Source: Candidatus Cloacimonadales bacterium (GTDB lineage Bacteria > Cloacimonadota > Cloacimonadia > Cloacimonadales > JAFGVF01). Taken from it: a stretch of 64,000 bases of DNA. Shown one piece after another: positions 1 to 64,000 of the stretch. The position numbers were made by a program, and so were the translations under genes. Below the pieces are notes generated by a model, which was not told the DNA's origin, ran no database searches, and saw only the letters and a list, made by a program, of their open reading frames with translations. The DNA is taken from assembly GCA_963677815.1 (NCBI GenBank), contig OY782499.1:536147-600146 (forward strand), read 5' to 3'. How positions within the stretch are numbered: position 1 is the first letter of the stretch; each line of letters starts with the position of its first letter.

Positions 1-507
1 CTTACTTTTATGAACAAACTCAATCGGATCTTCAATTGTAATTATGTGTTTTTGAGAGTGGTCATTTATAGAGTCAATCATAGTCGCTAGAGTAGTTGAT
101 TTACCAGAACCTGTAGGACCTGTAACTAAGATAAGACCTTTCTCTTTATATGTTAATGATTTTAGCGTTTCAGGTAAATAAAGTTCTTCGTATGTCTTAA
201 TTTCGTTAGGAATAACACGAAAAGCTGCAGCTAAACCATTAATTTGTGTAAAAGCATTAACACGAAAACGAACATCGTTTGAGAGTTTTGTTGAGAAGTC
301 AATTTCTAATTTCTCATGAAACATCTCTATTTGAGATTCATTCATAACGCTAAATATTAGGTTTTGAATCTCTTCTTCAGACATTTGAGGTATGTTCAAT
401 TTTTTCATTTTACCATGAACACGCACCATAGGGTATGAACCTGCAGAAATGTGCAAATCCGATGCCCCAGCATCTGAAGTGAATTTTAATAATTCTTGAA
501 TTGTCAT
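1..507 (-). CDS. pilT: Type IV pilus retraction ATPase PilT, N-terminal part (gene runs off the left window edge)
   Basis: Absent from the ORF track because it has no stop in the window. My minus-strand translation from the ATG at 507-505 reads [34 protein letters not shown]...[22 protein letters not shown]...[15 protein letters not shown]. Walker A is [16 protein letters not shown] Shine-Dalgarno (512-517) lies 4 nt upstream. Confidence 0.85.
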
Positions 508-561
508 CCAGCCTCCCGAAATTTAAACTTATTTTAAAAACTAACTTAGTTTTAGTCTAAT

Positions 562-993
562 TTAGTTTTCTCCACCAGTTTCAACATCGGTAAAGGAATC
601 GATTCCCCAGCCAGTATAAGAGTTATCTTCAACGATAAATCTAACTTGTTTTCCTTCTCCTGATTCGAATTCTGAAGTAGAAGTACAAATATACTCTTGA
701 GGTGGGTTACCTACTACATCAAATTCCCATTGGTCTCTAACAGCTTGAGAAATACCAGAATCATCTAATGCATCTTCAATTTCGTAACCATCAGTTGTAC
801 CATTCATTGTGTAATAAGTGTCGTAAGCCTGTTTTACTGAACGCAAGTAAGCCTTAGGACCAGCAGCTTTACCTCTTTCTGTGTAACGAAGATAAATTGG
901 AACAGCAATAGATGCTAAAATAGTCATAATAATAATAACAGCTAAAAGTTCCACTAAACTGAATCCCTTGTCTTTTTTCATAAATCTGAACAT
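562..993 (-). CDS. Type IV pilin / pseudopilin with N-terminal prepilin methylation motif
   Basis: The leader MFRFMKKDKG|FSLVELLAVIIIMTILASIAVP has the class III signal (G/F cleavage, E+5, hydrophobic helix). GGAGG sits 6 nt upstream of the ATG at 993. The gene lies directly upstream of pilT on the same strand. Confidence 0.85.
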   Translation of the reverse strand: MFRFMKKDKGFSLVELLAVIIIMTILASIAVPIYLRYTERGKAAGPKAYLRSVKQAYDTYYTMNGTTDGYEIEDALDDSGISQAVRDQWEFDVVGNPPQEYICTSTSEFESGEGKQVRFIVEDNSYTGWGIDSFTDVETGGEN

Positions 994-1201
994 AATGTTC
1001 CTCCCAATTAAGTATTTTTTACTTTTTTTTAATTTTCACAGTTATTCATTGCACATAGCATGCCAAAAATTAACAAATTTTTACTTTTTTTATAAATCAA
1101 ATAAAACTCTTGACTCATTTAGCTTGCTCATCTTTTTCTGTAACCAAATGAAAAGTCTTACGTTTTTATTAAAATAAAGATAGATTTAAGGAGTCTAAAT
1201 A

Positions 1202-3238
1202 ATGAGAAAACTTTTACTTTTAGCAACGCTACTTGTGTCGCTTTCACTACTGCTAGTGGCATGTTCTGGAATTAAACAGAATGATGCAAACAATTCTCAA
1301 GATGAGGTTTATGTAAAATATGATGGAGGGAAAATTACCAAAGGAGATTTTACTAAAGTAGTAACATCTTTTCCTAGTGAACAACAAGAAGCTTTAAATA
1401 TGGCTGGGCAACAAGTTAAATTACTTAATTCAATGGCAAATGAAGAAGCTTTTTATGCTAAAGCTAAGCAATTAGGCTATGACAAAGAACCAGAAGTTAT
1501 TTCTCTGATACAGCAAAGACTAAAACCCTTTTATATTCAAGAATTTTATAATCAGAAAATAAGGGAAAAAGCTAGTGTCAATGACGCAGATATCAAAAAA
1601 TATTACGATGAAAATCCCGAATTTTTTACCCAAGAAGCTAAAGCAACAATAAGATATATCCAAGCTGCAGATATGGAATCAGCCCAAGATATTATAAATG
1701 ACCTTAAAGTTAAAGAGTTAAAATTTAACATTGTATCTAGTGTTAAATCAATCAACACTTATGCTAAAAATAATGATGGAATTATTAGAGAAATTGCTAA
1801 TAATGGCTATATTCAAGGTATTGGATATGATGCTCTACTCGACTCTTTAATCTTCTCACTTGATGTGAACCCAGATGAAATATATGGGCCATATCAATCA
1901 GAAACTGGTATTCATATTTTCTCGATCTTAAATAGAGAAAATGCCTTTGTTAAGCCATTTGATCAAGTTAAAGACCTTGCAGAATCTAGAGCATTAGCGG
2001 TAGCCCAGAAGAACATAAGTGACCAAATGATTGAGCAAACAAAAGATAAGTACGCTATTGAGATTGCTAATGAAATTCTTGCTAGTATTGATTTCGTTGA
2101 CACCAACAACAACAGTCCAGAACTTCTTGAAAAACAAGTGTTAACAAGTAAAATTGATCAATTTTCTTGGACAGTTAAAGACCTTATTGACAATTATAAT
2201 TCCATCAATAAAAATGAGAGAATGTTTATCTCTAAAAGCACCCCACAAGAAATTCTTGATCATCTACTAGCAAAAGAAGTCTATTATTTTATATTAAAAA
2301 AAGACAATTTCGACAAAGAACTTAATGAAACTGAGACATTTAGTAGAAACATTAGAAATATTATACTATCCTATACTTATCAAAAGCTTGTTGCTGACAA
2401 AGTTGTAGTCACTGACCAAGATATTCAAACTTACTACGACAATAATCTAGATGATTTCACAAAACCTGCTTATAGAAACATAGAATTACTGGTGTTCGAA
2501 AATATTGCTAATGCTGAAGATGCACGTATTAAATATATTTCTGCTGTTAATAAAGAAGACAATGAAGAAATTGCTAAAGTCATGAAAGATTATGCAAGTA
2601 ATGACTTTGATAAAAGATTGATTAACAACGTATATAGCAATGGTATTGTTCCTGGATATGGTAAAGATACCACCTTTAATACTGCTGTTTGGAATCTACC
2701 TGTAAACGAAGTAAGCGATATCTTAAATATCGGTAGAGATGATAATCCTGCTTTTTTCCGTGTAATTCATGAAGAAGCTATTCAATACAAACCACTTAAC
2801 CATGTTGAACCACAAATCGAAGGCAAGTTAAGACGCGAAAGATCAGCTCAATTGTTTGATTCTCTTTTAGAAGACTACAAAGATGAGTTCAATTTTGAAA
2901 TTTATGAAGAAAAGCTTAAACCAACTTTATCAGCACAACAACTTTTTGATTTAGCAGAAAGACAAGCAAAGGTTGGTAAGTATAACGATACTATTCTTTA
3001 TTATGATCAAATAATTGGTAACTTTGCTAACGGTCATGATGACTACAAAGCTATGTTTATGAAAGGTTTTACTCAATCTGAATATATGAACGATAAACAG
3101 GCAGCGATTGAAACATTTACTAAATTCTTAGCAACTTACCAGGAAGGTGAGTTAAATGCAGACGCTCAAGTTATGTTAGATATTCTAACCGGTAAAACTT
3201 CTATAGAAATAGATGATGAAATAGAACTAGAAGACTAG
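1202..3238 (+). CDS. Lipoprotein, SurA/PpiD-like peptidyl-prolyl isomerase family with TPR-like C-terminus
   Basis: A lipobox LLVAC|SG follows a signal peptide. The protein is long and SurA_N/PpiC-like, with a rotamase-like segment around GIHIFSILNRE. AAGGAG sits upstream of the ATG. The family call is by resemblance only. Confidence 0.6.
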   Translation: MRKLLLLATLLVSLSLLLVACSGIKQNDANNSQDEVYVKYDGGKITKGDFTKVVTSFPSEQQEALNMAGQQVKLLNSMANEEAFYAKAKQLGYDKEPEVISLIQQRLKPFYIQEFYNQKIREKASVNDADIKKYYDENPEFFTQEAKATIRYIQAADMESAQDIINDLKVKELKFNIVSSVKSINTYAKNNDGIIREIANNGYIQGIGYDALLDSLIFSLDVNPDEIYGPYQSETGIHIFSILNRENAFVKPFDQVKDLAESRALAVAQKNISDQMIEQTKDKYAIEIANEILASIDFVDTNNNSPELLEKQVLTSKIDQFSWTVKDLIDNYNSINKNERMFISKSTPQEILDHLLAKEVYYFILKKDNFDKELNETETFSRNIRNIILSYTYQKLVADKVVVTDQDIQTYYDNNLDDFTKPAYRNIELLVFENIANAEDARIKYISAVNKEDNEEIAKVMKDYASNDFDKRLINNVYSNGIVPGYGKDTTFNTAVWNLPVNEVSDILNIGRDDNPAFFRVIHEEAIQYKPLNHVEPQIEGKLRRERSAQLFDSLLEDYKDEFNFEIYEEKLKPTLSAQQLFDLAERQAKVGKYNDTILYYDQIIGNFANGHDDYKAMFMKGFTQSEYMNDKQAAIETFTKFLATYQEGELNADAQVMLDILTGKTSIEIDDEIELED

Positions 3239-3260
3239 TTTTCTCAGATATAAATTACTA

Positions 3261-3297
3261 ACAAGGATAAGTCATATGACTTGTCCTTGTTTTTTTT
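3261..3297 (+). terminator. Rho-independent terminator of the 1202-3238 gene
   Basis: A 13-bp stem acaaggataagtc/gacttgtccttgt (one G-U pair) with loop atat is followed by T7. Confidence 0.85.
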
Positions 3298-3375
3298 ATT
3301 TCTTCCTTATCACTCAATCTCGCATTATACTTGAACAAATTCAATAACTTAACTCTAATTTAACAGAGAATTTTC

Positions 3376-3403
3376 TTGACAGATTTACTATTTTAGATAT
3401 AAT
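3376..3403 (+). promoter_or_regulatory. Sigma70-type promoter for fusA
   Basis: TTGACA (3376-3381), a 16-nt spacer, then TATAAT (3398-3403), 30 nt upstream of the fusA ATG. Confidence 0.7.
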
Positions 3404-3433
3404 AATTTCTAAACTTTTTTAAAGGATAATCTC

Positions 3434-5527
3434 ATGGCAACTACAGAATTAGATAAAATTAGAAATATTGGTATTATGGCTCATATAGATGCGGGTAAAA
3501 CAACTACCACTGAAAGAATCCTCTTTTATACAGGAAACATTCATAGGATGGGAGAGGTTCACGATGGTAATACTACTATGGACTGGATGGAACAGGAAAA
3601 AGAAAGAGGTATTACAATTACTTCAGCAACAACAGTTTGCCATTGGAAACACAACCAAATCAATATAATTGACACACCTGGTCATGTTGATTTTACTGCT
3701 GAAGTTGAACGTTCGCTTAGAGTTCTAGATGGTGCTGTTGCTGTATTTTGTGCTGTTGGTGGTGTTGAACCTCAATCTGAAACAGTTTGGCATCAAGCAG
3801 ACAAATACAAAGTACCAAGAATTGCCTTTATCAACAAAATGGATAGAAGTGGTGCCGACTTCGAAAATGTTGTTGAAATGATTCAAGCGAGATTATCCGA
3901 TAAAGCTTTACCTATCCAATTACCAATAGGTAGTGAAGACAGTTTTGAAGGCATTATTGATTTAATCAATATGAAAGCCATATACTTTGATTCTTCTTCC
4001 TTAGGAGCTACTTTTGAAAGCAGGGAAATTCCAGAAGACCTACAAGCTGATGCAGAAATGCATCAAGAAGCTTTGATAGACTTTATTGCAGAGTTCGATG
4101 AAGCTCTTATGGAAAAATATTTAGAAGGACAAAGTTTGACTGCTTGTGAAATTATTTCACTTATTAGAAAAGCTGTTATTTCTAATAATTTCATTCCTGT
4201 TTTATGTGGTTCTTCTCTTAAGAACAAAGGAGTTCAACCCTTATTAGATGCCATAGTAGATTTCTTGCCCTCCCCTCTTGATGTTCCAGCTTTAATTGCA
4301 ACAACAGCTGACGGATTAAAAGAAGAGACTGTTTTACCTAAATTAAATTCTAAGTTTTCTGGTTATGCTTTTAAAGTAGTAACAGATAAATTTTCAGGAA
4401 AACTTGTCTATATCAGAGTTTATTCAGGTACTCTCAAAAAAGGTGACCAGTTCATCAATGTAAATAATGGAAAGAAGGAAAGAGCTGGTAGAATTCTCCA
4501 GATGTATTCAAATAGAAAGCAAGATGTTGATGAACTTCATGCAGGTGATATTGGTGCAGTATTAGGTACAAAATTTACTATGACAGGGGAAACTATCGCA
4601 GAAAAGAACTATAATATACTTCTAGCTAAAATGGATTTCCCGGATACAGTTATTTCAATTGCTATTGAAGCAAAATCTAAATCGGATGAAGCTTCACTAA
4701 AAGATGCTCTTATCAAATTCCAAGAAGAAGACCCAACAATCAAGGTTAGAGAAGATAAAGATACTGGACAAACCCTTATTTCAGGTATGGGTGAGCTTCA
4801 TCTAGAGATTATAGTTGATAGACTCTTTAGGGAATTTAATGTTAATGCTAATGTCGGCGACCCACAAGTTGCTTATAAAGAAACTATTATTGCCCCAAAT
4901 TCGGCTCATGAGTTATTTGATAGAATGCTTGGGGATAAGAGATGTTTTGCTGATGTGAAGATTAGAGTGTCTCCATTATCAGAAGAAGAAATCTCTTCAA
5001 AACAAAAAAATATTTATGAATATAAAGCAGATGAAAAACTTCCACTTAACTTCAGACATGCAATTGAAGAATCTGCAATTAATGCTCTTAATGATGGACC
5101 AATCTTTTCTGCAAATTTAGAGAGAGTTAGGGTTGAAATCTTAGAAGCAAGCACTCTTCCTGAAGAGTCCAATGATACTGGTTTTAGGATTGCTACTTCT
5201 ATGGCAGTATCTAGAGCTATCAGAGAAACTAAATCAGCTCTTCTAGAACCTATCATGCTGGTAACTGTAATAACTCCAGAAGAAAATGTGGGAGATATTA
5301 TAGCTGACATCAACAGTAAGAGAGGTAAGGTTGAAGAGATTAGAAGTCAGAACAATAATAAACAAGAAATCTTGGCTAAGGTTCCAATGAGAGAGCTTTT
5401 TGGTTATTCAACGACAATTAGATCTATTTCCTCAGGTAGAGCCATCTATACGATGGAATATGATAGTTATCAGATAGTACCAAATAATATTAAAGAAGAA
5501 ATTATTAAAAAGATTAGAGGATATTGA
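3434..5527 (+). CDS. fusA: Translation elongation factor G (stand-alone copy, not in an rpsL-rpsG-fusA-tuf context)
   Basis: G1 [10 protein letters not shown]3 DTPGH and G4 NKMD motifs are present. The 697-aa EF-G architecture is complete. Confidence 0.95.
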
Positions 5528-5568
5528 TACTAATAAGCAATTTGACTTTTTGCTCAAGTTTTGCAATA

Positions 5569-5733
5569 ATCCCGAATGGTACAGTAGAGCTTTAGAGAAG
5601 AGTGCAGATTCTTCTAGCAAAATAACTTACATAATTTAGACGCATATAACATATATATTCGGAGAAATTATGGAAGTTCCTTTTGCAGAATAATATAGTG
5701 CTATTCACAAAGGTCTACTGCATTATTTGGGAT
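5569..5733 (+). repeat. R1 repeat, copy 1 (short form, 165 nt): imperfect long palindrome / candidate structured RNA or MITE
   Basis: The ends atcccgaatggtacagtagag ... ctactgcattatttgggat pair. The right two-thirds aligns closely by eye with 39404-39503 and 48365-48459. It lacks the ~30-nt internal hairpin found in copies 2 and 3. Confidence 0.7.
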
Positions 5734-5740
5734 AATAAAA

Positions 5741-5770
5741 AGGAGTCTTATCAAGACTCCTTAATTTTTT
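5741..5770. terminator. Bidirectional terminator between fusA/R1 and gap
   Basis: The stem aggagtctt/aagactcct (9 bp, loop atc) is flanked by a T-run on the plus strand (taatttttt) and an A-run upstream, which reads as a T-run on the minus strand. Confidence 0.8.
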
Positions 5771-5791
5771 ATTTATCTTATTTCGATAGTT

Positions 5792-6793
5792 TTAAAAACT
5801 AACCATTTTCTTACCAAGTTCGGCTAATCTGTTAGAATAACCCCATTCATTATCATACCAAGTGATAATTTTAACAATACCATTTTGAACTGTTGTTAAT
5901 TCTGAATCGAAAACAGATGAAGCAGGATTACCCACAATATCACTAGATACTAATGGCAGTTCAGAGTATTCTAAAACACCTTTCATTTCATTTTCTGCTG
6001 CTTCTTTCATAAGAGCATTAATTTCGTCAGCAGTAGTTTCTTTTTCTAAAATTACTGATAAGTCCACCAAAGAACCGTCTGGAGTTGGTACTCTTACAGC
6101 CATACCATCTAAAACTCCTTTAAGAGATGGAATTACTAAACCAATAGCCTTAGCTGCACCAGTTGTAGTAGGAATCATGTTCACAGCAGCAGCTCTTGCT
6201 CTTCTTAAATCACTATGAGGTAAATCTAAGATTTTTTGATCATTAGTGTAAGAATGAATAGTAGTCATTAAGCCAGATTTAATAGTAAAATTATCATGTA
6301 ATACTTTAGCTACAGGAGCTAAACAGTTAGTTGTACATGATGCGTTAGATACTATTTTATGAGAATCTTTAAGTATCTCATCGTTTACACCTAAAACTAT
6401 AGTTGCATCAACATCACCTTTAGCAGGGACAGAAAGAGCAACTTTTTTTGCACCAGCATTAATATGCATTTGACATTGTTCTCTTTTTCTAAAGATACCT
6501 GTACATTCGAAAACTAAATCTACACCTAGTTCAGCCCAAGGAAGTGATTCAGGATTTCTTTCACTATATATGTGAATTTCTTTTCCATCAATTACTATTG
6601 AATTTTCTTTAGCTTGAACTTGACCTTGATATTGCTTATGAACAGAATCATATTTAAAAAGATGAGCTAAGGTTTTAGCATCTGTTAAGTCATTGATAGC
6701 AACAACTTCCATCACATCTGTATGTTTAGCTAAAATAGCTCTCATAACTAATCTTCCAATTCTTCCGAATCCGTTTATAGCGACTTTTTTCAT
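5792..6793 (-). CDS. gap: Glyceraldehyde-3-phosphate dehydrogenase, type I
   Basis: NGFGRIGR NAD-binding motif and the SNASCTTNCLAP active site are present. I moved the start to the ATG at 6793 (MKKVAINGFGRIGR), which has AAGGAG 8 nt upstream. The track start at 6847 adds an unsupported 18-aa extension that overlaps fba. Confidence 0.95.
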   Translation of the reverse strand: MKKVAINGFGRIGRLVMRAILAKHTDVMEVVAINDLTDAKTLAHLFKYDSVHKQYQGQVQAKENSIVIDGKEIHIYSERNPESLPWAELGVDLVFECTGIFRKREQCQMHINAGAKKVALSVPAKGDVDATIVLGVNDEILKDSHKIVSNASCTTNCLAPVAKVLHDNFTIKSGLMTTIHSYTNDQKILDLPHSDLRRARAAAVNMIPTTTGAAKAIGLVIPSLKGVLDGMAVRVPTPDGSLVDLSVILEKETTADEINALMKEAAENEMKGVLEYSELPLVSSDIVGNPASSVFDSELTTVQNGIVKIITWYDNEWGYSNRLAELGKKMVSF

Positions 6794-6815
6794 TGTAATA
6801 TTCTCCTTAGTATTC

Positions 6816-7790
6816 TTATAATAAAATTGACTTGTTGGCAGAGCCACTCATAGTAACAAGGTCCTCAACTGTTTTTTGTTGAGCTTTTTCCCCAAAAATA
6901 ATCCATTTACGAGGATCAAATCTTTTTTTATCTGGCATAAATTCTTCTGGGTCAACACCTGCAGGAGGGATAATGGCATCTGCATTTTGTCCCCAGAATT
7001 TAGCAACAGCTTCAGCAGCATCCATTTGGTAACAAGTATCTTTGTTTATTTTAACAACACCATTGGCAATAGCAGTTTGTTGTTGATAATCAGTAAGACC
7101 AGATGCACCATGAAGTACGATACCTCTTTCAAGATTGTTAGCAATAAGAAGATTGTCTATTTTTTTGATAAGATCTAAGTTTAATTTTACTTTTGAACCC
7201 TTAGTAACACCATGATTAGTTCCAACAGAAGCTGCAAAGAGGTCAACATTTGTCTTAGATACATATTCTAAAGCTTCTTCAGGAGATGTATAAAGTTCTG
7301 TTTCAGAGACTATTTCATCTTCAGTTCCTTTAATATAGCCAATTTCACCTTCAACTATAACCCCATACTTATGAGCTACAGCTACAACTTCTTTAGAAAT
7401 TCTTACATTTTCCTCGAATTTCTCGTGAGAAGCATCAATCATAACTGATGATACTAAACCGTTTTCAATACAGTAAATAACGAAATCCATGTAGTTTGGA
7501 GTTGCGTGGTCAATATGAAGACCAACACCTGCATTTTTGAATTGACTAGCAAAAGTTTTTACAGTGTTAGAAATTAAATGAGCACCTGTATAAATGTCCT
7601 GTGAATCTCCAGCAGCATACTTTACAGCACCTGAACTCATCTGTAATAATCCGTCAGAGTTATGTTTCATGTAACCTTGAATAATAGGTCTAACTGCGAA
7701 ATCGAAGACAACATTTGAGGCAATAATCCCAAATTTGTTTTTTTTAGCCTTTAAAAAGACTTCTTTCATTCTGCATCCATTGTAGAACAT
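6816..7790 (-). CDS. fba: Class II fructose-bisphosphate aldolase family protein
   Basis: Has HIDH, a LHGASG-type motif and a class II aldolase fold signature. AGGAGG sits upstream of the ATG at 7790. The gene is immediately upstream of gap. Confidence 0.85.
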   Translation of the reverse strand: MFYNGCRMKEVFLKAKKNKFGIIASNVVFDFAVRPIIQGYMKHNSDGLLQMSSGAVKYAAGDSQDIYTGAHLISNTVKTFASQFKNAGVGLHIDHATPNYMDFVIYCIENGLVSSVMIDASHEKFEENVRISKEVVAVAHKYGVIVEGEIGYIKGTEDEIVSETELYTSPEEALEYVSKTNVDLFAASVGTNHGVTKGSKVKLNLDLIKKIDNLLIANNLERGIVLHGASGLTDYQQQTAIANGVVKINKDTCYQMDAAEAVAKFWGQNADAIIPPAGVDPEEFMPDKKRFDPRKWIIFGEKAQQKTVEDLVTMSGSANKSILL

Positions 7791-7876
7791 ACGTCCTCCT
7801 GATGTGTTTTATTTTTTATTAACTCACTATTTAACTAAAATATAAACTGTCAAGTAAAATTAGCAGGCTTTCCCAG

Positions 7877-8116
7877 TTAAACTAAGTCTTTCTTTATAGC
7901 TAATGCTTTCTTTCTTATATCACACTTAAAGCAATGTATAAAGAATACTTTTTCAGGTGAATTACAGCCAGAGCAGTTAAAATCTTCTATTTTAAGAGGA
8001 TTTTCTGCACTTGAATATTTTTCAAACAATTTTTTCCTTAACTCATCATCATTGTTCTTCCATGCCTTATAAGTTGGACAAGTTGAACAATCAAATCCAC
8101 AATAACCTTTAAGCAT
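7877..8116 (-). CDS. Small Cys-rich protein, DUF3795-like
   Basis: Carries CGFDCSTCPTY...CSGC...HCFKCDIR cysteine patterns. It overlaps the upstream ORF by 8 nt, suggesting translational coupling. Confidence 0.55.
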   Translation of the reverse strand: MLKGYCGFDCSTCPTYKAWKNNDDELRKKLFEKYSSAENPLKIEDFNCSGCNSPEKVFFIHCFKCDIRKKALAIKKDLV

Positions 8117-8390
8117 TATCTTTGTTTTTAGCCTCTTTTAAAACTCTTTTTTGATTATCTAATTCTTGAATTAAAGTATTATTTTTCTTTTTTAACTCAC
8201 TAATCATTTTTCCCCTTTGTGCATTTACCCAGATAATACCGATATTCGTTACTAATAGTAAGATTATTGAGATGAACATTACTGCAATCTCAAGCCAACC
8301 AAGTCCTTTCGTTGAACGATAGATATTATAAAAGGCCAAGCCACTGAGCGAGGTTAAGACAAGGTTAATAATAGCTAATAGATATAACAT
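8109..8390 (-). CDS. Small membrane protein (2 predicted TM helices plus a charged coiled-coil tail)
   Basis: Contains hydrophobic segments LLAIINLVLTSLSGLAF and IAVMFISIILLLVTNIGIIWV followed by a KE-rich tail. Its start overlaps the fetB stop by 1 nt. Confidence 0.5.
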   Translation of the reverse strand: MLYLLAIINLVLTSLSGLAFYNIYRSTKGLGWLEIAVMFISIILLLVTNIGIIWVNAQRGKMISELKKKNNTLIQELDNQKRVLKEAKNKDNA

Positions 8391-9187
8391 TAATTTTCTC
8401 CTTTTATGAAGATATTTTTCTTCAATACATCAAATTTATTAAATGATACCTTCTTAAGGAATAATATAACTAAGAAGATAGAAAAAGCCATAGTCGAAAA
8501 GATAGCTATCATAATAGCAATCTGATATTTTATCGCAGTAAGAGGTACAGAGCCTCCAAGAATTTGTCCAGTCATCATACCTGGAAGTGAAACAAGTCCA
8601 ATTGTTGCGATTGATGCAAGAGTAGGTTTCAAAGCTCTTTTAATACTATCTCTAACGATTGGTTTTAGTGCTTCCTGTCTAGATGCCCCTAATGACAGAG
8701 TAAAAAAATACTCTTTCTCTCTACTCTTGAAAAAATCAAAGAATGTATTAGTAGCGATAATATTTCCTTTTAGTGAATTTCCTAATAACATACCGGAAAT
8801 CGGGATAAGATACTTAGCATTGAAAATATCTGCTATCTTAACAATGAAGTAATTAAAATATATAACGTTGACGAAAAGAGATATAGTTAGAGCTCCCAAT
8901 ATTGGAAAAATGAAAATTCTTTTGCATACACCATTTGAAGCAATAATGCTAAAGCTAGAGACAAAAATCATTACAAATAACCAGGCAATATTAATCCAGT
9001 AATTATTCCATTCAAAAATATATTTCAGATATATACCTACTAAGGCTAGTTGTATAGACATTCTAAATACACTTATAATTGTCTCTTTTACTAGCTTTAT
9101 TCTCATCACAACTAAAATAGTCAATGGCAATAGTAAAAGCAGATAAGCAAATAGCATTGAGGATAAGTTTAAATCTTTTGCACCCAT
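8390..9187 (-). CDS. fetB: ABC transporter permease, FetB/YbbM (UPF0014) family
   Basis: A multi-pass membrane protein immediately downstream of a YbbL-like ATPase. The track start at 9193 is a TTG. The ATG at 9187 overlaps the fetA TAA in a TAATG junction. Confidence 0.7.
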   Translation of the reverse strand: MGAKDLNLSSMLFAYLLLLLPLTILVVMRIKLVKETIISVFRMSIQLALVGIYLKYIFEWNNYWINIAWLFVMIFVSSFSIIASNGVCKRIFIFPILGALTISLFVNVIYFNYFIVKIADIFNAKYLIPISGMLLGNSLKGNIIATNTFFDFFKSREKEYFFTLSLGASRQEALKPIVRDSIKRALKPTLASIATIGLVSLPGMMTGQILGGSVPLTAIKYQIAIMIAIFSTMAFSIFLVILFLKKVSFNKFDVLKKNIFIKGEN

Positions 9188-9798
9188 TACCAACTCACTC
9201 TTCTAATCTTTGCCTTTTGCCAAACTTGGTCATGAGAGACAATTATTACTGTCTTATCCATTTTCAAAAAATAATCTAAGATAAAAGTCTTCAGCTCACT
9301 ATTTAAAGCAGAAGTTACTTCATCTAGAAGAAATATTTCCCTATCGAGAAGTTGCATTATTAAGATACCAATTCTTTGCTTCTCCCCTCCAGACAAGGAG
9401 GAAGTTGACTGAACTAGTGTATCTGGAGCTAACCTCAAATCATGTAACATTTTCTTAATCTTCAATTCATTATATACAATCTTAGAATTTGATTGATAAG
9501 CCAAAACCCCTTTTATAAAATCAATAACTTTCATTGGAGGAATTGAGATTTCTTGGGGTAAGTAAGCTATCTTCTGCCTTATTTCCCTAACACTTTGAGA
9601 AGTTAAAAGCATATTATCAATATAGATTTCCCCTGAATCAGGCTTGGTAAAACCCATAATTAGCTTTAAAAGTGTAGATTTCCCTTTACCTGAAGGAGCA
9701 TCTAATAAGACCTTTTCCCCTAGAGAGACATTAAGAGAAAAATCGGAAAATAGGTCTTTATTTGTAAAACTTAGACTTATATCTTTTAGCTTTATCAT
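9187..9798 (-). CDS. fetA: ABC transporter ATP-binding protein, FetA/YbbL family
   Basis: Walker A is PSGKGKST, the ABC signature is LSGGEKQR, and Walker B is IFLLDE. Confidence 0.8.
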   Translation of the reverse strand: MIKLKDISLSFTNKDLFSDFSLNVSLGEKVLLDAPSGKGKSTLLKLIMGFTKPDSGEIYIDNMLLTSQSVREIRQKIAYLPQEISIPPMKVIDFIKGVLAYQSNSKIVYNELKIKKMLHDLRLAPDTLVQSTSSLSGGEKQRIGILIMQLLDREIFLLDEVTSALNSELKTFILDYFLKMDKTVIIVSHDQVWQKAKIRRVSW

Positions 9799-9816
9799 AA
9801 CTAATTGCCTAGTATT

Positions 9817-12800
9817 TTAAATCTCATAATTAAATAAATCTTTAATTTGGTCAACAGACATTGATTTAAGAATATTATCATTATTCTCAATAATTTCTTC
9901 GAAAAGTTCTTTCTTACTATTCTGTAATGAAATTATTTTTTCTTCAACTGTCCCTTTGGAGATAAGTTTATAGACTTGAACTTTTTTAGTTTGTCCTATT
10001 CTATGAGCCCTATCAATAGCTTGATTTTCTATCATTGGATTCCACCATGGATCTGTTAGAATGACTGTGTCAGCCGAGGTTAGGTTTAAACCATAGCCAC
10101 CTGTTTTCAAGCTTATAAGAAAGACTTTTATTTTAGTGTTATTATTGAAATTTTCAATATGCTTTTGTCTGTCCTTAGTCTTACCATCAAGATATTCATA
10201 AGGGATTTCATGCTTTTCTAACATTTTTTTAATGATTTGAAGCATACCTATAAACTGGCTGAAAACTAAGATTTTTCTATCTGAATCTATGGCATCAAGA
10301 ATTAGTTCTTGGAGAAGTTCAACCTTACTAGAAATCTCAAAATCGGATTTAATTGATTTTTCAACTAGACTAGGATGGTCGCAGATTTGTCTAAGTTTCA
10401 TCAGAGCCGTTAAAATATTAATATAATTTATCTTATTTTCACCATTATTATCTTGATTTTGATTGAAATAAGATTTATTAATATCTTCTAGAAGTTGCAT
10501 ATAAACTTTTTCTTGAACTGGAGAAAGCTTACAAAAAGCAATTTGTTCTTGCTTGTTAGGAAGTTCCAATAAAACATCTCTCTTCTTTCTTCTCAAAATG
10601 AAGGGTGAAATCATCTTATTTAAATCTTCTCTTCTACTAACATTTTCAGCTCCAGAGAAAGTTCTCACAAATCTCTGCTTGCTCATAAGATAGTTTGGCA
10701 ATAGAAAATCAAACAAGGACCATATTTCTGAAATATCATTTTCTAAAGGTGTACCAGTAAGGGCTATCCTATGCTGAGATTTTAATTTTTTTATTGCTTT
10801 AGTTCTTAGGGCTGACACATTTTTAATGTGTTGGGCTTCATCAAGAACTACATAATAGAAGTTAGTTTCTCCCAAGACTTCTATGTCGTTTTGAATAATA
10901 GAATAAGAAGCAATCAAGATATCATAATTAACTTTCTCAAGCATTTCTAATCTTTCTTGTTTACTGCCCTCATAAATGACAAAAGATTTATCAAGTTTGA
11001 ATTTTTTAAATTCTGCTGCCCAGTTATAAATCAATGTCTTAGGACAAATAATTATACTCTTATGGCCTGCTGGAACTTCTGCCAAAACCGAAATAGCTTG
11101 TATAGTCTTTCCCAATCCCATTTCATCTGCTAGAATACCATTTAGTTGATAGTGTTCAAGCATCTTTAGCCATTTATAACCAGATCTTTGATAAGACCGC
11201 ATAATATGATTTATAAAGAAGGGTACTTCTGGTGAATTTTTCAGCTTACCAGAAATTAAATCTTGTGACATTGAGTCAATATACTTATCCCCATAGAGCT
11301 TAATTGCAGGATTATCATTTACTAACTTAAAGAAATAAGGAATATTTTGATAGCTCATTGAATAGACTTTATCTTTAGATTCTTCTGATTTGTTTAGTAA
11401 ATTCTCCATCTGGTTAAAGACTTCCCTATTTTCGAAAAAGATTAGCCTACCATCTGCCAAAGTCATGAATTTTTGATTTGATTTAAAGAATTTCTTGAGC
11501 TCTTGGTGGGTAAATTTAAAATCTTTATACTTGTAAGTTACTTCATACTTAAACCAATTAATCTCATCTTTTGTCTGAGTTTTAATCTCTGCTTGTAGGT
11601 GAACTTTATAGACAAAGTCTTTTTTTAATTCATCAGAAAGTTGAATATTCCAATCTTCATTAGATAATTCAAATATAGCTTTTTTAAGTAGGTCAATACT
11701 AAGAGCTCCCTCGAAATATAGCTGAGAATCACTTTCTAGTCTCTGGTACTGAGGATTTGGTAGTTTTTCCAAAAACTCAAATACTTCCTTGAAAACAACA
11801 GGTGGGATATAAAACCAAGCCTTTTCCCCAACTTCATATTCATAATTTATTAAATTAGAGTTCAACCTTATCATTGATAAAGGTAAAGAAATAATATCAT
11901 TATAGATAAGAGAACCATTCATTACAACTGCTTCCCCTTCCTTACTAAGTTGGAAATAAATCTTTGGTCTATTATCATAAATTGCAGGTAGTTCTATGTC
12001 CTCATCTATATCAAGGTAGTAGTTGGCTAAATTCAGTTGTTTAGCAACAACAGCATGATAATAAACAATATCTTTGGGACTAAGAATAATACCAGTCTCT
12101 AACATCTCTTTAAAGATATTGCTTTTGAAGGGTAAATCTACTTTATAAAGTTCATTTCTAATAAAAATATATATGGAATTAAAATAAAAAGATGCTGAAA
12201 TATCATGTTCAAATTCAGCTCTTAAAAGAGCTTTATCTTTCGTTAGTTTTTTAACATTAAAATGAATAGGTAACTTATTATCTTGCCAAACTATCTTATC
12301 CCCTGTTTCAGCAATAAAGATTTTATCTTGTAAGTTTCTTAAATGGGGTAATATGAGATTTAAATCATTCTTATAAAATGAAAAGAAAGAGTTTTTACTA
12401 CTATAAGAACATTTATAATGGTTCAGTACTGCTAGAAGTGTTAGTTCTTCTTCTCGAAAAACAAGCATCTGCCTTTCAGCTCTTTTTAAGTCTCTACTAG
12501 AAGCTTTTTTAACTTCTTTTCCTGCCTTCATATAAGAAATAATCTTTAAATCAAAATCTTCATATCCATTAAAATTCAATCTAATCTTATCTGATTTCTG
12601 ATTAAACAATTCTGAAAGTGTAATATAACTCTTGGCATAACGAGTTTGAAAATCTTCATCAAATTTCAAATCTGAACGATTATAAACTTCAACAATATCA
12701 TCCTCTAAAATATCATCAGATAAATATTTGTAAGCATAGTCTATCACTGTCAAATAATGATTGCAAGATTTATCTAAATCTTCAGAACAATAATGTTCAA

Positions 12801-13014
12801 GAATAGTAGCATTCTCAGCATCATACTTAATTCTTACTATACCTGGAAAAAACTTCTTTAGATAATTTTGTGCGAAAAAACTAAGATTATAATGACCATT
12901 CTGATCTAAACTCTTCCAGAATAAGATGTCACCCTTCTCAGTCTTGATGACATGATCTCTAAAGTACCAAGAATTTGCATGAATATTATACTCTTTTCTA
13001 AATAATTTTGCCAT
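9817..13014 (-). CDS. SNF2-family DEAD/DEAH-box helicase with a ~600-aa uncharacterised N-terminal region
   Basis: Motif I is ADEMGLGKT, motif II is LDEAQHIKN, and motif VI is QAIDRAHRIGQ. The helicase core occupies about the last 460 aa. Confidence 0.85.
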   Translation of the reverse strand: MAKLFRKEYNIHANSWYFRDHVIKTEKGDILFWKSLDQNGHYNLSFFAQNYLKKFFPGIVRIKYDAENATILEHYCSEDLDKSCNHYLTVIDYAYKYLSDDILEDDIVEVYNRSDLKFDEDFQTRYAKSYITLSELFNQKSDKIRLNFNGYEDFDLKIISYMKAGKEVKKASSRDLKRAERQMLVFREEELTLLAVLNHYKCSYSSKNSFFSFYKNDLNLILPHLRNLQDKIFIAETGDKIVWQDNKLPIHFNVKKLTKDKALLRAEFEHDISASFYFNSIYIFIRNELYKVDLPFKSNIFKEMLETGIILSPKDIVYYHAVVAKQLNLANYYLDIDEDIELPAIYDNRPKIYFQLSKEGEAVVMNGSLIYNDIISLPLSMIRLNSNLINYEYEVGEKAWFYIPPVVFKEVFEFLEKLPNPQYQRLESDSQLYFEGALSIDLLKKAIFELSNEDWNIQLSDELKKDFVYKVHLQAEIKTQTKDEINWFKYEVTYKYKDFKFTHQELKKFFKSNQKFMTLADGRLIFFENREVFNQMENLLNKSEESKDKVYSMSYQNIPYFFKLVNDNPAIKLYGDKYIDSMSQDLISGKLKNSPEVPFFINHIMRSYQRSGYKWLKMLEHYQLNGILADEMGLGKTIQAISVLAEVPAGHKSIIICPKTLIYNWAAEFKKFKLDKSFVIYEGSKQERLEMLEKVNYDILIASYSIIQNDIEVLGETNFYYVVLDEAQHIKNVSALRTKAIKKLKSQHRIALTGTPLENDISEIWSLFDFLLPNYLMSKQRFVRTFSGAENVSRREDLNKMISPFILRRKKRDVLLELPNKQEQIAFCKLSPVQEKVYMQLLEDINKSYFNQNQDNNGENKINYINILTALMKLRQICDHPSLVEKSIKSDFEISSKVELLQELILDAIDSDRKILVFSQFIGMLQIIKKMLEKHEIPYEYLDGKTKDRQKHIENFNNNTKIKVFLISLKTGGYGLNLTSADTVILTDPWWNPMIENQAIDRAHRIGQTKKVQVYKLISKGTVEEKIISLQNSKKELFEEIIENNDNILKSMSVDQIKDLFNYEI

Positions 13015-13178
13015 ATTTTTTACCCCAACAGCAATTATAGAGAGTTAACTTAATATGTATAGTTATTTTTTTGATATTATCAATTAGATGGATGCAAGTT
13101 TATTATATTTCTAGCGTTAACTATGATTCTTGTAATTTGAAATTTGTTAATAAAAATGATAAATTTCCTTATGAATAA

Positions 13179-13210
13179 CTAAAAACAAATAGGGGTTAAC
13201 CCCTATTTGT
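13179..13210 (-). terminator. Terminator of kamE (hairpin overlaps the stop codon)
   Basis: An 11-bp stem acaaatagggg/cccctatttgt with loop ttaa. On the minus strand it is followed by a TTTTT run. Confidence 0.75.
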
Positions 13211-13952
13211 TTAATCTTTCAGCTAATGTTATTGAAATGTAAGAAGCAACATCAGTGGAATAAGAACCGGTACCAAAACCTGCATCATATCCTAATTCTA
13301 CAGCAAGTTCATGATTTATTCTTGGTCCACCACAAACAAAGAGCATTTTATCTCTTAAACCCTCTGCTTCTGCCATCTCCATTAGTTTAGTTAAATTCTT
13401 TATATGGATATCTTTTTGGGTAACAATTTGTGAAACTAAAATAGCATCAGCATTTTCTTCTCTAGCTTTTTTTAATAATTCTTCACATGGAACCTGAGCA
13501 CCCATATTGATAGCATTAATATTTCTGTATCTTTCTAAGCCATAACGATGATTATAACCCTTCATATTCATAATTGCATCAATTCCCACAGTATGAGCAT
13601 CACTCTCAATACAAGCCCCAATAATAGTGATACTTCTACCAATATGTTCATCTATATAATCTTCATTCTCATACATATCCATGACATTTGTTTCAACAAC
13701 TTTAACATGGATTTGAGTCAAATCAACAGAGGCACTAGATGTGCCATAAGCTATGAATTGAGTGAAACCTTCATGTAAGTCATTCATATAACAAACATCT
13801 ATATCATCAACTCCCATTTTAACTAATATCTGGCGAGCTGCTTCTTTACCTTGTTCATTACAGGGAACAGGAAGTGAAAATGAGAACTGCATTCTACCAT
13901 CGTTAAGAGTATCACCGTAAGGACGTATTTGGGTTTTATCTATTGTACTCAT
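13203..13952 (-). CDS. kamE: Lysine 5,6-aminomutase beta subunit (B12-binding)
   Basis: Has the DxHxxG cobalamin-binding motif (ESDAHTVGID). The size (249 aa) and the position directly downstream of kamD both fit. Confidence 0.85.
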   Translation of the reverse strand: MSTIDKTQIRPYGDTLNDGRMQFSFSLPVPCNEQGKEAARQILVKMGVDDIDVCYMNDLHEGFTQFIAYGTSSASVDLTQIHVKVVETNVMDMYENEDYIDEHIGRSITIIGACIESDAHTVGIDAIMNMKGYNHRYGLERYRNINAINMGAQVPCEELLKKAREENADAILVSQIVTQKDIHIKNLTKLMEMAEAEGLRDKMLFVCGGPRINHELAVELGYDAGFGTGSYSTDVASYISITLAERLNK

Positions 13953-13961
13953 CTTTCCTCC

Positions 13962-15524
13962 TTATTTATTTAATCCTAATTCTTCTTTCATCTTTTCCAT
14001 AAAAGGATTCAAATATGCTTGGTCTCTTTGGAAAACACCTTCAAGACCTTTACCACGTTCTTCTGGACGTTTAATATCAGCAAACTCACCATCTCTCATA
14101 GCATTGAAAAGACCTTGTTCTGCAACTCTTTGTAAGAATTCAGTAGCTTCTTCTAAAACACTATTAGCCCTCTTGTTAATAAAGCCATCTGGGTCAAGAG
14201 TAACTTCTTTAGCAAAATCTTTAGTAGCTGAGAAAAGATAATTAGCATTTTCAATCGCCATAGCTCTATCTGCCAAGTGAGGTGTATGAATAGCTTCAGT
14301 TAACATACCAAGTAATTGAACACCTTGATTTGTAACCTGGCCTATAAAGTTAAACATAGCATCCATAAGATGTGTTTTAAAGATATTACCTGAAGCAAAC
14401 TTTGTTGGAGGCATATATTTAGTAGGTGCTGTTGGGAAAAGTGTGCTTGTAAGTAAAGCATGGGATAATTCATAAGAGAAAGAGTTTTCTACAGTTGGGT
14501 CAATTTCATGGGCATGACCAAGACCCATCTTCTCAGGTTCTAAACCAGAAATATAAGCAAACTGCTCATTAATAAGCTGAGAAGCAGTAACTGTGTATGC
14601 CTTCTCAATAGCATCAGAAGTAGTAAGATAGTTATCTTCACCTGTCTGAATTTCGATTCCTGCATAAGCATTAATCATTCTAGAGAAATATTGGTCAAGA
14701 ATTGTTCTTTTAGGATTGATATCACGGAAAAGAATACCATACATAGCATCATTAAGCATAACATCTAATCTTTCAATTGCTCCCATAGCTGCTATCTCAG
14801 GCATACATAAACCGGAAGCATAGTTGGTTAAGGAAATGTATCTTTTAAGTTCATCCCCTACTTCATCCAAAGCCTTACGCATTATCTTGAAATTCTCTTG
14901 AGTAGCAAAAGTTCCACCAAATCCAACTGTTGTTGCACCATAAGGAACATAGTCTAATAAAGATTGAGCTGTAGATCTAATAACTGCTATAATATCTGCA
15001 CCTTGACGTGCCGCAGCCTTAGCCTGAGTCACATCCTCATAAATATTTCCTGTTGCTACGATAACATAAAGGGCTGGTCTTCTGCGTGGACCATACTCTT
15101 TGAACTTGCCTTCTCTTAATTCTCTTTGAGATTTTATGTGAGCTAACGACTTGGTAACTAGTTCATCTAATTTAGCTAAAACTAACTTATCATCTGCTTT
15201 CTCAACCTGTGACAAATCTAATTCACCCTCAACAAGTGCATTTCCAACTTCTTGAACAGTCATATCTTTTGATATCATAGCATTTACAACCCAGTAAGCT
15301 GCACCACGATTAAGAATATTCTTCTCTTTAAGATGATCTACCACAATATTAGGTATAGGTTCGCCACCTTCAATTGCACCATCCATACCCATAAGCCTGA
15401 GAATTGTTCTCTCAATAGCTACTGAACTATATCCGTTGAAAAGCCATTCAAATGACTCAGCTATCTGCTTTGCATAACCACGAGCTGTGGCTATTTTCTC
15501 AGGAGCAATATTTAATTTAAGCAC
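13962..15524 (-). CDS. kamD: Lysine 5,6-aminomutase alpha subunit
   Basis: A 520-aa protein with KamD-like sequence throughout. It uses a GTG start at 15524 with GGAGGA 3 nt upstream, and it is paired with kamE. Confidence 0.85.
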   Translation of the reverse strand: MLKLNIAPEKIATARGYAKQIAESFEWLFNGYSSVAIERTILRLMGMDGAIEGGEPIPNIVVDHLKEKNILNRGAAYWVVNAMISKDMTVQEVGNALVEGELDLSQVEKADDKLVLAKLDELVTKSLAHIKSQRELREGKFKEYGPRRRPALYVIVATGNIYEDVTQAKAAARQGADIIAVIRSTAQSLLDYVPYGATTVGFGGTFATQENFKIMRKALDEVGDELKRYISLTNYASGLCMPEIAAMGAIERLDVMLNDAMYGILFRDINPKRTILDQYFSRMINAYAGIEIQTGEDNYLTTSDAIEKAYTVTASQLINEQFAYISGLEPEKMGLGHAHEIDPTVENSFSYELSHALLTSTLFPTAPTKYMPPTKFASGNIFKTHLMDAMFNFIGQVTNQGVQLLGMLTEAIHTPHLADRAMAIENANYLFSATKDFAKEVTLDPDGFINKRANSVLEEATEFLQRVAEQGLFNAMRDGEFADIKRPEERGKGLEGVFQRDQAYLNPFMEKMKEELGLNK

Positions 15525-15554
15525 CAGTCCTCCAATATTTTATTATTTTTTGTA

Positions 15555-15582
15555 AATTTATCAAACGGGTATAAATAGTCAA
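15555..15582 (-). promoter_or_regulatory. Sigma70-type promoter for kamD-kamE
   Basis: Read on the minus strand: TTGACT (15582-15577), a 16-nt spacer, then TAAATT (15560-15555), about 30 nt upstream of the GTG. Confidence 0.55.
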
Positions 15583-15593
15583 GAAAAAAAAGT

Positions 15594-15733
15594 CTATGGG
15601 ATGAGACCATCTTTGGTCTCAGGTGGAAGCAGGGATGCTTTCACTACTCCTAACTGGGAAAACGGGTATCTTGCCCGTACCAAGCTTTCCAAGCTTGCTT
15701 TTGTGGAAGCAGGGATGCTTCCACTCCATACAA
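15594..15733 (+). repeat. R2 motif, tandem composite A1 (two-hairpin, 15594-15650) plus A2 (three-hairpin, 15651-15733)
   Basis: Hairpins are tgagacca-tctt-tggtctca, gtggaagca-ggga-tgctttcac, acgggta-tct-tgcccgt, caagc-tttccaa-gcttg and gtggaagca-ggga-tgcttccac. The composite ends in the family tail ccactccatacaa. Confidence 0.75.
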
Positions 15734-15753
15734 AATTTCTTCTCTCATTGCTT

Positions 15754-15780
15754 GGGTGGGCTTTTTTATTTCGCCCACCC
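15754..15780. terminator. GC-rich hairpin (terminator-like) between R2-A and the 3' end of the FGE-domain gene
   Basis: An 8-bp stem gggtgggc/gcccaccc with an 11-nt T-rich loop. There is no clean U-tail on either strand, so its function is uncertain. Confidence 0.4.
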
Positions 15781-15832
15781 TCGCATTTCTTTCAGAAATT
15801 TCTTTTGTTGTTTATAGTTTAGCTCAAAAAAA

Positions 15833-17458
15833 CTAATTTAACCTACGAGCCAAGCGGAAGCCCAGATAGTTGTAGCAATTAGACGGGTAATAGTAGTTGC
15901 GATAAGCTACCCGGCAGAAGTTAGCAAAGCCGTACCAGCTACCGCCCCGATACACACGGCGATAGCCACTAGCAGGTCCCACCGGATTAGTCTGAGCATT
16001 GGAAGAATAAGATCCATACCAATCATTACACCACTCATAAACATTACCGGACATATCATATATACCTAAACCATTAGGAGCCTTAGTTCCTACATTGTGT
16101 GTCGTGGAACTGGAATTATCATAATACCAAGCCACACTATTAATATCATCAGAACCTGCATAAAGGTAATCTGGATTATAAGTCCCACCTCTGGCTGCAT
16201 ATTCCCATTCTGCTTCTGTTGGTAACCTGTAGCCATTGGCTGAGTAATCACATTCCCAAGTACTAGTATTATAGCATGGTGTTAAACCTTCTTGAATACT
16301 TCTGGCATTACAGTATTCAACTGCATCATACCAGCTTACTTGTTCCACAGGTTTATCTAAACCTGAGAAATAAGAAGGATTAGTCCCCATCACAGCTTGA
16401 TATTCAGCTTGAGTAACTTCATATTTACCTATATAAAACGATGAGAGACTTACTTGGTGGGTTGGGACTTCGTCAGAATCTCCTGTTCCTGTTGTTCTTC
16501 CCATAGTGAAAGTCCCTGCAGGTACTAAAACAAAATTATCTGGTATCGTATATATTTCCTCTTCTACAAAAGCACTTTCAAAATCTTGATAAAAGCTTTT
16601 AACTCGATAAAGGTAAATAGATGATGATTCAATATCGCTATCTTCATACTCTTGAGAATTTGCACCCAAGACTGCATACTCTTCTATCCAGTCTTCATTA
16701 TCCTTTTTCCTTGCTATTTTAAATCCATCTTCACCCTGATTATTGTCTACCCAAGACAAATAAACTGATATAAGAGATGTTTGGACTATTTGTAAATTGC
16801 TTGGTGGTGTGAACTCATTATTAACAGAAGTTTCAATAAAATCTGAGTTTACTGTTTCATAATAACTCATTACTCTGTATACATATTCAGAATTAGGCAG
16901 AATTGAATTATCTTCATACTCTAGAGAATTTTGTTCCAATACAGCATATTCTTCTATCCAGTCGTCAGTATCCTTTTTCCTTGCTATTTTAAAGCCTTCT
17001 TCCCACTGATTATTGTCTTCCCAAGTCAATCGAACTGATGTAGGAGATGTTTGGACTATTTGCAAATTTCTTGGTGGTGAGAACTCAGTATTAATAGTAG
17101 TTTCAATAAACTCTGAGCTTATCTCATCATAACATGCCTTCACCCTATACTTATACTCACTATTAGGTATGATATTGCTATCAATATACTCCGTTAAACT
17201 CTCTGTTACTGTAGCATAATCTACATTCCAATCTTCATTATCCTTTTTTCTTGCGATTTTAAATCCTTCTTCACTCAATGAGTTATCTTGCCAAGTTAAC
17301 CTACATTTATTAACAGCTATTTGTTCAATATTGAGATTAGAAGGTCCTGGTAATGTGTAAGAGGGGTCATAAGGATTCACAAAATCATCATTATCACATG
17401 ACCCTATTATTAAAGCAGTAAGTATTAATATTATTAAATTAATAAGTTTTTTTTGCAT
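15833..17458 (-). CDS. Lipoprotein with three Fn3-like repeats and a C-terminal formylglycine-generating-enzyme (SUMF1/FGE-sulfatase) domain
   Basis: Lipobox IIGSC. There are three ~90-aa repeats (LTWxDNxxxEEGFKIARKKDxxDW...YxYRV). The FGE-type C-terminus includes GNVYEWCNDWY and RVYRGGSW. I moved the start to the ATG at 17458, which has AGGAGG upstream. The track start at 17497 overlaps the upstream gene. Confidence 0.8.
   Translation of the reverse strand: MQKKLINLIILILTALIIGSCDNDDFVNPYDPSYTLPGPSNLNIEQIAVNKCRLTWQDNSLSEEGFKIARKKDNEDWNVDYATVTESLTEYIDSNIIPNSEYKYRVKACYDEISSEFIETTINTEFSPPRNLQIVQTSPTSVRLTWEDNNQWEEGFKIARKKDTDDWIEEYAVLEQNSLEYEDNSILPNSEYVYRVMSYYETVNSDFIETSVNNEFTPPSNLQIVQTSLISVYLSWVDNNQGEDGFKIARKKDNEDWIEEYAVLGANSQEYEDSDIESSSIYLYRVKSFYQDFESAFVEEEIYTIPDNFVLVPAGTFTMGRTTGTGDSDEVPTHQVSLSSFYIGKYEVTQAEYQAVMGTNPSYFSGLDKPVEQVSWYDAVEYCNARSIQEGLTPCYNTSTWECDYSANGYRLPTEAEWEYAARGGTYNPDYLYAGSDDINSVAWYYDNSSSTTHNVGTKAPNGLGIYDMSGNVYEWCNDWYGSYSSNAQTNPVGPASGYRRVYRGGSWYGFANFCRVAYRNYYYPSNCYNYLGFRLARRLN
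16560..17345 (-). repeat. Intragenic tandem repeat, 3 x 270 nt (the Fn3-like modules)
   Basis: cttctatccagtc at 16681 and 16951, and ctacattccaatc at 17221, give an exact 270-nt period. Units 2 and 3 are highly similar at the DNA level. Confidence 0.8.
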
Positions 17459-17466
17459 CTTTCCTC

Positions 17467-19455
17467 CTAATTTCCTGCAATAACAGTTCTTATCCAACTA
17501 TAGAGGGAGTAGATAGCCACTCCTGAAGCTGTATAATAGCTATAATCTCTTATATCTCGCCAAGTTTGAGTTTTATCTTTATAATCTAGGGCATCAACAG
17601 GGTTTGTAGTATTTTCATATTGGTCATAATAGGAATTAGCTATAATGTTAGAAGTTATAGCTCCTCCCAGAATTAAACTAGCTAGACCTGTAGATATCCA
17701 AGCTCTTCTTTTATGTTTATCATAATGATATTGTTTTGAACCTGCATAAGTTTCTAAGGGAATGGTAATCTCCTTGTGTTCATTTTCAGTAACGGTAAGT
17801 TTCCCTTGGTAGTCTAAGAATTGAGGGTGAGTAACCTTGAGGTCATAATCACCATAGAGGAGGGAAAGGAGGGCTGGGCTTTTATTCTCAGCTAAGTCAT
17901 TATCTAGATAAATATTAGCATCATTGACTGCTCGATTATTGTTGTATTTATCAACTGTTAAGAGGGAAACTGAGCCTAGTCTAGCTTGTGGTTCTAAGTT
18001 TATAACTTCTTCAGCTCCTACGATAAGATTAATCTCTTTACTGGCATCGAAATGTTTATCTCTTCTGCCTGTAATCTGGTATTTACCTGGCTCTAGATTG
18101 ATGTCCAAATTATCATTGCCCATTTTGACATCATTCAGATATATATCACATTGAGGAGCAGTAATTTTGAGACTTCCAAAGTTTTGAGTTAGGACATATT
18201 CTTTCTTAATAGTCTCATTAGCTGGGATTACTAATTCTTCTTCTACTGGCAACCATAAGTCTTGGGATATCTTGATAGTGTAAGTTCCTGCCATTAGTTT
18301 TGGGTTATGGTAGGGTAGTTTTCCAATCTCTTCTCCGTTTAGACTTAGTAAAGCATTTGGAGTAGAAAGACAGCTAATAGTAACATCTGAAAAATTGGGA
18401 ATTAAGTCTTGGCTTATATCCACTTCATCTCCATCTTGGATCTCAAAAGATTTTGTGACTTTTTGATAAGTATCTAATTCTAAGCTTAATTGGTGCTGTC
18501 CGCTTTCAAGCCTAGTCTCAAGCAAAGGAGTTTTACCAAGGACTTGGTCATCTAAGATTATTCTAGCACCAGGAGGATTTGACTTGATAGAAATCAATCC
18601 ATACTTAGGTCTAAGTTCATACTTTGCTAATCTCAAGGTCTGGTTTGAGGCAAGATTAAATGTTGCTGTTTCTGGATAAAACAAGTCTTTTTCTATAGTG
18701 ATAGTATATTTTCCAGGGAAATGACTTCCTTGATAAGGAGTTAAACCAACTCTTAATCCGTTAAGGCTAACGCTTGCTTCTTCAGGTTGAGATTCAATAA
18801 TAACTAAGCCAGGAGGGGAGAATTTCTCCTCACTTTCCCCCACTTCTAAAGATATATCAATATTTTTATCTGCTTGGGAAATATCAACTATTTTTGTCAG
18901 GGTCTCAAATCCTTCTTTAGCAAATTTAAACTGATAAGTGCCTTTGGGTAGTTTATATTGAGCATAATTGTTTTTAGCCTTGAAGGGTGCGTTGTTGTCA
19001 TAGGAAACCATCACATTTTCAGTATTTAATTTAAAAGTGATAGTTTTTAAGTCAGAAGTAATATCACGTAAACCTTCCCCCTTCTCATCAAGTGTCATTT
19101 TATATACTTTCCCACTCACTAGAGGATATGGGAAGTCATAACGGTGGTCAGCGAAACCATCTTTAGCAAGGATAATATACTTGGCCCTTTCTTTAAGCAC
19201 CACCCAGTAAGACCCACCTTTATTAATCTGAGATATTTTACTGTTCATGTTTTTAAAAAATACATCTTTTAATCCACAGTTAATAATTACTAGGGCTCCT
19301 AATTTATTTCGATTATCCATTTTTAAATTGTTATCAAGATCATACAAACCCATGTGTAGAGGTTCTTCTTCTAAATCCGATACTATTTCAAACTGAGCTC
19401 CAAAAAGTAGTGTCGCCTGTATAACCAATAAGATAAATATTACAAACTGTTTCAT
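17467..19455 (-). CDS. PEGA-domain repeat protein with signal peptide and C-terminal TM anchor
   Basis: Contains repeated PEGA-like units (e.g. PPGARIILDDQVLGKTP, EEASVSLNGLRVGLTP). It has an N-terminal signal peptide and a C-terminal hydrophobic segment WISTGLASLILGGAITSNIIA. Confidence 0.7.
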   Translation of the reverse strand: MKQFVIFILLVIQATLLFGAQFEIVSDLEEEPLHMGLYDLDNNLKMDNRNKLGALVIINCGLKDVFFKNMNSKISQINKGGSYWVVLKERAKYIILAKDGFADHRYDFPYPLVSGKVYKMTLDEKGEGLRDITSDLKTITFKLNTENVMVSYDNNAPFKAKNNYAQYKLPKGTYQFKFAKEGFETLTKIVDISQADKNIDISLEVGESEEKFSPPGLVIIESQPEEASVSLNGLRVGLTPYQGSHFPGKYTITIEKDLFYPETATFNLASNQTLRLAKYELRPKYGLISIKSNPPGARIILDDQVLGKTPLLETRLESGQHQLSLELDTYQKVTKSFEIQDGDEVDISQDLIPNFSDVTISCLSTPNALLSLNGEEIGKLPYHNPKLMAGTYTIKISQDLWLPVEEELVIPANETIKKEYVLTQNFGSLKITAPQCDIYLNDVKMGNDNLDINLEPGKYQITGRRDKHFDASKEINLIVGAEEVINLEPQARLGSVSLLTVDKYNNNRAVNDANIYLDNDLAENKSPALLSLLYGDYDLKVTHPQFLDYQGKLTVTENEHKEITIPLETYAGSKQYHYDKHKRRAWISTGLASLILGGAITSNIIANSYYDQYENTTNPVDALDYKDKTQTWRDIRDYSYYTASGVAIYSLYSWIRTVIAGN

Positions 19456-19561
19456 TTATTCCTCGTTTTCACCTAATAGTAAATTTCATTCATTATTTTC
19501 TTCCTGTTTATGTAGTCAAGAATTTAATTAATTTAAAGCTAAAAAATTGGGAAGGAAGCTT

Positions 19562-19639
19562 TTCAATCCTCAAGTTATTCTTTCCAATAGCTTATCTTTA
19601 AATAAGTCGATAAAATTTCACATCTTTACCTTTTCTTGA
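19562..19639 (+). repeat. R3 repeat, copy 1 (78 nt)
   Basis: 70 of 78 positions are identical to 39576-39653 (ttcaatcctcaagtta...atagcttatctttaaa...gtcgataa...tttaccttttcttga). Confidence 0.85.
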
Positions 19640-19768
19640 AATTTTTTCAAGATTGTTTATTGGTAACAAAGCCTCTTCTGTCGGAAGGCCTGTCTTCCCT
19701 AGCTTTAGCGAAGGGAGATGGAGATTCTCTCCGCCATCTGCGTAACCGCGGGCTGAAATCCCAATACC

Positions 19769-19897
19769 CTATGGACTGGCAGCATCTTGCTGCCAGATTA
19801 ACAGGCTTTGTAAGCCTGTTGTGGATGCAAGATGCACCCACTCCATACAATCCTTTCTCTATTTTAAATTTCTTGTTTTTATTTTTACACAGCCTGG
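19769..19897 (+). repeat. R2 motif, copy B (three-hairpin core 19769-19850 plus downstream module tttttacacagcctgg at 19883-19897)
   Basis: The sequence is ctatggactgg, then hp1 ctggcagca-tct-tgctgccag, hp2 acaggc-tttgtaa-gcctgt, hp3 gtggatgca-aga-tgcacccac, then the tail ccactccatacaa. Confidence 0.8.
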
Positions 19898-19934
19898 CCC
19901 GTCTTCCCAGTTAGGAAACAGCTTCTTTACTTTT

Positions 19935-19990
19935 AGATTGTTACTTACTCATTAAATCATTGGCATTTTATCGAGAGAGTAACAATGAAG
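19935..19990 (+). repeat. R4 hairpin repeat, copy 1
   Basis: agattgttacttactc-attaaatcattggcattttatc-gagagagtaacaat aligns with 62114-62174 and with the reverse complement of 48603-48666. Confidence 0.65.
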
Positions 19991-20149
19991 AGACAGGAAA
20001 TAAGGCAAGTGAGTGATACTGAATCAAGCCTTACCCAAGTGAAAAAGCAACTAAAGGTGATTAAATTGCATTCTAGAGATATAATCTTGACATATCATAA
20101 GCTCTAATCTTTCTATTCAGAACATATAAATAAAATAAAGGGGCACAAA

Positions 20150-22849
20150 ATGAAAAAACATTTATTAATCCTAATAGTGTTTGTTTTTGTTGTAGGTCTA
20201 GTAGCTCAGAGTGTAATAACTCCTCAAGGTAGTGGAACAGAAACTGATCCTTATCAAGTTACTAGTTATGAAAATTTAAATTGGATAACTTCTCGAGCAG
20301 ATGATGCTCAAGTACCATTCTTAGACAGATTGTCTGCTTATTATATCCAAACTGAAAATATTGAATTCCCAGCTGAAATATCAGAATGGGATAACAATCA
20401 AGGGTTTCTTCCTATTGGTTACGGAACACTATCCGAGTCATTTCCATTCTCAGGCTATTATGATGGTCAAGGACATACACTTTCTAACCTATATATTAAT
20501 AGACCTTCTGAAGATGGAATTGCCTTATTCGGTCTTTTGATTACAGGAACTGTTATGAATCTTGGACTTGTAGATGTTGAGATAACAGGGTCATGGGGTG
20601 TTGCAGGTATTGTTAGTGAAATGGATACTAACTCTCTTGTTGAAAACTGCTTTGTAACAGGTGACCTTATTGGTGAATCATTTGTTGGTGGTATTACAGG
20701 ATATAATTTTGAATCTGAAATTAGTAATTGCTATTTCATAGGTAGCTTAGATGCACTTGAAGGTCTTGCTGGCATTGCTGGTTTTAATGATACAGCAGTT
20801 ATTACTAATTCTTATGCTGTAGCTACTGTCACTGATACAGATTACGCTGGAATCATTACTGGCTTAGCTGATGGTGGTTCTATCTCCAATACTTTTTGGG
20901 ATAATGACCTAGCTAATGGCATTGCTGGTATTTTTGAAATCTCTGAGAGCGAAATTGTTAATACTGTAGGTAAAACTACTGAAGAAATGAAAAGCCAAGC
21001 TACTTTCACAGATGCAGGTTGGGATTTTACAAGTCTATGGCAAATAAATGAAAATATTAATGCATCTTACCCATCTTTCCAGTGGCAAGAAACTAGCAAT
21101 ATTACCGACCCTACTTTACCTCCAATGAACCTAACAGCAGATGTTAATGCTTCTAATGTTGTTCTTAGCTGGGAAGAGCCATTAGATTTATCTCAAGGTG
21201 CTTGGATTACTAAAGCTGCTGAAGAAAATAATGATGGTATTGGAGTTAATGGTCCAGCAGAATTTGGTGTTGCTCATAAGTACACTGAAGAAGAATTACT
21301 TGTTTATCAAGGTTTAAATATCTCTTCAATTAAATTCTTCCCTCGTGAAGCTTCTGCTACTTATACTGTTTCAGTATGGGGTGGAGAAAGTGGTCAAGAC
21401 CTTCTTTATAGTCAAGAAGCTACTGATTTTGTTAATGAAGCTTGGAATGAACACCAATTAACTAGTCCTGTAGCTATTCCTACTTCAGGTCCTATTTATA
21501 TTGGTTACATGATAGATACTCCTGCTGGTTTCCCTGCTGGTTGTGATGCAGGTCCTGCTGTTGAAGGTGGAGACCAAATTCATTTCGTAGGTGAAGCTTG
21601 GGATGCTCTTTCAGCTGTAGCAACTCCTAATATCAACTGGAATATTCAAGCTTTTGTTTCACCTGAAGGTGGAGACAGAGCTACTACAAGTCCGCTTGTA
21701 AAAGCAAATAAGAATCTTAAGAATAATACCAATATTTCTGATTTCTTGGCTGGTAATTTAAATCCTGTAGTTACAAGTAGAGTAAGACTTGATAGAGACG
21801 TTACTGGATATAAAATCTATCGTGATAATGCAGAGATTGGTCAAATTGCTGCAGATATCTTAACTTACACTGATTCTAATCTTGATAATGCTACTTATAC
21901 ATATCATGTTACAGCTATGTATGGTGATTCAGAATCTGCAAATTCAAACAATGTTGTAGTAACTGTTAATGTATTAAATCCTGATGAAATAATTATTTCA
22001 GATTCTTTTGAAGATTATGCTGATTTTTCTATCCAATTTGGTGATTGGACTCTTGTTGATGGTGATTTAGCACCTACTTATGGCTTCAGTGGAACAACAT
22101 TCCCTAATGCTGAATCTATGTTTGCTTATATCGTATTTAATCCAGCTCAAACAACTCCTCCACTAGAAGACCAAGCTTACCAAGCTCCAGATGGAAGTAA
22201 ATATCTGGCTTCTTTCGCAGCTACAACTCCTCCAAACAATGACTGGTTAATTTCACCAGCTTTTTCCATAGGTACCAGTGGGGCAGTTTCCTTCTTAGCT
22301 AAGTCTATTACTAACCAATATGGTTTAGAGAAATTCAATGTCTTAGTATCACTTGGTTCAACAAACCCAAATGATTTCAATTCTATCTCCGGAAATGCTC
22401 CTATAGAAGCTCCGATTACTTGGACTCCTTATACTTATGACTTAACTCAGTTTGCTACTAACACAATTAGAATAGCTATCCAGTGTGTTTCAAACGATGC
22501 ATTTGTATTTATGCTTGATAATATTGTAATTACTTCTAATGGTATGGATAATGAAGATAGTGTTATTCCCGCTCTTTCAACTTCTTTAAGTAATTATCCA
22601 AATCCATTTAATCCACAAACTACTATCAATTACTCTATCCCAAAAGCTGGTAAAGTAAGCTTAGATGTTTATAATCTTGCAGGACAAAAGGTAAAAACAC
22701 TTGTAAATGATAGAAAAACTGCTGGTTCTCATAATGTAGTTTGGAATGGTAAAGACGATGCAGGTAATAATGTATCATCAGGCATCTATTTCTACAGAAT
22801 TACAAGTGGTAATGAAAGTAAAACCAACAAAATGATCTTGATGAAATAG
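20150..22849 (+). CDS. Secreted protein with GLUG-like repeats, a choice-of-anchor-J-like region and a T9SS (Por-type) C-terminal sorting domain
   Basis: Has a signal peptide and repeated G-rich motifs (GGITGYN, GLAGIAGFN). The C-terminus NYPNPFNPQTTINYSIPKAGKVSLDVYNLAGQKV...GIYFYRI is typical of T9SS/FlgD-Ig-like tails. Confidence 0.75.
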   Translation: MKKHLLILIVFVFVVGLVAQSVITPQGSGTETDPYQVTSYENLNWITSRADDAQVPFLDRLSAYYIQTENIEFPAEISEWDNNQGFLPIGYGTLSESFPFSGYYDGQGHTLSNLYINRPSEDGIALFGLLITGTVMNLGLVDVEITGSWGVAGIVSEMDTNSLVENCFVTGDLIGESFVGGITGYNFESEISNCYFIGSLDALEGLAGIAGFNDTAVITNSYAVATVTDTDYAGIITGLADGGSISNTFWDNDLANGIAGIFEISESEIVNTVGKTTEEMKSQATFTDAGWDFTSLWQINENINASYPSFQWQETSNITDPTLPPMNLTADVNASNVVLSWEEPLDLSQGAWITKAAEENNDGIGVNGPAEFGVAHKYTEEELLVYQGLNISSIKFFPREASATYTVSVWGGESGQDLLYSQEATDFVNEAWNEHQLTSPVAIPTSGPIYIGYMIDTPAGFPAGCDAGPAVEGGDQIHFVGEAWDALSAVATPNINWNIQAFVSPEGGDRATTSPLVKANKNLKNNTNISDFLAGNLNPVVTSRVRLDRDVTGYKIYRDNAEIGQIAADILTYTDSNLDNATYTYHVTAMYGDSESANSNNVVVTVNVLNPDEIIISDSFEDYADFSIQFGDWTLVDGDLAPTYGFSGTTFPNAESMFAYIVFNPAQTTPPLEDQAYQAPDGSKYLASFAATTPPNNDWLISPAFSIGTSGAVSFLAKSITNQYGLEKFNVLVSLGSTNPNDFNSISGNAPIEAPITWTPYTYDLTQFATNTIRIAIQCVSNDAFVFMLDNIVITSNGMDNEDSVIPALSTSLSNYPNPFNPQTTINYSIPKAGKVSLDVYNLAGQKVKTLVNDRKTAGSHNVVWNGKDDAGNNVSSGIYFYRITSGNESKTNKMILMK

Positions 22850-22873
22850 TATCAAATAAGCTTGAAATATCGT

Positions 22874-22903
22874 AGAGACGTATTGCATACGTCTCTTTTT
22901 TTT
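22874..22903 (+). terminator. Rho-independent terminator of the 20150-22849 gene
   Basis: The stem agagacgtat/atacgtctct is followed by T8. Confidence 0.9.
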
Positions 22904-22917
22904 GGCTCAATTTCTAC

Positions 22918-22975
22918 CTATGGACTGAGACCATCTCTGGTCTCAGGTGGAAGTAAGGATACTTCCACTCCATAC
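22918..22975 (+). repeat. R2 motif, copy C (minimal two-hairpin form)
   Basis: The sequence is ctatggact, then hp1 ctgagacca-tctc-tggtctcag, hp3 gtggaagta-agga-tacttccac, then tccatac. tatgga near the 5' end can pair with tccata at the 3' end. Confidence 0.8.
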
Positions 22976-23052
22976 TTTAATTTGGAGAAATACTAAAAAA
23001 TTAAAACTTGCCAAAAAAACTCTAACATTTAAATAGAGGATAGGAGGATAAT

Positions 23053-25815
23053 ATGCCAAAATTTAAGTTTCTTGATTTCAATTATAATCTGTTAAAAGTC
23101 GATGACTTTTTAGAAGCTAAAGATTCTTCAATAGTAATTTACCCTACCCTAAATAATGCAAACATGGCTCAAGCATACAGTCAGCATTCATGGCAGTTTG
23201 AAGATATCTTATATCTAGCAATAGAAGATTTTACAGACATGGTTTTACCCAGTAGTAAGATAATCTTAGAAGATGATAAGCGAGTTATCGCTTTATATAA
23301 GATGTTAACAGAAGAAGAGAAATTATTTTTTAAAATAACTGATTTCTTTGATTTTATTAAATTAGCAAACAAGATTTTCACTTTATTTGATGAATTAGCA
23401 GTTGAATTATTAGATTTCACCAATCTTATCCAAGTTTTGGAAGATACAAATTCTAATTTATTCCCTTGGCAAATTGAATATTATGATAAGATTTTACATC
23501 TTTTACAACGGTATGAATCTTGGTTAAAAGAAAGCAGTTTAGAAGACAAAATATTTCTCAAAAAAATAGAGAAGATTTCTCTTGATTATTTTAAAACATA
23601 TAAACATATCTATGTTATTAATCAATTTTATTATACTGGACTAGAAAGAGAAATTATCAGACAATTAGAAGAATTAGGAAAAGATGTTACTTTAGTTTAT
23701 CAATTACCAGAGGCTTATGTTGACAAGGAAACATTTAATGCTCAAGACTTTAAATACTCAGATTTAGCAACTTTTGCTCATAAAGATATTGAAATGAAAC
23801 TTGTTGTTGATAGAAATCATTTTACTATGATGAATTCTTTATGTAGAATTATTAGTCAAGATGAAGTAAAGCAGGTTATTGATCGGGATTTCTATGAAAC
23901 AGCTTATGGTCGTTTATTATCTAGAGATACTTTTGATATTTCTTATAGTAGGTCTTTTGTAAATAGTAAATTATATACTTTTCTGGGCATAATTCAGCAA
24001 CTAATAGAATCTATTGATTATTATAACAATCAATACTATTTGCCAATAAATGTTGTGGTCAGAGCATATTTAAATAGTGATTTCATAAATTATTTTGCTA
24101 TAGAAAATCAAGAGAATTTACTAGAAGAATTATATAACTTGAGTGATAGAGGTCTTCTCTACTGTGATATTAAGGGAGACATGGGAAAAGAAACCCCTTC
24201 ACCAGCCTTAAAAGCATCGCTTCAATCCATCTTTAGATTGTTAAAGAAGGTAAGTGAAATTAGATCAATTAATAGCTTAATCTCCCTCTTCGATGTAGAG
24301 GATGGTATTATCTTGGATAATATTTGCTCTTGGGAAGAATTAAAATACTCTAACATTAAGGAAGTTCTCTATACAGAATTAGCCAATTTAAAATCATACA
24401 CTTATAACAAACTAATAGATAATTGGTCTTGTTTATCCAACAAAGCAGAACATATAGTTATTTTTAAACTATTTTGTGATGGTTTGAAAGCTAAAAAGAT
24501 TAAGTACACTAGTGATGAAAAAAAAAAGGGAGTGAGAATAAACTCTCTGCTTGACAGCAGAAATAATAATTACGAATCACTAATCTTCTTAAACATGATA
24601 GAAGGTGTCTTGCCTACCAAGAGAACAAGTCTTTTCCTCTTTAATGAAAAACAGAGAGAAGTTTTAGGATTAAAAACCTATGAGGGTATTAGGCTAAGAG
24701 AGAAGTATTACTTTCAAAGGTTAGTTCTCACAGCTAAAAAATCATATTTTTTAGCAATTGAAAGTATCGACCAGAATATCTCAATTTCATCCTTTTTGGA
24801 AGAGTTGCCTTTAGTTAAGGATTTCAAAGCATCTATGCAAGCTGATTCTGGTTATAAGCTCTTACTGGCAGGTCTTGACCAGCAGGACAAAGAAGTTGCA
24901 GGTGATGATTTTTGGCAGATTAAACTGGATGCTCAAGATTTAGCTGATGGTAATTCTTTTGTGAAATTATCCTATACTAAATTAAGATCTTTAATGGATA
25001 ATCCATTAGCCTATCTTATTCATGATTGGGCAAGGGTGGATGAAAGGGAAATATTACAAGATGCTCAGTTAGATTATAAATTTATAGGTATTTTTGCTCA
25101 AGATTATGTTAATCATATTATAGCAAGAATAAAAGATACTTTTATAAATCAAAAAGTTTTCTACAAATTCCAATTTATGAAAGAGGATAGACTAGAAGAA
25201 ATATATGATTCTTTTCTAATAAATTATAGATTTAAAGAATACTATATTCCTCATAATTACTCTGTTACTTTTTTAACTAGAATTCTCAAAAGAGCTTTAG
25301 TTGAAGGTATGGGTTACTTTTTCAGAAGTGTGGTTCATAATAAGTTAAAACTCTCAGAAAAACACATAAACTTAATTCCTGAAGAAGGATTCTCTTACCA
25401 AAGAAAACAAAAATATAAGTCCTTTATTGAGGAGGCAGAAAATAAATATCACCTAGGGGTCAATGTAACTGGTGATGCTGATTTAAGAATAGAAAATGCT
25501 GATGATGACAGTAAAGTAGTTATAGATTTTAAGACAGGTAGATATTCAACAGATCAATTGGCTCTGTATCTTTATATTTATTACTGGGATGATGTTGTTA
25601 TGGGAAATGAAGTTAATTCAGGTATTTTTCAGATTCTTAGACAAGAGTGGAAGGGGCAAAGGACTACAGCAGAAGAGACGATAAATAAACTTAAAAATAA
25701 GATAATAGAAGTTTTAGATGAAATAGCTCTTAAGGGATTTTCTTTACCAGATGCTTCTACTAAAGCAAAAAAATTTAGCAAAATAACAAGAGCAGATTTG
25801 GCAATCAGGAGGTAA
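23053..25815 (+). CDS. addB: AddB-like PD-(D/E)XK nuclease family protein
   Basis: A 920-aa protein with a C-terminal nuclease motif (DLRIE...VVIDFKTGRY...LYLYIYY). It lies immediately upstream of a UvrD/AddA-like helicase, with a 2-nt gap. Confidence 0.65.
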   Translation: MPKFKFLDFNYNLLKVDDFLEAKDSSIVIYPTLNNANMAQAYSQHSWQFEDILYLAIEDFTDMVLPSSKIILEDDKRVIALYKMLTEEEKLFFKITDFFDFIKLANKIFTLFDELAVELLDFTNLIQVLEDTNSNLFPWQIEYYDKILHLLQRYESWLKESSLEDKIFLKKIEKISLDYFKTYKHIYVINQFYYTGLEREIIRQLEELGKDVTLVYQLPEAYVDKETFNAQDFKYSDLATFAHKDIEMKLVVDRNHFTMMNSLCRIISQDEVKQVIDRDFYETAYGRLLSRDTFDISYSRSFVNSKLYTFLGIIQQLIESIDYYNNQYYLPINVVVRAYLNSDFINYFAIENQENLLEELYNLSDRGLLYCDIKGDMGKETPSPALKASLQSIFRLLKKVSEIRSINSLISLFDVEDGIILDNICSWEELKYSNIKEVLYTELANLKSYTYNKLIDNWSCLSNKAEHIVIFKLFCDGLKAKKIKYTSDEKKKGVRINSLLDSRNNNYESLIFLNMIEGVLPTKRTSLFLFNEKQREVLGLKTYEGIRLREKYYFQRLVLTAKKSYFLAIESIDQNISISSFLEELPLVKDFKASMQADSGYKLLLAGLDQQDKEVAGDDFWQIKLDAQDLADGNSFVKLSYTKLRSLMDNPLAYLIHDWARVDEREILQDAQLDYKFIGIFAQDYVNHIIARIKDTFINQKVFYKFQFMKEDRLEEIYDSFLINYRFKEYYIPHNYSVTFLTRILKRALVEGMGYFFRSVVHNKLKLSEKHINLIPEEGFSYQRKQKYKSFIEEAENKYHLGVNVTGDADLRIENADDDSKVVIDFKTGRYSTDQLALYLYIYYWDDVVMGNEVNSGIFQILRQEWKGQRTTAEETINKLKNKIIEVLDEIALKGFSLPDASTKAKKFSKITRADLAIRR

Positions 25816-25817
25816 CA

Positions 25818-28800
25818 ATGGAACATATAGTTAAGAAAGTAATTATGGCATCAGCTGGTACTGGTAAAACCTATCGTTTGTCTCTTGAATTTATTTCTTT
25901 GCTTCTAAAATATAAAGACTACCCAGAGTTTGATTTTAGTCAAATTATCGTTATGACTTTTACACGAAAAGCTACAGCTGAGATAAGAGAAAAAATTTTG
26001 GATTTCCTCTATACTTTAGCTAATGACGAAAAAGAATCTGAGATAATTATTAAAAATCTGAAGAAAATAAGTGGCTATGTTTGGAATGAATCAGATAGGT
26101 CTTATATCAAGAATCATCTTTTGACTGAGATACTACAAAGAAAGGATTTGCTTCAAGTCTCTACTATAGATTCATTTACTACAAACATTTTCAAAAGCAT
26201 GATAGCACCCTACTTAAGAATAAAAGATTTTTCTATTGATAATAATTCTAATGATGAGATTGTACCTCTTCTTCTAGACTATATTTTCTCTCAAGATGTA
26301 TTTCCTCTCTTTGAACCTCTGCTTATTCGTTTAAAAACAAGGACTGTTGAAGGAACTCAAGGTTTTATTAGGTCTTTAATCAATAATCGTTGGATTTTAG
26401 ATTATTATGAAAATGGTTCTATGACAGGTCTTTTCAGCCAAGCCCTTAATCTTGATAAGAAAATGCTCGAAGAACTAAAAGAAAGAAATTGGAAAATATT
26501 CAAAGAGACATATATGGGTATAGTTGAAGAATATAATAACTTAGTTTATGAAAGTGAGAATAAGCCCTGGCATAAACATATTCGTAAAGACTATAAGAAT
26601 ATGCTACATCTTGATGAAAACCTGCAAATAAGTGTTACTAGTGTTATGGAAACTCTTTTAGACAATCCTCAAGAAGTAATCAGGAAGATTAAAGTATTCT
26701 TTGATACCCCTATGCCTTTCCCAAAATCAAGAAAAAAAGCTCTTAAAGAAGTCTTCGAGCAATTCGAAAGACAATTCCTTGACCTATTACCAGCCTTAGC
26801 TGATTATTATCTCATAGCTGAACTTCTCACCAAAGAACAAGAAGTTCTAACAGGTTGGAAAAGCCTCTGCCAACAGTATGATAAGTTAAAATTCTCCTTA
26901 GGTAAATTTACTTACAACGATATTACTTTTTATAGCTATAAGTATTTATATGAAGAATCTTTATCATTAATTGATAGAGAGGAAGGAATAGTAACTAACC
27001 TTTTTTATGAACAACTAGTTTCTAGAATCCGTTTCTTGCTAATAGACGAATTTCAAGATACATCTTTTAATCAATTTTCTATACTTATGCCAATCATTAA
27101 TGAGCTTGTAAGTGGATATTCTGTTAAAGATTATTCAGGTGTAATTATTGTTGGAGACCCTAAGCAATCTATTTACGGTTGGAGAGGCGGAGAACGGGGA
27201 ATCATGGAAACTATGCCAAAGAAACTAGGAGTAGTAGCCGAAGACCTGAGTCAGTGTTACCGTTCTACCAGGCCAGTTATAGATATGGTAAATCATATTT
27301 TTACAAATGAAGACTTCCAAAATTCTTTTGCTTCAGACAACCAAGCTTGGGTCTATTCTCCTGTAACAGCTAAGAACTGGGATGAAAATAAGCAGATGTA
27401 TAGGGAGGATAAGGAAGAAGGTGGAGAATTATTCTACTGGGAATTTAATAATCAAATGCAGGAGAGTCAGGATTCTGATGAAGATTCTGAGGCTAATGAA
27501 AATGATAATATAACAAATTCTTATGCCCTTTTTGCTGAACAAATCAAGTTATTGCATCAACAAGGAAAAATTACTTGGGGAGAAACTGCAATTTTAGTTA
27601 GAACTCATACAGATGCAGATAATATAACCAATGAACTTAATAAATTGAATATTCCTAACAATATTGAATCTTCTGGAAAACTTTTAGAACATAAAGCAGT
27701 TGAACTACTATTAACCCTTCTCAAATTTCGCCTATTAAAGGATAGGTTCTCTCTCCTAGAAATTCTACGATCTGATTTGATTATGCTTGATGGAAACTCT
27801 CTAAAAGATCTACTAAAAATCTATCATGCTCAAGGTTATGATTTGGATAAAAAGACCGAATTTGAACTTATTTATAATATTCCTCAAGTTAAAAGCTTGT
27901 TTGATTTTATTAATAAAGACTACACTTGTCAGTCGCATTTCTTAAGAGAATTTATTAAGAATTATGATTTTAGCCGTATTTGTTCAAATGAAATTGATTG
28001 GAAAAATGTATATACTTTTATCGAGCTGGTTATAAGCTTTGAATTAGCTAAACTAAATACTTCAGTTTTTGATTTATTTAGCTTTTTAGATTACTGCCAA
28101 AAACAGATTAAAAGTGATAGTGAAATTCTCCAAGAAGGATTGCAGATAGAAGATAGTATTTCAATTTTAACAGTTCATAAATCAAAAGGACTAGGCTTTA
28201 AAAATGTATTTCTCTACTGGAAGTTGTCTAATAAAAAAGCTCCTAACTTAGGAGATGAATTCAAAATAGTTTATTCCTTCGACAGACAAACTTATTTAAA
28301 TCTGACAGACTTCATAATCTACTCAACTTCTTTGGATGAAAAGGTCCTTAATCTCTCCAACTCAAATGACTTAATGCAAGATTACTTGGATAGAAATATT
28401 ATCGAAGCTATTGATGTCTTCTATGTTGCACTGACTAGAGCAGAACAGAAGCTAGGTCTATTCTTTAGTTATTCTAGTAAGAGTGATTTTACTAATTATC
28501 TAGCTTCCTTGAAAAATGAAGCCTACATTATAGGATTATTAGTAATAGCCTACAAAGAATTCTTTGTTAAGCATGATGGAGAAAACTTATCTTCTGACAG
28601 TCTGGCCTATTATCATTATCTTAAAGAATCTACTCTTGAAAAAGAAGAGACAGCTTTAACTAAACAAGAGCCTGACCATGTAAACTATCTGAAAAACTTC
28701 TTAACAGATTATTCACTTCCAAAATTTCAAGAAAATCAGCATAAAGAAAATCTCAAGAAAATATATCTTGAAGATAGACACCAGTTATATGGCAATGTAG

Positions 28801-29231
28801 CTCATGAATTCCTTACCTATATTACATATGTAGATAAAGAAGATAATTGTCCAGATAAAGCCCAATTTAAAATGGGTAAAAACATGGTTTACCGTAAATT
28901 CGGAAGTTTGCTATCTCAAAAAGAATTGGAAGATGTTATTAACTCTTGCTTAGTCTTTATTCAAAATAATCAGCAAATATTCTCACAAAAATGGGATAAA
29001 GTTTTCACGGAAAAGACTGTTTTTAAGAATAGCCAAGAATATCGTATTGATAGAATTATGGTCAATTCTAACAATAAAAAAATTATGATAATAGATTATA
29101 AAACTGGTGGTATAAATGATGAAAATCAAGTTCAACACTATATTGATATTATTAGTGATTTAGCCTTTGTAAAAGCTGAGGGATATGAGGTAAAAGGACT
29201 CTTTCTTACCATCCCCATATCTTTTACTTGA
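25818..29231 (+). CDS. addA: AddA/UvrD-like ATP-dependent helicase-nuclease
   Basis: Walker A is ASAGTGKTY and motif II is LIDEFQDTS. It also has VGDPKQSIYGWRG, VHKSKGLGF and a C-terminal RecB-type nuclease (IDRIMV...IIDYKTG). Confidence 0.75.
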   Translation: MEHIVKKVIMASAGTGKTYRLSLEFISLLLKYKDYPEFDFSQIIVMTFTRKATAEIREKILDFLYTLANDEKESEIIIKNLKKISGYVWNESDRSYIKNHLLTEILQRKDLLQVSTIDSFTTNIFKSMIAPYLRIKDFSIDNNSNDEIVPLLLDYIFSQDVFPLFEPLLIRLKTRTVEGTQGFIRSLINNRWILDYYENGSMTGLFSQALNLDKKMLEELKERNWKIFKETYMGIVEEYNNLVYESENKPWHKHIRKDYKNMLHLDENLQISVTSVMETLLDNPQEVIRKIKVFFDTPMPFPKSRKKALKEVFEQFERQFLDLLPALADYYLIAELLTKEQEVLTGWKSLCQQYDKLKFSLGKFTYNDITFYSYKYLYEESLSLIDREEGIVTNLFYEQLVSRIRFLLIDEFQDTSFNQFSILMPIINELVSGYSVKDYSGVIIVGDPKQSIYGWRGGERGIMETMPKKLGVVAEDLSQCYRSTRPVIDMVNHIFTNEDFQNSFASDNQAWVYSPVTAKNWDENKQMYREDKEEGGELFYWEFNNQMQESQDSDEDSEANENDNITNSYALFAEQIKLLHQQGKITWGETAILVRTHTDADNITNELNKLNIPNNIESSGKLLEHKAVELLLTLLKFRLLKDRFSLLEILRSDLIMLDGNSLKDLLKIYHAQGYDLDKKTEFELIYNIPQVKSLFDFINKDYTCQSHFLREFIKNYDFSRICSNEIDWKNVYTFIELVISFELAKLNTSVFDLFSFLDYCQKQIKSDSEILQEGLQIEDSISILTVHKSKGLGFKNVFLYWKLSNKKAPNLGDEFKIVYSFDRQTYLNLTDFIIYSTSLDEKVLNLSNSNDLMQDYLDRNIIEAIDVFYVALTRAEQKLGLFFSYSSKSDFTNYLASLKNEAYIIGLLVIAYKEFFVKHDGENLSSDSLAYYHYLKESTLEKEETALTKQEPDHVNYLKNFLTDYSLPKFQENQHKENLKKIYLEDRHQLYGNVAHEFLTYITYVDKEDNCPDKAQFKMGKNMVYRKFGSLLSQKELEDVINSCLVFIQNNQQIFSQKWDKVFTEKTVFKNSQEYRIDRIMVNSNNKKIMIIDYKTGGINDENQVQHYIDIISDLAFVKAEGYEVKGLFLTIPISFT

Positions 29232-29263
29232 CATATAAAAGACCATTAACAAAGTTGTTTTTG

Positions 29264-29356
29264 TCAGGTCCGGTGCAACTTTAACCCTCGAACCATGTCA
29301 GGTCAGGAATGAAGCAGCATTAAGAGGTGCTTAAAGTGTGCAACCGGTAGCCTGGC
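29264..29356 (+). ncRNA. ffs: Signal recognition particle RNA (small, 4.5S-type)
   Basis: Has the conserved domain IV core gtcaggtcaGGAAtgaagcagc (GGAA tetraloop plus the AGCAGC symmetric-loop strand). The 5' gtcaggtccgg pairs with the 3' ccggtagcctggc. A T7 run follows. Confidence 0.8.
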
Positions 29357-29493
29357 TTTTTTTATATCCAATTTTATAAAAACCCACTTATAACAAGATT
29401 ATTCCCAAACACAAGAAAAAAATATCGAAAAAAACTTGCCAAAAAAGCAATTCCTACTAAATTAGTATATAATACTAAATAAAAGGATGAAAG

Positions 29494-29910
29494 ATGCAGT
29501 TAACAACAAAAACTGAATACTCTGTAAGAGCTTTGGTAACCCTAAGTGAAAGTGTAGATTCATTAAAATCTATTAATGAAATTTGTACCAAACAAAATTT
29601 ACCAAAGAAGTACGTTGAACAACTCTTTAGAAAGCTAAAAAAACAGTCTGTTATTGCTAGTGTATCAGGTTCAAAAGGTGGGTATTATTTAAAAACACCT
29701 GCAAAGGAAATTACCTTAGGCACAATTATGGAGATTGTAGAAAATCATCCTTATGAAGTAAGTTGCGAAAGGAACTCCGTTGAACTAGAATACTGTCAAG
29801 TAGAGAATTGTCAGTATAGACACCTTTGGCATGAAATATATGGAAATATTAAAGATTATCTTAATACAATAAGCTTAGAAAATATAAAAGAAAGGATAGA
29901 TAAGGAGTAA
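29494..29910 (+). CDS. Rrf2-family transcriptional regulator (IscR-like)
   Basis: Has an N-terminal wHTH of Rrf2 type (MQLTTKTEYSVRALVTL) and C-terminal Cys residues (SCERN...YCQVENCQ). It is the first gene of a nifS-iscU operon. Confidence 0.8.
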   Translation: MQLTTKTEYSVRALVTLSESVDSLKSINEICTKQNLPKKYVEQLFRKLKKQSVIASVSGSKGGYYLKTPAKEITLGTIMEIVENHPYEVSCERNSVELEYCQVENCQYRHLWHEIYGNIKDYLNTISLENIKERIDKE

Positions 29911-29913
29911 GGG

Positions 29914-31095
29914 ATGGAAAACAAGAGAATTTACTTAGATAATTGTGTCACAACAAAACCAGACCCTCAAATATTCGATGTAATGAGAGATTTTTGGGAG
30001 AATGAATATTGGTATCCTGCAAATTTCTTCACAGCAGGAGAAGAAATTAATGCAAAATTAGATAATTTCAAAAGAACATTTGCTCAAACTATCAAAGCTC
30101 AAGCTAATGAAATCCACTTCACAAGAGGTGGTACTTCTGCTAATAATATAGCTATTAAAGGTCTCTTAATGGCTAATTCTCAAAAAGGTACTCACATAAT
30201 CTGTTCTGTTGTTGATTATCCTGATATTCTTACTAATTATGCCTTTTTTGAAAAGAGCGGTTTTGAAGTTACCTATCTAAGCCCAGATGAAAATGGTTAT
30301 GTCTCAGCTGATAAGCTCAAAGATGCTATTAGACCAGATACTATTCTCTTTTCAACAACTTGGGTTAATCATGTTGTTGGAACTATTCAACCTCTTGCAG
30401 AATATTCTCAAGTTCTAAAAGAGGCCGACCATAAAATATATATGCATGTTGATGCAGGTCAAGCTTATGGTAAATTCCCAATGGATATGAACAATGTTGC
30501 TATTGATACTATGTCTGTTTCAGGCCATAAGATTCATGGACCTCAAGGTGTTGGTTTCTTATATAAGAGGACAAAAACTCCTCTTGCTCAAGTTGTGCAT
30601 GGAGTTAATCGAGTTGATAACTTAGAAACAGGAGGGATTAACATTGCTTCCCTAGCTGGTTTTGCTAAGGCTGCTGAAATTACTTTTGCTGACCTAGATT
30701 CAACTACTAGTAAAATAAGAGAGTTATCTGACTACTTACTAAACAGACTTATGACAGAGATTCCTGACGTGGAGCTTAATGGTGCACCAGGTTTAGGCAG
30801 AGCATGTCATAATGTTAATGTTTCAATTGATTACATTGAAGGTGAAGCAATGGGAATGATGCTTGATTTACAAGGAATTACTGCAGCCACTGGTTCAGCC
30901 TGTGCTTCCCAAGGCTTAAAACCAAGTTATGTACTTATGGCTATGGGTAAAAATCATATGCAATCACATGGATCAATGAAGTTTACCCTTAGTAAATATA
31001 CCAGCAAAGAAGAATTAGATATTACAGTTGATAAATTAAAAGAAATTGTTGTTGAACTTAGAAAGAGAAGTCCATTATATCAAGAAAATAAATAG
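29914..31095 (+). CDS. nifS: Cysteine desulfurase (NifS/IscS class)
   Basis: The PLP lysine motif SVSGHKIHGPQG and the active-site loop ATGSACAS are both present. Confidence 0.9.
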   Translation: MENKRIYLDNCVTTKPDPQIFDVMRDFWENEYWYPANFFTAGEEINAKLDNFKRTFAQTIKAQANEIHFTRGGTSANNIAIKGLLMANSQKGTHIICSVVDYPDILTNYAFFEKSGFEVTYLSPDENGYVSADKLKDAIRPDTILFSTTWVNHVVGTIQPLAEYSQVLKEADHKIYMHVDAGQAYGKFPMDMNNVAIDTMSVSGHKIHGPQGVGFLYKRTKTPLAQVVHGVNRVDNLETGGINIASLAGFAKAAEITFADLDSTTSKIRELSDYLLNRLMTEIPDVELNGAPGLGRACHNVNVSIDYIEGEAMGMMLDLQGITAATGSACASQGLKPSYVLMAMGKNHMQSHGSMKFTLSKYTSKEELDITVDKLKEIVVELRKRSPLYQENK

Positions 31096-31113
31096 ATAAA
31101 TATAGAGGAAATT

Positions 31114-31734
31114 ATGCAATATTCACAAAAAGTTTTAGACCATTTTATGAAGCCTCACAATGTAGGTGAGATAAAAGATGCTGATGCTGTTGCAACTGAA
31201 GGTTCTCCAGCTTGTGGAGACCAAGTAACAGTTTACTTAAAAATTAATGATGAAACTAAAGTTATTGAAGATATCAAGTTCAAATCTTATGGCTGTGCTT
31301 CCAATATAGCAACTGGTTCTATGATAACAGATATGGCAATGGGTAAAACCATTGATGAGGCCTTAGAAATAACTTGGAGAGAAGCAATGGAAGAGTTAGA
31401 TGGTTTACCTCCAACAAAAGCCCACTGTTCAGTGCTAGCAGCCGACACTCTTCACCAAGCTATCAAAAATTATCAAATTTCCCATGGTTTAAGAAAGATT
31501 GAAGACTTTTCCAAGGAAACTATTATTGATGAACTTAAACACGTTATTTACCCGCAAGTCGGAGAAGATATTGTTACCTTAAAAATGGTTAAATATGTAG
31601 GCTTTGATGATGGTGTTGCTATTATTGATATTGAGATACCATCTTTTGATAAATATAGAGAAAATGTAGCTGAAGAAATCCGTGAACACTTAGAGAAGTA
31701 TGATCAGATTAAAGATTTACAGATAAATATGTAA
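31114..31734 (+). CDS. iscU: Fe-S scaffold IscU/NifU N-terminal domain fused to a DUF59/MIP18-like C-terminal domain
   Basis: Three scaffold cysteines are present (GSPACGD, SYGCASNIA, KAHCSVLA). The C-terminal ~70 aa (IIDELKHVIYPQVGEDIVTLKMVKYVGF...) resembles DUF59. Confidence 0.8.
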   Translation: MQYSQKVLDHFMKPHNVGEIKDADAVATEGSPACGDQVTVYLKINDETKVIEDIKFKSYGCASNIATGSMITDMAMGKTIDEALEITWREAMEELDGLPPTKAHCSVLAADTLHQAIKNYQISHGLRKIEDFSKETIIDELKHVIYPQVGEDIVTLKMVKYVGFDDGVAIIDIEIPSFDKYRENVAEEIREHLEKYDQIKDLQINM

Positions 31735-31792
31735 TACATTAATCCAAAATAAATCAATAAGACTTAATTGCCATAGAAGGCGAAACAAATAA

Positions 31793-31822
31793 AGGGTTCC
31801 TCATAAAGGAACCCTGTTTATA
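31793..31822. terminator. Bidirectional terminator between iscU and eno
   Basis: The stem agggttcc/ggaaccct has loop tcataaa. T-rich tracts follow on both strands. Confidence 0.75.
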
Positions 31823-31834
31823 TAGTATTTTCTA

Positions 31835-33130
<1,296 letters not shown>

Positions 33131-33149
33131 TTATTTATCTTTTTGTGTA

Positions 33150-34100
33150 TTAACTTTGGTTAACACTAAAAATTTCTTTCATTGTCTTTACTGAACCTAG
33201 CATGGCTGTTGCTTCATAAGGAACAACAACAGTCTTATCACCTTGTTTAACAATATGTTGAAATGCTTCAACATATTTTAAGGCTATTTGATATTGAGCT
33301 GGGTCCATTGAAGTTTGCTTCATAGCCTCTGCTATTAGTTCAATAGCTTTCTTTTCAGCATCAGCTACTAATAATCTAGCTTCAGCTTTACCTTCAGCTT
33401 CGAGCACCTTAGATTTCTTGTTACCTTCAGCTACTTTAATAGCAGATTCTCTTTCTCCATCTGCTTGTAAGATTTTTGCCCTTCTGTCTCTTTCAGCTCT
33501 CATCTGCTTTTCCATAGCTGCTTTGATTTCTTGAGGTGGGTCTATATCTTGCAATTCAACACGATTAACTTTCACTCCCCATTTATCAGTAGCTTCATCA
33601 AGAATCATACGAAGCTTACTATTTACAGTGTCCCTAGATGTCAAGGTTTTATCTAAATCAAGTTCACCAATAACGTTACGAAGCGTTGTTTGTGTGAGCT
33701 TTTCAATAGCTTGAGGAAGGTTTCTAATCTCATAAGTTGCTTTGTATGGATCAGTAATTTGGAAATATAAAAGGGCATTAATATTTATCGTTACATTATC
33801 GCTAGTAATAACATTCTGACGAGGGAAATCATAAACTGTTTCTCTCAAATCAATCCTATGTTCTGTTTTTTCTGAAATATAATTTTGTCCTTTGAAATCT
33901 GTTTTGATATTTCTCCAAGTAATAGGTCTTTTCTGATCTAAAATAGGTACTATTAAATGAAGCCCACTTTGAAGTGTTCTACTATATGTACCTAATCTCT
34001 CTATTATAACAACTTCTGCTTGCCTTACAATTATAATACCCTTAGCTATTATAATCACTATTAATATAACAATGACTGCTACTGCTAATAAAGCTTCCAT
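33150..34100 (-). CDS. SPFH/Band-7 (stomatin/prohibitin-like) membrane protein
   Basis: Has an N-terminal TM helix, SPFH core sequence, and a coiled-coil A/E/K-rich region. It is paired with an upstream NfeD gene. Confidence 0.85.
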   Translation of the reverse strand: MEALLAVAVIVILIVIIIAKGIIIVRQAEVVIIERLGTYSRTLQSGLHLIVPILDQKRPITWRNIKTDFKGQNYISEKTEHRIDLRETVYDFPRQNVITSDNVTININALLYFQITDPYKATYEIRNLPQAIEKLTQTTLRNVIGELDLDKTLTSRDTVNSKLRMILDEATDKWGVKVNRVELQDIDPPQEIKAAMEKQMRAERDRRAKILQADGERESAIKVAEGNKKSKVLEAEGKAEARLLVADAEKKAIELIAEAMKQTSMDPAQYQIALKYVEAFQHIVKQGDKTVVVPYEATAMLGSVKTMKEIFSVNQS

Positions 34101-34112
34101 TTTTTCCTCCTC

Positions 34113-34544
34113 TTATAATTTCTTAACTATTAATTTATTACCTTCTATCTTGAGAACCTCAACCTTGTCACCATTACTTGCTTGAGAATTATCTTCTAGT
34201 AATGCAGACCAGATTTCACCACCAACTTTAACTTGTCCTCTTCCATCTTGTGGGATAGCATCAACTACTAGACCCTTCTGCCCCACTAAAGCATATACAT
34301 TTGTTTCTACTTTATTCTTTTTTAAGAGTTTCTCATAAACTTTTCTCATAAGTAGAAATACTACAAAAGATATTATACCGAAAATTAGAATTTGCAACCA
34401 TATTGGTGCTCCAAGACTTGAAATTGGACTTGTTATTAAGCCTCCAATACCTAGACTTATGAAAAAAACTGCAGGGTCAAATATTTCAATTATTATACAT
34501 AAGACACCAATTATTAACCAAATTAGCCAAGCTTCTATTACCAT
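34113..34544 (-). CDS. NfeD-family membrane protein
   Basis: Has TM helices plus a C-terminal OB-like GQVKVGGEIWSA motif. I moved the start to the ATG at 34544, which has AAGGAG upstream. The track start at 34574 lacks an SD. Confidence 0.8.
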   Translation of the reverse strand: MVIEAWLIWLIIGVLCIIIEIFDPAVFFISLGIGGLITSPISSLGAPIWLQILIFGIISFVVFLLMRKVYEKLLKKNKVETNVYALVGQKGLVVDAIPQDGRGQVKVGGEIWSALLEDNSQASNGDKVEVLKIEGNKLIVKKL

Positions 34545-34603
34545 ACTTGCTCCTTTTAAAATAATAACCGACATAAGCCGGTTATTATCAATTGTGTTAA
34601 TTG

Positions 34604-35518
34604 TTATTTCTCAGACGACTTATCAACGTCTCCTTTGTCCTTATCTTTATAGACACGTTTTACATGCCGTTTTCTACCATAATTATAGCCATAGCCACTA
34701 TAATTTCCATACTTATATCCTTTACTATAATAATTACCATATAATTGACTTGTTTGAGCTCCCACAATACCTAATACTTTAAATATTAGTCTTGAACCCA
34801 ATACGATTAATGGAACTGCTAAGGCTAAAATACCAAAAGCAATAATAAACTGTTTTGCTAGGCCTTCAGCATACTTAGATGAAGAAACTCCCTTTTTGAA
34901 GTTTTCTGAAAAAGCTATTAAGTAGAGATCATAATCTTTGTTTTGAAGGGAATATTTTAAACTATTCAATCTCTTAATCTGATTGTTTGTTTCTTCAATA
35001 TCTTGAGTATATCCTTTAATGTTAGGATTTTCTCTTCTTAATTTTTCTAAATTTTTGATTTTCTCTTGCATTACTACTAAGCTATCATTATAAGCTTCAA
35101 TTGAACCAGAACTTAAAGCAGTTGAGTAGTCACTTGAAAATTTAATAAGATTTGCATCTGCTTTAACTCTAGTATTAAATTCTTTTGTTTCACTTACAGG
35201 AACTCTAACAATGTACTCATACTTAGATAAAATTGAACCACGATGTTTTTCTACATATTCAGGCAAGAAATCAAGACCTTCAATAAAAGTATCATAATCT
35301 TTTACTTCTAGAGCCATTTGGAAAATAGCGTTATAGTTTGATCTTTTTGCACTATCCCATCTGTATAAGAGTTCGTCTTGGAGGTTAGCAGTTGTCTTAG
35401 CTCCTCTATATTCTGAGGTTGCGAAAGGCAAACCTACTCTCCAAAAAGCGTATGCTAAGGCTGACAAAATCATGAAAATTATAATTATCTTAGTATTTTT
35501 GTAACTTCTTCTACTCAC
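34604..35518 (-). CDS. Membrane protein with central coiled coil and a Gly/Tyr-rich basic tail (DUF4349-like, tentative)
   Basis: Has N- and C-terminal TM segments. The tail is GNYYSKGYKYGNYSGYGYNYGRKRH. No catalytic motif was recognised. Confidence 0.45.
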   Translation of the reverse strand: MSRRSYKNTKIIIIFMILSALAYAFWRVGLPFATSEYRGAKTTANLQDELLYRWDSAKRSNYNAIFQMALEVKDYDTFIEGLDFLPEYVEKHRGSILSKYEYIVRVPVSETKEFNTRVKADANLIKFSSDYSTALSSGSIEAYNDSLVVMQEKIKNLEKLRRENPNIKGYTQDIEETNNQIKRLNSLKYSLQNKDYDLYLIAFSENFKKGVSSSKYAEGLAKQFIIAFGILALAVPLIVLGSRLIFKVLGIVGAQTSQLYGNYYSKGYKYGNYSGYGYNYGRKRHVKRVYKDKDKGDVDKSSEK

Positions 35519-35657
35519 ATTCTCTCCTTCTCATTTAACATAAAATAAAACATATCCAAGAATAATCATTAATCTAATACTTGTCAATTATATTTTGAAT
35601 AATTTCTATTAACTTTACTTTTTTTATATTTTTATACTTCAGCTTTTAAATTTATTT

Positions 35658-37340
35658 CTATTGCTTCTTCAATATTTCTTTAGCATGTTTCAGGGAAGTT
35701 TCACTAGTTGTTCCAGCCAGCATTCTAGAAATTTCGAGTTCTCTATCCTTCTTGTTTAATCCTTCTATTGCTATCTCTGTTTTATCTGAAATTATCTTCT
35801 TTACTATTTTGAAATGACTTGTTGCTCTAGCTGCAACTTGGGGTAAATGTGTAATACAGATAATTTGATGTTTATGTCCAATTCGAGCAATATAATCAGC
35901 TATATAAAGGGCTGTGTTTCCCCCGATACCAACATCAATCTCATCAAAAATAATTGTTCTAGCCAAAAGCTTATCAGCTAAAATTTTCTTTAAAGCCAAT
36001 AACATTCTTGATAATTCTCCGCCAGAAGCAGAATCTTTCAAAGGTTGAAGTTCCACCCCTAAATTAGCAGAAAACAAAAGATTAATCTTATCGTAGCCCA
36101 TAGCAGTCATATCTTTTAATTTATTAACTGAAGACACAGTGTTAAATTCAAATTTAACCTTAGCATTAGCAAGGGATAGATGTTCAATGTTTTCTTCTAT
36201 CTGTTTTTTTAACTTTTCAGCATTTCCTTTCCTTAAATCAGATACTTCATCTGCTAAACTTAATAACTTAATTTCCATATCAGAAATTATATCTTTTTGC
36301 TTTGAAATATCCTTTGCTAATGCTGTTTTATTTAGGAGAAATTCATTTATTTCATTATAGTAGTCAAGTAATAATTGGACACTATTAACATGATATTTGC
36401 TTTTAATTCCTTCAATTTGCTTTATTCTTTCTTCAACAAGAGTCAACCTCTCTTGATCTAAAGATACTATATCCTCTACTTCTCTCAAACTTGTAATACC
36501 GTCTTCTATAAGTGATTTAGCATCATGAAAGAAATCATTTGCTGTTTTAATTTGTTCTAAATCTGCAGAGAATTCATTTAGCTTATTTAAAGTAATAGAT
36601 AATCTATCAATTAAAGAATTTTCGCTTTCATATAAATCCTGGATTGTTTCACGGCTAATAGTCAGAATATTCTCAGCATTAACCAAAACATTGTATTCAT
36701 GATCAAGCTCTTCCACTTCATCTACTCTAAGATTAAGTTCTTCTATTTCAGCTACTTGATATTCATATAATTTAGTTTTCTCTTCTAGTTCTTTATTCTT
36801 CTGAATCAGTTTCTTTAGTTTGTTTTTCTCATTTATCCAATTAGTATAATGAAGGTTAAGTTCTTCTCTCATACTATCTAATTTACCATAAGAATCTAAT
36901 ATTTGTAATTGATACTCTTGTTCATTCAAGTTCAATTGTTCATTCTGAGAATGAAAATCTAATAAGACGTCACGAAACTCTTTAATAATTGAATTTGTTA
37001 CCCTTCTCCCATTAATGAAAGAAGCAGTCTTTCCTTTAACAGATATTTCTTTAACAAAAAAGAGTTCATTTTCCTCTGTTTCTATAGAATATTTATCTAT
37101 TAGTTCACTCAATTGCCTATTAGCTTCATCTATTTCGAAATCAACTTCTAAGTAGATGTTTTTATCTTTCTCATAGAAATAATTACCCCTTACCATACCA
37201 CCTAAAACTAGATTTAATCCACCAACTAAAACAGATTTACCTGCTCCAGTTTCACCAGTGATTACATTCATTCCCTTATGAAAATTTAGTTCTAAATCCT
37301 TAATTAAGACAAAGTTTTTAAACTTTATTCTGGAAATCAT
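35658..37340 (-). CDS. recN: DNA repair protein RecN
   Basis: Walker A is GETGAGKS. It has long coiled coils and a C-terminal SGGELSR signature followed by IFDEIDVGIGG. Confidence 0.92.
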   Translation of the reverse strand: MISRIKFKNFVLIKDLELNFHKGMNVITGETGAGKSVLVGGLNLVLGGMVRGNYFYEKDKNIYLEVDFEIDEANRQLSELIDKYSIETEENELFFVKEISVKGKTASFINGRRVTNSIIKEFRDVLLDFHSQNEQLNLNEQEYQLQILDSYGKLDSMREELNLHYTNWINEKNKLKKLIQKNKELEEKTKLYEYQVAEIEELNLRVDEVEELDHEYNVLVNAENILTISRETIQDLYESENSLIDRLSITLNKLNEFSADLEQIKTANDFFHDAKSLIEDGITSLREVEDIVSLDQERLTLVEERIKQIEGIKSKYHVNSVQLLLDYYNEINEFLLNKTALAKDISKQKDIISDMEIKLLSLADEVSDLRKGNAEKLKKQIEENIEHLSLANAKVKFEFNTVSSVNKLKDMTAMGYDKINLLFSANLGVELQPLKDSASGGELSRMLLALKKILADKLLARTIIFDEIDVGIGGNTALYIADYIARIGHKHQIICITHLPQVAARATSHFKIVKKIISDKTEIAIEGLNKKDRELEISRMLAGTTSETSLKHAKEILKKQ

Positions 37341-38191
37341 ATTCGCCCCATGTGCATCTTCTTACGCATAATCTGATAGAAAGTCTTGTTTGATAATTTA
37401 ATAAAATCTACCTTCTTGGTCGCACCATTAATTTTTATGACATCCCCCTCCTCCAAGGAGATAACATTTACCCCATCAACTTGTAGCATTGGTTGGTCAT
37501 GACAAGAAATCAATTCAAATGAAAGTAAATCCTTGGCTGAAAAGACAATTGGCCTAATTGAAAGGATATGAGGATTTAGTGGACAAAAGACTATTGCTTC
37601 CATAAGAGGGTCGAGAATAGGTCCACCTCCAGAAAGAGAATAAGCTGTGGAACCAGTAGGAGTTGAAGCAACTAAGCCATCACATCGAGTAGTATAGATA
37701 AGTCTATTGTTAGTCCTAATTTTTACCTCTATCATCTTGGGAGTGTTCGCTCTAAAGAGAACTGCATCATTTAAGGCTAAATCCCTATATATTAACTTAT
37801 TATCTCTGTACACTTTTATATCAAGCAAGAGACGAGATTGTACTTTATACCTGTTATTAATTAGCAGTTGGATTGACCTTTCTAAAAGCTCAGGTTTGGT
37901 CTCAGAAAGAAATCCTAGTTTACCTATATTAATTCCTAGAAGAGGGGCATTAGTAAGTAAGGCATACTTCTTTGCCCTCAAAATTGTTCCATCGCCACCA
38001 AAAACTAATATTGAATTTAAAGTTATCCCTTTCCCATACTGAAAGGCTTTTACAAAGTCTGGTAGAATATCTAATTGATCATCAAAACCATAAAATTCAA
38101 TATCATAATTATCGTTAAGACTTTTAATAATCTCACTCTGTTTTTGCCTATCATAATATTCTGTATGGATAAAAAGACCAAATTTATTCAT
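37337..38191 (-). CDS. nadK: NAD kinase
   Basis: Has the GGDGT motif (VFGGDGTILRA) and a C-terminal NAD-kinase fold. It overlaps recN by 4 nt. Confidence 0.9.
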   Translation of the reverse strand: MNKFGLFIHTEYYDRQKQSEIIKSLNDNYDIEFYGFDDQLDILPDFVKAFQYGKGITLNSILVFGGDGTILRAKKYALLTNAPLLGINIGKLGFLSETKPELLERSIQLLINNRYKVQSRLLLDIKVYRDNKLIYRDLALNDAVLFRANTPKMIEVKIRTNNRLIYTTRCDGLVASTPTGSTAYSLSGGGPILDPLMEAIVFCPLNPHILSIRPIVFSAKDLLSFELISCHDQPMLQVDGVNVISLEEGDVIKINGATKKVDFIKLSNKTFYQIMRKKMHMGRI

Positions 38192-39257
38192 AATTCACCG
38201 ATTCTATAATCCTTAAATATGATTCATATACCTTTTGGGGTAGTTCCCCTCTTGCAAGAGCATCTAAAACCCCACAATTATCTTCATGGGTGTGGCTACA
38301 ATTGTTAAAATAACAGGCATACCTATCAAAACCTGGAAAGTTATTATAGACTAAACTGACATTATCCCTTTTTAAGGCTAATGTTTTTATACCTGGTGTA
38401 TCTACTATGAAGCCACCAAAATCCCATTCTAATAGTTTTGAATTTGTTGTAGTGTGGCGTCCCTTTTCATTATAATCACTTATCTGCCCAACCTTCAAAT
38501 CTAAACTAGGCATTAAGGCATTTATAACAGAAGATTTACCTACTCCTGACTGTCCAGAGAATACCGATATCTTATTTGTTATTAATTCTTTGAGCTGCTC
38601 AATTCCTTGGCCACTTTCAGCAGAAACAAAAAAGCTTTTATAACCACTTTCAATATAATAGGCTAGCATTTCTTGATAATATTCTAAATCATCAACTAAG
38701 TCTATCTTATTCACACAAATAACCGGTTCTATATTATCAATACCACATTGAATAATAAATCTATCTATAATACCTAACTTTAGCATAGGTTGGACACATG
38801 AAACTGTGATAATAGCATAATCCATGTTACTAGCAATTAGAATTTCTTTTTGATAGGAACCTTCAGAATACCTCATTAGCTTATTTTTTCGATCTATTAA
38901 CTCTTCAATCCTGTAAGGAGAACCTTGAGAAGTATCTATCTTTACCTTATCACCAATTGCCATTACCCGTCTTTGATTGAACATAAACTGCTTAAGACGA
39001 CCACCAAGCAAGGCTGTGACTTCTTGACCATTTAATCTAACCTTAAACATATTGTTGGTCATAATTTCTGTAATAAGACCATCTTCTAGATTTACATCTC
39101 GTTTAAGAGTCTTCTTATTCCTGTTTTGCCCCCTACTTATAGCCTTTTTTTCATGACCATAGTCATAATCTAAAAAATCATCAACATCATCAATATGAAT
39201 ATTTTTTAAATTACGCTCAGTTGACTTAATCCTTACTTTATCTTTTCTTTTATCCAT
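38184..39257 (-). CDS. rsgA: Ribosome small-subunit-dependent GTPase A
   Basis: Shows circularly permuted GTPase order (NKIDL before GQSGVGKSS) and a C-terminal zinc motif CYFNNCSHTHEDNCGV. Confidence 0.9.
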   Translation of the reverse strand: MDKRKDKVRIKSTERNLKNIHIDDVDDFLDYDYGHEKKAISRGQNRNKKTLKRDVNLEDGLITEIMTNNMFKVRLNGQEVTALLGGRLKQFMFNQRRVMAIGDKVKIDTSQGSPYRIEELIDRKNKLMRYSEGSYQKEILIASNMDYAIITVSCVQPMLKLGIIDRFIIQCGIDNIEPVICVNKIDLVDDLEYYQEMLAYYIESGYKSFFVSAESGQGIEQLKELITNKISVFSGQSGVGKSSVINALMPSLDLKVGQISDYNEKGRHTTTNSKLLEWDFGGFIVDTPGIKTLALKRDNVSLVYNNFPGFDRYACYFNNCSHTHEDNCGVLDALARGELPQKVYESYLRIIESVNYE

Positions 39258-39283
39258 TTGTACCCATTTTTTGTTCTTTGTTC

Positions 39284-39503
39284 AACCCAGATGGTGTAGT
39301 AGAACTTTATTAATACTTCGCTAAAGCTACGTATCTCAGGTGAAGAGTGCAGATTATTCTAGCAAAATCCCCTTCTTCGAGGGGGATACAGAGGGTGATT
39401 CCTTAAACTACGCATATAATATATATATTCGGAGAAATTATGGAAGTTACTTTTGCAGAATAATATAGTGCTATTCACAAAGGTCTATTGCATTATTTGG
39501 GTT
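39284..39503 (+). repeat. R1 repeat, copy 2 (long form, 220 nt)
   Basis: The left arm aacccagatggtgtagtagaactttattaata pairs with the right arm tattcacaaaggtctattgcattatttgggtt. Of 32 positions, 24 are Watson-Crick, 5 are G-U/U-G and 3 are mismatches. The left end lies 27 nt from the rsgA start codon. Confidence 0.75.
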
Positions 39504-39575
39504 CAAGTATCAAATCTAATGGTTTTGTTGTAAAGATTTTTTTTAGAAGAGTTTAGTTTGAACATATTGAGAGTG

Positions 39576-39653
39576 TTCAATCCTCAAGTTACTATTTCTA
39601 ATAGCTTATCTTTAAACATGTCGATAATATTGCACATATTTACCTTTTCTTGA
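39576..39653 (+). repeat. R3 repeat, copy 2 (78 nt)
   Basis: About 90% identical to 19562-19639. Confidence 0.85.
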
Positions 39654-40169
39654 CTTTGGTGAAAAATTATGATTAGTAACATATACCCTACATTGGATTG
39701 GATTTCCGATAAGACACATCTTTTTTCAAGTAGCAGGAGTAAATTCATAAAAATCTCGGAGAGATGCAGATATAATAGGCATCCTTCCAGGATTAATGAG
39801 GATATATTTCAATATCCGAAATTTAGACAAGAATGTATTTATAAGTCAATTTGAAAAACTTAGCTATAAACTTAAAAATGTGCATGAATTGCTTTAGTTA
39901 GCACGAGTACATGCTATCTTTCAATTGTTTAGATTGAACAGTCTCAACATATTTACCATGGATTTGTAACCAAGTTATTGATTGTATATCTATTTAAATT
40001 TAAGATCTTAAAGAAGTTCTTGACATAAATTTGCAAATTACATAACTTTGGATTATGATAATTGATGTTGAAAAATAAATTGTCAGAGTATGAAATTTTA
40101 TTAGATTAACCGGTCCAGTTTCATTATAAGCTTTTAGTTTATAAAAAATATAATTAACTAATATATTAA

Positions 40170-41138
40170 ATGGATGTAAAAATGAAGAGACTTCTTCTAA
40201 TGTTATTAATTCTATTTATCATAATTCTACAATTATATGCTGATAGATATGAGTCAGTTCTTGTTGATACAATATACTGTGAACCTAACTCTATGACTGG
40301 GGATATTATTTATAATATGGAGTATAATGATTATTACTATTTCCCCAATGAACCATCCTTAAACATTGCTTATGATCAGAACTCTTTTCTAGGACCAGGT
40401 GTCACTGAATGTAGATCATTTGTTACATTCGAGACTAAACCAGTACCTAATAATTACCTTATATCAAATGTAATACTTCAACTTTACTGTTGGTATTATT
40501 GGGATAATGGGATAGAGTATATATGGCCACACTACTATTCGACCCCCTACACAGTCAATATTGATCATATACAATATGAGACAATAGCTCCTTCTGTTTT
40601 TGATATTGAATCACTTACTTCCAATGTAGGGGTCTTGCAGGACAGTGCTTATGTTGGTTGGGTCTCTTCTCTGGTTTCCGAGAGCTATCTTGACGATATT
40701 GAACAATCACGAGAATATTCGCAGTTTAGGCTGAGATTCCCACCAGGCCATGATATAGTCGGATATTCATCAGATTATGTATATTATGAAAATAACCCAT
40801 CTTCGTTTAGTTCATTTAATCCACACCTAATTGTAACCTACCATAAAACAGTTTCAAATTCTCAAGATGTTGAATCTATACCGAATCAGTTAATCAAACA
40901 AGTTTATCCACAACCTAGTAAAAATAATTTCAATATTGAATTTATGGATAAAGATAATAAACCCATTAATCTGTCTCTTTATGACCTTCGAGGTAGATTA
41001 GTTCACTCTGAAATCAATGTAGCTAAAAAAAATGGAATTGCAAAAATTCCAGTTTTAGATTATCCATCAGGCATATATTTTCTCAAGGTTAAAGCTGACA
41101 AGAAAAGCGAAGTTAGGAAAATAACTATTTTGAAATAA
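40170..41138 (+). CDS. Secreted protein of unknown function with T9SS C-terminal sorting domain (tandem paralog 1)
   Basis: Has a signal peptide and the C-terminal tail YPQPSKNNFNIEF...LSLYDLRGRLV...GIYFLKVK. An alternative start is the ATG at 40182. Confidence 0.7.
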   Translation: MDVKMKRLLLMLLILFIIILQLYADRYESVLVDTIYCEPNSMTGDIIYNMEYNDYYYFPNEPSLNIAYDQNSFLGPGVTECRSFVTFETKPVPNNYLISNVILQLYCWYYWDNGIEYIWPHYYSTPYTVNIDHIQYETIAPSVFDIESLTSNVGVLQDSAYVGWVSSLVSESYLDDIEQSREYSQFRLRFPPGHDIVGYSSDYVYYENNPSSFSSFNPHLIVTYHKTVSNSQDVESIPNQLIKQVYPQPSKNNFNIEFMDKDNKPINLSLYDLRGRLVHSEINVAKKNGIAKIPVLDYPSGIYFLKVKADKKSEVRKITILK

Positions 41139-41162
41139 ATGCCCAAACAAGAGGAGAAAAAG

Positions 41163-42119
41163 ATGAAAATGAAAATCCTTTTATTACTATTTTTAATTCA
41201 CACGATAATACCGATTTATGCTCAAGAAGACGATTCAGTTCTTGTTGATACAATATACTCTGAACCTATACCTATGACTGGGAATATTATCTACAACATG
41301 GAATCTCATGATTATTACCATTACCCCAATATGACATCCTTAATTATTGCATATAATATGAGATTTGATTTACCTGTTGGCATTGAAGAAAGTAGATCGT
41401 TTATTACATTTGATACTAAGCCAGTGCCTAATAATTACATTATAGCAAGTGTAACTCTTCAACTTTATTGTTGTTACTATTGGGATAACAGCATAGATCT
41501 TATATGGCCTCACTACTATTCGACCCCATACTCAGTCATTATTGACCACATCCAATTTGAGACCTTAACTCCTTCCGTTTTTGATCTTGAACCCCTTACA
41601 GCTAATGTGGGGGTCTTGCAGGATAGTGCTTATATTGGTTGGGTCTCCTTTCCGATTACCGAGAGCTATCTTAACGATATTGAACAAACTAGAGAATATT
41701 CGCAGTTTAGGCTGAGATTCCCTCCAGGTCATGATATAGTCGGATATTCATCAGATTATGTTGCATATGCAAATAACCCATCTTCATCTAATTCATTTGA
41801 TCCACACCTAATCGTAACCTACCATAAATCAGTGTCAAATTCTCAAGAGGTTGAACCCTTGCAGACTCAGCTAATCAAACTGATATATCCACAACCTAGT
41901 AAAAATAATTTCAATATTGAATTTATGGATAAAGATAATAAACCCATTAATCTGTCTCTTTATGATCTCCGAGGTAGATTAGTTCACTCTGAAATCAATG
42001 TAGCTAAAAAAAATGGAATTGCAAAAATTCCAACTTTAGATTATCCATCAGGCATATATTTCCTCAAGGTTAAAGATGGAAATAAAAGCGAAGTTAGGAA
42101 AATAACTATTTTGAAATAG
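41163..42119 (+). CDS. Secreted protein of unknown function with T9SS C-terminal sorting domain (tandem paralog 2)
   Basis: I chose the ATG at 41163 (MKMKILLLLFL), which has GAGGAG 6 nt upstream. The track ATG at 41139 directly abuts the paralog-1 stop and lacks an SD. Confidence 0.7.
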   Translation: MKMKILLLLFLIHTIIPIYAQEDDSVLVDTIYSEPIPMTGNIIYNMESHDYYHYPNMTSLIIAYNMRFDLPVGIEESRSFITFDTKPVPNNYIIASVTLQLYCCYYWDNSIDLIWPHYYSTPYSVIIDHIQFETLTPSVFDLEPLTANVGVLQDSAYIGWVSFPITESYLNDIEQTREYSQFRLRFPPGHDIVGYSSDYVAYANNPSSSNSFDPHLIVTYHKSVSNSQEVEPLQTQLIKLIYPQPSKNNFNIEFMDKDNKPINLSLYDLRGRLVHSEINVAKKNGIAKIPTLDYPSGIYFLKVKDGNKSEVRKITILK

Positions 42120-42355
42120 AATAATCTATTTCTTAAGCTACACCATATAGATATTTTAAGAGTAACTTGGAACTTACCTGCTTTAGATATTAAGATGATA
42201 AATTGTTAATAATAACCTAGCCCTTGCTTTTGAGAGATTCAAGATTTTTATATTGACTATCTACAGAATTATTTTTTTATGGTAAAAACTACTAATTATA
42301 ATATTCTATATTAATAAATTATAAAAATAAAAAATTAAAAAGTGATGGAGGAAAT

Positions 42356-43417
42356 ATGAAAACTGGTGGAAACCGTTATGGAACTCACAGAGTAATTGAA
42401 CCTAAGGGTGTTTTACCGCAACCAGCAAGAGTTGTGGATAATGATATGACAGAGATATGGGATAATGAGATGCTTATAGATGTTATAAGATTAAATATTG
42501 ACTCTGCTTCATTTCATCAAATAAAAACCAAATTAGCCAATCAAGGCCATAAAGAAGATTTAGCTCAAGCATTTGCTGATCATGTTATAGATTTAACAGA
42601 AAGAACTGGAAAGCACAAGAATGAAGATACTGGTTCAGGTGGAATGCTAATTGGCAGAATTGCTAAATTAGGACCAAACTTCGAGATGAAAGAAGAGGTA
42701 AAAGAAGGTGATTTAATTGCTTCATTAGTATCTTTATCATTAACTCCTTTAAAAGTTAAACAAGTTAAGAAAGTTATCTTAGAAAAAGACCAAGTAGAGA
42801 TTGAAGGACAAGCTATTCTTTTCTCTTCAGGAATCTATGCAAAACTTCCAGAAGATATGGATATCAACCTTGCTTTATCAGTACTTGATGTAGCTGGTGC
42901 TCCTGCTCAAGCTGAAAGATTAGCTAAAGCTGGTGATACTGTTGTTGTTCTTGGTGCTGGTGGAAAATCAGGTGTATTATGTAATGCAGTTAGCCGTGAA
43001 AGAGTCGGTGTTTCTGGAAAAGTTATCGGTATTGTCCATAATGAACATAGTGTTGAACCAGCTTTAAAATCTGGCTGTAACGAAGTTTATGTTGGTGATG
43101 CAACTAATGCTATCCAAATAGAAGAAATAGTTCATAAAGCTACTGATGGTAAGATGGCTGATTTAGTTATCAACGTAGTTAATGTTGAAAACACAGAGAT
43201 GTCAACTATTATGGCTTGTAAAGATAGAGGAACAGTTTATTTCTTCTCAATGGCTACCTCCTTCACAAAAGCTGCTTTAGGTGCTGAAGGAATCGGTGCT
43301 GACGTTGATATGATCTTAGGTAATGGTTATGCTCATAATCATGCTTTGATTTCAATTGATTTATTAAAACGCAACTCATATTTAATGGAGTTATTCAAAC
43401 AAAGATATACTGATTAA
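42356..43417 (+). CDS. kdd: L-erythro-3,5-diaminohexanoate dehydrogenase
   Basis: The N-terminus NRYGTHRVIEPKGVLPQPA and a Rossmann GAGGKSG motif resemble Kdd. The gene is adjacent to kamA. Confidence 0.7.
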   Translation: MKTGGNRYGTHRVIEPKGVLPQPARVVDNDMTEIWDNEMLIDVIRLNIDSASFHQIKTKLANQGHKEDLAQAFADHVIDLTERTGKHKNEDTGSGGMLIGRIAKLGPNFEMKEEVKEGDLIASLVSLSLTPLKVKQVKKVILEKDQVEIEGQAILFSSGIYAKLPEDMDINLALSVLDVAGAPAQAERLAKAGDTVVVLGAGGKSGVLCNAVSRERVGVSGKVIGIVHNEHSVEPALKSGCNEVYVGDATNAIQIEEIVHKATDGKMADLVINVVNVENTEMSTIMACKDRGTVYFFSMATSFTKAALGAEGIGADVDMILGNGYAHNHALISIDLLKRNSYLMELFKQRYTD

Positions 43418-43431
43418 GCAAGGGAGGATAG

Positions 43432-44676
43432 ATGTCCCAACTTATTGATATTAAAACTATTGCCACTGAAGAAGAATGGAATAGCTGGCACTGGCAATTA
43501 AAAAATAGAGTTACTACATACGAAGATTTAAAGAAATACATAGAACTTACTCCTGAAGAAGAAGAAGTTTTCTCTGGTGGAAACTTCCCTTTCAGAATGG
43601 CTATTACTCCTTATTATCTTTCTATCATTGACCAAAAGAATCCTAATGACCCTGTCAGAATGCAGGCAATTCCGAAGATTCAAGAATCTAAATTAGTTAC
43701 AACAGATATGGATGATCCTCTTCATGAAGATACTGATTCTCCTACTCCTGGATTAACTCATAGATATCCAGACAGAACCTTATTACTTCTAACAGACCAA
43801 TGCTCTATGTATTGCCGTCATTGTACTAGAAGAAGAAAAGCTGGTGAACACGATGCTCCAATGCCAAAGGATAATGTATCAAAAGCTATTGAATACATCA
43901 GAAACACCAAAGAGGTTAGAGATGTTATTCTTTCTGGTGGTGACCCATTAACACTTTCAACAGCCAGATTAGAAGAAGTTATTTCTGAAATCGCAGCTAT
44001 CGACCATGTTGATATCATCAGAATCGGTTCTAGAATCCCAGTAGTACTTCCACAAAGAATTGATGAAGAATTAATCACTATGCTTAAGAAGTATCCTATG
44101 ATTTGGTTAAATACTCATTTCAATCATCCAAATGAAATGACTCCTGAAGCTCAAGCAGCTTTAGCAAAATTAGCAAATGCTGGTGTTGTTCTAGGCAACC
44201 AATCAGTTCTCCTTAAAGGTATTAATGACCATGTTGATGTAATGAAGAAGTTAGTTCATTCTCTTGTCAAGAATAGAGTTAGACCTTACTATATCTACCA
44301 ATGTGATCTTTCTGAAGGTATTTCTCATTTCAGAACCCCTATCTCTAAAGGTATTGAAATTATGGAATCTCTTAGAGGTCATACTTCAGGTTTATGTATC
44401 CCAACCTACGTTGTTGATGCTCCTGGTGGTGGTGGTAAAATACCTGTTCTTCCTAATTACATTGTTTCTCAAATGCCAGGTAGAACTATTCTTCGTAACT
44501 ATGAAGGCTTTATCACAACTTATACTGAACCTGAATATAAGGAACAAAATGACAGCGATTACTGCCAACTAGTTTCTGAAGAAAGAAAATCTACTGAAGG
44601 CCTTATGAGTCTTCTTAGAGGTGATAAAATCTCAATAGGACCTGCTGAAACCAAAAGAAATAAAAGACACAAATAA
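43432..44676 (+). CDS. kamA: Lysine 2,3-aminomutase (radical SAM)
   Basis: Has the radical SAM motif CSMYCRHCTRRR and KamA-type flanking sequence (RMAITPYYLSLI-like, SGGDPL). Confidence 0.92.
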   Translation: MSQLIDIKTIATEEEWNSWHWQLKNRVTTYEDLKKYIELTPEEEEVFSGGNFPFRMAITPYYLSIIDQKNPNDPVRMQAIPKIQESKLVTTDMDDPLHEDTDSPTPGLTHRYPDRTLLLLTDQCSMYCRHCTRRRKAGEHDAPMPKDNVSKAIEYIRNTKEVRDVILSGGDPLTLSTARLEEVISEIAAIDHVDIIRIGSRIPVVLPQRIDEELITMLKKYPMIWLNTHFNHPNEMTPEAQAALAKLANAGVVLGNQSVLLKGINDHVDVMKKLVHSLVKNRVRPYYIYQCDLSEGISHFRTPISKGIEIMESLRGHTSGLCIPTYVVDAPGGGGKIPVLPNYIVSQMPGRTILRNYEGFITTYTEPEYKEQNDSDYCQLVSEERKSTEGLMSLLRGDKISIGPAETKRNKRHK

Positions 44677-44704
44677 TCTGATTATTTGTTAATGATATGT
44701 TAAA

Positions 44705-44731
44705 AGGCTGATTTAAAATCAGCCTTTTTTC
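44705..44731 (+). terminator. Rho-independent terminator of kamA
   Basis: The stem aggctgatt/aatcagcct is followed by T6. Confidence 0.9.
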
Positions 44732-44782
44732 ATTCATAATTATTTCAGACTCTCTCCAAAGAAGAGTGGGAGCAAAATATAA

Positions 44783-45011
44783 GGCTCAAGCTCAAGTCTG
44801 GTGGAAAAAATTTAATAAAATATAAAATTTTATCATTAGTGTGATTATCCAAAGTATCCCTGAAAGGGATATAAGACCTATCCTTTCAGGATTATATCTT
44901 ATTCTGCTAAAATAATACTATCAATAGTAACTTATAATCCGTAAACTACTGTAATACAATATCTAGTGCAAAATAATGCAACATAATTTCCACCAGACTT
45001 GAACTTGAGCC
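44783..45011. repeat. 25-nt inverted-repeat pair bounding a 179-nt AT-rich segment (MITE-like or long-stem element)
   Basis: ggctcaagctcaagtctggtggaaa (44783-44807) matches the reverse complement of 44987-45011 (ggctcaagttcaagtctggtggaaa) at 24 of 25 positions. Confidence 0.75.
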
Positions 45012-45078
45012 AAATATAATAGTAAATGAAGAAGTTTATTCTCATCAGTCTTACGACGAAGATGGCGGAGAAAATCTC

Positions 45079-45206
45079 CAGACTGTGTAAAAATGAAAAT
45101 GAGATTTTCAGATGGAGCAAGGGTTGTATGGAGTGGATGCATCTTGCATCTACAACAGGCTCTGAAAGCCTGTTTAATCTGGAGGCAAGATGCCTCCAGT
45201 CCATAG
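45079..45206 (-). repeat. R2 motif, copy D (three-hairpin core 45206-45124 plus downstream module tttttacacagtctgg, read on the minus strand)
   Basis: The minus strand reads ctatggactgg, then hp1 ctggaggca-tct-tgcctccag, hp2 acaggc-tttcaga-gcctgt, hp3 gtagatgca-aga-tgcatccac, then the tail ccactccatacaa. Confidence 0.8.
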
Positions 45207-45436
45207 ATCAACCTTCCCAGTTAGGAAGCATCACTGCTGGCATTCAGACTCTGTGAAACTCTGTGTTAAGGATCTTTCTTCTTTTTAGTGCAATTAGTGT
45301 AATCCGTGGATAGACTATTTCTTTTTACACAGTCTGCTCCACCGTCCGACAGAAGAGAATAATAGGAGACCGGAGTTCCTCAGCTCTAGGCAAAGGACTT
45401 CGGACGAAGCAGACCCACTCTACTTGAAAGAAATCC

Positions 45437-48247
45437 TTATTTCATCAATACCATCTTCCCACTTATAGCCTTACTAGTAGTTTTTATTTTATATAGATAT
45501 ACTCCAGAAGCTACTTTATTACCCTGCTTGTCTCTTCCCGTCCATAGGACTTTTTGTTTACCTGCTAACTGTTCTTCATTAAGCAAAGTCTTTACTAATT
45601 GCCCTTTCAAGTTATAAATATCTACTTTCACTGGTCCAGTTTTTGGTAAATCATAAGAAATAGTAGTTTCAGGATTAAAAGGATTAGGATAATTATAAGT
45701 TGTAAAAGTAAGAGGAACTACTTCATCAGAATTATTTGGGACAAAGTAAGATAAGTCAATTAAATCACAAAAAACTCCTGGATTATTCGATAAATCATTT
45801 TCAATTCTACTAACATAAATACTATTATTATCAATCACACTTATTGCTGGTTTATATTGATATGTGAGATTTAAAGGTAAGGCAAATCCATCTTGAAATT
45901 GGTCTAATTGACCTTGAAAATTAATAGTCCTTAAATACACCCTCTGACTACCTGGAAGCTCTTGAGTATAAGCAAGCACAAATCTATCTTCCAAGGCTTT
46001 AAGAGAAAAGTCACTAACATACTCAGCTAATGTTTCTTGCCACACTTCCTCAAAATTATTATCTAAATTATAGCAGGATATTACTAATTCATCATTATTA
46101 TTATGGAACTTATAAAATCTATTATCAATTACATGGGATTCAATAATGTTATTATTAGTGCAAGGAAAAGTATAGTTAACTGTTTGTGACAAATCATCCA
46201 GATTAATATCAAAGACTTTGTATGTATCATTTGTGGAATATGAGAAGAGTAATCTATTTTGATAAGAAGAGATATTTCTATTTCTCGAAATATAATCATA
46301 ATCATCAGTAAAACTTTGACCTTCAGCAGTCCAACCATTAGCCAGTTCCCCTTCAGCGTCTATCTGAGTAATTTTGAAGTCTCCATTATATCTACTTATA
46401 AGATAATTGTCTTCAACTGCTAATAAGTCTAAATTCTCAATGGGTATATAAGAGATGGCAAGCATATTACCATCTTCAATTTTATTAAAAACATAATCTG
46501 CTCCTCCCCAATCAGAAGTCTTGTAAACAAACCAGCCATTACCCTCTTCAATGTCAGTCAAATAATCATAAGAATAATCTCCACCAAATCCACCGTGGAG
46601 TATCATTGTCTCTATGCTTCCATCTTCCTTGAATAATTTAGCTCTTTGACTTACACTAACTCCTGTACCATAATGATAAATATTATAATAAACTAGATAG
46701 CTATTTTCTGATATTCTATGCAAAGAACTATTTCCACAATCAGTAAGAATATTTTCTAATCCTATTGGCATACCACTTTCATCTACCCCACTCTCCAAAA
46801 AACAGTTCCATGAAAACATTACTGCATTATTATTATCATTCCAAATGAATGAATTGACCTTGTCTATCTCATAAGGAAATGACACAGCTATTTCCTGAGG
46901 ATTTGAAGTTGCATCAGATGCCGATTCATAAGCAATAAAATGTTGTTTATAAGCAGAATAATACCCAAGTCTATGATTAACAATAAAGGAAGCACTTGTA
47001 GCTCCTAGATTAACAAAAAGGGCAGAATCTTCACCACAGTCTCCCGATATATAATCCTCAGCAAAAATCAGAGAGTTATCATTGAGATTATAACTATAAA
47101 AACCTACCTTAACACCATAATTTGCTTGCAAATAGTCTGTTTTACTTACAAGTACAAGCCTATAGTTTTCACCTACTATCTCACTATCTACACTGGTAAT
47201 TTGATCAAAAATATAATTAAATCCATCAAAAATCGAGCCGAATATCTCATAGTGATTAGTTGAATTAATTAAACTTCCATCAATGTTATATTCTCTTAAA
47301 AGAAGAACATCACCTATCGATACAGCTAAAAATTCATTTTCTGAAATTTTTTGTACATCTAGCAAAGGATATTCTAAAGTAGTAGTAGTAAATTCACCAA
47401 GTAGTCGATCATAGATAAAGACGTCAGGATATTGCCCCATAGAACTAAATAAGTTTGCAGAAGCTTCTGTAATTAATCCAAAGAGTACTTTATCATTACT
47501 TAGCTCTAATATCTTGCATGTCTTATATAAATTTTCATCAAAGACACTCGAAACATAAGAGTTGTAATTATCAATCTCATGGTCTGTATTACCTATTCTT
47601 ATGAATAGCTTACTCTCGTCAGGTTGTAACCACATGTAGGTAAGTCCATCACTTGTTATTGCTCCAGTATAAGACACAAGATTTTCACCCTCGGCAATAA
47701 TATTCTGACTTATTATTTGTGGTATATTATTTACAAGATTAATCTTATAATTGGTCAGACAATCATCGTAATCTACCGAGCCATAGTTCACTAGTACATA
47801 GATATCATTTTCATCTTCCAATAACTGAACCTCTTTTAATATTCCATCTGCATACTCAAGTAAGTAAATTTCTAAAGGTAAGTCCCATAAATCTAAACCA
47901 GCACTTGAAATCTTCTTAACCAATAGCCTGTTTCCATCTTCCCAATATATAAAAAAGTTGCCATCTGCACTTCTTTTAATTTCGAATAACCATTCTTCAT
48001 CTATCTGAAAGTTTAAATCAATAGCCTGCTCTAATAATGGGTCTCCAGTTTGAGAATATTTTTCTAATAAGAGTTGATTATTTAAAGTATAAAATATTAT
48101 TGTTCCTTCTGGAATATTTTCTTTATAAACTATTGAACTTTTACTTCTTTGATACATACAAGCAGATTGGTCCCATATAACCTGAGATAATAGACAACTG
48201 ATAGCAGTCAAGAATAGTATAGCAAGTACAAGATTTTTCTTATTCAC
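45437..48247 (-). CDS. Large secreted protein of unknown function with T9SS C-terminal sorting domain
   Basis: Has a signal peptide and the C-terminus NYPNPFNPETTISYDLPKTGPVKVDIYNLKGQLV...GVYLYKI. AGGAGGA sits upstream of the ATG. Confidence 0.75.
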   Translation of the reverse strand: MNKKNLVLAILFLTAISCLLSQVIWDQSACMYQRSKSSIVYKENIPEGTIIFYTLNNQLLLEKYSQTGDPLLEQAIDLNFQIDEEWLFEIKRSADGNFFIYWEDGNRLLVKKISSAGLDLWDLPLEIYLLEYADGILKEVQLLEDENDIYVLVNYGSVDYDDCLTNYKINLVNNIPQIISQNIIAEGENLVSYTGAITSDGLTYMWLQPDESKLFIRIGNTDHEIDNYNSYVSSVFDENLYKTCKILELSNDKVLFGLITEASANLFSSMGQYPDVFIYDRLLGEFTTTTLEYPLLDVQKISENEFLAVSIGDVLLLREYNIDGSLINSTNHYEIFGSIFDGFNYIFDQITSVDSEIVGENYRLVLVSKTDYLQANYGVKVGFYSYNLNDNSLIFAEDYISGDCGEDSALFVNLGATSASFIVNHRLGYYSAYKQHFIAYESASDATSNPQEIAVSFPYEIDKVNSFIWNDNNNAVMFSWNCFLESGVDESGMPIGLENILTDCGNSSLHRISENSYLVYYNIYHYGTGVSVSQRAKLFKEDGSIETMILHGGFGGDYSYDYLTDIEEGNGWFVYKTSDWGGADYVFNKIEDGNMLAISYIPIENLDLLAVEDNYLISRYNGDFKITQIDAEGELANGWTAEGQSFTDDYDYISRNRNISSYQNRLLFSYSTNDTYKVFDINLDDLSQTVNYTFPCTNNNIIESHVIDNRFYKFHNNNDELVISCYNLDNNFEEVWQETLAEYVSDFSLKALEDRFVLAYTQELPGSQRVYLRTINFQGQLDQFQDGFALPLNLTYQYKPAISVIDNNSIYVSRIENDLSNNPGVFCDLIDLSYFVPNNSDEVVPLTFTTYNYPNPFNPETTISYDLPKTGPVKVDIYNLKGQLVKTLLNEEQLAGKQKVLWTGRDKQGNKVASGVYLYKIKTTSKAISGKMVLMK

Positions 48248-48264
48248 TTTATCCTCCTCTGTTT

Positions 48265-48459
48265 AACCCAGATTGTGCAATAGAGCTTTAGTAATACTTC
48301 GCTAAAGCTACGTATCACAGGCGAAGAGTGCATATTCTTTTAGCAAAATAGCTTACAGAATTCCGACGCATATAATATATATATTCGGAAGAATTATGTA
48401 AGTTACTTTTGCAAAAGAATATAGTGCTATTCTCAAAGATCTATTGCATTATTTGGGTT
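48265..48459 (+). repeat. R1 repeat, copy 3 (195 nt)
   Basis: The ends aacccagattgtgcaatagag ... atctattgcattatttgggtt pair. The left end is 18 nt from the start codon at 48247 and abuts its Shine-Dalgarno. Confidence 0.75.
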
Positions 48460-48544
48460 TAATTCATCACAACATATTTCATGCATTATTTATTCCAATT
48501 GTACATTAACTGGTTAAATTATTATCTCCAAAGATTCTTAATAT

Positions 48545-48574
48545 TTGACATTTGTATCAGTTTTTTACTATAAA
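48545..48574 (+). promoter_or_regulatory. Sigma70-type promoter candidate reading towards R4 copy 2 and the pirin gene
   Basis: TTGACA (48545-48550), an 18-nt spacer, then TATAAA (48569-48574). Confidence 0.5.
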
Positions 48575-48602
48575 GTTTCCTGAAAATTCATAAGCTTACG
48601 GT

Positions 48603-48666
48603 CTCTTGATTGTTACTCTCTCAATAAAAAGCCAATGATTTATAGAGTGATTAACAATCAAGGAAG
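48603..48666 (-). repeat. R4 hairpin repeat, copy 2 (inverted relative to copies 1 and 3)
   Basis: The reverse complement ccttgattgttaatcactctataaatcattggctttttattgagagagtaacaatcaagag aligns with 62114-62174. Confidence 0.7.
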
Positions 48667-48756
48667 TATATTTATCCTAATAATATTATTCACAAGGTCA
48701 AGCTTAATATTTGGAGAATCTGAGAAAATGATTATACATATTAAATGGAGATAACA

Positions 48757-49452
48757 ATGATTAAAATATATAGAAAAGATAAACTAGGAAAAGCAGACCA
48801 TGGTTGGCTAAAAAGTAGATTTCACTTCTCTTTTGCAGAATATTATGACCCAAAAAGGATTCATTTTGGTAATTTAAGAGTAGTTAATGATGATTTGATT
48901 GCCCCTAATACAGGTTTTGATATGCACCCTCATAATGATATGGAAATTATATCTTATGTTATAAAGGGTGAGCTTACTCACCAAGATTCAATGGGCAATA
49001 AAAGAGCAGTAAAACGTGGACAGGTCCAGTATATGAGTGCTGGAAAAGGCGTCATGCATAGTGAACATAATTTAGGAAATGAGACAACAAGACTACTTCA
49101 AATCTGGATTTTCCCTAGGCAACATGACCTTGATCCAAATTATGGAGATTTAAGGTATAAGTGGGAAGATAGAGTAAACAAATTACTTCACATCGTCTCC
49201 CCTTCCGATGGTCCATCTCAAGTTAAGATCCAACAAGATGCAAATATCTATGTATCATATTTAGAAGCTAAAGAAGAGATTAAATTTGATTTAGTAAAAA
49301 ACAGACAGCTCTACTTTATTCAAATTGAAGGTTCTTCTAGAATAAATTCTTCTCTAATCTATGAAGGTGATGGAGCTGAAATCTTTGATGAAGATATCAT
49401 AATTACTGCTAAGGGAAATAGTCATTTTATGATTATTGAATTACCTAAGTAA
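48757..49452 (+). CDS. Pirin-family (cupin) protein
   Basis: Contains DHGWLKSRFHFSFAEYYDP and the metal-binding HPHNDMEIISYV. I preferred the ATG at 48757, which has GGAG 6 nt upstream and the typical pirin N-terminus, over the track ATG at 48745. Confidence 0.88.
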   Translation: MIKIYRKDKLGKADHGWLKSRFHFSFAEYYDPKRIHFGNLRVVNDDLIAPNTGFDMHPHNDMEIISYVIKGELTHQDSMGNKRAVKRGQVQYMSAGKGVMHSEHNLGNETTRLLQIWIFPRQHDLDPNYGDLRYKWEDRVNKLLHIVSPSDGPSQVKIQQDANIYVSYLEAKEEIKFDLVKNRQLYFIQIEGSSRINSSLIYEGDGAEIFDEDIIITAKGNSHFMIIELPK

Positions 49453-49948
49453 TAAAAAGGGCTCTCTCCAAAGTAGAGAGGATTCCATGATAGATATTGT
49501 CGTAAAAAGTTAACATGGAGTCTATTTAAGAAAGTCAATACACCTATAATCCTGAAGGGATGTAGATATAATAGGCAGGGTTCGTTAGACCCTGTATATA
49601 TGAAACCTAAACTTATCTGAGCCCTGGAAGGGCACAGGCTGTAGACAAACCCCTTAAATATAAAATATGATAAAAAAACTGATTTTATATGCAAAAAAGA
49701 AGAAGTGTATAAAGTCGCTATATCTTTATCCAAACTCTTCACTGCAATGTATTTAAATACTATTTTGTTCGAGTTTGAATAAATCTATTAGCGATCTCTT
49801 TTTGAAAAAAGAGACCAAAAACTCAGAGAAGTTGACTTTGTCAACACTCTGAGCCCTGGAAGGGCGATAATATAATGAATATTTTGTTGATGTCAAATCC
49901 TCTCTACGTGAGAGCGAACCGAAAAAAGTGTTGATTTTTGTAGACAGT

Positions 49949-49972
49949 AAAAGGGAGTATTTACTCCCTTTT
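49949..49972. terminator. Terminator-like hairpin just downstream of the 49990-51300 gene
   Basis: The stem aagggagta/tactccctt has weak T tracts on both sides. Confidence 0.5.
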
Positions 49973-49989
49973 CTGCTATTTATATTGTC

Positions 49990-51300
49990 CTAATTACTTA
50001 TTGCTTTTAGTAGTTTCTCAGCTTCTTCGTGGTTAATTTTACCCTGTTCCAACAGGTCTAAAATTTTTAACCTACTTTTCTCATTGTCAGATAATCTCTC
50101 TTCTGTTCTAAAAGCAGGTTTTCTATCACCATAAACTCTATCATGTCTATTTCTCATGTTTTCACTCTTCATATCCTGCCTCTGCTTTTGCATATCAGCT
50201 TTCATATCTTTCATTGATTCTTTAATAGTAACATCAGCTTCTTTGAGAGCAGTTTGTACAGAATTCTTAATCACTTCTCCTAAGTTAGCAAAAGCTCCTC
50301 CAATAGACTTTCTTAGAGCTGGTGAAGCTAGAACTTTGGTAACCTTACTAACTTCATTCATAGCTCTATTAATCTCCTGATTAAGTTTGTTATTATTAAA
50401 TTTCTTGCTTTCTTCTTCAAGACTGGTATCATCATTTAGTAACTCAATTCCACCTATTTCGGTAGAGACTTCCACAGAAACTTTACCTAGTTCATCATTT
50501 ATCACTTCACTGGTAAACATTACTCCCTCATCTAGTTTTGAAGTAATTGTGTTCTTAAGAAAAGAAGAAACTGTTCCCATCTCAGACTGAGCTTTAATAT
50601 CTAGATTAATCTCATGAGGTAAAATAATTTTTACTTTACCAATTTCACTATCTATTTTACTTTGATTTTGCTTAATTGGAAGTAGCTGGTATTCGATGTT
50701 TCCTGTCTCACTACTGATGGTTACATTGGATACTTCTGCTTCTTTTATACTTATCTGGGCTACCTCTGATTCACATTTAAGCTCATCTGCTTTGATACCT
50801 TGGATGTCTATATTCCCAACCTCAGTTGAGCAAAAAAAGTTAGTATAATCACCTTTCTTCACTCTTATAGCACCAATTTCAGATTCTATAGTTACACTAC
50901 CTGAAGCTTGGTCAAGAGTGATTGACCCTATTTCACTTTCAATATTAAAATCTGCCTTGACATGTTCAAATCTAATCTTACCCATTTCAGATTCAACTCT
51001 AACTTTCATATTATCTGGTATTAAAACAATGATTCTTGAAGCATCTAAATCTACATTTCTAGTCTCAAGATCATCCTCTAAATCTCCAGTATCAACTGCT
51101 ATTCGCCCTTGATCAGAAAATACTTGAGTAAGCAAATCATCTGTCCAAGCATAGTTAACAGCTTCATTCATTTGAATTTCACCCTTAATTCTTACTTCAT
51201 CAGACTGACCCTTAGCCATGATAACAGTTAACTTTTCAGTTCTAACATCAATTTCTTTAAAATTTCCCTTGTAGTTAAATTCAAACTTCATAGTATTCAT
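49990..51300 (-). CDS. DUF4097-like (LiaG-like beta-helical putative adhesin) protein with C-terminal SHOCT-like helix
   Basis: Has repeated SE(I/M/V)G.I motifs typical of DUF4097, a K/E-rich linker, and a C-terminal RLKILDLLEQGKINHEEAEKLLKAI. Confidence 0.65.
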   Translation of the reverse strand: MNTMKFEFNYKGNFKEIDVRTEKLTVIMAKGQSDEVRIKGEIQMNEAVNYAWTDDLLTQVFSDQGRIAVDTGDLEDDLETRNVDLDASRIIVLIPDNMKVRVESEMGKIRFEHVKADFNIESEIGSITLDQASGSVTIESEIGAIRVKKGDYTNFFCSTEVGNIDIQGIKADELKCESEVAQISIKEAEVSNVTISSETGNIEYQLLPIKQNQSKIDSEIGKVKIILPHEINLDIKAQSEMGTVSSFLKNTITSKLDEGVMFTSEVINDELGKVSVEVSTEIGGIELLNDDTSLEEESKKFNNNKLNQEINRAMNEVSKVTKVLASPALRKSIGGAFANLGEVIKNSVQTALKEADVTIKESMKDMKADMQKQRQDMKSENMRNRHDRVYGDRKPAFRTEERLSDNEKSRLKILDLLEQGKINHEEAEKLLKAISN

Positions 51301-51301
51301 C

Positions 51302-51661
51302 TTATTTCTCCTTTTCTAACATTTTTAATGCATCTTCTACTGAAACATCTCCTTGGTCTATCATATCTAAAATATCTAAACCTTTAGGCTTGGGTAGCTC
51401 ACTTCCAGTTAAGACTTTTACAATATCTGACAGCCTATTCTTTACTGTTGGATAGGATATCCCTAACCGCTTCTCTACTTCTTTGATTGAACCATGGGAC
51501 ATCAAAAATACTTTGATAAATTCAATCTGTTCACTAGTTAGTTCTCCAAACCCGTTCTGTTGAAAGTGACCTTCTATCTTAGTAGAACAATTACTACACT
51601 CATAACGAGTAATTATAAGTTCCCCTTCACAAACAGGACATTTTGTTAAATTCTTTTTCAT
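51302..51661 (-). CDS. DUF2089-family zinc-ribbon plus HTH protein
   Basis: Contains CPVCEGEL...YECSNCST and then SIKEVEKRLGISYPTVKNRL. I moved the start to the ATG at 51661, which has GAGGTG upstream. The track start at 51772 adds an implausible AT-rich extension. Confidence 0.7.
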   Translation of the reverse strand: MKKNLTKCPVCEGELIITRYECSNCSTKIEGHFQQNGFGELTSEQIEFIKVFLMSHGSIKEVEKRLGISYPTVKNRLSDIVKVLTGSELPKPKGLDILDMIDQGDVSVEDALKMLEKEK

Positions 51662-51883
51662 ATTCACCTCATTTACAAAATTAATTACAAAATAAAATAT
51701 GTCAAGCATTATATTAACAATTTTAATATCTATATTAAATATATTAATTTTATATTGAGATTTAATACACATCTTTATACTTAATCCTTAGTATTTTACA
51801 TAAGAGAATAAATTTTACATCTGTATTTATTTAACTATATAAAAAAACACTTTACAGCTTTGTAATTAAATTGTATTTTTGCT

Positions 51884-53248
51884 ATGAGAGATTTAATCAA
51901 GAAAACTGAGGATATAATGCAAAAACTTTTGGTGTTGAACTTACTAAGTAATGAGGATTTTCAAGAAACTTTATTAAAAGAAAAAGAAATAATTGAAATC
52001 ATTAGCTTAGAAGACTATCTAGATATTGAAGATACCCATCTTGTTTTCTCAGATCTTGAAAACTTAGCTAAAATTGATTTCTTAAAATCAAGTAACATAG
52101 TGGGTGTTACTAATAACATAAATGAGATACCATCTTTTTATGACAAAGATATTTTCTCTACAGTTCCTGTTACTATCGATTCAACAGCGATCCATAAACT
52201 ACTTCTTAAGTATATTTCAATTAATAGTATAGAGTTACTTAAAGATACTTTCAAAGTCTATAAATATTATGCTTTTGATGATTTCATTTATTATGCAGAT
52301 AGTGTTTTTATGAAATCTCCTATGGGAGTTGCTTTTGTTAATGCAAACTTAGAAATAGTTCTCTTTAATCCTACCTTCGCTGATGTCTTTCATAACCTAT
52401 ATTATAATCGTCCTAAATTAGGAGAAATGTTAACCTTTAAGTTTTCTTTGAAAGATAAAGAGTTTTGGGATAATATAGTTAAAGAGGGCACGGATTTTAA
52501 AGGAATTAATCTAAAGCTTAAAGGTAAGTGGAAAGATGCTAGCAAGAATTATGAAATCAAAGTTAACCCAATTTATAAGCAGACTCAACTAATCGGATAT
52601 TCTGTCATAATTGAAGATATAAGTGAATTTACTACAGCTAACTCAGATTTAAAACGCTATTATAAATATCTTCTTGAGCAAAATAATCGTTTAGAAAAAG
52701 CTTATAAAGAAGTTGAAATTAGAAATGAAAAGTTGAAGGTTGCTTATGAAAAAGTTAATGCTCTTTCTAATCGTGATTACTTAACTCAAGCTCCTAATAG
52801 GAAATATTTCCTAGAAAAAATTGAATACGAACAACTCAGATTTAAACGGACTCAAAACACCTTTATTCTTGCCTATGGTGATATTGATGATTTTAAGAAG
52901 GTAAATGACACCTATGGTCATGAAACTGGAGACTATGTTTTAATAAGTCTAACTAACATTCTTAGACAAACAATTAGGAATATTGATTTCTTCTGTCGTT
53001 GGGGTGGTGAAGAGTTTCTAATATTCTTAGCAGAATCAGATATTGAGCTTGGTAAAATGGTTGTCGAAAGAATATTAAATGAAATCAGAAACTACAACTT
53101 TATCTATAACGGTAATAATATTAAAATTACTATGACTTTTGGACTAGCTGTCTATGATAAAGATCAACATATTAATCAAATCATAGACATAGCTGACCAA
53201 AAACTCTACTGGGGTAAAAAACATAACAAAAATCAAATAGTTACTTGA
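51884..53248 (+). CDS. Diguanylate cyclase (GGDEF) with N-terminal PAS-like sensory region
   Basis: Has the active site RWGGEEFLIF and an upstream DIDDFKKVNDTYGH motif. Confidence 0.85.
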   Translation: MRDLIKKTEDIMQKLLVLNLLSNEDFQETLLKEKEIIEIISLEDYLDIEDTHLVFSDLENLAKIDFLKSSNIVGVTNNINEIPSFYDKDIFSTVPVTIDSTAIHKLLLKYISINSIELLKDTFKVYKYYAFDDFIYYADSVFMKSPMGVAFVNANLEIVLFNPTFADVFHNLYYNRPKLGEMLTFKFSLKDKEFWDNIVKEGTDFKGINLKLKGKWKDASKNYEIKVNPIYKQTQLIGYSVIIEDISEFTTANSDLKRYYKYLLEQNNRLEKAYKEVEIRNEKLKVAYEKVNALSNRDYLTQAPNRKYFLEKIEYEQLRFKRTQNTFILAYGDIDDFKKVNDTYGHETGDYVLISLTNILRQTIRNIDFFCRWGGEEFLIFLAESDIELGKMVVERILNEIRNYNFIYNGNNIKITMTFGLAVYDKDQHINQIIDIADQKLYWGKKHNKNQIVT

Positions 53249-54038
53249 AATAATTAGTGTATTGTTCCATTAAGGACTTTAATCTTTTAATTGAAATTTT
53301 ATTCTCCCAGTAACCATCTTCTTTAAAATAGGATCCAACTATTAATCCATCTGCATACTCTAAGTAAGAATGCATATTCTTATCAGTAATTCCAGAACCT
53401 ATCAAAACAGGAATATTTACATTTTCCTTAACACTTTTTAACTCTTTTAAATCTGCTGATACTCCTGTTGAAGAACCAGTGATGATTAATCCATCACTAG
53501 CAAAAAATTGAGCAGCTTTAGCAGTTTCAACAATATCTACATCATTAGTAATTGCATGAGCAGAGTGCTTTTTCTTAATGTCTGTTATTACTTTAACATT
53601 TTCTGCACCAATGGCTTTTCGATATCTTAACAAATCACCTGCACAAGAGTTCATTAAACCTTCATCAGCAACATGAGAAAAAACAAAACCCTCTGCTCTA
53701 ATGAAATCAGCCCCAGAACAAAAAGCGGCAGCTAAAGCTTCCTGATTTGCTCCTGCAAGAACTTGGACACCAAGCTTTATATCAAATCTCTGCTTTAATT
53801 CATAGGCGATAATAGCCATAGAAGCTGTTATCTCTGGTCCAACCTTTCCATTAAGATATGGTATATCATGCATATTTTCTATAATCATATTTTCTATACC
53901 ATTATCATGATAGGTTTGAGCTTCTTTAAGAGTGAAGTCTATTATCTCTCTCATCTTGTATGAAGATTTAGGAGTACCTGGTAAAGCTTGAACATGAAGC
54001 ATTCCTATTATAGTTTTATTAAATAAATCAGACTTCAT
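53241..54038 (-). CDS. BtpA/SgcQ-family TIM-barrel protein
   Basis: The N-terminus IIGMLHVQALPGTP and overall sequence are BtpA-like. The 3' end overlaps the convergent GGDEF gene by 8 nt. Confidence 0.7.
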   Translation of the reverse strand: MKSDLFNKTIIGMLHVQALPGTPKSSYKMREIIDFTLKEAQTYHDNGIENMIIENMHDIPYLNGKVGPEITASMAIIAYELKQRFDIKLGVQVLAGANQEALAAAFCSGADFIRAEGFVFSHVADEGLMNSCAGDLLRYRKAIGAENVKVITDIKKKHSAHAITNDVDIVETAKAAQFFASDGLIITGSSTGVSADLKELKSVKENVNIPVLIGSGITDKNMHSYLEYADGLIVGSYFKEDGYWENKISIKRLKSLMEQYTNYFK

Positions 54039-55090
54039 TAGAGTAATTTCTCGTCATTTTCTTTTAAGTATTCTACAACCTTCTTTACTTCTTCTGCTCT
54101 CTCTTTTTTGGATAAAAGAATAGCATCATCTGTTTCTACCAAGACTAAATCTTCAACACCTATCAAGGAAACAAACTTATTTGATCTGATATAGTTGCCT
54201 TTTGAATCTATAACAAATGCTTTACCACTGATAGTATTATTATTGTTATCTGTTTCTGAAATATCAGCTAATGCTCTCCATGAACCAACATCACTCCAAC
54301 CTAAATCTACAGGAATAACTGCTCTTTTTTCAGCTTTTTCCATGATACCTATATCGACTGGTATTTTTGGCATTTGAGCATATAGTTCAGCAATATCGGA
54401 GCTTTCTCCATTCATATTCCATTCTTTTTCTATTAAATCTAAAACTTCAGTTACTTCAGGTAAGAACTTTCTATAAGTTTCTTCAATAGTTCCTATAGTC
54501 CATGAGAACATACCGCTATTCCAGAAGAAATTGCCAGCTTTAAGAAAATCTTGAGCAGTTTCATAGTTAGGCTTTTCCTTGAATTGAGCAACCTTATAAG
54601 ACCATTCATTCTCTTTATCACCTGCTTGAATATAGCCATAACCTGTAGCTGGATAAGTTGGAATAATTCCGAAAGTAACTAAATTACCAGACCTAGCTAA
54701 CTCTTGAGATTTATTCATATTCTCCCAGAATACATCAACTTTAGTGATCAAATGATCAGCAGGAAGAACTACCATTGTTTCAGTTAAGGCTGCAAATCTT
54801 TTGATATAGGCATAAGAAAGAGCTATGCAAGGAGCTGTATTCATACCAAATGGTTCAATAATTATGTTTTTCGAAGGTAAGTCTGGTAGATGTTTTTTCA
54901 CTAAAGAAACTTGAGATTCAGCTGTGACAACATATATTTTTTCTGCAGGTAACTCCTCTAAGAGTCTATCCATTGTTAGTCTTATCATGGATTTATCACC
55001 TACGACATCTAAAAACTGTTTAGGTTTAGCCATTCTACTTTGAGGCCAAAATCTTGTTCCTGAACCACCAGCCATAATAACAGCAATCAT
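54038..55090 (-). CDS. manC: Mannose-1-phosphate guanylyltransferase
   Basis: Has the MAGGSGTRFWPQSR nucleotidyltransferase motif. I moved the start to the ATG at 55090, which has AAGGAG upstream. It forms a TAATG junction with the downstream BtpA-like gene. Confidence 0.85.
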   Translation of the reverse strand: MIAVIMAGGSGTRFWPQSRMAKPKQFLDVVGDKSMIRLTMDRLLEELPAEKIYVVTAESQVSLVKKHLPDLPSKNIIIEPFGMNTAPCIALSYAYIKRFAALTETMVVLPADHLITKVDVFWENMNKSQELARSGNLVTFGIIPTYPATGYGYIQAGDKENEWSYKVAQFKEKPNYETAQDFLKAGNFFWNSGMFSWTIGTIEETYRKFLPEVTEVLDLIEKEWNMNGESSDIAELYAQMPKIPVDIGIMEKAEKRAVIPVDLGWSDVGSWRALADISETDNNNNTISGKAFVIDSKGNYIRSNKFVSLIGVEDLVLVETDDAILLSKKERAEEVKKVVEYLKENDEKLL

Positions 55091-55109
55091 TTTAACTCCT
55101 TTCTCGTTA

Positions 55110-55748
55110 TTAGTTTCTATAATCAATAATTTGTGTATTCTCAGTAGTTTCAATCGACCAAGGTCCTCCTTCAGGACTGTCATTCAAAACTATGTTTGAG
55201 AAAACTATGGTAACACTATTTCCAGAGTCCCCTAAATATTTAACCTCTTCTACTAAATTACTTTCTTTATTTATCTTGAAATCAATGTTAAGAATATTAG
55301 CTAATGAATTAGCTTCAGATAGCTCAATATCTACTTTATAATAATCATCTTCTTCACTAATATTAACTAAATCATCTTTCCATACTTTTTGGATTAGATT
55401 TTCTAAGTTCAAAGATACAAAAGAAGAATCAGCATAAGTAATAATATAAACATCTTCTTCAACTTGGTAGTAATACACTAAGCTATCAACTAAAGAGATA
55501 ATTTCTTCTTTAGGACTTTGATAAGCTATATGTAAGTACCTTTTATCAAAGTATATTTTTCCAATAGCTTCATTGGTATAATCTGCATCAGCAAAATAAG
55601 AAGTATGATTAATATCAGCTTGAAAACTAGACATATCATTATATCTATTTACTAATTGTTCATAAAGTTGATGAGAAGATATTGCTAGCAAATTTGAAAA
55701 AACACTCAGCAATAGGATTATAGTTAGATTTGTTTTATTCAATACCAT
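55110..55748 (-). CDS. LolA-like outer-membrane lipoprotein carrier family protein
   Basis: Has a signal peptide, a LolA-like N-terminal region (YNDMSSFQADINHTSY) and the conserved position downstream of ftsK. Confidence 0.55.
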   Translation of the reverse strand: MVLNKTNLTIILLLSVFSNLLAISSHQLYEQLVNRYNDMSSFQADINHTSYFADADYTNEAIGKIYFDKRYLHIAYQSPKEEIISLVDSLVYYYQVEEDVYIITYADSSFVSLNLENLIQKVWKDDLVNISEEDDYYKVDIELSEANSLANILNIDFKINKESNLVEEVKYLGDSGNSVTIVFSNIVLNDSPEGGPWSIETTENTQIIDYRN

Positions 55749-58158
55749 ATATTTTGAGGTCCTCCAAACTAGCGATCACTTCTCTTGATTTAGAACCTTT
55801 GTGAGGTCCAACTATATTTGCCTGTTCTAGCATATCAATTAATCTTCCAGCTCTGGCATAACCAATTTTGAAGCTTCTTTGCAACATTGAAACAGATGCA
55901 ACATCTGATGTAACCACTAACCGAGCTGCTTCAATAAAAAGCTCATCATCATAATCGAAGACTTCTGCATCTTCAGGAGAAGCAACAATCTTCTCCATTC
56001 TAAAAGCTGGTTTTGGTTGCGTTTCCAAATATTCTATTATATCATTAATCTCATTATCAGCAACATAAGCTCCATGAATTCTTTGAATCTTACTAGTTCC
56101 AGGAGGAACAAAAAGCATATCCCCTTTACCTAAAAGCTTTTCAGCTCCCATCTCATCTAAGATAACCCTAGAGTCAACACGTGAAGATACCTGGAAGGCT
56201 ATTCTAGCAGGGAAGTTAGCTTTGATAACACCTGTAATAACCTTCATTGAAGGTCTTTGTGTTGCAAGAATTATATGCATACCAACAGCACGGGCCATTT
56301 GAGCTAACCTTGTAATTGGTACTTCAATCTCTTTACCAGCTGTCATTATCAAATCTGCAAACTCATCTACAATTATTACTATATATGGCATTTTATCATA
56401 TTGATTTTCTTCATCTTTCTTGAGCTTACTATTCATCTTTTCGACTTTTTTATTATAGCTAGCCATTTCTCGAACCTTAAGTTCTTGAAGTTGTCCATAC
56501 CTTCTTTCCATCTCTTCAACAGCCCATTTGAAGGTCTCTAACACCTCTTCTGGATCAGTTACTACATCAGTCCATAAATGAGGAATATTACCATAGCCGG
56601 CTAATTCTACTCGTTTTGGGTCTATAAGAATCATTCTTACTTCATCAGGACTAGTTCTTAAAAGAAGATTAACAATAATAGTATTAATACAAACCGACTT
56701 ACCAGAACCAGTAGCACCAGCTATTAGTAAATGGGGCATTTTCGCTAAATCAGCGACAACAGCTCTACCAGAAATATCTTTACCTAATCCTATTGCTAAC
56801 TTACTATCATTCTTCTCCATTTCTTCAGAAAGCATAATTTCTTTAAGATAAATAGTATCCCTGTGCTTATTAGGTATTTCTATACCCACTAATCCCCTAC
56901 CTGGAATCGGAGCTTGGATTCTTATTGAAGTTGCTTTTAAGGCAAGACCTAAGTCATCAGCATAAGAGTTAAATTTATTTACTTTAACCCCTGGAGCAGG
57001 TTTAAGCTCGTACTGAGTGATTATTGGACCTATATTAACGTTAACTACTTCTGCTTCAATACCAAATTCAGCTAGTTTTTCCTTAAGAATAGTCGATGTT
57101 TTCTTAATATTTGCTTCAATTTCATTTTTATCAAAATCTGTAATTCTTTTATCAATTGTCAAAAATTTATCAATACTTGGTTTAATATATTTTTCTAGAT
57201 CACCAGATTCGCCCTCAATATTAGCAGGTTTTTGCCTTTTAACTGAAACAAGTTTAGTCTCTTCAAACTGGTTAATTTTAAAATCTTCTTGATTTTTTCT
57301 AGGCTTGCTTTTTTCATTAATACTATCTTCCACAAAAACATCATCTTCATAATCAGCTTTTATATTTGATAAATCATGATGATTGTTTATTGCGATTTCA
57401 GGTTCAGCTTCAAGCTTTTTAGCTTTAGTTTTACTTTCAGCTTCCAAATCTTCTGCTTGATTAGATGTTTTTCTTCTATCTTTTTTTATTTCTGGGTCAT
57501 CAATATAATCATCTTCTTCATCATTATTTTTACGGAAAAATGGGAAAAGAAGTGCTTTACCAACTGCTATAAAAGTCGTCTTTACAGGTTCCCAACCAAA
57601 GATTAAGAGGATATCTAGAATAAGAGTAATTATTAGGAAAGCAGTTGTTCCATTAGCCCCAATAATCTTTATCAAGCCATTATTAATAGCAGAAGAAATT
57701 AGACCATTTATAACTGTAGGTGCTTCAATAAAGAAGTTTGTAAGCAGTAATTGAATAAAGAAAAAGAAACCCATTACTAAAGTAATATTATGCCTTAAAC
57801 TTGAATTTTTATTTCCAAACAGACCTATCAAATTCTTAATAATAAATCCTAGGAAAAGCACAATCACTAAATAATGACCTAATAGATAAGACAACCAATA
57901 TCCAAAAATAGCCCCTAAGGGACCAACATTGTTTACTAAATCCAGATTATTATTAAAAACAGATAGTAAGCCTTGGCTTTTAACTTGCTCTTGAATAAGA
58001 TTGAAATCATTTCTTAAATCATTATTCTTGATTATTAAAGCATAGATGATTAAAGAGCAAAATATAACAGAAAGAACTCTCAATATCTTAATTAATACAG
58101 CTCTATATTCGTGATTTGCTACCTTAGGAACTTCTTTTCTCTTCTTTTTTGCCATCAA
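55735..58158 (-). CDS. ftsK: DNA translocase FtsK/SpoIIIE
   Basis: Has N-terminal TM helices, Walker A AGATGSGKS, Walker B IVDEFADL and a C-terminal gamma wHTH domain. Confidence 0.93.
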   Translation of the reverse strand: MMAKKKRKEVPKVANHEYRAVLIKILRVLSVIFCSLIIYALIIKNNDLRNDFNLIQEQVKSQGLLSVFNNNLDLVNNVGPLGAIFGYWLSYLLGHYLVIVLFLGFIIKNLIGLFGNKNSSLRHNITLVMGFFFFIQLLLTNFFIEAPTVINGLISSAINNGLIKIIGANGTTAFLIITLILDILLIFGWEPVKTTFIAVGKALLFPFFRKNNDEEDDYIDDPEIKKDRRKTSNQAEDLEAESKTKAKKLEAEPEIAINNHHDLSNIKADYEDDVFVEDSINEKSKPRKNQEDFKINQFEETKLVSVKRQKPANIEGESGDLEKYIKPSIDKFLTIDKRITDFDKNEIEANIKKTSTILKEKLAEFGIEAEVVNVNIGPIITQYELKPAPGVKVNKFNSYADDLGLALKATSIRIQAPIPGRGLVGIEIPNKHRDTIYLKEIMLSEEMEKNDSKLAIGLGKDISGRAVVADLAKMPHLLIAGATGSGKSVCINTIIVNLLLRTSPDEVRMILIDPKRVELAGYGNIPHLWTDVVTDPEEVLETFKWAVEEMERRYGQLQELKVREMASYNKKVEKMNSKLKKDEENQYDKMPYIVIIVDEFADLIMTAGKEIEVPITRLAQMARAVGMHIILATQRPSMKVITGVIKANFPARIAFQVSSRVDSRVILDEMGAEKLLGKGDMLFVPPGTSKIQRIHGAYVADNEINDIIEYLETQPKPAFRMEKIVASPEDAEVFDYDDELFIEAARLVVTSDVASVSMLQRSFKIGYARAGRLIDMLEQANIVGPHKGSKSREVIASLEDLKIYGIE

Positions 58159-58171
58159 CTATTTCCTTCTT

Positions 58172-59251
58172 TTATACATTGAATCTAATGTTTAAAATAT
58201 CTCCATCTTTTACAATATAACTTTTACCTTCCAAACGGAAAAGTCCTTTATCTCGTAAAGCTTTTTCACTTCCCAAAGCCATTAAGTCTTCATAATTGAA
58301 ACATTCAGCTCTGATAAATCCTCTTGCTAAATCTGAATGTATCTTTCCTGCAGCCTCAACCGCATTAGCACCATTTTCTATAGTCCAAGCCCTAACTTCA
58401 TCACTGCCAACTGTAAAGAAACTTAAGTAACCTAGTATATCATAAGAGAATTTGGTTAATCTATCCCGAGCAGATTCGACTATTCCCATATCTTCCATAA
58501 AGACTTCTTTTTCTTCTTCATCAAGACCATTTAGCTCTGATTCAAATTTACCAGCAAACTCTAGAATTGGAAATTTCTTAGCTAAATCATCGATTATAGC
58601 TTGATTTTGACCATATTGATTTTCATCTGTATTTAAGATTACCAAGAGGGGTTTCTGACTTACAAACTGGAAACCTCTGATTGATTTCTCTTCTTCTTCA
58701 GGAAGTTCTAAAGTTCTTAGTGCTTTTTCATTATTCAAATGTTCAATAACACTATTTATCGCCTTCTCTTCTATCTGCAGAGCAGGTGTTTTGATACCTC
58801 TTTTGTAGCTTAAGGCTATTTTCTCTAATCTTTTCTCAGCAATTATTAAGTCAGAAATAATCATTTCTGCTTCGATTGTCTCAATCTCTGATAAGGGATC
58901 TGGACTACCATACATTTCATCCAAAACTGAATCAGAGAAATTTCTAACAACTAAAGCTAGGGCATCAGTATTCTTTAATAATACCATGCCTTGACCAGAC
59001 ATTAATTCTTGCTTTTGATCACTTTTATTTACTCCAGCAAAATCTATATATTCTATTGTTGCATAAACAGTCTTTTTAGGATTATACATCTCAGATAACT
59101 TAGTAATTCTTTCATCTACTACATTGATTATTGATTGATTTGGTTCTGATTCTCCTTGACTATAAGCAGAAACTTCAATATCCATACCTGTAAGAGCATT
59201 AAAAATTGTTGTTTTACCACTTTTAGGTAATCCTATTAATCCTATTCTCAT
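58172..59251 (-). CDS. ychF: Ribosome-binding ATPase YchF
   Basis: Has an Obg-like G domain (GLIGLPKSGKTT) and a C-terminal TGS-like YchF domain (FIRAEC...). Confidence 0.85.
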   Translation of the reverse strand: MRIGLIGLPKSGKTTIFNALTGMDIEVSAYSQGESEPNQSIINVVDERITKLSEMYNPKKTVYATIEYIDFAGVNKSDQKQELMSGQGMVLLKNTDALALVVRNFSDSVLDEMYGSPDPLSEIETIEAEMIISDLIIAEKRLEKIALSYKRGIKTPALQIEEKAINSVIEHLNNEKALRTLELPEEEEKSIRGFQFVSQKPLLVILNTDENQYGQNQAIIDDLAKKFPILEFAGKFESELNGLDEEEKEVFMEDMGIVESARDRLTKFSYDILGYLSFFTVGSDEVRAWTIENGANAVEAAGKIHSDLARGFIRAECFNYEDLMALGSEKALRDKGLFRLEGKSYIVKDGDILNIRFNV

Positions 59252-59254
59252 AAA

Positions 59255-59968
59255 CTATCCTCTATTATTTTTTAAATATATTATCTCTTGTCTTGTTAGG
59301 GCTCGCCAATGTCCTTGAGGTAATTGACCTAACTGTATCTGCCCTATTTGAGTCCTCTTCAAACTAAGAACTTTAAGTTCAACTGCTTCTAACATTCTTC
59401 TAATTTGTCTTTTCTTGCCTTCTTTTAGCACAAATTTCAATGATGTTTTTCTCTCACCATTTCTTCTAACGAATACTCCTGCAGGTTGAGTTACACCATC
59501 TCCGATATCAATTCCTTCCCTAAGTTGGGTTAGTTGGGATTTATTAACCTTTCCAGCTACTACAACTTGATATACTTTTTCTAGCTTATATTTAGGGTGC
59601 AAAATCTTGTTTATTAATTCTCCATCATTAGTTAGTAGTAACAAACCTTCAGAATCCTTATCTAAACGTCCAACTGGCTTAAGGAAATCAAGTTCTGCTG
59701 GTAGCATAGTATAAACTGTTCTCCTATCAAACTCATCAGATCTGGTTACAACTAAACCTTTAGGCTTATTAACCATTATATAAACAAGAGGTACATCCAG
59801 GGAAATTATTTGCCCATCTAATTGAATTTTATCCTCATGTTCAGCAATATCTGTAGCTAATTCTTGGCAGACCTTTCCATTTATCTTAACCTGCCCATTA
59901 AGAATATATTCCTCAGCTTTCCTTCTCGAACAACCAGTACTTTTTGCAATGAATTTATTTATTCTCAT
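59255..59968 (-). CDS. RsuA/RluB-family pseudouridine synthase
   Basis: Has an N-terminal S4 domain and the catalytic motif GRLDKDSEGLLLLTNDG. Confidence 0.88.
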   Translation of the reverse strand: MRINKFIAKSTGCSRRKAEEYILNGQVKINGKVCQELATDIAEHEDKIQLDGQIISLDVPLVYIMVNKPKGLVVTRSDEFDRRTVYTMLPAELDFLKPVGRLDKDSEGLLLLTNDGELINKILHPKYKLEKVYQVVVAGKVNKSQLTQLREGIDIGDGVTQPAGVFVRRNGERKTSLKFVLKEGKKRQIRRMLEAVELKVLSLKRTQIGQIQLGQLPQGHWRALTRQEIIYLKNNRG

Positions 59969-60478
59969 TTACCAATCTTCCAATGTGTTTTGTATAATTT
60001 TTGTGAAGAGGTCTTCAAAAATTCCCTCCTCTGCATCCTGCCTATTATCATATTCAGCAGAAGTTACAGCATTATTAACAGAATATCTCTTAAATAATGC
60101 TAGATTTTTATTCTCATATAGGACACTATCATTAACCAAATCAGTCATTTTTACTGAGAAGTTCATTTTAACTTGATATTCTTCAACATTGTTTGCTGAA
60201 TCTGAACTATAAATTATTTCCTCATAAAGAATAACAGCTGTTTCCAGTAGAACATCTGGACTCTCAGTTACAAGCAATAAACGTCCATCTCTTTGAAAAC
60301 TATCCGAAAGATATTCAAAGACTTCTAAATCAATATCACTTTCTGTAGTTTTATTTTCTACAGGTACTAATCGTATAGATTTTAGATAAGGATATTGATT
60401 TGTCCGAAATGAGTAAGAGCATCCGAACATTGCAATAAAACTAATTATTATAAAAATTTTAATAAATTTCTTGACCAT
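59969..60478 (-). CDS. Small lipoprotein, LptE-like (tentative)
   Basis: Has the lipobox AMFGC|SYSFR. Its size and beta-rich composition resemble LptE. Confidence 0.45.
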   Translation of the reverse strand: MVKKFIKIFIIISFIAMFGCSYSFRTNQYPYLKSIRLVPVENKTTESDIDLEVFEYLSDSFQRDGRLLLVTESPDVLLETAVILYEEIIYSSDSANNVEEYQVKMNFSVKMTDLVNDSVLYENKNLALFKRYSVNNAVTSAEYDNRQDAEEGIFEDLFTKIIQNTLEDW

Positions 60479-60589
60479 GTTTGTAAGGTCTATAAATTAT
60501 TGTATTTGTCAAGAAATAGTTTTTAATTGTATTTTTATAATTAATTCTTATTAATAAAATGTAATATTAAATAGATAATCGGAGGAAAA

Positions 60590-61246
60590 ATGGAGAAAAA
60601 GTTTCTGTCGAAAAGTGAAGCTGCAGAATACTTAAAAGTTACCGAAAGTGTTATTGATGAGATGATTTCACAGAAAGTTCTAGAAGTAAAAACTAGTGGA
60701 AAAACCATCAAGATTGATGTAAATTCTATTGATAGTTGGCTTGAAAGCCTAAATGAACAAGAGGTCAGAGATTTGGCCATGAAGAAGACAATCTGCCGTT
60801 TTAGAGAATATTTTAGAACAGAATGTATTTTCTTAGACTTTGAAGCCAAAACCAAATATGAAGCAATTCGCGTGATGTCAGAGAAAGCTAAAGAATTAAA
60901 GCTTGTTAAAGATGCTCGTTGGCTTTATGAAGTTGTAGTGGCTCGTGAAGAACTTGTTTCTACAGCAGTAGGAAATGGTGTTGCCCTTCTTCATCCAAGA
61001 CACCTTCACCCATCCAAAATTAAAAAACCTACTGTCCTCTTCGGAAGATGCCCTGAAGGTGTTGATTTTGATTCACCAGATGAAAAGCCAGTAACTCTTT
61101 TCTTTATGTTACTTTTACACGATGACAAACAGCATCTTTTCTCATTATCATATCTTTCCAAAGTTATGTTAAATGATGAGAACATCAAAATTCTTAATCA
61201 AACTAACGACATTAAAGAGATTCATTCTTTACTTGCAGATCTCTAG
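60590..61246 (+). CDS. Fusion protein: N-terminal excisionase/MerR-type HTH plus C-terminal PTS EIIA(Ntr/Fru)-type domain
   Basis: The N-terminus LSKSEAAEYLKVTESVIDEMI is HTH_17-like. The C-terminal part has the EIIA-2 phosphorylation-site-like motif GVALLHPRH. Confidence 0.7.
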   Translation: MEKKFLSKSEAAEYLKVTESVIDEMISQKVLEVKTSGKTIKIDVNSIDSWLESLNEQEVRDLAMKKTICRFREYFRTECIFLDFEAKTKYEAIRVMSEKAKELKLVKDARWLYEVVVAREELVSTAVGNGVALLHPRHLHPSKIKKPTVLFGRCPEGVDFDSPDEKPVTLFFMLLLHDDKQHLFSLSYLSKVMLNDENIKILNQTNDIKEIHSLLADL

Positions 61247-61352
61247 TCTATAATATTGTCTTTCAACACTTAAACGCTTACGCAAATAGTCTTTTTTAAA
61301 GTTTTTTCAACTAATTTTAAGACTTAGTATTATAATTATTTTATCATCTTAT

Positions 61353-61387
61353 ATAGCGAAGTGTTCATTCATTTCGCTATTTTTTTA
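61353..61387 (+). terminator. Hairpin plus T7 located 11 nt upstream of the radC start codon
   Basis: The stem atagcgaa/ttcgctat has a 12-nt loop and is followed by TTTTTTT. It lies 107 nt downstream of the HTH-EIIA stop. Confidence 0.65.
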
Positions 61388-61398
61388 CCAGAGGTTAT

Positions 61399-62094
61399 AT
61401 GCAAGATACAAAACTTCCTACAAAGGATTATCAAGTTGGTCACAAAAATAGAATACAAACACGCTATATGAATGAAAGTTTAGAGAACTTTCAGGCTCAT
61501 GAAATTTTAGAATTAATCCTCTCTTTAACTATTATTAGAAAAGATACCAAAGTGTTAGCAAAGACTTTACTAGCAACTTTTGGAGGTCTTAATTCGGTAA
61601 TGAATGCAACTGTTGAAGATCTGCAAGAGGTTACCGGAGTTGGTCTTAAGACGGCAACAACTATTAAGTTATTTAAAGATGTTAATGTATATCTGATGCG
61701 AGAACAAATGAATCGTATTCATATCTTTAAATCAGTTGAAGCTGTTCATAACTATCTCGTTTTAAAATATAGAGGTGTAAAGAATGAGGAATTTAGAGTA
61801 CTGTATGTAAATAGTAAAAATATCCTGTTAAAAGATGCTATAATATCAAAAGGTATTTCAACCAAAACCCTTATTGACTTTAGATTAATTGCTAAAGAAG
61901 TTTGTAATATTTCAGCTACTGGGGTTATCGTAGTTCATAATCATCCCTCTGGAGACTGTAAACCCTCTAATCAGGATATTACCACTACCAACAGTTTGAA
62001 GTCCTTTTTAAAGTACCTAAATGTTAGATTACTTGATCATTTTATAGTCGGTTATGATGAGATTTATTCTTTTGCTGAAGAAGGATTGATTTAG
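61399..62094 (+). CDS. radC: RadC-family JAB/MPN domain protein
   Basis: Has the JAMM motif HNHPSG...S..D and an N-terminal HhH region. Confidence 0.88.
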   Translation: MQDTKLPTKDYQVGHKNRIQTRYMNESLENFQAHEILELILSLTIIRKDTKVLAKTLLATFGGLNSVMNATVEDLQEVTGVGLKTATTIKLFKDVNVYLMREQMNRIHIFKSVEAVHNYLVLKYRGVKNEEFRVLYVNSKNILLKDAIISKGISTKTLIDFRLIAKEVCNISATGVIVVHNHPSGDCKPSNQDITTTNSLKSFLKYLNVRLLDHFIVGYDEIYSFAEEGLI

Positions 62095-62113
62095 TCTTTC
62101 ATTTTTATTCAAG

Positions 62114-62174
62114 TCCTCGATTGTTAGTCTCTCAATGAATTATTGGCTTTTTATTGAGAGACTAACAATCAAGA
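62114..62174 (+). repeat. R4 hairpin repeat, copy 3 (between convergent radC and htrA-like genes)
   Basis: An 18-bp perfect stem gattgttagtctctcaat/attgagagactaacaatc with loop gaattattggcttttt. Confidence 0.8.
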
Positions 62175-62195
62175 CACTATAATGATTAATATTAA

Positions 62196-63350
62196 CTATT
62201 TCAATTCTTCTATTTCATATATTATTTGCTTACTCTCATTGTTTCTAATAATATCAAGATATACCTGATCCCCAACAAAAATGTCAATCACAGCTAGATT
62301 TATATCATTCCTGTCAGTAAGCTCCACACCATTTATTCCAATTAATTTATCACCCAGTAACAGCCCAGCTTCTTTGCAAGCAGAATTATCTTTAATCTGT
62401 ACAACAGTTAGTTCTTGTTGATTGTTCGCTCTTGAAGAACTTGCTTGCACCTTGAAACCATAGTCAATTGTTCTTATCTTACCAAATTGTACAAGCTCAT
62501 ATACAACCTTTTTGACCCTGTTTATCGGAATCGCAAATCCAATGCCAACTGAACCTCCTGATTCAGATAGAATAAAAGTATTAATTCCAATAACTTGCCC
62601 ATTGACATTCACTAATGGTCCCCCACTATTACCAGGATTAATCGCAGCATCTGTTTGAATCATTCTCTTATAAATTTTATTATCACTTGTACTCGGATCT
62701 GAGAAGTTTCTATTTAAGGCTGAAATTACACCAAATGATAAAGTTGGTTTTGAGTCTTTAATTATAAAACTATAAGGATTACCTAGAGCTATCGCCCAAC
62801 GACCTATTTGTAGCTTATCTGAATCTGCTATTTCGGCACAATCATGATTATCTCCAGCTATTTTTAATACTGCTATATCATGTTCATCAGCTACTCCTAT
62901 CAGTTTAGCTTGACTATGTTGGCCATCATTAGCTACTACTGTTATTTCAATAGCCTTTTCAACAACATGGGCATTGGTTATTATATAGCCATCCTTAGTT
63001 ATTATTACTCCAGTTCCAACAGATTTAACATCTCTGTAACGTGGATAATAACCAAAGAATTGATCAAAGATTGAATAAGGTCTATTCCGCACACTTTCTC
63101 TCTTGAGAACATTAACAGATACAACAGCCTTGGAAATCTCTTGAGCTGATAAAACAATTTTACTTTCTAAATCTAATGCTGCAATTGAATCTTGCAAGAT
63201 AGCTGACTTGAAGGCATCAAATTCCTCTTGAGTAATATATTTATGCTTTTCTTCAGTTACTTCTTCCTTAAAGAAACCAATATATATCAAGACAACATTA
63301 AATATTATTGATATTGCTACTATATATATGGATGTTTTGCTATGTTTCAC
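62196..63350 (-). CDS. HtrA/DegP-family serine protease with one PDZ domain
   Basis: Has an N-terminal TM helix and the catalytic residues TNAHV, D and GNSGGPL. A PDZ-like C-terminus is present. Confidence 0.88.
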   Translation of the reverse strand: MKHSKTSIYIVAISIIFNVVLIYIGFFKEEVTEEKHKYITQEEFDAFKSAILQDSIAALDLESKIVLSAQEISKAVVSVNVLKRESVRNRPYSIFDQFFGYYPRYRDVKSVGTGVIITKDGYIITNAHVVEKAIEITVVANDGQHSQAKLIGVADEHDIAVLKIAGDNHDCAEIADSDKLQIGRWAIALGNPYSFIIKDSKPTLSFGVISALNRNFSDPSTSDNKIYKRMIQTDAAINPGNSGGPLVNVNGQVIGINTFILSESGGSVGIGFAIPINRVKKVVYELVQFGKIRTIDYGFKVQASSSRANNQQELTVVQIKDNSACKEAGLLLGDKLIGINGVELTDRNDINLAVIDIFVGDQVYLDIIRNNESKQIIYEIEELK

Positions 63351-63360
63351 GTGAAACCTC

Positions 63361-64000
63361 TTATAATATTTGTTTGATAATTGTCTTTATTTCATTAATA
63401 TCACAACTGGTATTGTAACATGGGCCATTTGGTCGGGTATTTAAAATCCCAATCACTGGCACTTTGTTTATATCTTTGATACCCTCAGTTAAATCCCTAT
63501 GACAAGCTACAGCAAGGATAATCTTAGGTCTAAGCTCAGTTATTATCTTCCTTGCAAGGGTCCCACCAGTCGCTATCTTGACTTCAATCCCAGTCTTAGT
63601 CTTAATATCTCTAAAATCCTGTATGACACATTTTCCACAAGCATGGCAATTATTAATATCATTCGTAACCTTATAAGGACATTGAGCATATTGTAGGCAA
63701 TGTGGAAGGAGTATCAAAATATCTTTCTTATCATATTTAGCTAATTGCTTTCGGGTTATACGATTATTGAAACTAATTAAATAATTAGTAATTTTGATGT
63801 AGGATTTGCTTTCACTGTTAAAAAACTTATGAACTAAGGGATAGATGAGCTGGTAAAAAAAATAATAGCTTATTTGTGGTAATACTAATAATCTTTTAGA
63901 TTTAACATTAAAGATAGAGATTATAATACCAAATGTTATCAGAGCTAATAAGGTCCAGCTAGTATATATTATATGTTCTATTCTTATTTCAAATAATGAG
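63361..64000 (-). CDS. DUF116-family membrane protein (5' end beyond the right window edge)
   Basis: The Cys-rich C-terminal domain reads LLPHCLQYAQCPYK...CHACGKC...AVACHRDL. The track start at 63717 is an internal TTG. My translation shows the frame stays open to position 64000 and includes a TM segment WTLLALITFGIIISIF. Confidence 0.7.
   Translation of the reverse strand, partial: SLFEIRIEHIIYTSWTLLALITFGIIISIFNVKSKRLLVLPQISYYFFYQLIYPLVHKFFNSESKSYIKITNYLISFNNRITRKQLAKYDKKDILILLPHCLQYAQCPYKVTNDINNCHACGKCVIQDFRDIKTKTGIEVKIATGGTLARKIITELRPKIILAVACHRDLTEGIKDINKVPVIGILNTRPNGPCYNTSCDINEIKTIIKQIL

Follow-up and report, generated by a model that had tools for sequence, protein, structure and literature searches.

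The block of hairpins upstream of the kamD gene in this Cloacimonadota bacterium is best read, with a probability of roughly 85%, as a BIME-like cluster of REP-type units that belongs to a family specific to the Cloacimonadales lineage and was most likely spread by a RAYT. The window, by which we mean the whole stretch of 64,000 nucleotides that was analyzed, contains this composite (15594-15731) within the 308-nt spacer between the stop of a gene for an fn3 and FGE-sulfatase domain protein (hereafter the FGE gene) and the start of kamD. The positions of the main features are collected in Table 1; loci in other genomes are given by L numbers.

Table 1. Features of the window, with the transposase gene of a related genome and the segment that differs between close relatives.
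Feature	Position	Strand	Details
kamE	13203-13952	-	Pfam
kamD, lysine 5,6-aminomutase alpha subunit	13962-15524	-	PF09043, E 1.6e-243
kamD-kamE promoter (predicted by promoter scan)	15555-15582	-	TTGACT-16-TAAATT
Segment missing in closest relatives	15589-20063		4.5 kb; 74 nt in its place (L008 2132-2205)
Unit A1	15594-15650		Two hairpins: C-type and inverted G-type
A1 C-type REP unit	15594-15622	+	Head CTATGGGA; hairpin TGAGACCA/TGGTCTCA at 15602-15621
A1 G-type REP unit, inverted	15623-15650	-	Hairpin 15623-15644, one G-T pair on the plus strand
Module Z and hairpin	15648-15678	+	TCCTAACTGGGA; hairpin ACGGGTATCTTGCCCGT (15662-15678, ACGGGT..GCCCGT)
Unit A2	15651-15731		Three hairpins; starts with TAACTGGGA, ends with intact CCACTCCATAC
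A2 middle hairpin	15681-15697	+	CAAGCTT-TCC-AAGCTTG
A2 G-type REP unit	15703-15731	-	GTATGGAGTGGAAGCATCCCTGCTTCCAC; palindrome 15703-15724, intact head TCCATAC 15725-15731
GC-rich hairpin	15754-15780	-	GGGTGGGC-N11-GCCCACCC; 8-bp stem (7 G-C pairs), 11-nt loop
FGE gene (fn3 and FGE-sulfatase domains)	15833-17497	-	Pfam
Clean three-hairpin member	19769-19848	+	Intergenic, between the divergent PEGA gene and 899-aa gene
Clean two-hairpin member	22918-22975	+	Downstream of a canonical terminator
Clean three-hairpin member	45126-45206	-	Between convergent genes; module Z 8 nt beyond the C-type head
Y1 transposase (RAYT) gene	L002 3397-3948		MAG OY829950.1; 183 aa

Structure of the composite and of its repeat family

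Folding places five consecutive perfect or near-perfect hairpins in the composite (15602-21, 15623-44, 15662-78, 15681-97 and 15703-24), and both the coordinates and the folding bear out the description, given in an earlier note on this DNA, of a two-hairpin unit (A1) fused to a three-hairpin unit (A2). The fold has a z-score of -8.7 as plus-strand DNA and of -7.5 as minus-strand RNA, and none of 200 shuffled composites folded as well. The head of A1 is two positions off the consensus CTATGGAC, and its closing sequence (CAC-TACTCC) is degraded, as had been noticed, with TACTCC in place of the G-type head TCCATAC. Where the C-type unit of A2 would be expected there is a Z-type unit, the TAACTGGGA at the start of A2 being part of module Z (15648-15659). 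The claim that Z recurs was also correct: it has three matches in the window, at 15648(+), 19905(-) and 45215(-), against 0.27 expected. As the combination of Z and a CGGG hairpin (TAACTGGGAATGCGGGTATCCTTACCCGC) is also present at L007 6361-6389, on the opposite strand relative to the gene when compared to window 15651-15678, module Z and its hairpin are a third REP-like unit type of which Z is the head.

The remaining parts of A2 tie it to the family more directly. Its middle hairpin differs from that of other members by a compensatory G-C to A-T change, and its G-type unit is identical to L002 3169-3197, which adjoins a RAYT gene. Within the window, the 22-nt G hairpin has three matches against 0.00 expected and the C hairpin two against 0.02. 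TRF does not report a tandem array in the composite, since the two units are too different, and the junction of A1 and A2 has no second copy in the window or in the 95 loci. A 73-aa open reading frame on the plus strand (15601-15822) crosses both the composite and the GC hairpin; it lacks a ribosome-binding site and is most likely spurious.

The family is present at four loci in the window, all of them intergenic. Its basic unit is a palindrome of 28-29 nt with a 9-bp stem and a head (G/C/T/A)TATGGA(G/C), of which the first base is variable. C units follow the pattern (C/T)TATGGA-CTGnnnnCATCnnTGnnnnCAG and inverted G units the pattern GTGGAnGnA..nCnTCCAC-TCCATA(C/A), with an optional middle hairpin (CAGGCTT..AAGCCTG) between the two. 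Every clean copy combines a C unit with a G unit in inverted orientation, both heads pointing out, which makes it a REPIN-like doublet; such elements have almost two-fold symmetry, and pairing between the two heads is predicted to be possible. The GTAG (or CGTC) tag of classical REPs is missing, the head of the family reading GTAT at best. Three-hairpin elements also carry a conserved extension of about 50 nt past the G-type head (…TTTTTACACAGYCTGG; window 19849-19895 and 45080-45125, L003 3855-3902, L005 6885-6900), so that the full repeated unit is about 130 nt.

A pattern scan for this design in 185,579 species genomes found it only in Cloacimonadales/Cloacimonadota MAGs, plus one chance match (L006). 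A total of 45 units, 30 of them distinct, were collected from the window and from six Cloacimonadota loci (L001-L005 and L007, with the chance match excluded). When 28 units are aligned, 98% of the cells in the 9-bp stem are paired, and six of the nine pairs change on both sides; the covariation score was reached by none of 500 shuffles, and slid controls were paired in 24-49%. As the paired and covarying stems lie far above these controls, the hairpins themselves are the conserved feature. G-T pairs are rare and both strands consequently fold equally well; such covariation in a DNA palindrome fits selection on single-stranded DNA hairpins or on RNA hairpins alike.

Copies are dispersed between genomes as well as within them. 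The element at 22918-22975 is 100% identical to L007 6628-6686 (OY829950.1) with different flanks, and the coding DNA of genomes that share identical elements at non-homologous loci has an identity of only about 70-80%. Downstream of the site of the 22918 element, L004 shows no synteny. The viral-contig scan gave zero matches to the G unit, and none of 80 Cloacimonadota-like metagenome loci contains a copy of the family; as it is found in few genomes and in none of these 80 loci, its genome-wide abundance is an extrapolation.

Apart from this family, a separate repeat of about 140-240 nt is found at window 5567-5735, 39267-39507 and 48248-48462, as well as at L002 4471-4643 and L004 1-98. It has an internal inverted segment and no match in Rfam, and is 94-96% identical between the window and two Cloacimonadota genomes, for which coding DNA is only about 70% identical.

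Probable RAYT genes within the arrays and relation to known systems

In the related MAG OY829950.1, the two-hairpin form of the family is present on either side of a putative RAYT gene (L002). Its product matches Pfam Y1_Tnp (E 5.8e-11, above the Pfam cut-off). One side of the gene carries an array with a period of 68 and 5.1 copies (TRF) and the other a short, non-periodic cluster of four units; another period-68 array of 3.2 copies (TRF) lies about 2.4 kb off. A homologue with 70% identity in another genome (L094) has arrays of the three-hairpin form on both sides, and the RAYTs embedded in family arrays in these two Cloacimonadales genomes are 183-184 aa long. The family thus includes tandem arrays and also single half-units. 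Judged by sequence, arrays around a Y1 transposase are the defining layout of a REP/BIME-RAYT system.

The assignment of the enzyme is supported by several comparisons. Of the NCBIfam models, NF047646 (REP-associated tyrosine transposase) matches best, at 65 bits (under its 80-bit cut-off), and the IS200 model reaches 27 bits. Phmmer with the single sequence gave no match in the PDB, and a profile of 30 homologues was needed; this profile ranks E. coli TnpA-REP (4ER8, E 4.5e-8) first among the solved structures, before ISDra2 TnpA. The HxH motif (H115/H117) and Y175 are invariant in the 30 homologues, with Y175 in a YIxxN motif that aligns with YIYINPV of 4ER8, and several homologues carry the JGI name RayT. 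An exact-protein look-up found no identical protein on record for the window KamD or for RAYT P0001.

RAYTs and repeats also vary together. The RAYTs at 100% and 70% identity (L002 and L094) share one repeat family, whereas different families flank the paralogues P0021 (57% identical; L095, in the same genome as L002) and P0055 (50% identical; L013), the latter from the genome that is closest to the window among complete MAGs (KamD 86% identical). A tblastn search of the 64-kb window did not find a RAYT gene; we infer that a RAYT acts on these units and that the genome from which the window derives encodes one.

The surroundings of these paralogues contain further repeats. A second hairpin-repeat family (GGAGAnTCTCTCCGCCATCT, CCACCGTCCGACAGAAGAG) flanks P0021 (OY829950.1; L095 1230-1450 and 2100-2260) and is also present at window 19720-19739(+), 45060-45079(-) and 45339-45358(+), where its modules adjoin three-hairpin elements. 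Just upstream of the same paralogue lies a reverse-transcriptase (RVT_1) gene (L095 1-959). At L013 (2400-3000, 3520-3640) the RAYT gene lies within a type I restriction-modification operon, with hsdS and hsdR on its two sides. It is surrounded by arrays of a further multi-hairpin repeat containing GTTCCCAGTAGGC, a sequence similar to module Z; this repeat also occurs upstream of kamD in the same genome (L012 ~3490-3560). Finally, at least nine dispersed copies of TAATGGATTTAGGTTTTAGAC are found in OY829950.1 (L003 564-3800, minus strand), with an irregular spacing of 70 to about 1400 nt that is not CRISPR-like.

Inverted-repeat ends ((C/G)TATGGA(C/G)TGG), a short length (56-81 bp) and identical copies at different loci are equally features of a conventional MITE, which a DDE transposase would have moved in trans at these terminal inverted repeats. 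We consider this exceedingly improbable for the family: each of the two ends folds back on itself as a hairpin in which compensatory changes are independent of the other end, the units also form tandem arrays or stand alone as half-units, the sole enzyme gene embedded in the arrays encodes a Y1/HUH transposase, and the flanks of the six clean copies are devoid of target-site duplications. The latter is the expectation for IS200/IS605-type chemistry. Most likely, then, a RAYT-type HUH/Y1 tyrosine transposase generates and spreads the family; it would recognize the hairpins in single-stranded DNA and cut and join at the heads.

REP/BIME/REPIN-RAYT systems are well described in Gammaproteobacteria (PMC3116915, PMC5581495, PMC3733652, PMC3479197). 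Like the BIMEs of E. coli, which consist of Y and Z REPs, the family has two palindrome subtypes that alternate in orientation with short conserved linkers, is extragenic and tandemly amplified (period 68, up to five copies in L002), and flanks a Y1/HUH transposase with 4ER8, the TnpA-REP of E. coli, as the best profile match. In contrast to the GTAG of E. coli REPs the head is TATGGA(C/G), the stems are richer in A and T (the genome has 32% GC), the three-hairpin form and extra modules (Z and the extensions) are common, and the host is a Cloacimonadota bacterium instead of a gammaproteobacterium. The composite in the window combines two non-identical doublets. As in the REPINs of Pseudomonas fluorescens, an inverted-REP doublet is found, each RAYT paralogue has its own repeat family, and identical 'master' copies reside at unrelated loci; unlike in those REPINs, the halves are distinct self-folding subtypes with only the heads of 6-7 nt pairing across the doublet, and long tandem arrays lie beside the RAYT.

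The HUH/Y1 enzyme, the subterminal recognition hairpins and the lack of target duplication are shared with IS200/IS605 elements and their PATE/MITE derivatives. However, the transposase described here does not have a single left and right end, is not multi-copy and has no TnpB, and the IS200 model scores far under the RAYT model. The family also resembles the pneumococcal BOX elements (boxA-boxB-boxC) in being an intergenic mosaic of short hairpin modules with a variable number of middle modules. There is no sequence relation between the two, and in contrast to BOX elements, which are not known to have a dedicated transposase, the family has a RAYT embedded in its arrays.

The spacer between the FGE gene and kamD

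The earlier note considered that the block could give rise to an independent plus-strand transcript of about 190 nt that ends near 15795; as a structured small RNA it would start at about 15594 and run to the GC-rich hairpin. The predicted structure is indeed very stable, the closing heads TATGGA/TCCATA can pair and thereby enclose the hairpins, and the plus-strand sequence past the GC hairpin is moderately T-rich. Nevertheless, the data argue against such a transcript, which we regard as highly improbable. The promoter scan did not identify a sigma-70-like plus-strand promoter upstream of 15594, and there was no relevant match in Rfam at gathering or at permissive thresholds. Copies of the family have no fixed orientation relative to their neighboring genes (co-oriented, anti-oriented, between divergent and between convergent genes), the element is missing at the orthologous sites (L008-L012), and the family flanks a transposase gene. 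A match that Rfam did return, elsewhere in the window, is the bacterial small SRP RNA (29262-29360 (+); RF00169, 75.5 bits).

The GC hairpin, which would end this transcript, also points the other way. It is present as described, but the T-rich sequence after it on the plus strand (tail TCGCATTTCT) has 5 T in 10, and 1 in 10 in the sense of the FGE gene. Other terminators in the window have loops of 3-5 nt and tails that mostly contain 5-9 T in 10, a single tail containing 3; with its 11-nt loop and poor T-tract the GC hairpin is atypical on both strands and unlike a canonical terminator. One copy of it occurs in the window and one in the loci (L007 6322-6349), the latter directly after an FGE paralogue and in the same orientation relative to the gene. 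The window and L007 align from the coding region through the GC hairpin with 73% identity, and in L007 REP units, including TAACTGGGAATGCGGGTATCCTTACCCGC, again come next after it. The GC hairpin, conserved with the 3' end of the FGE paralogue, is therefore assigned to the 3' end of the FGE gene rather than to the composite; its inheritance with this gene further speaks against a small RNA. The FGE gene itself contains three tandem 270-nt repeats (16639-17295, 78-90% identity), which are probably its fn3 domains.

On the other side of the composite, the promoter scan finds the kamD-kamE promoter, and its -35 box (CTTGAC) is invariant in L008, L011 and L012. The composite begins 11-12 nt from this box, in agreement with the 12 nt noted before. 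The promoter faces away from the hypothetical plus-strand transcript, as had been said, but it is not divergent from the FGE gene, as kamD and the FGE gene are both on the minus strand.

In the closest relatives (L008-L010, KamD 95% identical) the alignment covers kamDE and the SNF2 gene as far as 15588 and resumes at 20064, continuing upward. Within the intervening 4.5 kb are found not only the composite and the GC hairpin but also the FGE and PEGA genes, the element at 19769-19848 and a copy of Z (19905-19916). The composite thus lies at the left edge of this segment, and homology restarts about 6 nt upstream of the -35 box. Upstream of the box, L008 and L011 share TTTCAAACATTTT and the window has CCCATAGACTTTTTTTT; since the former is common to L008 and L011 and not to the window, the state of the window looks derived. 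This suggests an insertion of 4.5 kb in the lineage of the window, with the polarity drawn from one shared feature. A metagenome scan with the FGE protein found no orthologous FGE-kamD junction, and only distant paralogues (at most 45% identity over the full length).

The second suggestion of the earlier note was a protein-binding or insulating element next to the promoter. The block would then be dedicated to kamDE and act in cis, for instance by stopping read-through from the FGE gene or by binding a regulator. It abuts the -35 box, replaces the upstream region of the relatives, and puts five hairpins between the co-directional FGE gene and the promoter, with no canonical terminator between them. 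BIMEs in E. coli bind IHF, gyrase and Pol I, which would count in favor of this idea as well. Yet the closest relatives have the same -35, -10, ribosome-binding site and start without the element, which weakens the case for a kamDE regulator, and the repeat modules that precede this promoter in L011 and L012 are unrelated. The comparison of this intergenic region between relatives, proposed as a check, thus finds the composite absent at the orthologous site (L008-L012) and the promoter kept. Moreover, the presence of the same units at unrelated loci leaves nothing that is kamDE-specific, and the decayed inner heads are expected of an old neutral copy. A dedicated element is in our opinion unlikely; to judge by these sequences, the site upstream of kamD tolerates repeats, none of which is conserved. 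'Protein-binding' is probably true in another sense, as the units look like RAYT substrates.

Two other similarities involve the kamD upstream regions. A 45-nt module (…GTGTAATTCGTGCAATCCGTGGATA…) is shared, at 87% identity, between the repeat mosaic at 45.2 kb in the window (45276-45320) and the region upstream of kamD in L011 (40-84). The composite and the region upstream of kamD in L012 have 12 nt in common (CTACTCCTAACT), a match treated as possibly due to chance.

It is conceivable that the 4.5-kb block with the FGE and PEGA genes moved or recombined to the kamD site through its flanking REP units, as a RAYT- or REP-mediated cassette. The left breakpoint is within 5 nt of the outer head of the composite, and in L002 and L007 arrays of the family likewise enclose homologous PEGA/FGE genes, right next to the RAYT in the case of L002. 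A second copy of the block was not found, and the right breakpoint (20063) is about 150 nt from the nearest repeat module; as this breakpoint does not coincide with a repeat, we rate such a transfer as improbable.

In the favored reading as a BIME-like cluster, the copy adjacent to kamD is a fused pair of doublets of which the inner heads have decayed and the outer heads are largely intact, situated at a rearrangement boundary, the edge of the 4.5-kb FGE and PEGA block. If it influences kamDE or the FGE mRNA at all, this would be a by-product; for instance, the units could provide hairpins in the 3' UTR of the FGE mRNA, act as a barrier to read-through into kamDE, or have replaced the A/T region upstream of the promoter.

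Significance

REP/BIME-RAYT systems are best known from Gammaproteobacteria. The family described here is a clear example from the uncultivated phylum Cloacimonadota. In the searched literature we found no report of REPs or RAYTs in this phylum, and the only two papers that name both terms appear to treat other subjects. The wider point is modest: a known theme recurs here with a non-GTAG head, a doublet of two subtypes, a three-hairpin form and long arrays.

For the annotation of these genomes, a single, ordinary phenomenon can account for the scattered hairpin 'modules' of the window. The composite should not be entered as a gene or as a kamDE regulator, and the same holds for the spurious 73-aa open reading frame, which annotation pipelines could call. 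Should the 4.5-kb block have moved with its flanking units after all, REP clusters would be more than passengers. The elements also mark a hot spot of rearrangement beside a central lysine-fermentation operon.

Follow-up and report, generated by a model that had tools for sequence, protein, structure and literature searches.

The window considered here, a stretch of 64 kb from a Cloacimonadales genome, encodes enzymes of lysine fermentation (KamA, KamD/E) as well as several large proteins with Por_Secre_tail/FlgD_ig C-termini, that is, T9SS cargo; database matches assign it to Cloacimonadota. The spacers between its genes hold five copies of a repeat composed of two or three hairpins, referred to below as R2. 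These five instances (A1, A2, B, C, and D) had been put forward in a first-pass annotation of the same DNA, and the reading of the sequence bears all of them out at the positions given in Table 1. All the copies are intergenic and are distributed over four loci of the window. Moreover, their G+C content of 46–50%, against 32% for the window, agrees with the earlier description of the motif as richer in G+C than its surroundings.

Copies of R2 in the window and their neighbours

Copies A1 and A2 are located after the stop of a gene with an FGE-sulfatase domain and before the start of kamD, both genes being on the minus strand. In this spacer, A1 comes first in a tandem dimer and consists of hairpin 1 (gagacc/ggtctc) followed by hairpin 3, and the covariance model described below matches it at 15595–15650 with 33.4 bits (E 4.6e-6). 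Copy A2 opens with the linker module cctaactggga at the place where TATGGA is expected, continues with hairpin 1 (acgggta/tgcccgt, including a T.G pair) and hairpin 2 (caagc/gcttg), and ends with an intact hairpin 3 and 3' TCCATAC (model match 15655–15730, 42.3 bits, E 2.7e-8). Copy B occupies the divergent spacer between a PEGA-domain gene (17467–19455, minus strand) and a T9SS cargo gene (20150–22849, plus strand), where it scores 77.7 bits (E 4e-17) and, on the opposite strand, 57.8 bits. Copy C follows closely on the intrinsic terminator (22874–22896) of the T9SS cargo gene, with 78 nt left up to the next gene (61.1 bits, E 5.6e-13); its 57-nt stretch TATGGA...CCATAC, at 22919–22975 of the window, is identical in the related locus L027, where the flanks differ. 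Finally, copy D is found where kamA and a T9SS cargo gene converge, in the spacer that separates them, and has the highest score (81.2 bits, E 5.3e-18).

Table 1. Positions in the window of the R2 copies and of the elements adjoining them
Feature	Position	Strand	Description
Copy A1	15594–15650	+	Two hairpins; 5' TATGGG; degenerate 3' end
Copy A2	15651–15733	+	Three hairpins; without 5' TATGGA
Family-2 unit, intact	19672–19745	+	cctcttctgtcggaagg ... ggagattctctccgccatct; directly upstream of B
Copy B	19769–19850	+	Complete three-hairpin unit
3' extension	19851–19897	+	Common to B, D, and L015; ends in TTTTTACACAGCCTGG
Copy C	22918–22975	+	Complete two-hairpin unit
258-bp carrier of D	45079–45336	−	Perfect 15-nt terminal inverted repeats CAGACTGTGTAAAAA
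Copy D	45124–45206	−	Complete three-hairpin unit; hairpin 3 begins GTAG

A covariance model, suggested earlier as a check on these copies, was built from 40 family members and run over the window with filters off. It recovers exactly the five claimed sites, with scores of 33–81 bits and E-values from 4.6e-6 to 5.3e-18, and no further site in the 64 kb falls below E = 2. In addition, the sequence CCACTCCATAC occurs five times in the window when up to one mismatch is allowed, against 0.48 occurrences expected. Four of the five are exact and belong to A2, B, C, and D; the remaining one, a site with one mismatch at 21374–21384, is outside R2 and unrelated to it. Across the copies, the predicted folds are more stable than those of shuffled sequences, with z-values between −4.2 (A1) and −9.0.

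Anatomy of the unit and covariation of its stems

Hairpins 1 and 3 are related imperfect palindromes of 21–22 nt with 9-bp stems, placed in opposite orientation and carrying the feet CTGG...CCAG and GT(G/A)G...CCAC, respectively. Hairpin 1, with the layout ctgg-NNNN-ca-tctt-tg-NNNN-ccag, resembles the reverse complement of hairpin 3 (gtgg-NNNN-ca-tc(c)t-tg-NNNN-ccac), and an optional third palindrome, hairpin 2, may stand between the two. The unit is framed by TATGGA/TCCATA and by a further imperfect stem of 8 bp, gcaag(g)gg / cc(a)cttgc, an extension of the closing stem that is seen in the arrays and is followed there by a linker. The ends of R2, TATGGA(C/G)TGG, are inverted with agreement at 10 of 11 positions. 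Both the quasi-palindromic nature of R2 itself and its further extension on either side had been missed by the earlier reading, and the end coordinate 19897 given at that time is the end of a separate 3' extension (Table 1), not that of copy B. The end of the linker, cctgctaactgaag, is equal to a module of the window, 'cctaactgggaag', which is present at 15649, 19915, and 45225, and the linker module of A2 matches the closing part of the 139-nt unit that is repeated in tandem in the related JAEKNW assembly. In view of this layout of unit plus linker in the arrays, A1–A2 is therefore a degenerate tandem dimer.

The stem variants listed in the first-pass annotation are right for hairpin 1, both for agac/gtct (A1 and C), gcag/ctgc (B), and gagg/cctc (D), and for cggg/cccg with its T.G closing pair in A2. 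They are equally right for hairpin 2, which reads caggc/gcctg in B and D versus caagc/gcttg in A2. For hairpin 3, the variants aagca/tgctt, aagta/tactt, and atgca/tgcat are present as described, but the stem of B (atgca/tgcac) is mispaired and contains an A.C. Of 40 copies of the family, 39 have GTGG at the start of hairpin 3 and D has GTAG, and at least seven different, fully complementary stems are found in hairpin 1. A central G/G mismatch of hairpin 1 is common to 20 copies, nearly all of them from JAEKNW.

When 40 distinct copies taken from several genomes are aligned, standard pairs fill 93.8% of the stem cells, with values of 92–98% in hairpins 1 and 3, and only 34–40% of the cells pair when the partners are slid as a control. 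Changes on both sides of a pair occur in seven pairs, four of them in hairpin 1, one in hairpin 2, and two in hairpin 3; in hairpin 1, as many as four pair types are seen at 11-27, 12-26, 13-25, and 14-24. The covariation score amounts to 0.130, versus 0.061 in shuffled alignments, none of which reaches 0.130 in 500 shuffles, and 0.02–0.055 with slid partners. Thus, the covariation check proposed for a widened alignment finds significant compensatory changes, and the idea of a fold under selection, with free stem sequence, preserved complementarity, and conserved loops, is upheld on the 40 copies.

Relatives, tandem arrays and the transposase genes beside them

Real copies of R2 are found only in assemblies of Cloacimonadota/Cloacimonadales, namely JAEKNW01, the chromosome OY829950.1, OY782831.1/CAXXQH01, and CAXXJV01. 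This result comes from a scan of a genome collection, with one genome per species and an exact pattern, that returned 26 loci; the matches from unrelated phyla (L004, L010, L012, L014, and L023) proved to be due to chance on inspection and were dropped. A scan of metagenomes gave two real copies among 18 loci, and the one match among viral contigs was a chance occurrence in G+C-rich coding DNA. Relaxing the patterns and applying the model brought the number of distinct copies collected from the related loci to about 60.

Many of these copies stand in head-to-tail arrays. In JAEKNW, a three-hairpin unit and its 34-nt linker recur with a period of 139 nt, in at least five units in L013 and about four in L002. 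In L007, on OY829950.1, a two-hairpin unit recurs with a period of 68 nt (5.1 and 3.2 copies according to Tandem Repeats Finder), and an array with a period of ~116 nt is present in L028. A CRISPR-like nature of these arrays was considered and rejected, since they are tandem repeats of whole units without unique spacers. Many of the JAEKNW copies are located at contig ends.

The window is syntenic with JAEKNW contigs, the amino acid identity being 93% for kamD/E, 84% for the SNF2 helicase, and 76% for the PEGA-domain protein, and orthologous spacers can thereby be compared. In the spacer between kamE and the SNF2 gene, L017 contains ~165 nt of R2 and the window contains none, the flanks being otherwise alignable. 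Upstream of kamD, the window carries the A1–A2 dimer, JAEKNW carries an array of ~650 nt (pieced together from L011 and L017, the 3' end of the former overlapping the 5' end of the latter), and L032 carries a RAYT gene that is flanked by arrays on either side. Copy B, upstream of the PEGA-domain gene of the window, has as its counterpart a four-unit array in L007, at the same relative position and with the same polarity.

In L007, an ORF of 183 aa (3397–3948 of that locus) has R2 on either side, with an array of more than five units on one flank and a pair of units on the other. The ORF matches the Pfam model Y1_Tnp with 43 bits (cut-off 23), and its best NCBIfam model is REP_Tyr_transpos (REP-associated tyrosine transposase), with 65.2 bits, below the curated cut-off of 80; the IS200 model gives 26.8 bits, well short of these 65.2 bits. 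Its best match in the PDB is the E. coli TnpArep structure 4ER8, a weak match (E 0.014) whose alignment spans the HUH motif (pnHvHvl) and the Tyr motif (nYirengvk) of the ORF. Databases contain 480 homologues of this RAYT, with several per Cloacimonadales chromosome, and many of them bear the JGI label 'REP element-mobilizing transposase RayT'.

Gene contexts were compared for five of these homologues (P0002, P0003, P0010, P0021, and P0005). Both P0003 (L028, 70% identity) and P0002 (L032, 76% identity) have R2 arrays on their two sides. The R2-flanked transposases of L007, L028, and L032, three related genomes, are 183–189 aa long, and in three of three cases the R2 units on both flanks share one polarity, which is opposite to that of the RAYT gene. 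The 64-kb window, searched by tblastn with the RAYT, contains no such gene; the linkage between R2 and RAYT is seen in relatives and not inside the window. A REP/BIME-like system had been named from the outset as the main alternative to an RNA, and it is supported by a Y1/HUH gene of RAYT type flanked by R2 in three relatives. A linked RAYT was also part of what had been set down beforehand as evidence against an RNA, and such a gene is found in the relatives but not within the window itself.

The other homologues stand beside other repeats. P0010 (L029, 60% identity) is flanked by a second family, termed family 2, of the form cctcttctgtcggacggtGGAGATTCTCTCCGCC..., and the same family is found on the flanks of P0021 (L031, 57% identity), which lies on the same chromosome as L007; OY829950.1 carries two RAYTs and two repeat families. 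P0005 (L030, 67% identity) is flanked by ~2 kb of a third repeat, 175 nt in length and with four hairpins. The R2 model has no match in L029, L030, or L031, and among the contexts compared R2 is found only with RAYTs of the L007 clade (P0002 and P0003). R2 accompanies this clade only and other repeats accompany the paralogues; thus, to every RAYT clade belongs a repeat family of its own, and this clade-specific pairing of repeat and RAYT is the defining 'REPtron' picture.

Family 2, which flanks the RAYT paralogues of L029 and L031, is also represented in the window, both by the intact unit upstream of B and by a split copy around D. The latter is interrupted by the carrier of D (Table 1), with GAG on both sides, and removal of the carrier and one GAG leaves an intact family-2 unit that matches those of L031 and L029. 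Since the target is restored in this way, D was carried along by an insertion with terminal inverted repeats at its ends, and at least this copy reached its site passively, within the 258-bp insertion. The sequence TTTTTACACAGCCTGG represents the terminal inverted repeat on the right-hand side of the carrier, and the left end is absent at B; L015 has the right-hand carrier end, as B does, and L022 has the left-hand one. HUH transposition makes no target duplication, and the 3-bp duplication and terminal inverted repeats of the D carrier, judged from the sequence, appear to point to a DDE-type route.

Interpretation and comparison with known systems

R2 is very probably a REP-type system of repetitive extragenic palindromes of Cloacimonadota, built as an inverted doublet (REPIN/BIME-like) and associated with a RAYT. 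As such, it adds an example to a known kind of selfish or domesticated DNA and does not represent a new RNA or a new class of molecule. The model for recognition and cleavage of hairpins comes from the biochemistry of E. coli TnpArep/REP and of IS200/IS605 TnpA. Following this model, the R2 hairpins would extrude from single-stranded DNA, e.g., the lagging-strand template, and a cognate Y1/HUH transposase of RAYT/TnpArep type would read the shape of the hairpin together with the conserved bases of foot, loop, and junction, after which it would cut and rejoin the DNA. The tandem arrays may then grow by slippage or unequal exchange. A transposase that reads shape plus fixed bases, as proposed, would explain why the stems are free yet complementary, why loops and ends are fixed, and why the copies are spread over intergenic sites. 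By analogy, we infer that RAYT may bind and cleave R2 hairpins on single-stranded DNA. REPs also have side effects on their hosts, including transcript stabilisation, termination, and protein binding, and effects of R2 at the level of the host, e.g., mRNA stabilisation, are possible.

It is very unlikely that R2 represents small structured RNAs or a cis-acting RNA element, the arrays being multi-copy RNA genes from a processed precursor, even though the strong predicted folds (z from −4 to −9), the real compensatory changes next to conserved loops, and the G.U pairs on the plus strand of A1 and A2 would suit such a reading. The Rfam scan of the window detects only the SRP RNA (29262–29360) and nothing on the motif, either at the gathering threshold or at E up to 10, consistent with the initial impression that R2 belongs to no named RNA family. 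Both strands fold about equally well, and all the copies also match the model on the opposite strand, with 19–58 bits. Selection at the RNA level predicts a strong excess of G.U over A.C on the motif strand. However, the stem mismatches in the 40-sequence alignment comprise seven G.T and seven A.C, with A.C on the motif strand in B and D, so that neither strand is favoured as it would be in an RNA. The orientation of the copies relative to neighbouring genes varies among A, B, C, and D, copy C stands past a terminator, and no promoter or terminator signal is consistent around the copies, the counts being no higher than in shuffled sequence. The presence or absence of R2 at orthologous sites and the position of its units beside RAYT genes argue in the same direction. 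Thus, selection on a fold stands as first claimed, and the evidence favours the REP/RAYT alternative rather than a novel functional RNA. The tRNA/tmRNA scan found none, and a tRNA-like cloverleaf was also rejected: ARAGORN gives no match, the two-hairpin form is short of an arm, and the structure is strand-symmetric. It is likewise highly improbable that the units, and above all the long arrays next to RAYT genes, are transcribed and serve as cofactors or decoys, in the form of RNA or single-stranded DNA, that would program or restrain the Y1 transposase. If they did, their role would be guide- or regulator-like, analogous to that of TnpB/IscB or IS110 RNAs, and their cloverleaf-like, loop-conserved architecture would be more than a passive substrate of the transposase.

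Two further alternatives keep R2 at the level of DNA. One of them, a miniature inverted-repeat element moved by a DDE transposase through its TATGGA(C/G)TGG ends, with the proximity of RAYT being incidental, is very unlikely. It draws on the inversion of these ends, on a modular make-up with an optional hairpin 2 that recalls the A-B(n)-C organization of BOX, and on the larger unit with 15-nt terminal repeats in which D and B lie, including the 3-bp target duplication of the D carrier. Nevertheless, all three RAYTs of the closest clade are flanked by R2 on both sides in the same polarity, and the other clades have repeats of their own, a pattern that makes coincidence hard to accept. Moreover, long head-to-tail arrays are untypical of such elements, and no DDE transposase is seen beside any copy. 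A variant of this alternative invokes a possible flanking TA duplication, as in a Correia- or BOX-like element; such a TA is inseparable from the conserved ends. The other alternative takes R2 as an architectural or regulatory DNA site of the host that is no longer mobile, a two-fold symmetric platform to which a nucleoid protein or gyrase would bind, as has been proposed for BIMEs. Its two-fold symmetry, its conserved loop and junction bases, and the persistence of clusters upstream of kamD and of the PEGA-domain gene across species would agree with this role. Such a role is compatible with the REP/RAYT reading, not exclusive of it, and as a separate explanation it is extremely improbable: no binding protein was identified, and the copy content differs widely at shared sites, from a dimer to a 650-nt array and to a RAYT with arrays.

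The REP/RAYT reading gains from comparison, since R2 has most of the defining features of REP/BIME–RAYT and REPIN–RAYT systems. The combination of REP/BIME with TnpArep (RAYT), to which the structure 4ER8 belongs, was reportedly named 'REPtron' by Ton-Hoang in 2012. As in the REP/BIME–TnpArep systems of E. coli and other proteobacteria, R2 consists of short imperfect intergenic palindromes, two types of which alternate with intervening motifs (cf. Y-S-Z2-s) and form tandem clusters, and a single small Y1/HUH gene with conserved HUH and Tyr motifs is flanked by its own repeats. However, R2 belongs to the phylum Cloacimonadota and has no sequence similarity to proteobacterial REPs, its feet are GTGG/CTGG and not GTAG, and it possesses a closing stem of its own (TATGGA/TCCATA plus 8 bp) and an optional third palindrome in a cloverleaf-like arrangement. 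It also differs in the long arrays that flank its RAYT, with three to five or more units, and ~2 kb in the related family of L030. Furthermore, the R2-linked RAYT matches the NCBIfam RAYT model only below its cut-off, and five copies of R2 are present in the 64-kb window, whereas REPs of enterobacteria and pseudomonads typically number hundreds.

In Pseudomonas fluorescens, REPINs are inverted doublets of two REPs (Bertels and Rainey 2011, PMC3116915), and R2 resembles them in the several RAYT paralogues per genome, each with its own repeat family, and in the long life of clusters at their loci (PMC3116915). In contrast, the REPs of a REPIN pair into one long hairpin (PMC3116915), and each arm of R2 forms a hairpin of its own. 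A long-hairpin fold competes in B and D, where the minimum-energy structure pairs hairpin 1 with hairpin 3, but within A1 and within C the two arms are not complementary to each other. According to the main text of a survey of GTAG-tagged palindromes (Di Nocera 2013, PMC3733652), these have stems of 6–9 bp and a GTAG that may degenerate to GTGG, and REPs form tail-to-tail dimers, with the tags inside, that are reiterated in tandem together with flanking segments. R2 is similar to this superfamily as described there in its 6–9-bp stems, the GTGG tag of its hairpin 3, and its tandem-reiterated dimers. The CTGG tag of hairpin 1, read on the opposite strand, is not among the variants that the main text lists for the superfamily, and that text does not mention a family from Cloacimonadota (PMC3733652). 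BOX elements of Streptococcus pneumoniae and Correia elements of Neisseria share with R2 a modular construction, an optional middle part, inverted ends, a stable structure, and an intergenic location, but they have neither a linked Y1 transposase nor long head-to-tail arrays around one, and R2 has both.

Cloacimonadota are mostly known from anaerobic digesters and metagenome-assembled genomes, and a literature search for RAYT or REP elements in this phylum gave nothing relevant. To our knowledge, work on REP/RAYT systems has been confined almost entirely to Proteobacteria. R2 would provide a clear case in Cloacimonadota, in which several paralogous RAYTs are each accompanied by their own composite multi-hairpin repeat. 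The natural covariation of the stems probably marks the bases that the transposase reads, namely those of feet, loops, and junctions, as opposed to those that it ignores in the interior of the stems. Repeats of this type break assemblies and might be mistaken in annotation for non-coding RNAs or CRISPR-like arrays, and they are potential markers for the typing of strains.

The carrier of copy D and its insertion target

Copy D of the multi-hairpin intergenic repeat R2 is carried by a 258-bp element whose insertion target was a family-2 repeat, that is, a member of the second palindromic family (Table). This carrier looks like a miniature inverted-repeat element, and it was possibly moved by a putative DDE transposase. 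Its right end is found again after R2 copy B (19882-19896) and in the related locus L015, and its left end in L022. In related genomes, family 2 flanks a different RAYT (REP-associated tyrosine transposase) paralogue (loci L029 and L031), and its stems also covary, with ggagagtctctcc versus ggacagcttgtcc, the latter in L031.

The convergent spacer of copy D also holds a 31-nt inverted-repeat pair (44777-44807 and 44987-45017, 90% complementary, separated by 179 nt), which may be another small inverted-repeat element.

Coordinates of repeats and RNA in the window and in locus L030
Feature	Location	Strand	Remarks
Family-2 repeat	window 19672-19745	+	cctcttctgtcggacgg ... GGAGATTCTCTCCGCCATCT ...
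Split family-2 copy	window 45337-45360 and 45040-45078	-	
258-bp element	window 45079-45336		perfect 15-nt terminal inverted repeats (CAGACTGTGTAAAAA), GAG at either side
Recurring non-coding stretch, pair 1	window 19562-19654 vs 39576-39668		
Recurring non-coding stretch, set 2	window 19936-19999 vs 48596-48664 vs 62114-62182		
Bacterial small SRP RNA	window 29262-29360	+	Rfam RF00169, 75.5 bits
Third repeat family	L030 2600-2920 and 3630-5500		both sides of RAYT homologue P0005

Repeats and genes around other RAYT loci

The third repeat family, surrounding the RAYT of L030, consists of 175-nt units in tandem, about 2 kb in total, each containing four different short palindromes (gcatgcaccttgcatgc, cttgcatacttgcaag, ctccaaaaatctttggag and gcgaacaagttgttcgc). 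On chromosome OY829950.1, two overlapping genes (L031 1004-2459) lie directly upstream of the second RAYT locus, one with an HRDC domain and the other for a reverse transcriptase (RVT_1); this pair may represent a retron- or DGR-like module.

R2 arrays at contig ends

Most R2 copies in the related JAEKNW assembly lie less than about 250 nt from a contig end (contigs L005, L011, L013, L016, L019, L020, L024, L025 and L026), which indicates that the assembly was broken by repeat arrays. Moreover, the 3' end of L011 overlaps the 5' end of L017, making manual contig joining possible.

Other repeats and RNA in the window

A coding tandem repeat of 270 nt (16639-17295; 2.3 copies according to Tandem Repeats Finder, 78-90% identity) is located within the FGE-sulfatase-domain gene 15833-17497, and probably codes for the fibronectin type III domains that are repeated in the protein. 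The SRP RNA is the sole Rfam family detected within the window. Finally, conserved non-coding stretches of 64-93 nt with 84-86% identity recur in and near the spacer of copy B and at three other window sites. Of those around copy B, the stretch at 19936-19999 is upstream of a T9SS cargo gene (20150-22849). These stretches probably represent common promoter or leader sequences.

Follow-up and report, generated by a model that had tools for sequence, protein, structure and literature searches.

The divergent region upstream of rsgA

Positions 39258-40169 of the window (the whole 64,000-nt stretch of Candidatus Cloacimonadales DNA analysed here) form a 912-nt gap bounded on the left by rsgA on the minus strand and on the right by a Por_Secre_tail cargo gene on the plus strand, which makes it a divergent intergenic region. 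The genes and features recognised at this locus are as follows.

38184-39257, minus strand: rsgA (ribosome small-subunit GTPase), left neighbour; Pfam RsgA_GTPase, E = 1.7e-54
39258-39280, unstranded: native spacer part 1, 23 nt directly upstream of the rsgA start codon; collinear with L106, L110, L108 and L113
39281-39285, unstranded: left copy of the R1 target-site duplication, 5 bp, TTCAA; identical to the right copy
39286-39501, plus strand: R1, a putative IS1380-type foldback MITE, 216-nt variant; defined by a three-copy alignment, inverted repeats, duplication and empty site
39502-39506, unstranded: right copy of the R1 target-site duplication, TTCAA; identical to the left copy
39507-39560, unstranded: native spacer part 2; collinear with L106, L110 and L113
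39561-39568, unstranded: left copy of the element 2 target-site duplication, 8 bp, AACATATT; identical to the right copy
39569-39945, plus strand: element 2, a non-autonomous transposable element of 377 nt with no ORF; defined by alignment with six copies from other genomes
39752-39794, unstranded: E3 remnant, a collapsed nested foldback element, 43-nt palindrome; a full E3 lies at the same position in other copies
39946-39953, unstranded: right copy of the element 2 target-site duplication, 8 bp, AACATATT; identical to the left copy
39954-40169, plus strand: native spacer part 3, the cargo gene promoter and leader region; no dispersed-repeat matches (repeat depth 0)
40170-41138, plus strand: T9SS cargo gene, 322 aa, right neighbour; Por_Secre_tail, E = 6.5e-15

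rsgA is the first gene of an rsgA-nadK-recN...eno block that is kept in seven genomes, and the 40170-41138 cargo gene forms a tandem duplicate with the gene that follows it at 41139-42119, whose start had earlier been placed at 41163 and is instead an ATG at 41139. The neighbourhood comprises rsgA, nadK, recN, cargo genes and lysine-fermentation genes, and an exact-sequence look-up of the RsgA and cargo proteins of the window returned no record. A sequence-only reading of this DNA had described the gap as an ORF-free mosaic island, and this description holds, as the longest internal ORF encodes only 61 aa (39669-39854) and the gap is built of sequences repeated elsewhere. This ORF is not conserved, since it spans a junction that is split by an insert of 120-216 nt in six homologous copies.

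The three native parts add up to 306 nt, and relatives lack the other 606 nt of the 912-nt gap. When both elements are excised in silico, the 306-nt spacer aligns end to end with the 317-nt spacer of L113 at 80.7% identity. The part next to the cargo gene is the best preserved (87% identity over 230 nt to the cargo-upstream region of L113; 83.5% identity to L110) and contains the promoter-scan match TTGCAA-17-TATGAT at 40031-40059, while part 2 carries weak promoter-like matches facing rsgA, including TTTACA-17-GATACT on the minus strand (39534-39506), which scores 9/12.

R1, a foldback MITE with many copies

The R1 copy of the island is bounded by CCCAGATGGTGTAGTAGA...TCTATTGCATTATTTGGG, its termini are inverted repeats of about 18 nt, and the end sequences CCCRAATRRTGCARTAGA / TCTAYTGCATTATTTGGG recur in more than 60 copies with sharp, recurrent boundaries. 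Compared with the 161-nt main form, the 216-nt variant is longer by a 30-nt segment (39311-39340, with CTTCGCTAAAGCTACG inside) and by a 25-nt GC hairpin at about 39370-39394; overall, the family spans about 160-220 nt. The predicted fold is a single long hairpin (-55 kcal/mol, z = -7.4). Two further copies lie in the window:

5571-5731, plus strand: second R1 copy, 161-nt main form, duplication ATAAT; between convergent EF-G and GAPDH
48267-48457, plus strand: third R1 copy, 191-nt form, duplication TTTAA; adjoins the cargo gene at 45437-48247

The copy at 5571-5731 fills part of a 264-nt EF-G/GAPDH gap that was absent from the earlier list of gaps. Perfect target-site duplications flank all three copies in the window (3/3), and among 67 R1 inverted-repeat pairs 50 have identical 5-nt flanks, representing eight different sequences (TTAAA, TTTAA, ATTAT and similar), with inverted flanks in only one. 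The earlier claim that the modules are repeated proved sound and the repetition goes far beyond chance, the 21-mer core of R1 having three matches in the window against 0.01 expected. Across four Cloacimonadota MAGs the core is present in more than 105 8-kb tiles, with at least 183 R1 copies in about 765 kb, and copies are 85-96% identical across genomes with coding DNA that shares 76-83% identity with that of the window. R1 also lies at many contig ends in a short-read MAG, so these MITE families break short-read MAG assemblies. The R1 core was not found in the viral contigs scanned; five viral-contig matches to a 19-nt inverted-repeat pattern had no paired end, three of them being the same sequence, and were set aside as chance matches or solo ends.

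Element 2 and the nested element E3

Element 2 has 14-nt inverted ends (GAGAGTGTTCAATC / GATTGAACAGTCTC), and a second copy (L103:779-1372) is flanked by a different but equally perfect 8-bp duplication, AAAGTGAG. The module previously called R3 is the left ~90 nt of this element, and 39576-39668, in its left part, matches 19562-19654. The left end has 12-17 matches and includes a conserved block containing TTGACA. A palindromic module (X/Y) reported at 39758-39795 is likewise a genuine repeat, which can now be identified as the collapsed E3 remnant within element 2: in it, the left inverted repeat of E3 is reduced to its outermost 30 nt and joined to the outermost 13 nt of the right one, and the element 2 copies in L029, L075, L050, L082, L099 and L102 carry a full E3 with 123-216 nt between its inverted-repeat cores. 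Its first 30 nt (39752-39781) match 49548-49577, a related E3 copy being located at 49453-49633, and 19 E3 inverted-repeat cores occur in 12 loci. Element 2 would have been invaded by a third foldback element before it amplified, the invader having since collapsed here to the 43-nt palindrome. Two small hairpins to which attention had been drawn (ggatat...atatcc and gcatg...catgc) are weak and not conserved in other element 2 copies.

No autonomous parent for element 2 or E3 was found by metagenome scans, ORF clustering or an end-pair search. The conserved left-end segment of element 2 had no match in either of two metagenome scans, clustering of the ORFs of related loci for multi-copy transposases yielded orthologs only, and long element 2 end pairs with duplications were all of non-autonomous size (70-594 nt). 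The 8-bp duplication and short inverted repeats make the 8-bp-duplicating families IS6/IS26, IS1595, ISL3, IS256 and IS66 candidate parents, although, unlike these, element 2 has no autonomous copy or transposase found with its ends. The element 2 end GAGACTGTTCAA bears a putative resemblance to the IS26 end GGCACTGTTGCAAA (IS6 family).

A putative IS1380-type partner for R1

One full-length insertion sequence with R1-like ends was found, in a genome other than that of the window. This element (L051:2124-3817) is 1694 bp long, contains a single DDE transposase ORF (469 aa), is flanked by a TTTAA duplication, and has in common with R1 the terminal 15-16 nt, the 5-bp duplication length and the TTAAA-type target. 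Its ORF passes the Pfam cutoff for DDE_Tnp_1_4 (E = 7e-26; 90.9 bits, cutoff 34.7), and the best NCBIfam match is the IS1380 transposase model NF033539 (E = 1.1e-51, model positions 1-416/419), with a score of 175.8 bits that falls just under the curated cutoff of 180 and so marks the protein as a probable, divergent IS1380-family member. The IS1380 family resembles R1 in termini, duplication and target, R1 differing in lacking a transposase and in having nothing but the termini in common with the insertion sequence. ISEcp1, of the same family, generates 5-bp duplications at AT-rich targets (PMC2887853), as does the L051 element. The common termini, duplication and target suggest that R1 most likely owes its mobility to a DDE transposase of the IS1380 family (L051 type) acting in trans, which would duplicate 5 bp at AT-rich, TTAAA-like targets.

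Empty sites and variability of the locus

Both insertions have precise counterparts without the element in relatives. The R1 empty site in L106 holds a single TTCAA and reads ...ttctttgTTCAAgtatcaaatc..., compared with TTCAA-R1-TTCAA in the window, and the R1 site is precisely empty in L110 too. The element 2 empty site in L110 holds a single AACTTATT and reads ...gtttgAACTTATTtatcatgg..., compared with AACATATT-377 nt-AACATATT in the window. These empty sites contradict the possibility that R1 and element 2 occupy orthologous positions in all relatives and, together with the inverted repeats and target-site duplications, strongly support the earlier suggestion that the repeat-rich DNA is tolerated selfish DNA.

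The site itself is also variable in gene content. Among seven related genomes, the position upstream of rsgA is occupied by nothing, by an Exo_endo_phos gene or by one of four different cargo genes, and the cargo gene at 45437-48247 is missing in the closest relative together with both of its islands, a truncated R1 end being left at the junction. Synteny therefore also favours the option that such islands mark hot spots for gene gain and loss. No repeat is present at the breakpoints of the cargo-pair indel (39545-42199 compared with L106).

Repeats in the long gaps beside cargo genes

All six ORF-poor gaps previously listed for the window exist, and Pfam confirms all four Por/T9SS cargo gene calls. 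Four of the gaps do flank cargo genes as had been claimed, but they flank three of the four genes, since the 41139 cargo gene lies between its paralog and an ordinary gap of 236 nt that contains no repeats. Dispersed repeats occupy 108-625 nt in each of the six gaps, leaving 164-426 nt when subtracted, and the other five islands would accordingly be normal spacers of this length padded by several dispersed repeat families. In the window, repeats occur in 5/6 gaps of at least 90 nt beside cargo genes and in 4/13 elsewhere (p = 0.057). Across the tiles, raw counts bear out the association of repeats with cargo genes (odds ratio 3.4-3.5, p < 0.001; p = 9e-5 for 3.5), but the excess is mostly lost once spacer length is controlled, and it is non-significant (odds ratio 1.5-1.9, p = 0.12-0.33) when the comparison is limited to gaps whose native spacer reaches 100 nt or more. 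Some enrichment on the cargo side may persist even so, given the odds ratio of 1.9 (p = 0.12) across the tiles and the p = 0.057 of the window. The association is explained mostly by the position of cargo genes, which are stand-alone units, next to long spacers.

Interpretation of the island

Our data strongly suggest, with a probability of about 0.93, that the island is an ordinary divergent rsgA/T9SS-cargo promoter spacer of about 306 nt that was enlarged by two independent insertions of non-autonomous transposons. This reading draws on the observed inverted repeats, target-site duplications, copy number, empty sites, insertion sequence with matching ends and locus variability, and we infer that the insertions were near-neutral. 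Because the MITEs are precisely absent from the same site in relatives, the island is ordinary selfish DNA and no new regulatory device. Such elements would persist only where insertion is harmless, in real inter-operon spacers, and T9SS-cargo genes, which stand alone, are often gained and lost and have spacers on both sides, would collect more insertions.

The sequence-only reading had also offered regulation through long leaders or phase variation, which is disfavoured by the lack of an Rfam match, the lack of R1 orientation bias and the dispensability of the elements in relatives. In the form in which R1 and element 2 are exapted, Correia-like modules (providing outward promoters, sites for protein binding or leader hairpins processed by RNase) that tune the cargo genes and rsgA, we regard it as improbable. 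Both start-facing R1 copies in the window are unusually near starts, the island copy 23 nt upstream of the rsgA start and the copy at 48267-48457 with its duplication ending 14 nt upstream of the SD/GTG start of the cargo gene 45437-48247, which places them in or directly beside the respective leaders (5' UTRs), and R1 may on this basis affect the expression of rsgA or of this cargo gene. Correia elements are reported to be RNase III substrates (PMC10969869), and the strong R1 hairpin would be a plausible substrate for the same enzyme; the TTGACA-containing block of element 2 could also fit such a role. Across the family, however, R1 orientation relative to gene starts is even (66 vs 66; 6 vs 8 in the long subclass), ends face starts and stops in similar numbers (132 vs 145), of the 132 copies that face a start only 10 are 40 nt or less away from it (median over all copies about 180 nt), one copy sits between two convergent housekeeping genes, and relatives presumably express the same genes from their empty sites. 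The promoter scan of the island gave 12 matches, not above the shuffled expectation of 7.9 +/- 2.4, and the terminator count did not exceed that of shuffles either, the sole terminator-like hairpin being the 25-nt insert inside R1. Two narrower ideas were considered and rejected. The view of R1 as a promoter or 5' leader duplicated between rsgA and the cargo gene conflicts with the copy between convergent genes, the random orientation of 183 copies and the empty sites, and the view of the additional 30 nt in long R1 copies as a promoter cassette conflicts with their orientation (6:8). It is very unlikely that the island holds genes for small RNAs or that it serves the cargo gene as a cis-regulatory leader such as a riboswitch or attenuator. 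The region is long, ORF-free and has predicted secondary structure, and L113 and L110 preserve its final 216 nt well, but the structured parts are the transposon foldbacks themselves, the 606 nt missing from relatives make up most of the region, and 216 nt is an ordinary size for a promoter and leader. A sensitive Rfam 15 search of the island to E = 10 gave only two spurious snoRNA matches (E > 6, far below gathering), and the whole window yielded SRP RNA only. We find a phase-variation switch, with an invertible promoter between inverted repeats controlling the surface or secreted cargo, the least credible reading. Inverted repeats are present, the neighbour encodes a secreted/surface protein and Correia element inversion has been reported in Neisseria (PMC10969869), but these repeats form the ends of transposons, bordered by target-site duplications; relatives lack the elements, the neighbouring genes include no recombinase or invertase, and no copy of the locus in the alternative orientation was seen in seven related loci.

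A different role would have the MITE-rich spacers drive the turnover of T9SS-cargo genes, as recombination substrates or composite-transposon ends that delete, duplicate or import cassettes. The varying cargo content upstream of rsgA in seven genomes, the loss of 45437-48247 with its repeat-laden flanks and a truncated R1 end at the junction, and the raw enrichment beside cargo genes (odds ratio 3.5) all point this way, yet we consider it unlikely, as the cargo-pair indel has no repeat at its breakpoints, the enrichment mostly vanishes with spacer length, and the correlation with variable loci is equally expected if MITEs survive better under low constraint. Cargo genes in the window also have different repeat families on their two sides, never the same one on both, and composite transposons bounded by one MITE were rejected on this ground. 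It is similarly doubtful that dispersed R1, element 2 and E3 speed the gain, loss and duplication of cargo genes while R1 copies within 25 nt of starts (rsgA, 45437-48247) act as 5' UTR hairpins that modulate expression; if this were true, MITE-laden spacers would be more than passive, and the elements would shape the secreted-protein repertoire of an uncultured phylum.

The locus is therefore best read as tolerated selfish DNA at a variable site, comprising new MITE families of a known kind, and no new mechanism is revealed by our analysis. Its main value is for annotation and assembly, as these families explain long "empty" spacers in Cloacimonadota genomes that could be mistaken for regulatory RNAs or leaders. 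They also provide a clean case of a MITE tied to a putative IS1380-type partner in an uncultured phylum, and could mark recent mobility and strain differentiation. As a modest pointer for the pangenome, the T9SS-cargo genes that adjoin a conserved housekeeping operon show turnover among close relatives.

Relation to known MITEs

Prokaryotic MITEs such as the Correia/NEMIS elements of Neisseria, ERIC, RUP, MITEAba12 and BrickBuilt of P. gingivalis (PMC10969869, PMC11602168) provide the comparison set. No named family tested is related in sequence to R1 or element 2, and unlike Correia elements R1 is without sign of promoter function or orientation preference. The phylum Cloacimonadota is mentioned in neither PMC10969869 nor PMC11602168, and the R1 and element 2 families appear to be undescribed in these two sources and in Rfam. 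In several respects the two are typical: R1 (161-216 nt) and element 2 (377 nt) are small and ORF-less, with no transposase, have terminal inverted repeats and target-site duplications of fixed length and variable sequence, and exist as dispersed copies with presence/absence polymorphism in which the empty site holds one target copy. Like the known MITEs, which they also match in size (161-377 nt) and high copy number, they fold back on themselves, are nested or clustered, and lie almost only in intergenic DNA.

The island and its setting

The stretch at 39258-40169, which the sequence-only reading had described as free of credible ORFs, is a gene-free gap of 912 nt whose longest internal ORF is 61 aa, and all six gaps that it named are present in the window. 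Its four T9SS-cargo genes (20150, 40170, 41139 and 45437), coding for secreted proteins with a Por_Secre_tail C-terminal sorting domain, were likewise confirmed. Because rsgA lies on the minus strand and the first small cargo gene on the plus strand, the island is a divergent intergenic region.

The island and its neighbours
38184-39257, minus: rsgA (Pfam RsgA_GTPase, E = 1.7e-54), left of the island
39286-39501: R1, a foldback element
39569-39945: element 2, with ends GAGAGTGTTCAATC and GATTGAACAGTCTC
39752-39794: remnant of E3, a foldback element nested in element 2
39954-40169: last 216 nt of the island, without a match to any dispersed sequence
40170-41138, plus: cargo gene, 322 aa (Por_Secre_tail T9SS sorting domain), right of the island

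The genes at 40170-41138 and 41139-42119 are head-to-tail tandem duplicates (73-84% nucleotide identity, 981-nt spacing), and exact look-up of the window RsgA and cargo proteins returned no record. The window has a GC content of ~32% and no tRNA genes, and the sole Rfam family returned for it was a small bacterial SRP RNA at 29262-29360 (+; RF00169, 75.5 bits), which accounts for the 262-nt gap at 29232-29493. Genes for D-lysine 5,6-aminomutase alpha (13962-15524), a KDD-like dehydrogenase (42356-43417) and lysine 2,3-aminomutase (43432-44676) agree with proposals that Cloacimonadota live by fermenting amino acids. The gene at 15833-17497 (minus; fn3 and FGE-sulfatase) carries an in-frame 270-nt tandem repeat at 16639-17295 (about 2.3-3 units, 78-90% identity).

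R1 and its putative IS1380-type partner

The dispersed repeats claimed for the island are real and recur at other window sites. The segment 39267-39501 is repeated at 48248-48457 and 5571-5731, and the 21-mer core of R1 has three window matches against 0.01 expected. When one genome per species was scanned, the core turned up in over 105 8-kb tiles, the matches listed all coming from four Candidatus Cloacimonadota/Cloacimonadales MAGs distinct from the window genome; between the window and these MAGs, R1 copies are 85-96% identical, compared with 76-83% for coding DNA. No R1 was found in viral contigs in the scans. Copy alignments stop at sharp, recurring positions, where the termini form inverted repeats (CCCRAATRRTGCARTAGA...TCTAYTGCATTATTTGGG). 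Identical 5-nt direct repeats (eight sequences, TTAAA/TTTAA predominating) flank 50 of 67 end pairs and inverted flanks only one, and the duplications are perfect at all three window copies:

5566/5732: ATAAT
39281/39502: TTCAA
48262/48458: TTTAA

Copies fall into size classes of 161 nt (the main one), 191 nt and ~214 nt, and the 161-nt form folds as a single end-to-end hairpin (-55.1 kcal/mol, z = -7.4). Long copies have an additional segment of 30 nt that contains a 16-nt motif, CTTCGCTAAAGCTACG, which occurs in the window at 39316-39331, 48297-48312 and 19698-19713(-); 16 of its 33 matches among the collected loci lie outside R1, within other repeat families. Many contigs of the short-read MAG JAEKNW01 have the R1 core no more than ~100 nt from an end, and R1 is among the main reasons why that assembly is fragmented.

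A full-length insertion sequence of 1694 bp (L051:2124-3817; chromosome OY829950, about 2,034,124-2,035,817) shares its terminal 15-16 nt with R1, is flanked by a TTTAA duplication and contains a 469-aa ORF. The ORF matches Pfam DDE_Tnp_1_4 above cutoff (E = 7e-26), and its best NCBIfam match is an IS1380-family transposase (E = 1.1e-51; score 175.8 bits, cutoff 180). ISEcp1, of the IS1380 family, likewise makes 5-bp duplications at AT-rich targets (PMC2887853). Together, the termini, duplications and transposase match identify R1 as a MITE of probable IS1380 type, with this insertion sequence as its likely autonomous partner.

Element 2, E3 and other dispersed repeats

Element 2 is flanked by identical copies of AACATATT (39561-39568 and 39946-39953). 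Six copies in other genomes align over its whole extent, and part of it (39576-39668) recurs at 19562-19654. Another copy, at L103:779-1372, is flanked by an 8-bp duplication that is also perfect but differs in sequence, AAAGTGAG. Neither an autonomous parent in two metagenome scans nor a multi-copy transposase by ORF clustering was found. The six foreign copies carry E3 at one shared internal position; its long inverted repeats have the core GGATGCAGATATAATAGGCAG, the two cores lie 123-216 nt apart, and its flanks are TA/TTAA-like. The palindromic module noticed earlier is real, its identity being an E3 remnant made of the left repeat's outer 30 nt fused to the right repeat's outer 13 nt; 39752-39781 recurs at 49548-49577, within a related E3 copy (49453-49633).

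Other repeats also populate the window. A REP-like double-hairpin unit of ~59 nt is dispersed in spacers (22916-22974, 15594-15651, 15703-15731) and forms a tandem array of 68-nt period in L071:3962-4295. A 44-nt segment just 3' of a cargo gene stop codon (45365-45408) matches eight units of an array of 60-nt period inside a called ORF (L110:14586-15049). A 69-nt palindromic element has three copies (48596-48664, 62114-62182, 19936-19999), and an element of ~180 nt lies in inverted orientation in two islands (19719-19897, 45056-45206).

Empty sites and gene turnover in relatives

Seven related loci were obtained through RsgA homologs, and all seven keep the downstream block rsgA-nadK-recN...eno. 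In L106 (RsgA 96% identical) the sequence runs ...ttctttgTTCAAgtatcaaatc... precisely at the window's TTCAA-R1-TTCAA site, and L110 (RsgA 86% identical), which has neither element, reads ...gtttgAACTTATTtatcatggattt... where the window reads AACATATT-377 nt-AACATATT. In-silico excision of R1 and element 2, each with one duplication copy, leaves 306 nt, which align end to end, ungapped at both insertion sites, with the 317-nt spacer of L113 between rsgA and a single cargo gene (80.7% identity). In L111 an R1 of independent origin lies upstream of rsgA, and the fusA-gap spacer of JAEKNW01 has one that points the other way and sits at another distance than the window copy; the same permissive spacers have thus been hit repeatedly.

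The suggestion that cargo genes and their islands are variable is supported by synteny upstream of rsgA, where gene content differs among genomes.

Genes upstream of rsgA
Window: duplicated cargo pair, 322/326 aa
L106: none, gap of about 220 nt
L108: Exo_endo_phos gene
L110: 783-aa cargo gene and a small cargo gene remnant
L111: sigma-factor-like gene
L112: 427-aa cargo gene
L113: 318-aa cargo gene

The L110 remnant consists of a promoter fused to the CTD-coding tail. The cargo gene 45437-48247 and both flanking islands are missing from L106, the closest relative, whose LAM-pirin spacer (L106:4202-4460) has a truncated R1 left end after TTAA at that junction, which hints at loss by deletion through or next to a MITE. 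No repeat was found at the breakpoints of the cargo-pair indel.

Association with cargo genes and possible regulation

The proposed clustering of repeat islands at cargo genes was examined in 105 tiles plus the window (647 called genes, 493 gaps), with 39 cargo genes identified by an HMM of the C-terminal domain, whose window matches are exactly the four genes verified with Pfam; since tiles were chosen for R1 content, the sample falls short of an unbiased genome-wide one.

Repeats in cargo-adjacent versus other gaps
R1, all gaps: 17/48 vs 62/445; odds ratio 3.4, p = 5.5e-4
R1, non-R1 spacer of at least 100 nt: 15/35 vs 55/167; odds ratio 1.5, p = 0.33
Any dispersed repeat, all gaps: 25/48 vs 105/445; odds ratio 3.5, p = 9e-5
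Any dispersed repeat, native spacer of at least 100 nt: 21/33 vs 66/137; odds ratio 1.9, p = 0.12
Any repeat, window only (gaps of 90 nt or more): 5/6 vs 4/13; odds ratio 11, p = 0.057

The clustering is real as a raw excess, and falls to odds ratios of 1.5-1.9 (p 0.12-0.33) among spacers of at least 100 nt. Repeat-subtracted native spacers have a median of 177 nt beside cargo genes versus 26 nt elsewhere (p = 4e-7), and the six islands, once subtracted, measure 164-426 nt, similar to repeat-free window spacers (100-318 nt). Clustering is therefore explained mostly by stand-alone cargo genes having real spacers on both sides while other genes are mostly operon-packed, and a small residual cargo effect may remain.

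That the island might serve regulation was also proposed. The island's R1 is 23 nt from the rsgA start and another copy 14 nt from the SD/GTG start of the cargo gene 45437-48247, each on the upstream side, so R1 must lie in or directly beside both leaders. The product of that cargo gene has an N-terminal signal peptide. RNase III cleavage of the hairpin has been described for Correia elements (PMC10969869), and a similar side-effect of R1 on expression of these genes is possible. A selected regulatory role for the elements is argued against by the lack of any Rfam match in the island, by orientation, as R1 ends face gene starts 66:66, R1 faces starts and stops about equally (132:145) and the long subclass, which includes both start-proximal window copies, 6:8, and by the absence of R1 and element 2 from this locus in relatives.

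Comparison with known systems

Mechanistically the finding is ordinary, and its use for annotation, assembly and pangenome work is modest. MITEs are widespread and about 90% intergenic (PMC11602168). Every defining feature of prokaryotic MITEs is present in R1, and in element 2 every one save an identified autonomous parent; neither Cloacimonadota nor IS1380-derived MITEs are mentioned in that survey or in a review (PMC10969869), and R1 and element 2 are therefore MITEs of a well-known sort, from families new to both.

Follow-up and report, generated by a model that had tools for sequence, protein, structure and literature searches.

Three long palindromes in a Cloacimonadales genome, very probably copies of a small mobile element of IS1380 type, with a hairpin better kept on one strand

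Three palindromic copies in the window

The window analysed here is a stretch of 64,000 nucleotides from a Candidatus Cloacimonadales bacterium (assembly GCA_963677815.1, contig OY782499.1, positions 536,147 to 600,146 of the forward strand). An earlier note on this DNA had described three long imperfect palindromes at 5569-5733, 39284-39503 and 48265-48459, all on the plus strand, and had offered a miniature inverted-repeat element (MITE), a structured RNA or an invertible segment as explanations. All three copies were confirmed with their orientation, and a 19-nt core motif occurs three times in the window compared to 0.13 occurrences expected. The boundaries had to be revised, as the outermost 2 nt of the reported copies (aa/tt or at/at) lie outside the element and are part of a 5-bp target-site duplication.

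Copy c1 (5571..5731, plus strand) is a canonical 161-bp CCC...GGG unit, identified by nhmmer and by its fold. It is enclosed by the pentanucleotide ATAAT on the left (5566..5570) and on the right (5732..5736), and it lies behind the EF-G gene (3434-5527), within the 3′ untranslated region and ahead of a bidirectional terminator-like hairpin at 5740-5762. The flagged copy c2 (39286..39501, plus strand), a full-length nhmmer match with the corresponding fold, is a 216-bp CCC...GGG unit between two TTCAA pentanucleotides (39281..39285 and 39502..39506); it lies upstream of rsgA, at 23 nt from the start codon if the duplication is included. Copy c3 (48267..48457, plus strand), likewise assigned by nhmmer and fold, comprises 191 bp between two TTTAA pentanucleotides (48262..48266 and 48458..48462). 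Its distance to the GTG start of the adjoining gene, which has the ribosome binding site GGAGG and encodes a secretion-tail protein of 936 aa (45437-48247, minus strand), is about 14 nt with the duplication counted. For c1 and c3 the duplications were assigned from the sequence and from the family-wide duplication statistics given below.

With 161-216 bp the units are smaller than the size of about 400 bp below which MITEs fall, and they contain no transposase ORF. Terminal inverted repeats are present at the ends CCCRRATRRTGYARTAGA and TCTAYTGCATTATTTGGG, and the entire element is quasi-palindromic. The canonical form measures 161 bp, and variants of 191 bp and about 216 bp carry one and two inserted hairpin modules, respectively. 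In c2, alignment placed module A, an insertion of about 30 nt with a CTTCGC...GTGAAG hairpin, at approximately 39310..39339 (plus strand), and module B, which consists of a CCCCTTCTTCGAGGGGG hairpin and the sequence following it, at approximately 39369..39409 (plus strand) in place of the canonical central segment. Copy c3 carries module A only. The extra hairpin that the earlier note had seen in copies 2 and 3 was confirmed, as was the additional insertion of copy 2, and both recur in other genomes as modules of subfamilies. Module A, absent from the canonical 161-nt form, is common to c3 and at least 10 copies of other genomes, and module B is shared with copies from the loci L047, L022, L087, L069, L101 and L062, the first four of which have the complete module architecture of c2. 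The 191-nt subfamily of c3 also includes L033, L061, L086, L103 and others.

We also considered whether the element contains a small conserved ORF and rejected this. The sole internal ATG is part of a GGAG-N6-ATG arrangement, but its frame is not conserved among subfamilies and, depending on the subfamily, comprises 7 codons, is a start followed by a stop (ATGTAA) or exits the element.

A dispersed family, its insertion sites and a candidate transposase

A motif scan with one genome per species revealed at least 105 stretches, and the matches listed were all found in four Cloacimonadota/Cloacimonadales MAGs. In the 105 listed stretches from these four genomes, nhmmer identified at least 190 non-overlapping hits, at least 81 of them full length, in addition to the three in the window. 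The commonest length class among the matches listed is 160-169 nt (57 of the 81 full-length copies). Both orientations occur, so that the common orientation reported earlier is true of the window copies and not a property of the family. Nested copies were found, as were tandem copies spaced by exactly one 5-mer. Fifty nhmmer hits are located at locus ends in a fragmented MAG, as fits a repeat that breaks assemblies, some of these ends being boundaries of the 8-kb fetch rather than contig ends. This family accounts for breaks in the assemblies of Cloacimonadota MAGs.

In 55 of 76 copies the CCC...GGG core is enclosed by identical 5-mers, while shuffled pairings reached 17 on average and 26 at most. 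The duplication is 5 bp long, no match being obtained for lengths of 4 or 6 bp, and the non-palindromic 5-mers TTAAT, TTTAT, ATAAA and ATTAA match as direct, not as inverted, repeats. A perfect duplication is missing in 21 of the 76 copies, which may reflect decay or imprecise boundaries. The target is a pentanucleotide of the form WTNAW, in most cases TTAAA or TTTAA.

Empty sites were found for several copies. Two contigs of a closely related strain with an RsgA 96% identical to that of the window (L106 and L107) read CTTTGTTCAAGTATCAAATC at the c2 site, with TTCAA present once, where the window reads CTTTGTTCAA, the 216-bp unit and TTCAAGTATCAAATC. As sites are polymorphic between strains with this degree of RsgA identity, the element can serve as a strain-level insertion marker. 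The L038 copy interrupts another repeat family, intact paralogues of which have ATTAT once, and the L044 copy interrupts a repeated sequence whose intact copies have TTAAA once. The L091 copy is absent from the orthologous gap between stop codon and terminator in L029. An empty site for c3 was sought in L108 (RsgA 87% identical), where the intergenic region is too diverged, and exact-protein look-ups with RsgA, pirin, EF-G and GAPDH of the window gave no matches. The orthologous fusA and gap sites of JAEKNW01 carry independent insertions at other positions and in other orientations, with flanks too diverged for clean junctions.

Target-site duplication and presence/absence polymorphism, which the earlier note had named among the marks of an ordinary MITE, were thus both seen: in the 55 duplicated copies and at the empty c2 site of the close relative. 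The same data turn against the proposed invertible segment. An inverton, i.e. a phase-variation switch between inverted repeats, finds its sole support in the inverted termini beside the gene starts at c2 and c3 and is almost certainly the wrong description of an element that occurs in hundreds of dispersed copies across at least five genomes and is precisely present or absent with 5-bp duplications. Moreover, the unit is wholly palindromic instead of being a unique segment between two repeats, and no recombinase gene adjoins the copies, whose neighbours encode EF-G, GAPDH, RsgA, NAD kinase, pirin and secretion-tail proteins.

The ends of the element, CCCAAATAATGCAGTA and variants, match those of an IS1380-family insertion sequence (IS) of Cloacimonadales. 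This IS was found at 2124-3817 of L051, a locus from a species different from that of the window; it is 1,694 bp long, has the ends CCCAAATAATGCA...TGCATTATTTGGG and is flanked by a TTTAA duplication. IS and MITE have the same 13-16-nt ends, the right end of the MITE being equal to the IS end over 16 nt. The single ORF of 469 aa matches the Pfam family DDE_Tnp_1_4 (PF13701) with 90.9 bits at a cut-off of 34.7, and the NCBIfam model IS1380 (NF033539) with an E value of 1e-51 and 175.8 bits, just below the curated cut-off of 180. By tblastn it revealed annotated IS1380-family transposases with 32% identity over 94% of the query (E 4e-52); a search of solved structures gave chance matches only. 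An annotated IS1380 element of Aliarcobacter, with the ends CCCGCATTATGCAATAG and a TTAAT duplication, shows the same end type as the L051 IS. Members of the IS1380 family have ends starting with CC and duplicate 4-5 bp of their target (ISfinder description), and the CCC...GGG ends and the 5-bp duplication observed here agree with both traits.

The mobilising enzyme was not found in the window itself, which counts against the MITE reading. The tblastn search detected no IS1380-type transposase there, as the earlier note had observed for the vicinity of the copies, and only that of L051 in 766 kb of related loci; a second copy of the partner IS was found neither in these loci nor in the window. 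The MITE did not arise as a simple internal deletion of the L051 copy, as its interior is unrelated to that of the IS. It would move by means of a transposase which such an IS provides in trans; this enzyme would recognise both ends of the MITE and insert the unit into a WTNAW pentanucleotide, thereby duplicating these 5 bp.

The MITE, one of the candidates considered from the start, is favoured by the 5-bp duplications, by the precise empty site of c2 in a close relative and by a transposase-bearing partner with the same ends. From the shared ends, the duplications, the empty sites, the nesting and the copy number, we conclude that the three palindromes are very probably copies of a small non-coding MITE, and we infer that an IS1380-family transposase is the enzyme that spread it. 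The element is an ordinary kind of bacterial repeat. Less ordinary is that its hairpin is far better kept on one strand.

Fold and strand asymmetry of the hairpin

As the element is quasi-palindromic, any transcript or single strand running through it folds as one long hairpin. Pairing is not limited to a terminal stem of about 30 bp, as first described, and extends over the full length of the element, the canonical core of 161 nt having 66 pairs. For the outer 32 ungapped positions of c2, the pair count given previously was reproduced exactly (24 Watson-Crick pairs, 5 G·U pairs and 3 mismatches). The claim that the stem is better on the plus strand also holds, with lower RNA minimum free energies on that strand in all three copies (plus/minus strand, kcal/mol: c1 -58.1/-47.2; c2 -73.2/-46.1; c3 -71.9/-62.1) and z-scores of the plus-strand folds from -6.7 to -10.3. 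The alifold energy is -39.1 on the plus strand versus -9.0 on the minus strand, and DNA folding parameters gave the same strand preference (-32.2 vs -23.7).

This preference arises because mismatches between the arms are overwhelmingly G·T on the plus strand, which renders the plus-strand hairpin far more stable. Over the 66 predicted pairs, 95.9% of the cells pair on the plus strand compared to 87.2% on the minus strand. Family-wide, 2575 Watson-Crick, 271 G·U and 14 A·C cells were counted, numbers which are inflated because subfamilies inherit polymorphisms of high frequency. Parsimony identified 35 changes from Watson-Crick to G·U versus 10 to A·C (p = 0.0002). Two compensatory swaps between copies had been reported. 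The internal one (A-T vs G-C, core position 14) stands and is among ten pairs which covary across the family. The terminal one (aaccc/gggtt vs atccc/gggat) belongs to the target duplication and is explained by the duplication of a palindromic target, TTNAA in one case and ATAAT in the other.

The asymmetry touches on the question whether a transposase of another type is at work. REP and REPIN sequences are short, G+C-rich and without target duplications. It is highly improbable that our element is a repeat of this class (PMC3733652, PMC3116915), spread by a RAYT (IS200/IS605-like, single-strand) transposase; as a dispersed, intergenic hairpin repeat it is reminiscent of them, and a better-folding strand recalls single-strand transposition, but it is A+T-rich, 161-216 bp long, flanked by 5-bp duplications and bounded by ends that it shares with a DDE IS1380-type insertion sequence.

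Within the IS1380-linked MITE reading, the cause of the asymmetry may be sought in the RNA. With moderate confidence we infer that folding of the plus-strand transcript is under selection, as proposed for some other bacterial MITEs. A further step, which we consider tentatively, is that the mobile element is also a functional structured RNA whose plus-strand hairpin acts in cis on host mRNA as stabiliser, nuclease target or translational block; selection on the fold would then explain the G·U pairs and the compensatory changes. The excess of G·U over A·C cells and the ten pairs which change on both sides are in agreement with this proposal. The covariation score of 0.126 exceeds the value for shuffled alignments (0.089; reached by 0 of 500 shuffles) and those of all slid registers, for copies that are related by subfamily and a structure taken from their own consensus; related sequences, however, can surpass shuffles without any structure. 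Among transitions in the stem, those forming wobbles outnumber those forming mismatches by the same 35 to 10, also when only terminal branches are counted (24 vs 8, p = 0.007). Unpaired positions are unbiased (13 vs 11; Fisher test against paired positions, p = 0.056).

The location of some copies speaks for such a role. Where a copy lies within 50 nt of a start codon, the mRNA mostly carries the weak strand (8/26 vs 3/33, p = 0.046), and at c2 and c3 transcription into the adjoining gene would yield the weaker minus-strand hairpin. Copies c1 and L091, situated between stop codon and terminator, are likely co-transcribed with the gene, as far as can be judged from their position. For other MITEs, reviews describe long stem-loops at the RNA level together with compensatory changes, and also an influence on the stability of mRNAs (PMC3184786, PMC3446304). 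Against a functional RNA, there is no overall orientation bias: between genes of the same direction, 19 copies are co-oriented and 12 anti-oriented (p = 0.28), while 17 copies lie in convergent and 14 in divergent settings. Pairs were broken 57 times by transversions on the tree, which indicates that individual copies decay, and many copies have disrupted pairs. No Rfam covariance model matched the window at gathering thresholds or the surroundings of c2 up to E = 10, and the same strand preference obtained with DNA parameters likewise speaks against selection at the RNA level.

Promoter and terminator scans around all three copies detected nothing above shuffled expectation. A weak minus-strand TAGACC-16-TATTAT site (9 of 12 positions matching) is present in the right arms of both c1 and c2, and a scan of the consensus flagged module B as terminator-like on the minus strand, such sites not exceeding chance.

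The strongest version of an RNA function, in which the plus-strand transcript is a selected, near-perfect 66-bp RNA hairpin used in cis by the host or by the element, appears rather unlikely to us. Such a hairpin may, for example, be a target for a double-strand-specific nuclease or a protector of mRNA 3′ ends. If this were true, the G·U-only design would make the effect dependent on orientation, strong when the plus strand is transcribed and weak when the minus strand is, and by transposition Cloacimonadales genomes would gain a ready-made post-transcriptional module with two states.

It is also conceivable, if doubtful, that the asymmetry is a by-product of transposition, with a transposase that needs the canonical right end (CCCAAATAATGCA) and tolerates purine transitions in the left end, and with template switching during replication of the quasi-palindrome copying changes from arm to arm and so producing apparent compensatory changes. 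Correction of quasi-palindromes through template switching is an established mutational mechanism. The right arm, which matches the IS terminus for 16 nt, is nearly invariant, and within the terminal 18 nt all high-frequency variation is found in the left arm. Among the left ends, several that carry different mutations have each given rise to multiple copies and thus remain competent for transposition. The preference of the DNA parameters for the plus strand fits this origin as well. It fits less well with the G·U-only positions and compensatory pairs at columns 33/132, 34/131, 45/120, 56/109, 57/108, 68/97 and 72/93, which are deep in the element, far from any end where a transposase would plausibly bind. 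Furthermore, as a transposase meets both ends in the same outside-in orientation, tolerance of variant ends alone does not predict which side varies, and template switching should erase G·T as readily as A·C. Whichever cause applies, the lopsided ratio of 35 G·U to 10 A·C events provides a clean dataset on the question whether selection at the RNA level shapes the hairpins of bacterial MITEs.

Comparison with known elements

The MITE finding overturns nothing in current understanding. Among its nearest parallels, the bcr1 repeat of the Bacillus cereus group (with bcr2 and bcr3) is similarly A+T-rich, intergenic and high-copy with a length of about 155 bp, has a preferred pentanucleotide, TTTAT in that case, on either side as a 5-bp direct repeat, and forms a long stem-loop with compensatory base changes located in untranslated regions of mRNAs (PMC3184786, PMC6542083, PMC3446304). 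It resides in another host phylum and has no sequence similarity to the Cloacimonadales MITE. No transposase partner of bcr1 is established in the literature cited, and a mechanism like site-specific recombination is discussed (PMC6542083), whereas our element has a matching counterpart in the IS1380-family IS of L051. ERIC and related enterobacterial MITEs and the Correia elements of Neisseria are likewise imperfectly palindromic, measure 100-170 bp and have a fold that takes in the complete element; they are co-transcribed with their neighbours, and context-dependent effects on mRNA stability have been reported (PMC3184786). They differ in ends, target and presumed transposase family from the Cloacimonadales element. 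In practical terms, the family should be masked before small RNAs or regulatory hairpins are called in Cloacimonadota genomes.

The literature searched revealed no MITE with a link to the IS1380 family, and the Cloacimonadales MITE may thus be an early example of one. The insertion sequences of this family compared here (L051, Aliarcobacter and ISEcp1, the right end of which is ACGTGGAATTTAGG) have ends that, as in the MITE, begin with CC(C/T)A(A/G)AT, and like it they duplicate an A+T-rich target of 5 bp; the MITE lacks their transposase gene and has about one tenth of their size.

IS1380 transposases are prokaryotic relatives that serve as outgroup of piggyBac (PMC10813416, PMC10140906), a transposon which inserts at TTAA and whose first three terminal bases are CCC/GGG (PMC10140906). 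The MITE also begins with CCC, ends with GGG and uses TTNAA-like target sites, but it duplicates 5 bp instead of 4 bp and resides in a bacterial host. We regard this resemblance as a lead rather than as a demonstrated common mechanism. With its piggyBac-like CCC...GGG ends and its TTNAA target, this IS1380 clade would be a bacterial system in which to study how the target choice of piggyBac arose.

Insertion sites and target duplications

The palindrome family is a MITE probably mobilised by an IS1380-type transposase, a kind of element already well known. The three palindromes reported in the earlier note were each found where they had been placed, all on the + strand, and alignment of the copies delimited the mobile unit as CCC...GGG, which corresponds to positions 5571-5731 (c1), 39286-39501 (c2, the flagged copy) and 48267-48457 (c3) of the window. 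By chance, 0.13 occurrences of their 19-nt core motif would be expected in the window; there are three.

The five bases outside the left end were identical to those outside the right end in 55 of 76 copies, compared with 17 matches on average and 26 at most for shuffled left-right flank pairings; flanks compared at 4 or 6 bases gave no left-right match. The most frequent duplications were TTAAA (23 copies), TTTAA (18) and ATAAT (4), and the window copies c1, c2 and c3 are flanked by ATAAT, TTCAA and TTTAA, respectively. Non-palindromic duplications (TTAAT, TTTAT, ATAAA and ATTAA) pair up as direct repeats, which excludes the 5-mers as part of an inverted terminus. Because these 5-bp target duplications flank CCC...GGG, the terminal swap first read as compensatory (aaccc/gggtt versus atccc/gggat) is a target-site difference: it consists of the two innermost bases of two distinct palindromic targets and is not RNA covariation.

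Empty c2 sites were found on two metagenome contigs from different samples, whose encoded RsgA is 96% identical to that of the window. Both read ...CTTTGTTCAAGTATCAAATCTAATGG..., while the filled site in the window reads ...CTTTGTTCAA[216-bp element]TTCAAGTATCAAATCTAATGG..., showing at the flagged copy itself that the element inserted precisely and duplicated TTCAA. Another MITE copy (locus L038) splits a sequence belonging to a second repeat family, in whose intact paralogues ATTAT is single, and a further one splits a repeated sequence with a single TTAAA in its intact copies. A third occupies the interval from a stop codon to its terminator in one species; in another species the orthologous interval is without it. 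Nested copies occur, as do tandem copies exactly one 5-mer apart. The target duplications, the empty c2 site and an insertion sequence with matching ends bear out the MITE among the identities initially considered, and an invertible segment was rejected.

Family members and their probable IS1380-type partner

A scan with a 20-base right-arm motif against a collection with one genome per species returned more than 105 stretches, and the matches listed all fell in four Cloacimonadota/Cloacimonadales MAGs. Searching these stretches with a profile of the three window copies gave 190 non-overlapping matches, 81 of them full length. As 57 of these 81 measure 160-169 nt, c1 is the canonical form and c2 and c3 are longer variants. 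In one fragmented MAG, 50 matches lie at the ends of sampled loci, contig ends among them, as expected of an assembly-breaking repeat; this MAG and the window genome are separate species whose shared genes have 76-83% nucleotide identity. The hairpin module of about 30 nt in c2 and c3 is common to at least 10 copies from other genomes. Copy c2 also has a CCCCTT...GAGGGGG module, which recurs in loci L047, L022, L087 and L069 and, unaccompanied by the hairpin module, in L101 and L062.

End-like sequences outside the known copies were searched in the sampled loci, yielding as candidate autonomous partner a 1,694-bp element on OY829950 (L051 2124-3817) with one 469-aa ORF, the ends CCCAAATAATGCA...TGCATTATTTGGG and a TTTAA duplication. 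The MITE right end equals its terminus over 16 nt. The 469-aa protein scored 90.9 bits against Pfam DDE_Tnp_1_4 (cut-off 34.7) and 175.8 bits (E 1e-51) against the NCBIfam IS1380 model, under the cut-off of 180. By tblastn it matched plasmid-borne annotated IS1380-family transposases (Aliarcobacter: 32% identity, 94% of query, E 4e-52), with 27.5% for ISEcp1-type genes. The annotated Aliarcobacter element has the ends CCCGCATTATGCAATAG / CTATTGCATAATCTGGG and TTAAT at either side; its ends are of the same type as those of the MITE and the L051 element, and its 5-bp duplication is alike in kind. The initial impression that no transposase lies near the copies holds for the IS1380 type throughout the 64-kb window, and 766 kb of related loci yielded a single one.

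IS1380 transposases are prokaryotic relatives of piggyBac, which has a TTAA target and CCC/GGG termini (PMC10813416, PMC10140906); the MITE agrees with this kinship in its TTNAA target and its CCC...GGG ends. The IS1380-family elements of two distant phyla (L051 2124-3817 and, on the Aliarcobacter plasmid, L111 352-1822) both have 5-bp duplications (TTNAA or TTAAT) and ends of the CCCnnATnATGCAATAG type, likewise resembling piggyBac.

Mini-variants of 57-87 nt with MITE-type ends (L048 81-144, L069 5203-5266, L078 5361-5417 and L089 2768-2854) and solitary end-like sequences with the CCCAAATAATGCA terminus (L006 5617-5634, L080 711-728 and L108 about 2925-2945) suggest further non-autonomous families that would use the same transposase. 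A recurrent variant among the very short elements and solitary ends with this terminus is CCCAAATAATGCATTCGG.

Among known elements, the nearest analogue found was the bcr1 repeat of the Bacillus cereus group, about 155 bp long, with a 5-bp TTTAT direct repeat and compensatory changes, located in untranslated regions (PMC3184786, PMC6542083, PMC3446304). The part of the full-text literature covered contained no MITE linked to IS1380 and no account of Cloacimonadota repeats.

Strand asymmetry of the hairpin

The reported pairing of the outer 32 positions of c2 was reproduced exactly (24 Watson-Crick pairs, 5 G·U pairs and 3 mismatches). The stem estimate of about 30 bp was too short, as pairing continues and every copy forms a single long imperfect end-to-end hairpin. 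The better fold noticed for the plus-strand RNA was recovered in all three copies, with minimum free energies for the + and - strands of -58.1 and -47.2 kcal/mol (c1), -73.2 and -46.1 kcal/mol (c2) and -71.9 and -62.1 kcal/mol (c3) and + strand z-scores of -6.7 to -10.3. The copies had no match in Rfam.

Scored against the 66-pair consensus hairpin, 45 distinct canonical copies gave 2575 Watson-Crick cells, 271 of G·U and 14 of A·C, the last being G·U when read from the opposite strand, plus 109 of other kinds, so that 95.9% of cells are paired on the + strand versus 87.2% on the - strand, and the consensus-fold energies are -39.1 and -9.0. Ten pairs, covering 79 cells, are altered on both sides; they include the internal swap described earlier, which is real (position 14 is G-C in 25 copies and A-U in 13). 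The covariation score of 0.126 was higher than in any of 500 shuffles (mean 0.089) or any slid register, for copies that are related. Because of this shared ancestry, independent events were counted by parsimony on a neighbour-joining tree. Changes from Watson-Crick to G·U outnumbered those to A·C by 35 to 10 (p = 0.0002), and by 24 to 8 on terminal branches only (p = 0.007); the same two transition classes numbered 13 and 11 at unpaired positions. These counts favour a constraint tied to + strand pairing over a plain bias in mutation. The asymmetry is real across the family; the causes weighed below are candidates.

Long RNA stem-loops are described as a classic MITE feature, and co-transcription with effects on mRNA stability is known for some MITEs (PMC3184786). 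An RNA role, also raised at the outset, is retained here as a possible secondary layer upon the MITE and nothing beyond that. Copies no more than 50 nt from a start codon are mostly oriented so as to place the weak strand in the mRNA (8/26 vs 3/33, p = 0.046), a suggestive pattern to which c2 and c3 conform. However, a simple RNA function is opposed by the orientation in same-direction gene pairs (19 co-oriented, 12 anti-oriented, p = 0.28), 17 convergent and 14 divergent settings, 57 pair-breaking transversions, promoter-like and terminator-like signals at chance level, and DNA folding parameters that favour the same strand (-32.2 vs -23.7). Alternatively, the transposase may demand a canonical right end, the left end then drifting by purine transitions; this would explain the terminal G·T pairs but not the compensatory and G·U-only positions of the deep interior.

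Inside the MITE (window 5661-5695; alignment A2 columns about 92-125 and equivalent sites elsewhere), GGAG is followed 6 nt on by ATG. The frame from this ATG varies by subfamily (7 codons, a start-stop ATGTAA, or a run past the right end into the flank), with no ORF conservation across subfamilies.

Neighbouring genes, other repeats and variable regions

Genes adjoining the window copies encode EF-G, GAPDH, RsgA, whose nearest named relatives are from Candidatus Cloacimonadales, NAD kinase, pirin and several type IX secretion sorting-tail proteins. Counting the duplication, c1 lies 38 nt past the EF-G stop codon, shortly ahead of a bidirectional terminator-like hairpin (5740-5762). The fusA-gap intergenic region in JAEKNW01 (L019 about 1-420), downstream of fusA, carries an independent MITE insertion, opposite in orientation to c1 and at a different position, and further short G+C-rich hairpin repeats (CCCGAAGGGATGCAG..., CCCCGGAGGGGCG). 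Copy c2 lies 23 nt, duplication counted, upstream of the start codon of rsgA (- strand), and c3 is likewise upstream of a - strand gene, that of a 936-aa secretion-tail protein, about 14 nt from its GTG start.

The second dispersed repeat family, about 180 nt long, gave 28 matches (window 19553-19737 and 39569-39691; L067 6142-6345; L024, L089, L015, L004, L080, L097, L050, L082 and others). For most full-length copies the distance to the start of the gene that follows is about 70-100 nt and the orientation toward this gene is constant, as in a shared promoter or 5' leader. Of the two window copies, one stands before the gene at 17467-19455 (-) and the other before rsgA, c2 being inserted between the rsgA start codon and this leader-like repeat. 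The distance from rsgA to the next gene is only about 220 bp in the contigs with 96% identical RsgA (L106 9780-10001) and about 3.1 kb in the window (39507-42355 compared), where two tandem paralogous genes for secretion-tail proteins (40170-41138 and 41139-42119; repeats D1 and D4, spacing 981 bp) occupy it along with c2 and the leader-like repeat. The 936-aa secretion-tail gene adjoining c3 is also absent from the strain with 96% identical RsgA. The region is one of variable surface proteins.

Elsewhere in the window, three tandem 270-nt repeats with 78-90% identity (16639-17295; families D2 and D5) probably encode a repeated protein domain, and the + strand carries a small bacterial SRP RNA gene at 29262-29360 (75.5 bits to Rfam RF00169). 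A 52-nt sequence occurs twice (15594-15645 and 22918-22969; 87% identity, 7.3 kb between) and contains two short hairpins, GAGACCATCTTTGGTCTC and GTGGAAGC...GCTTTCAC.
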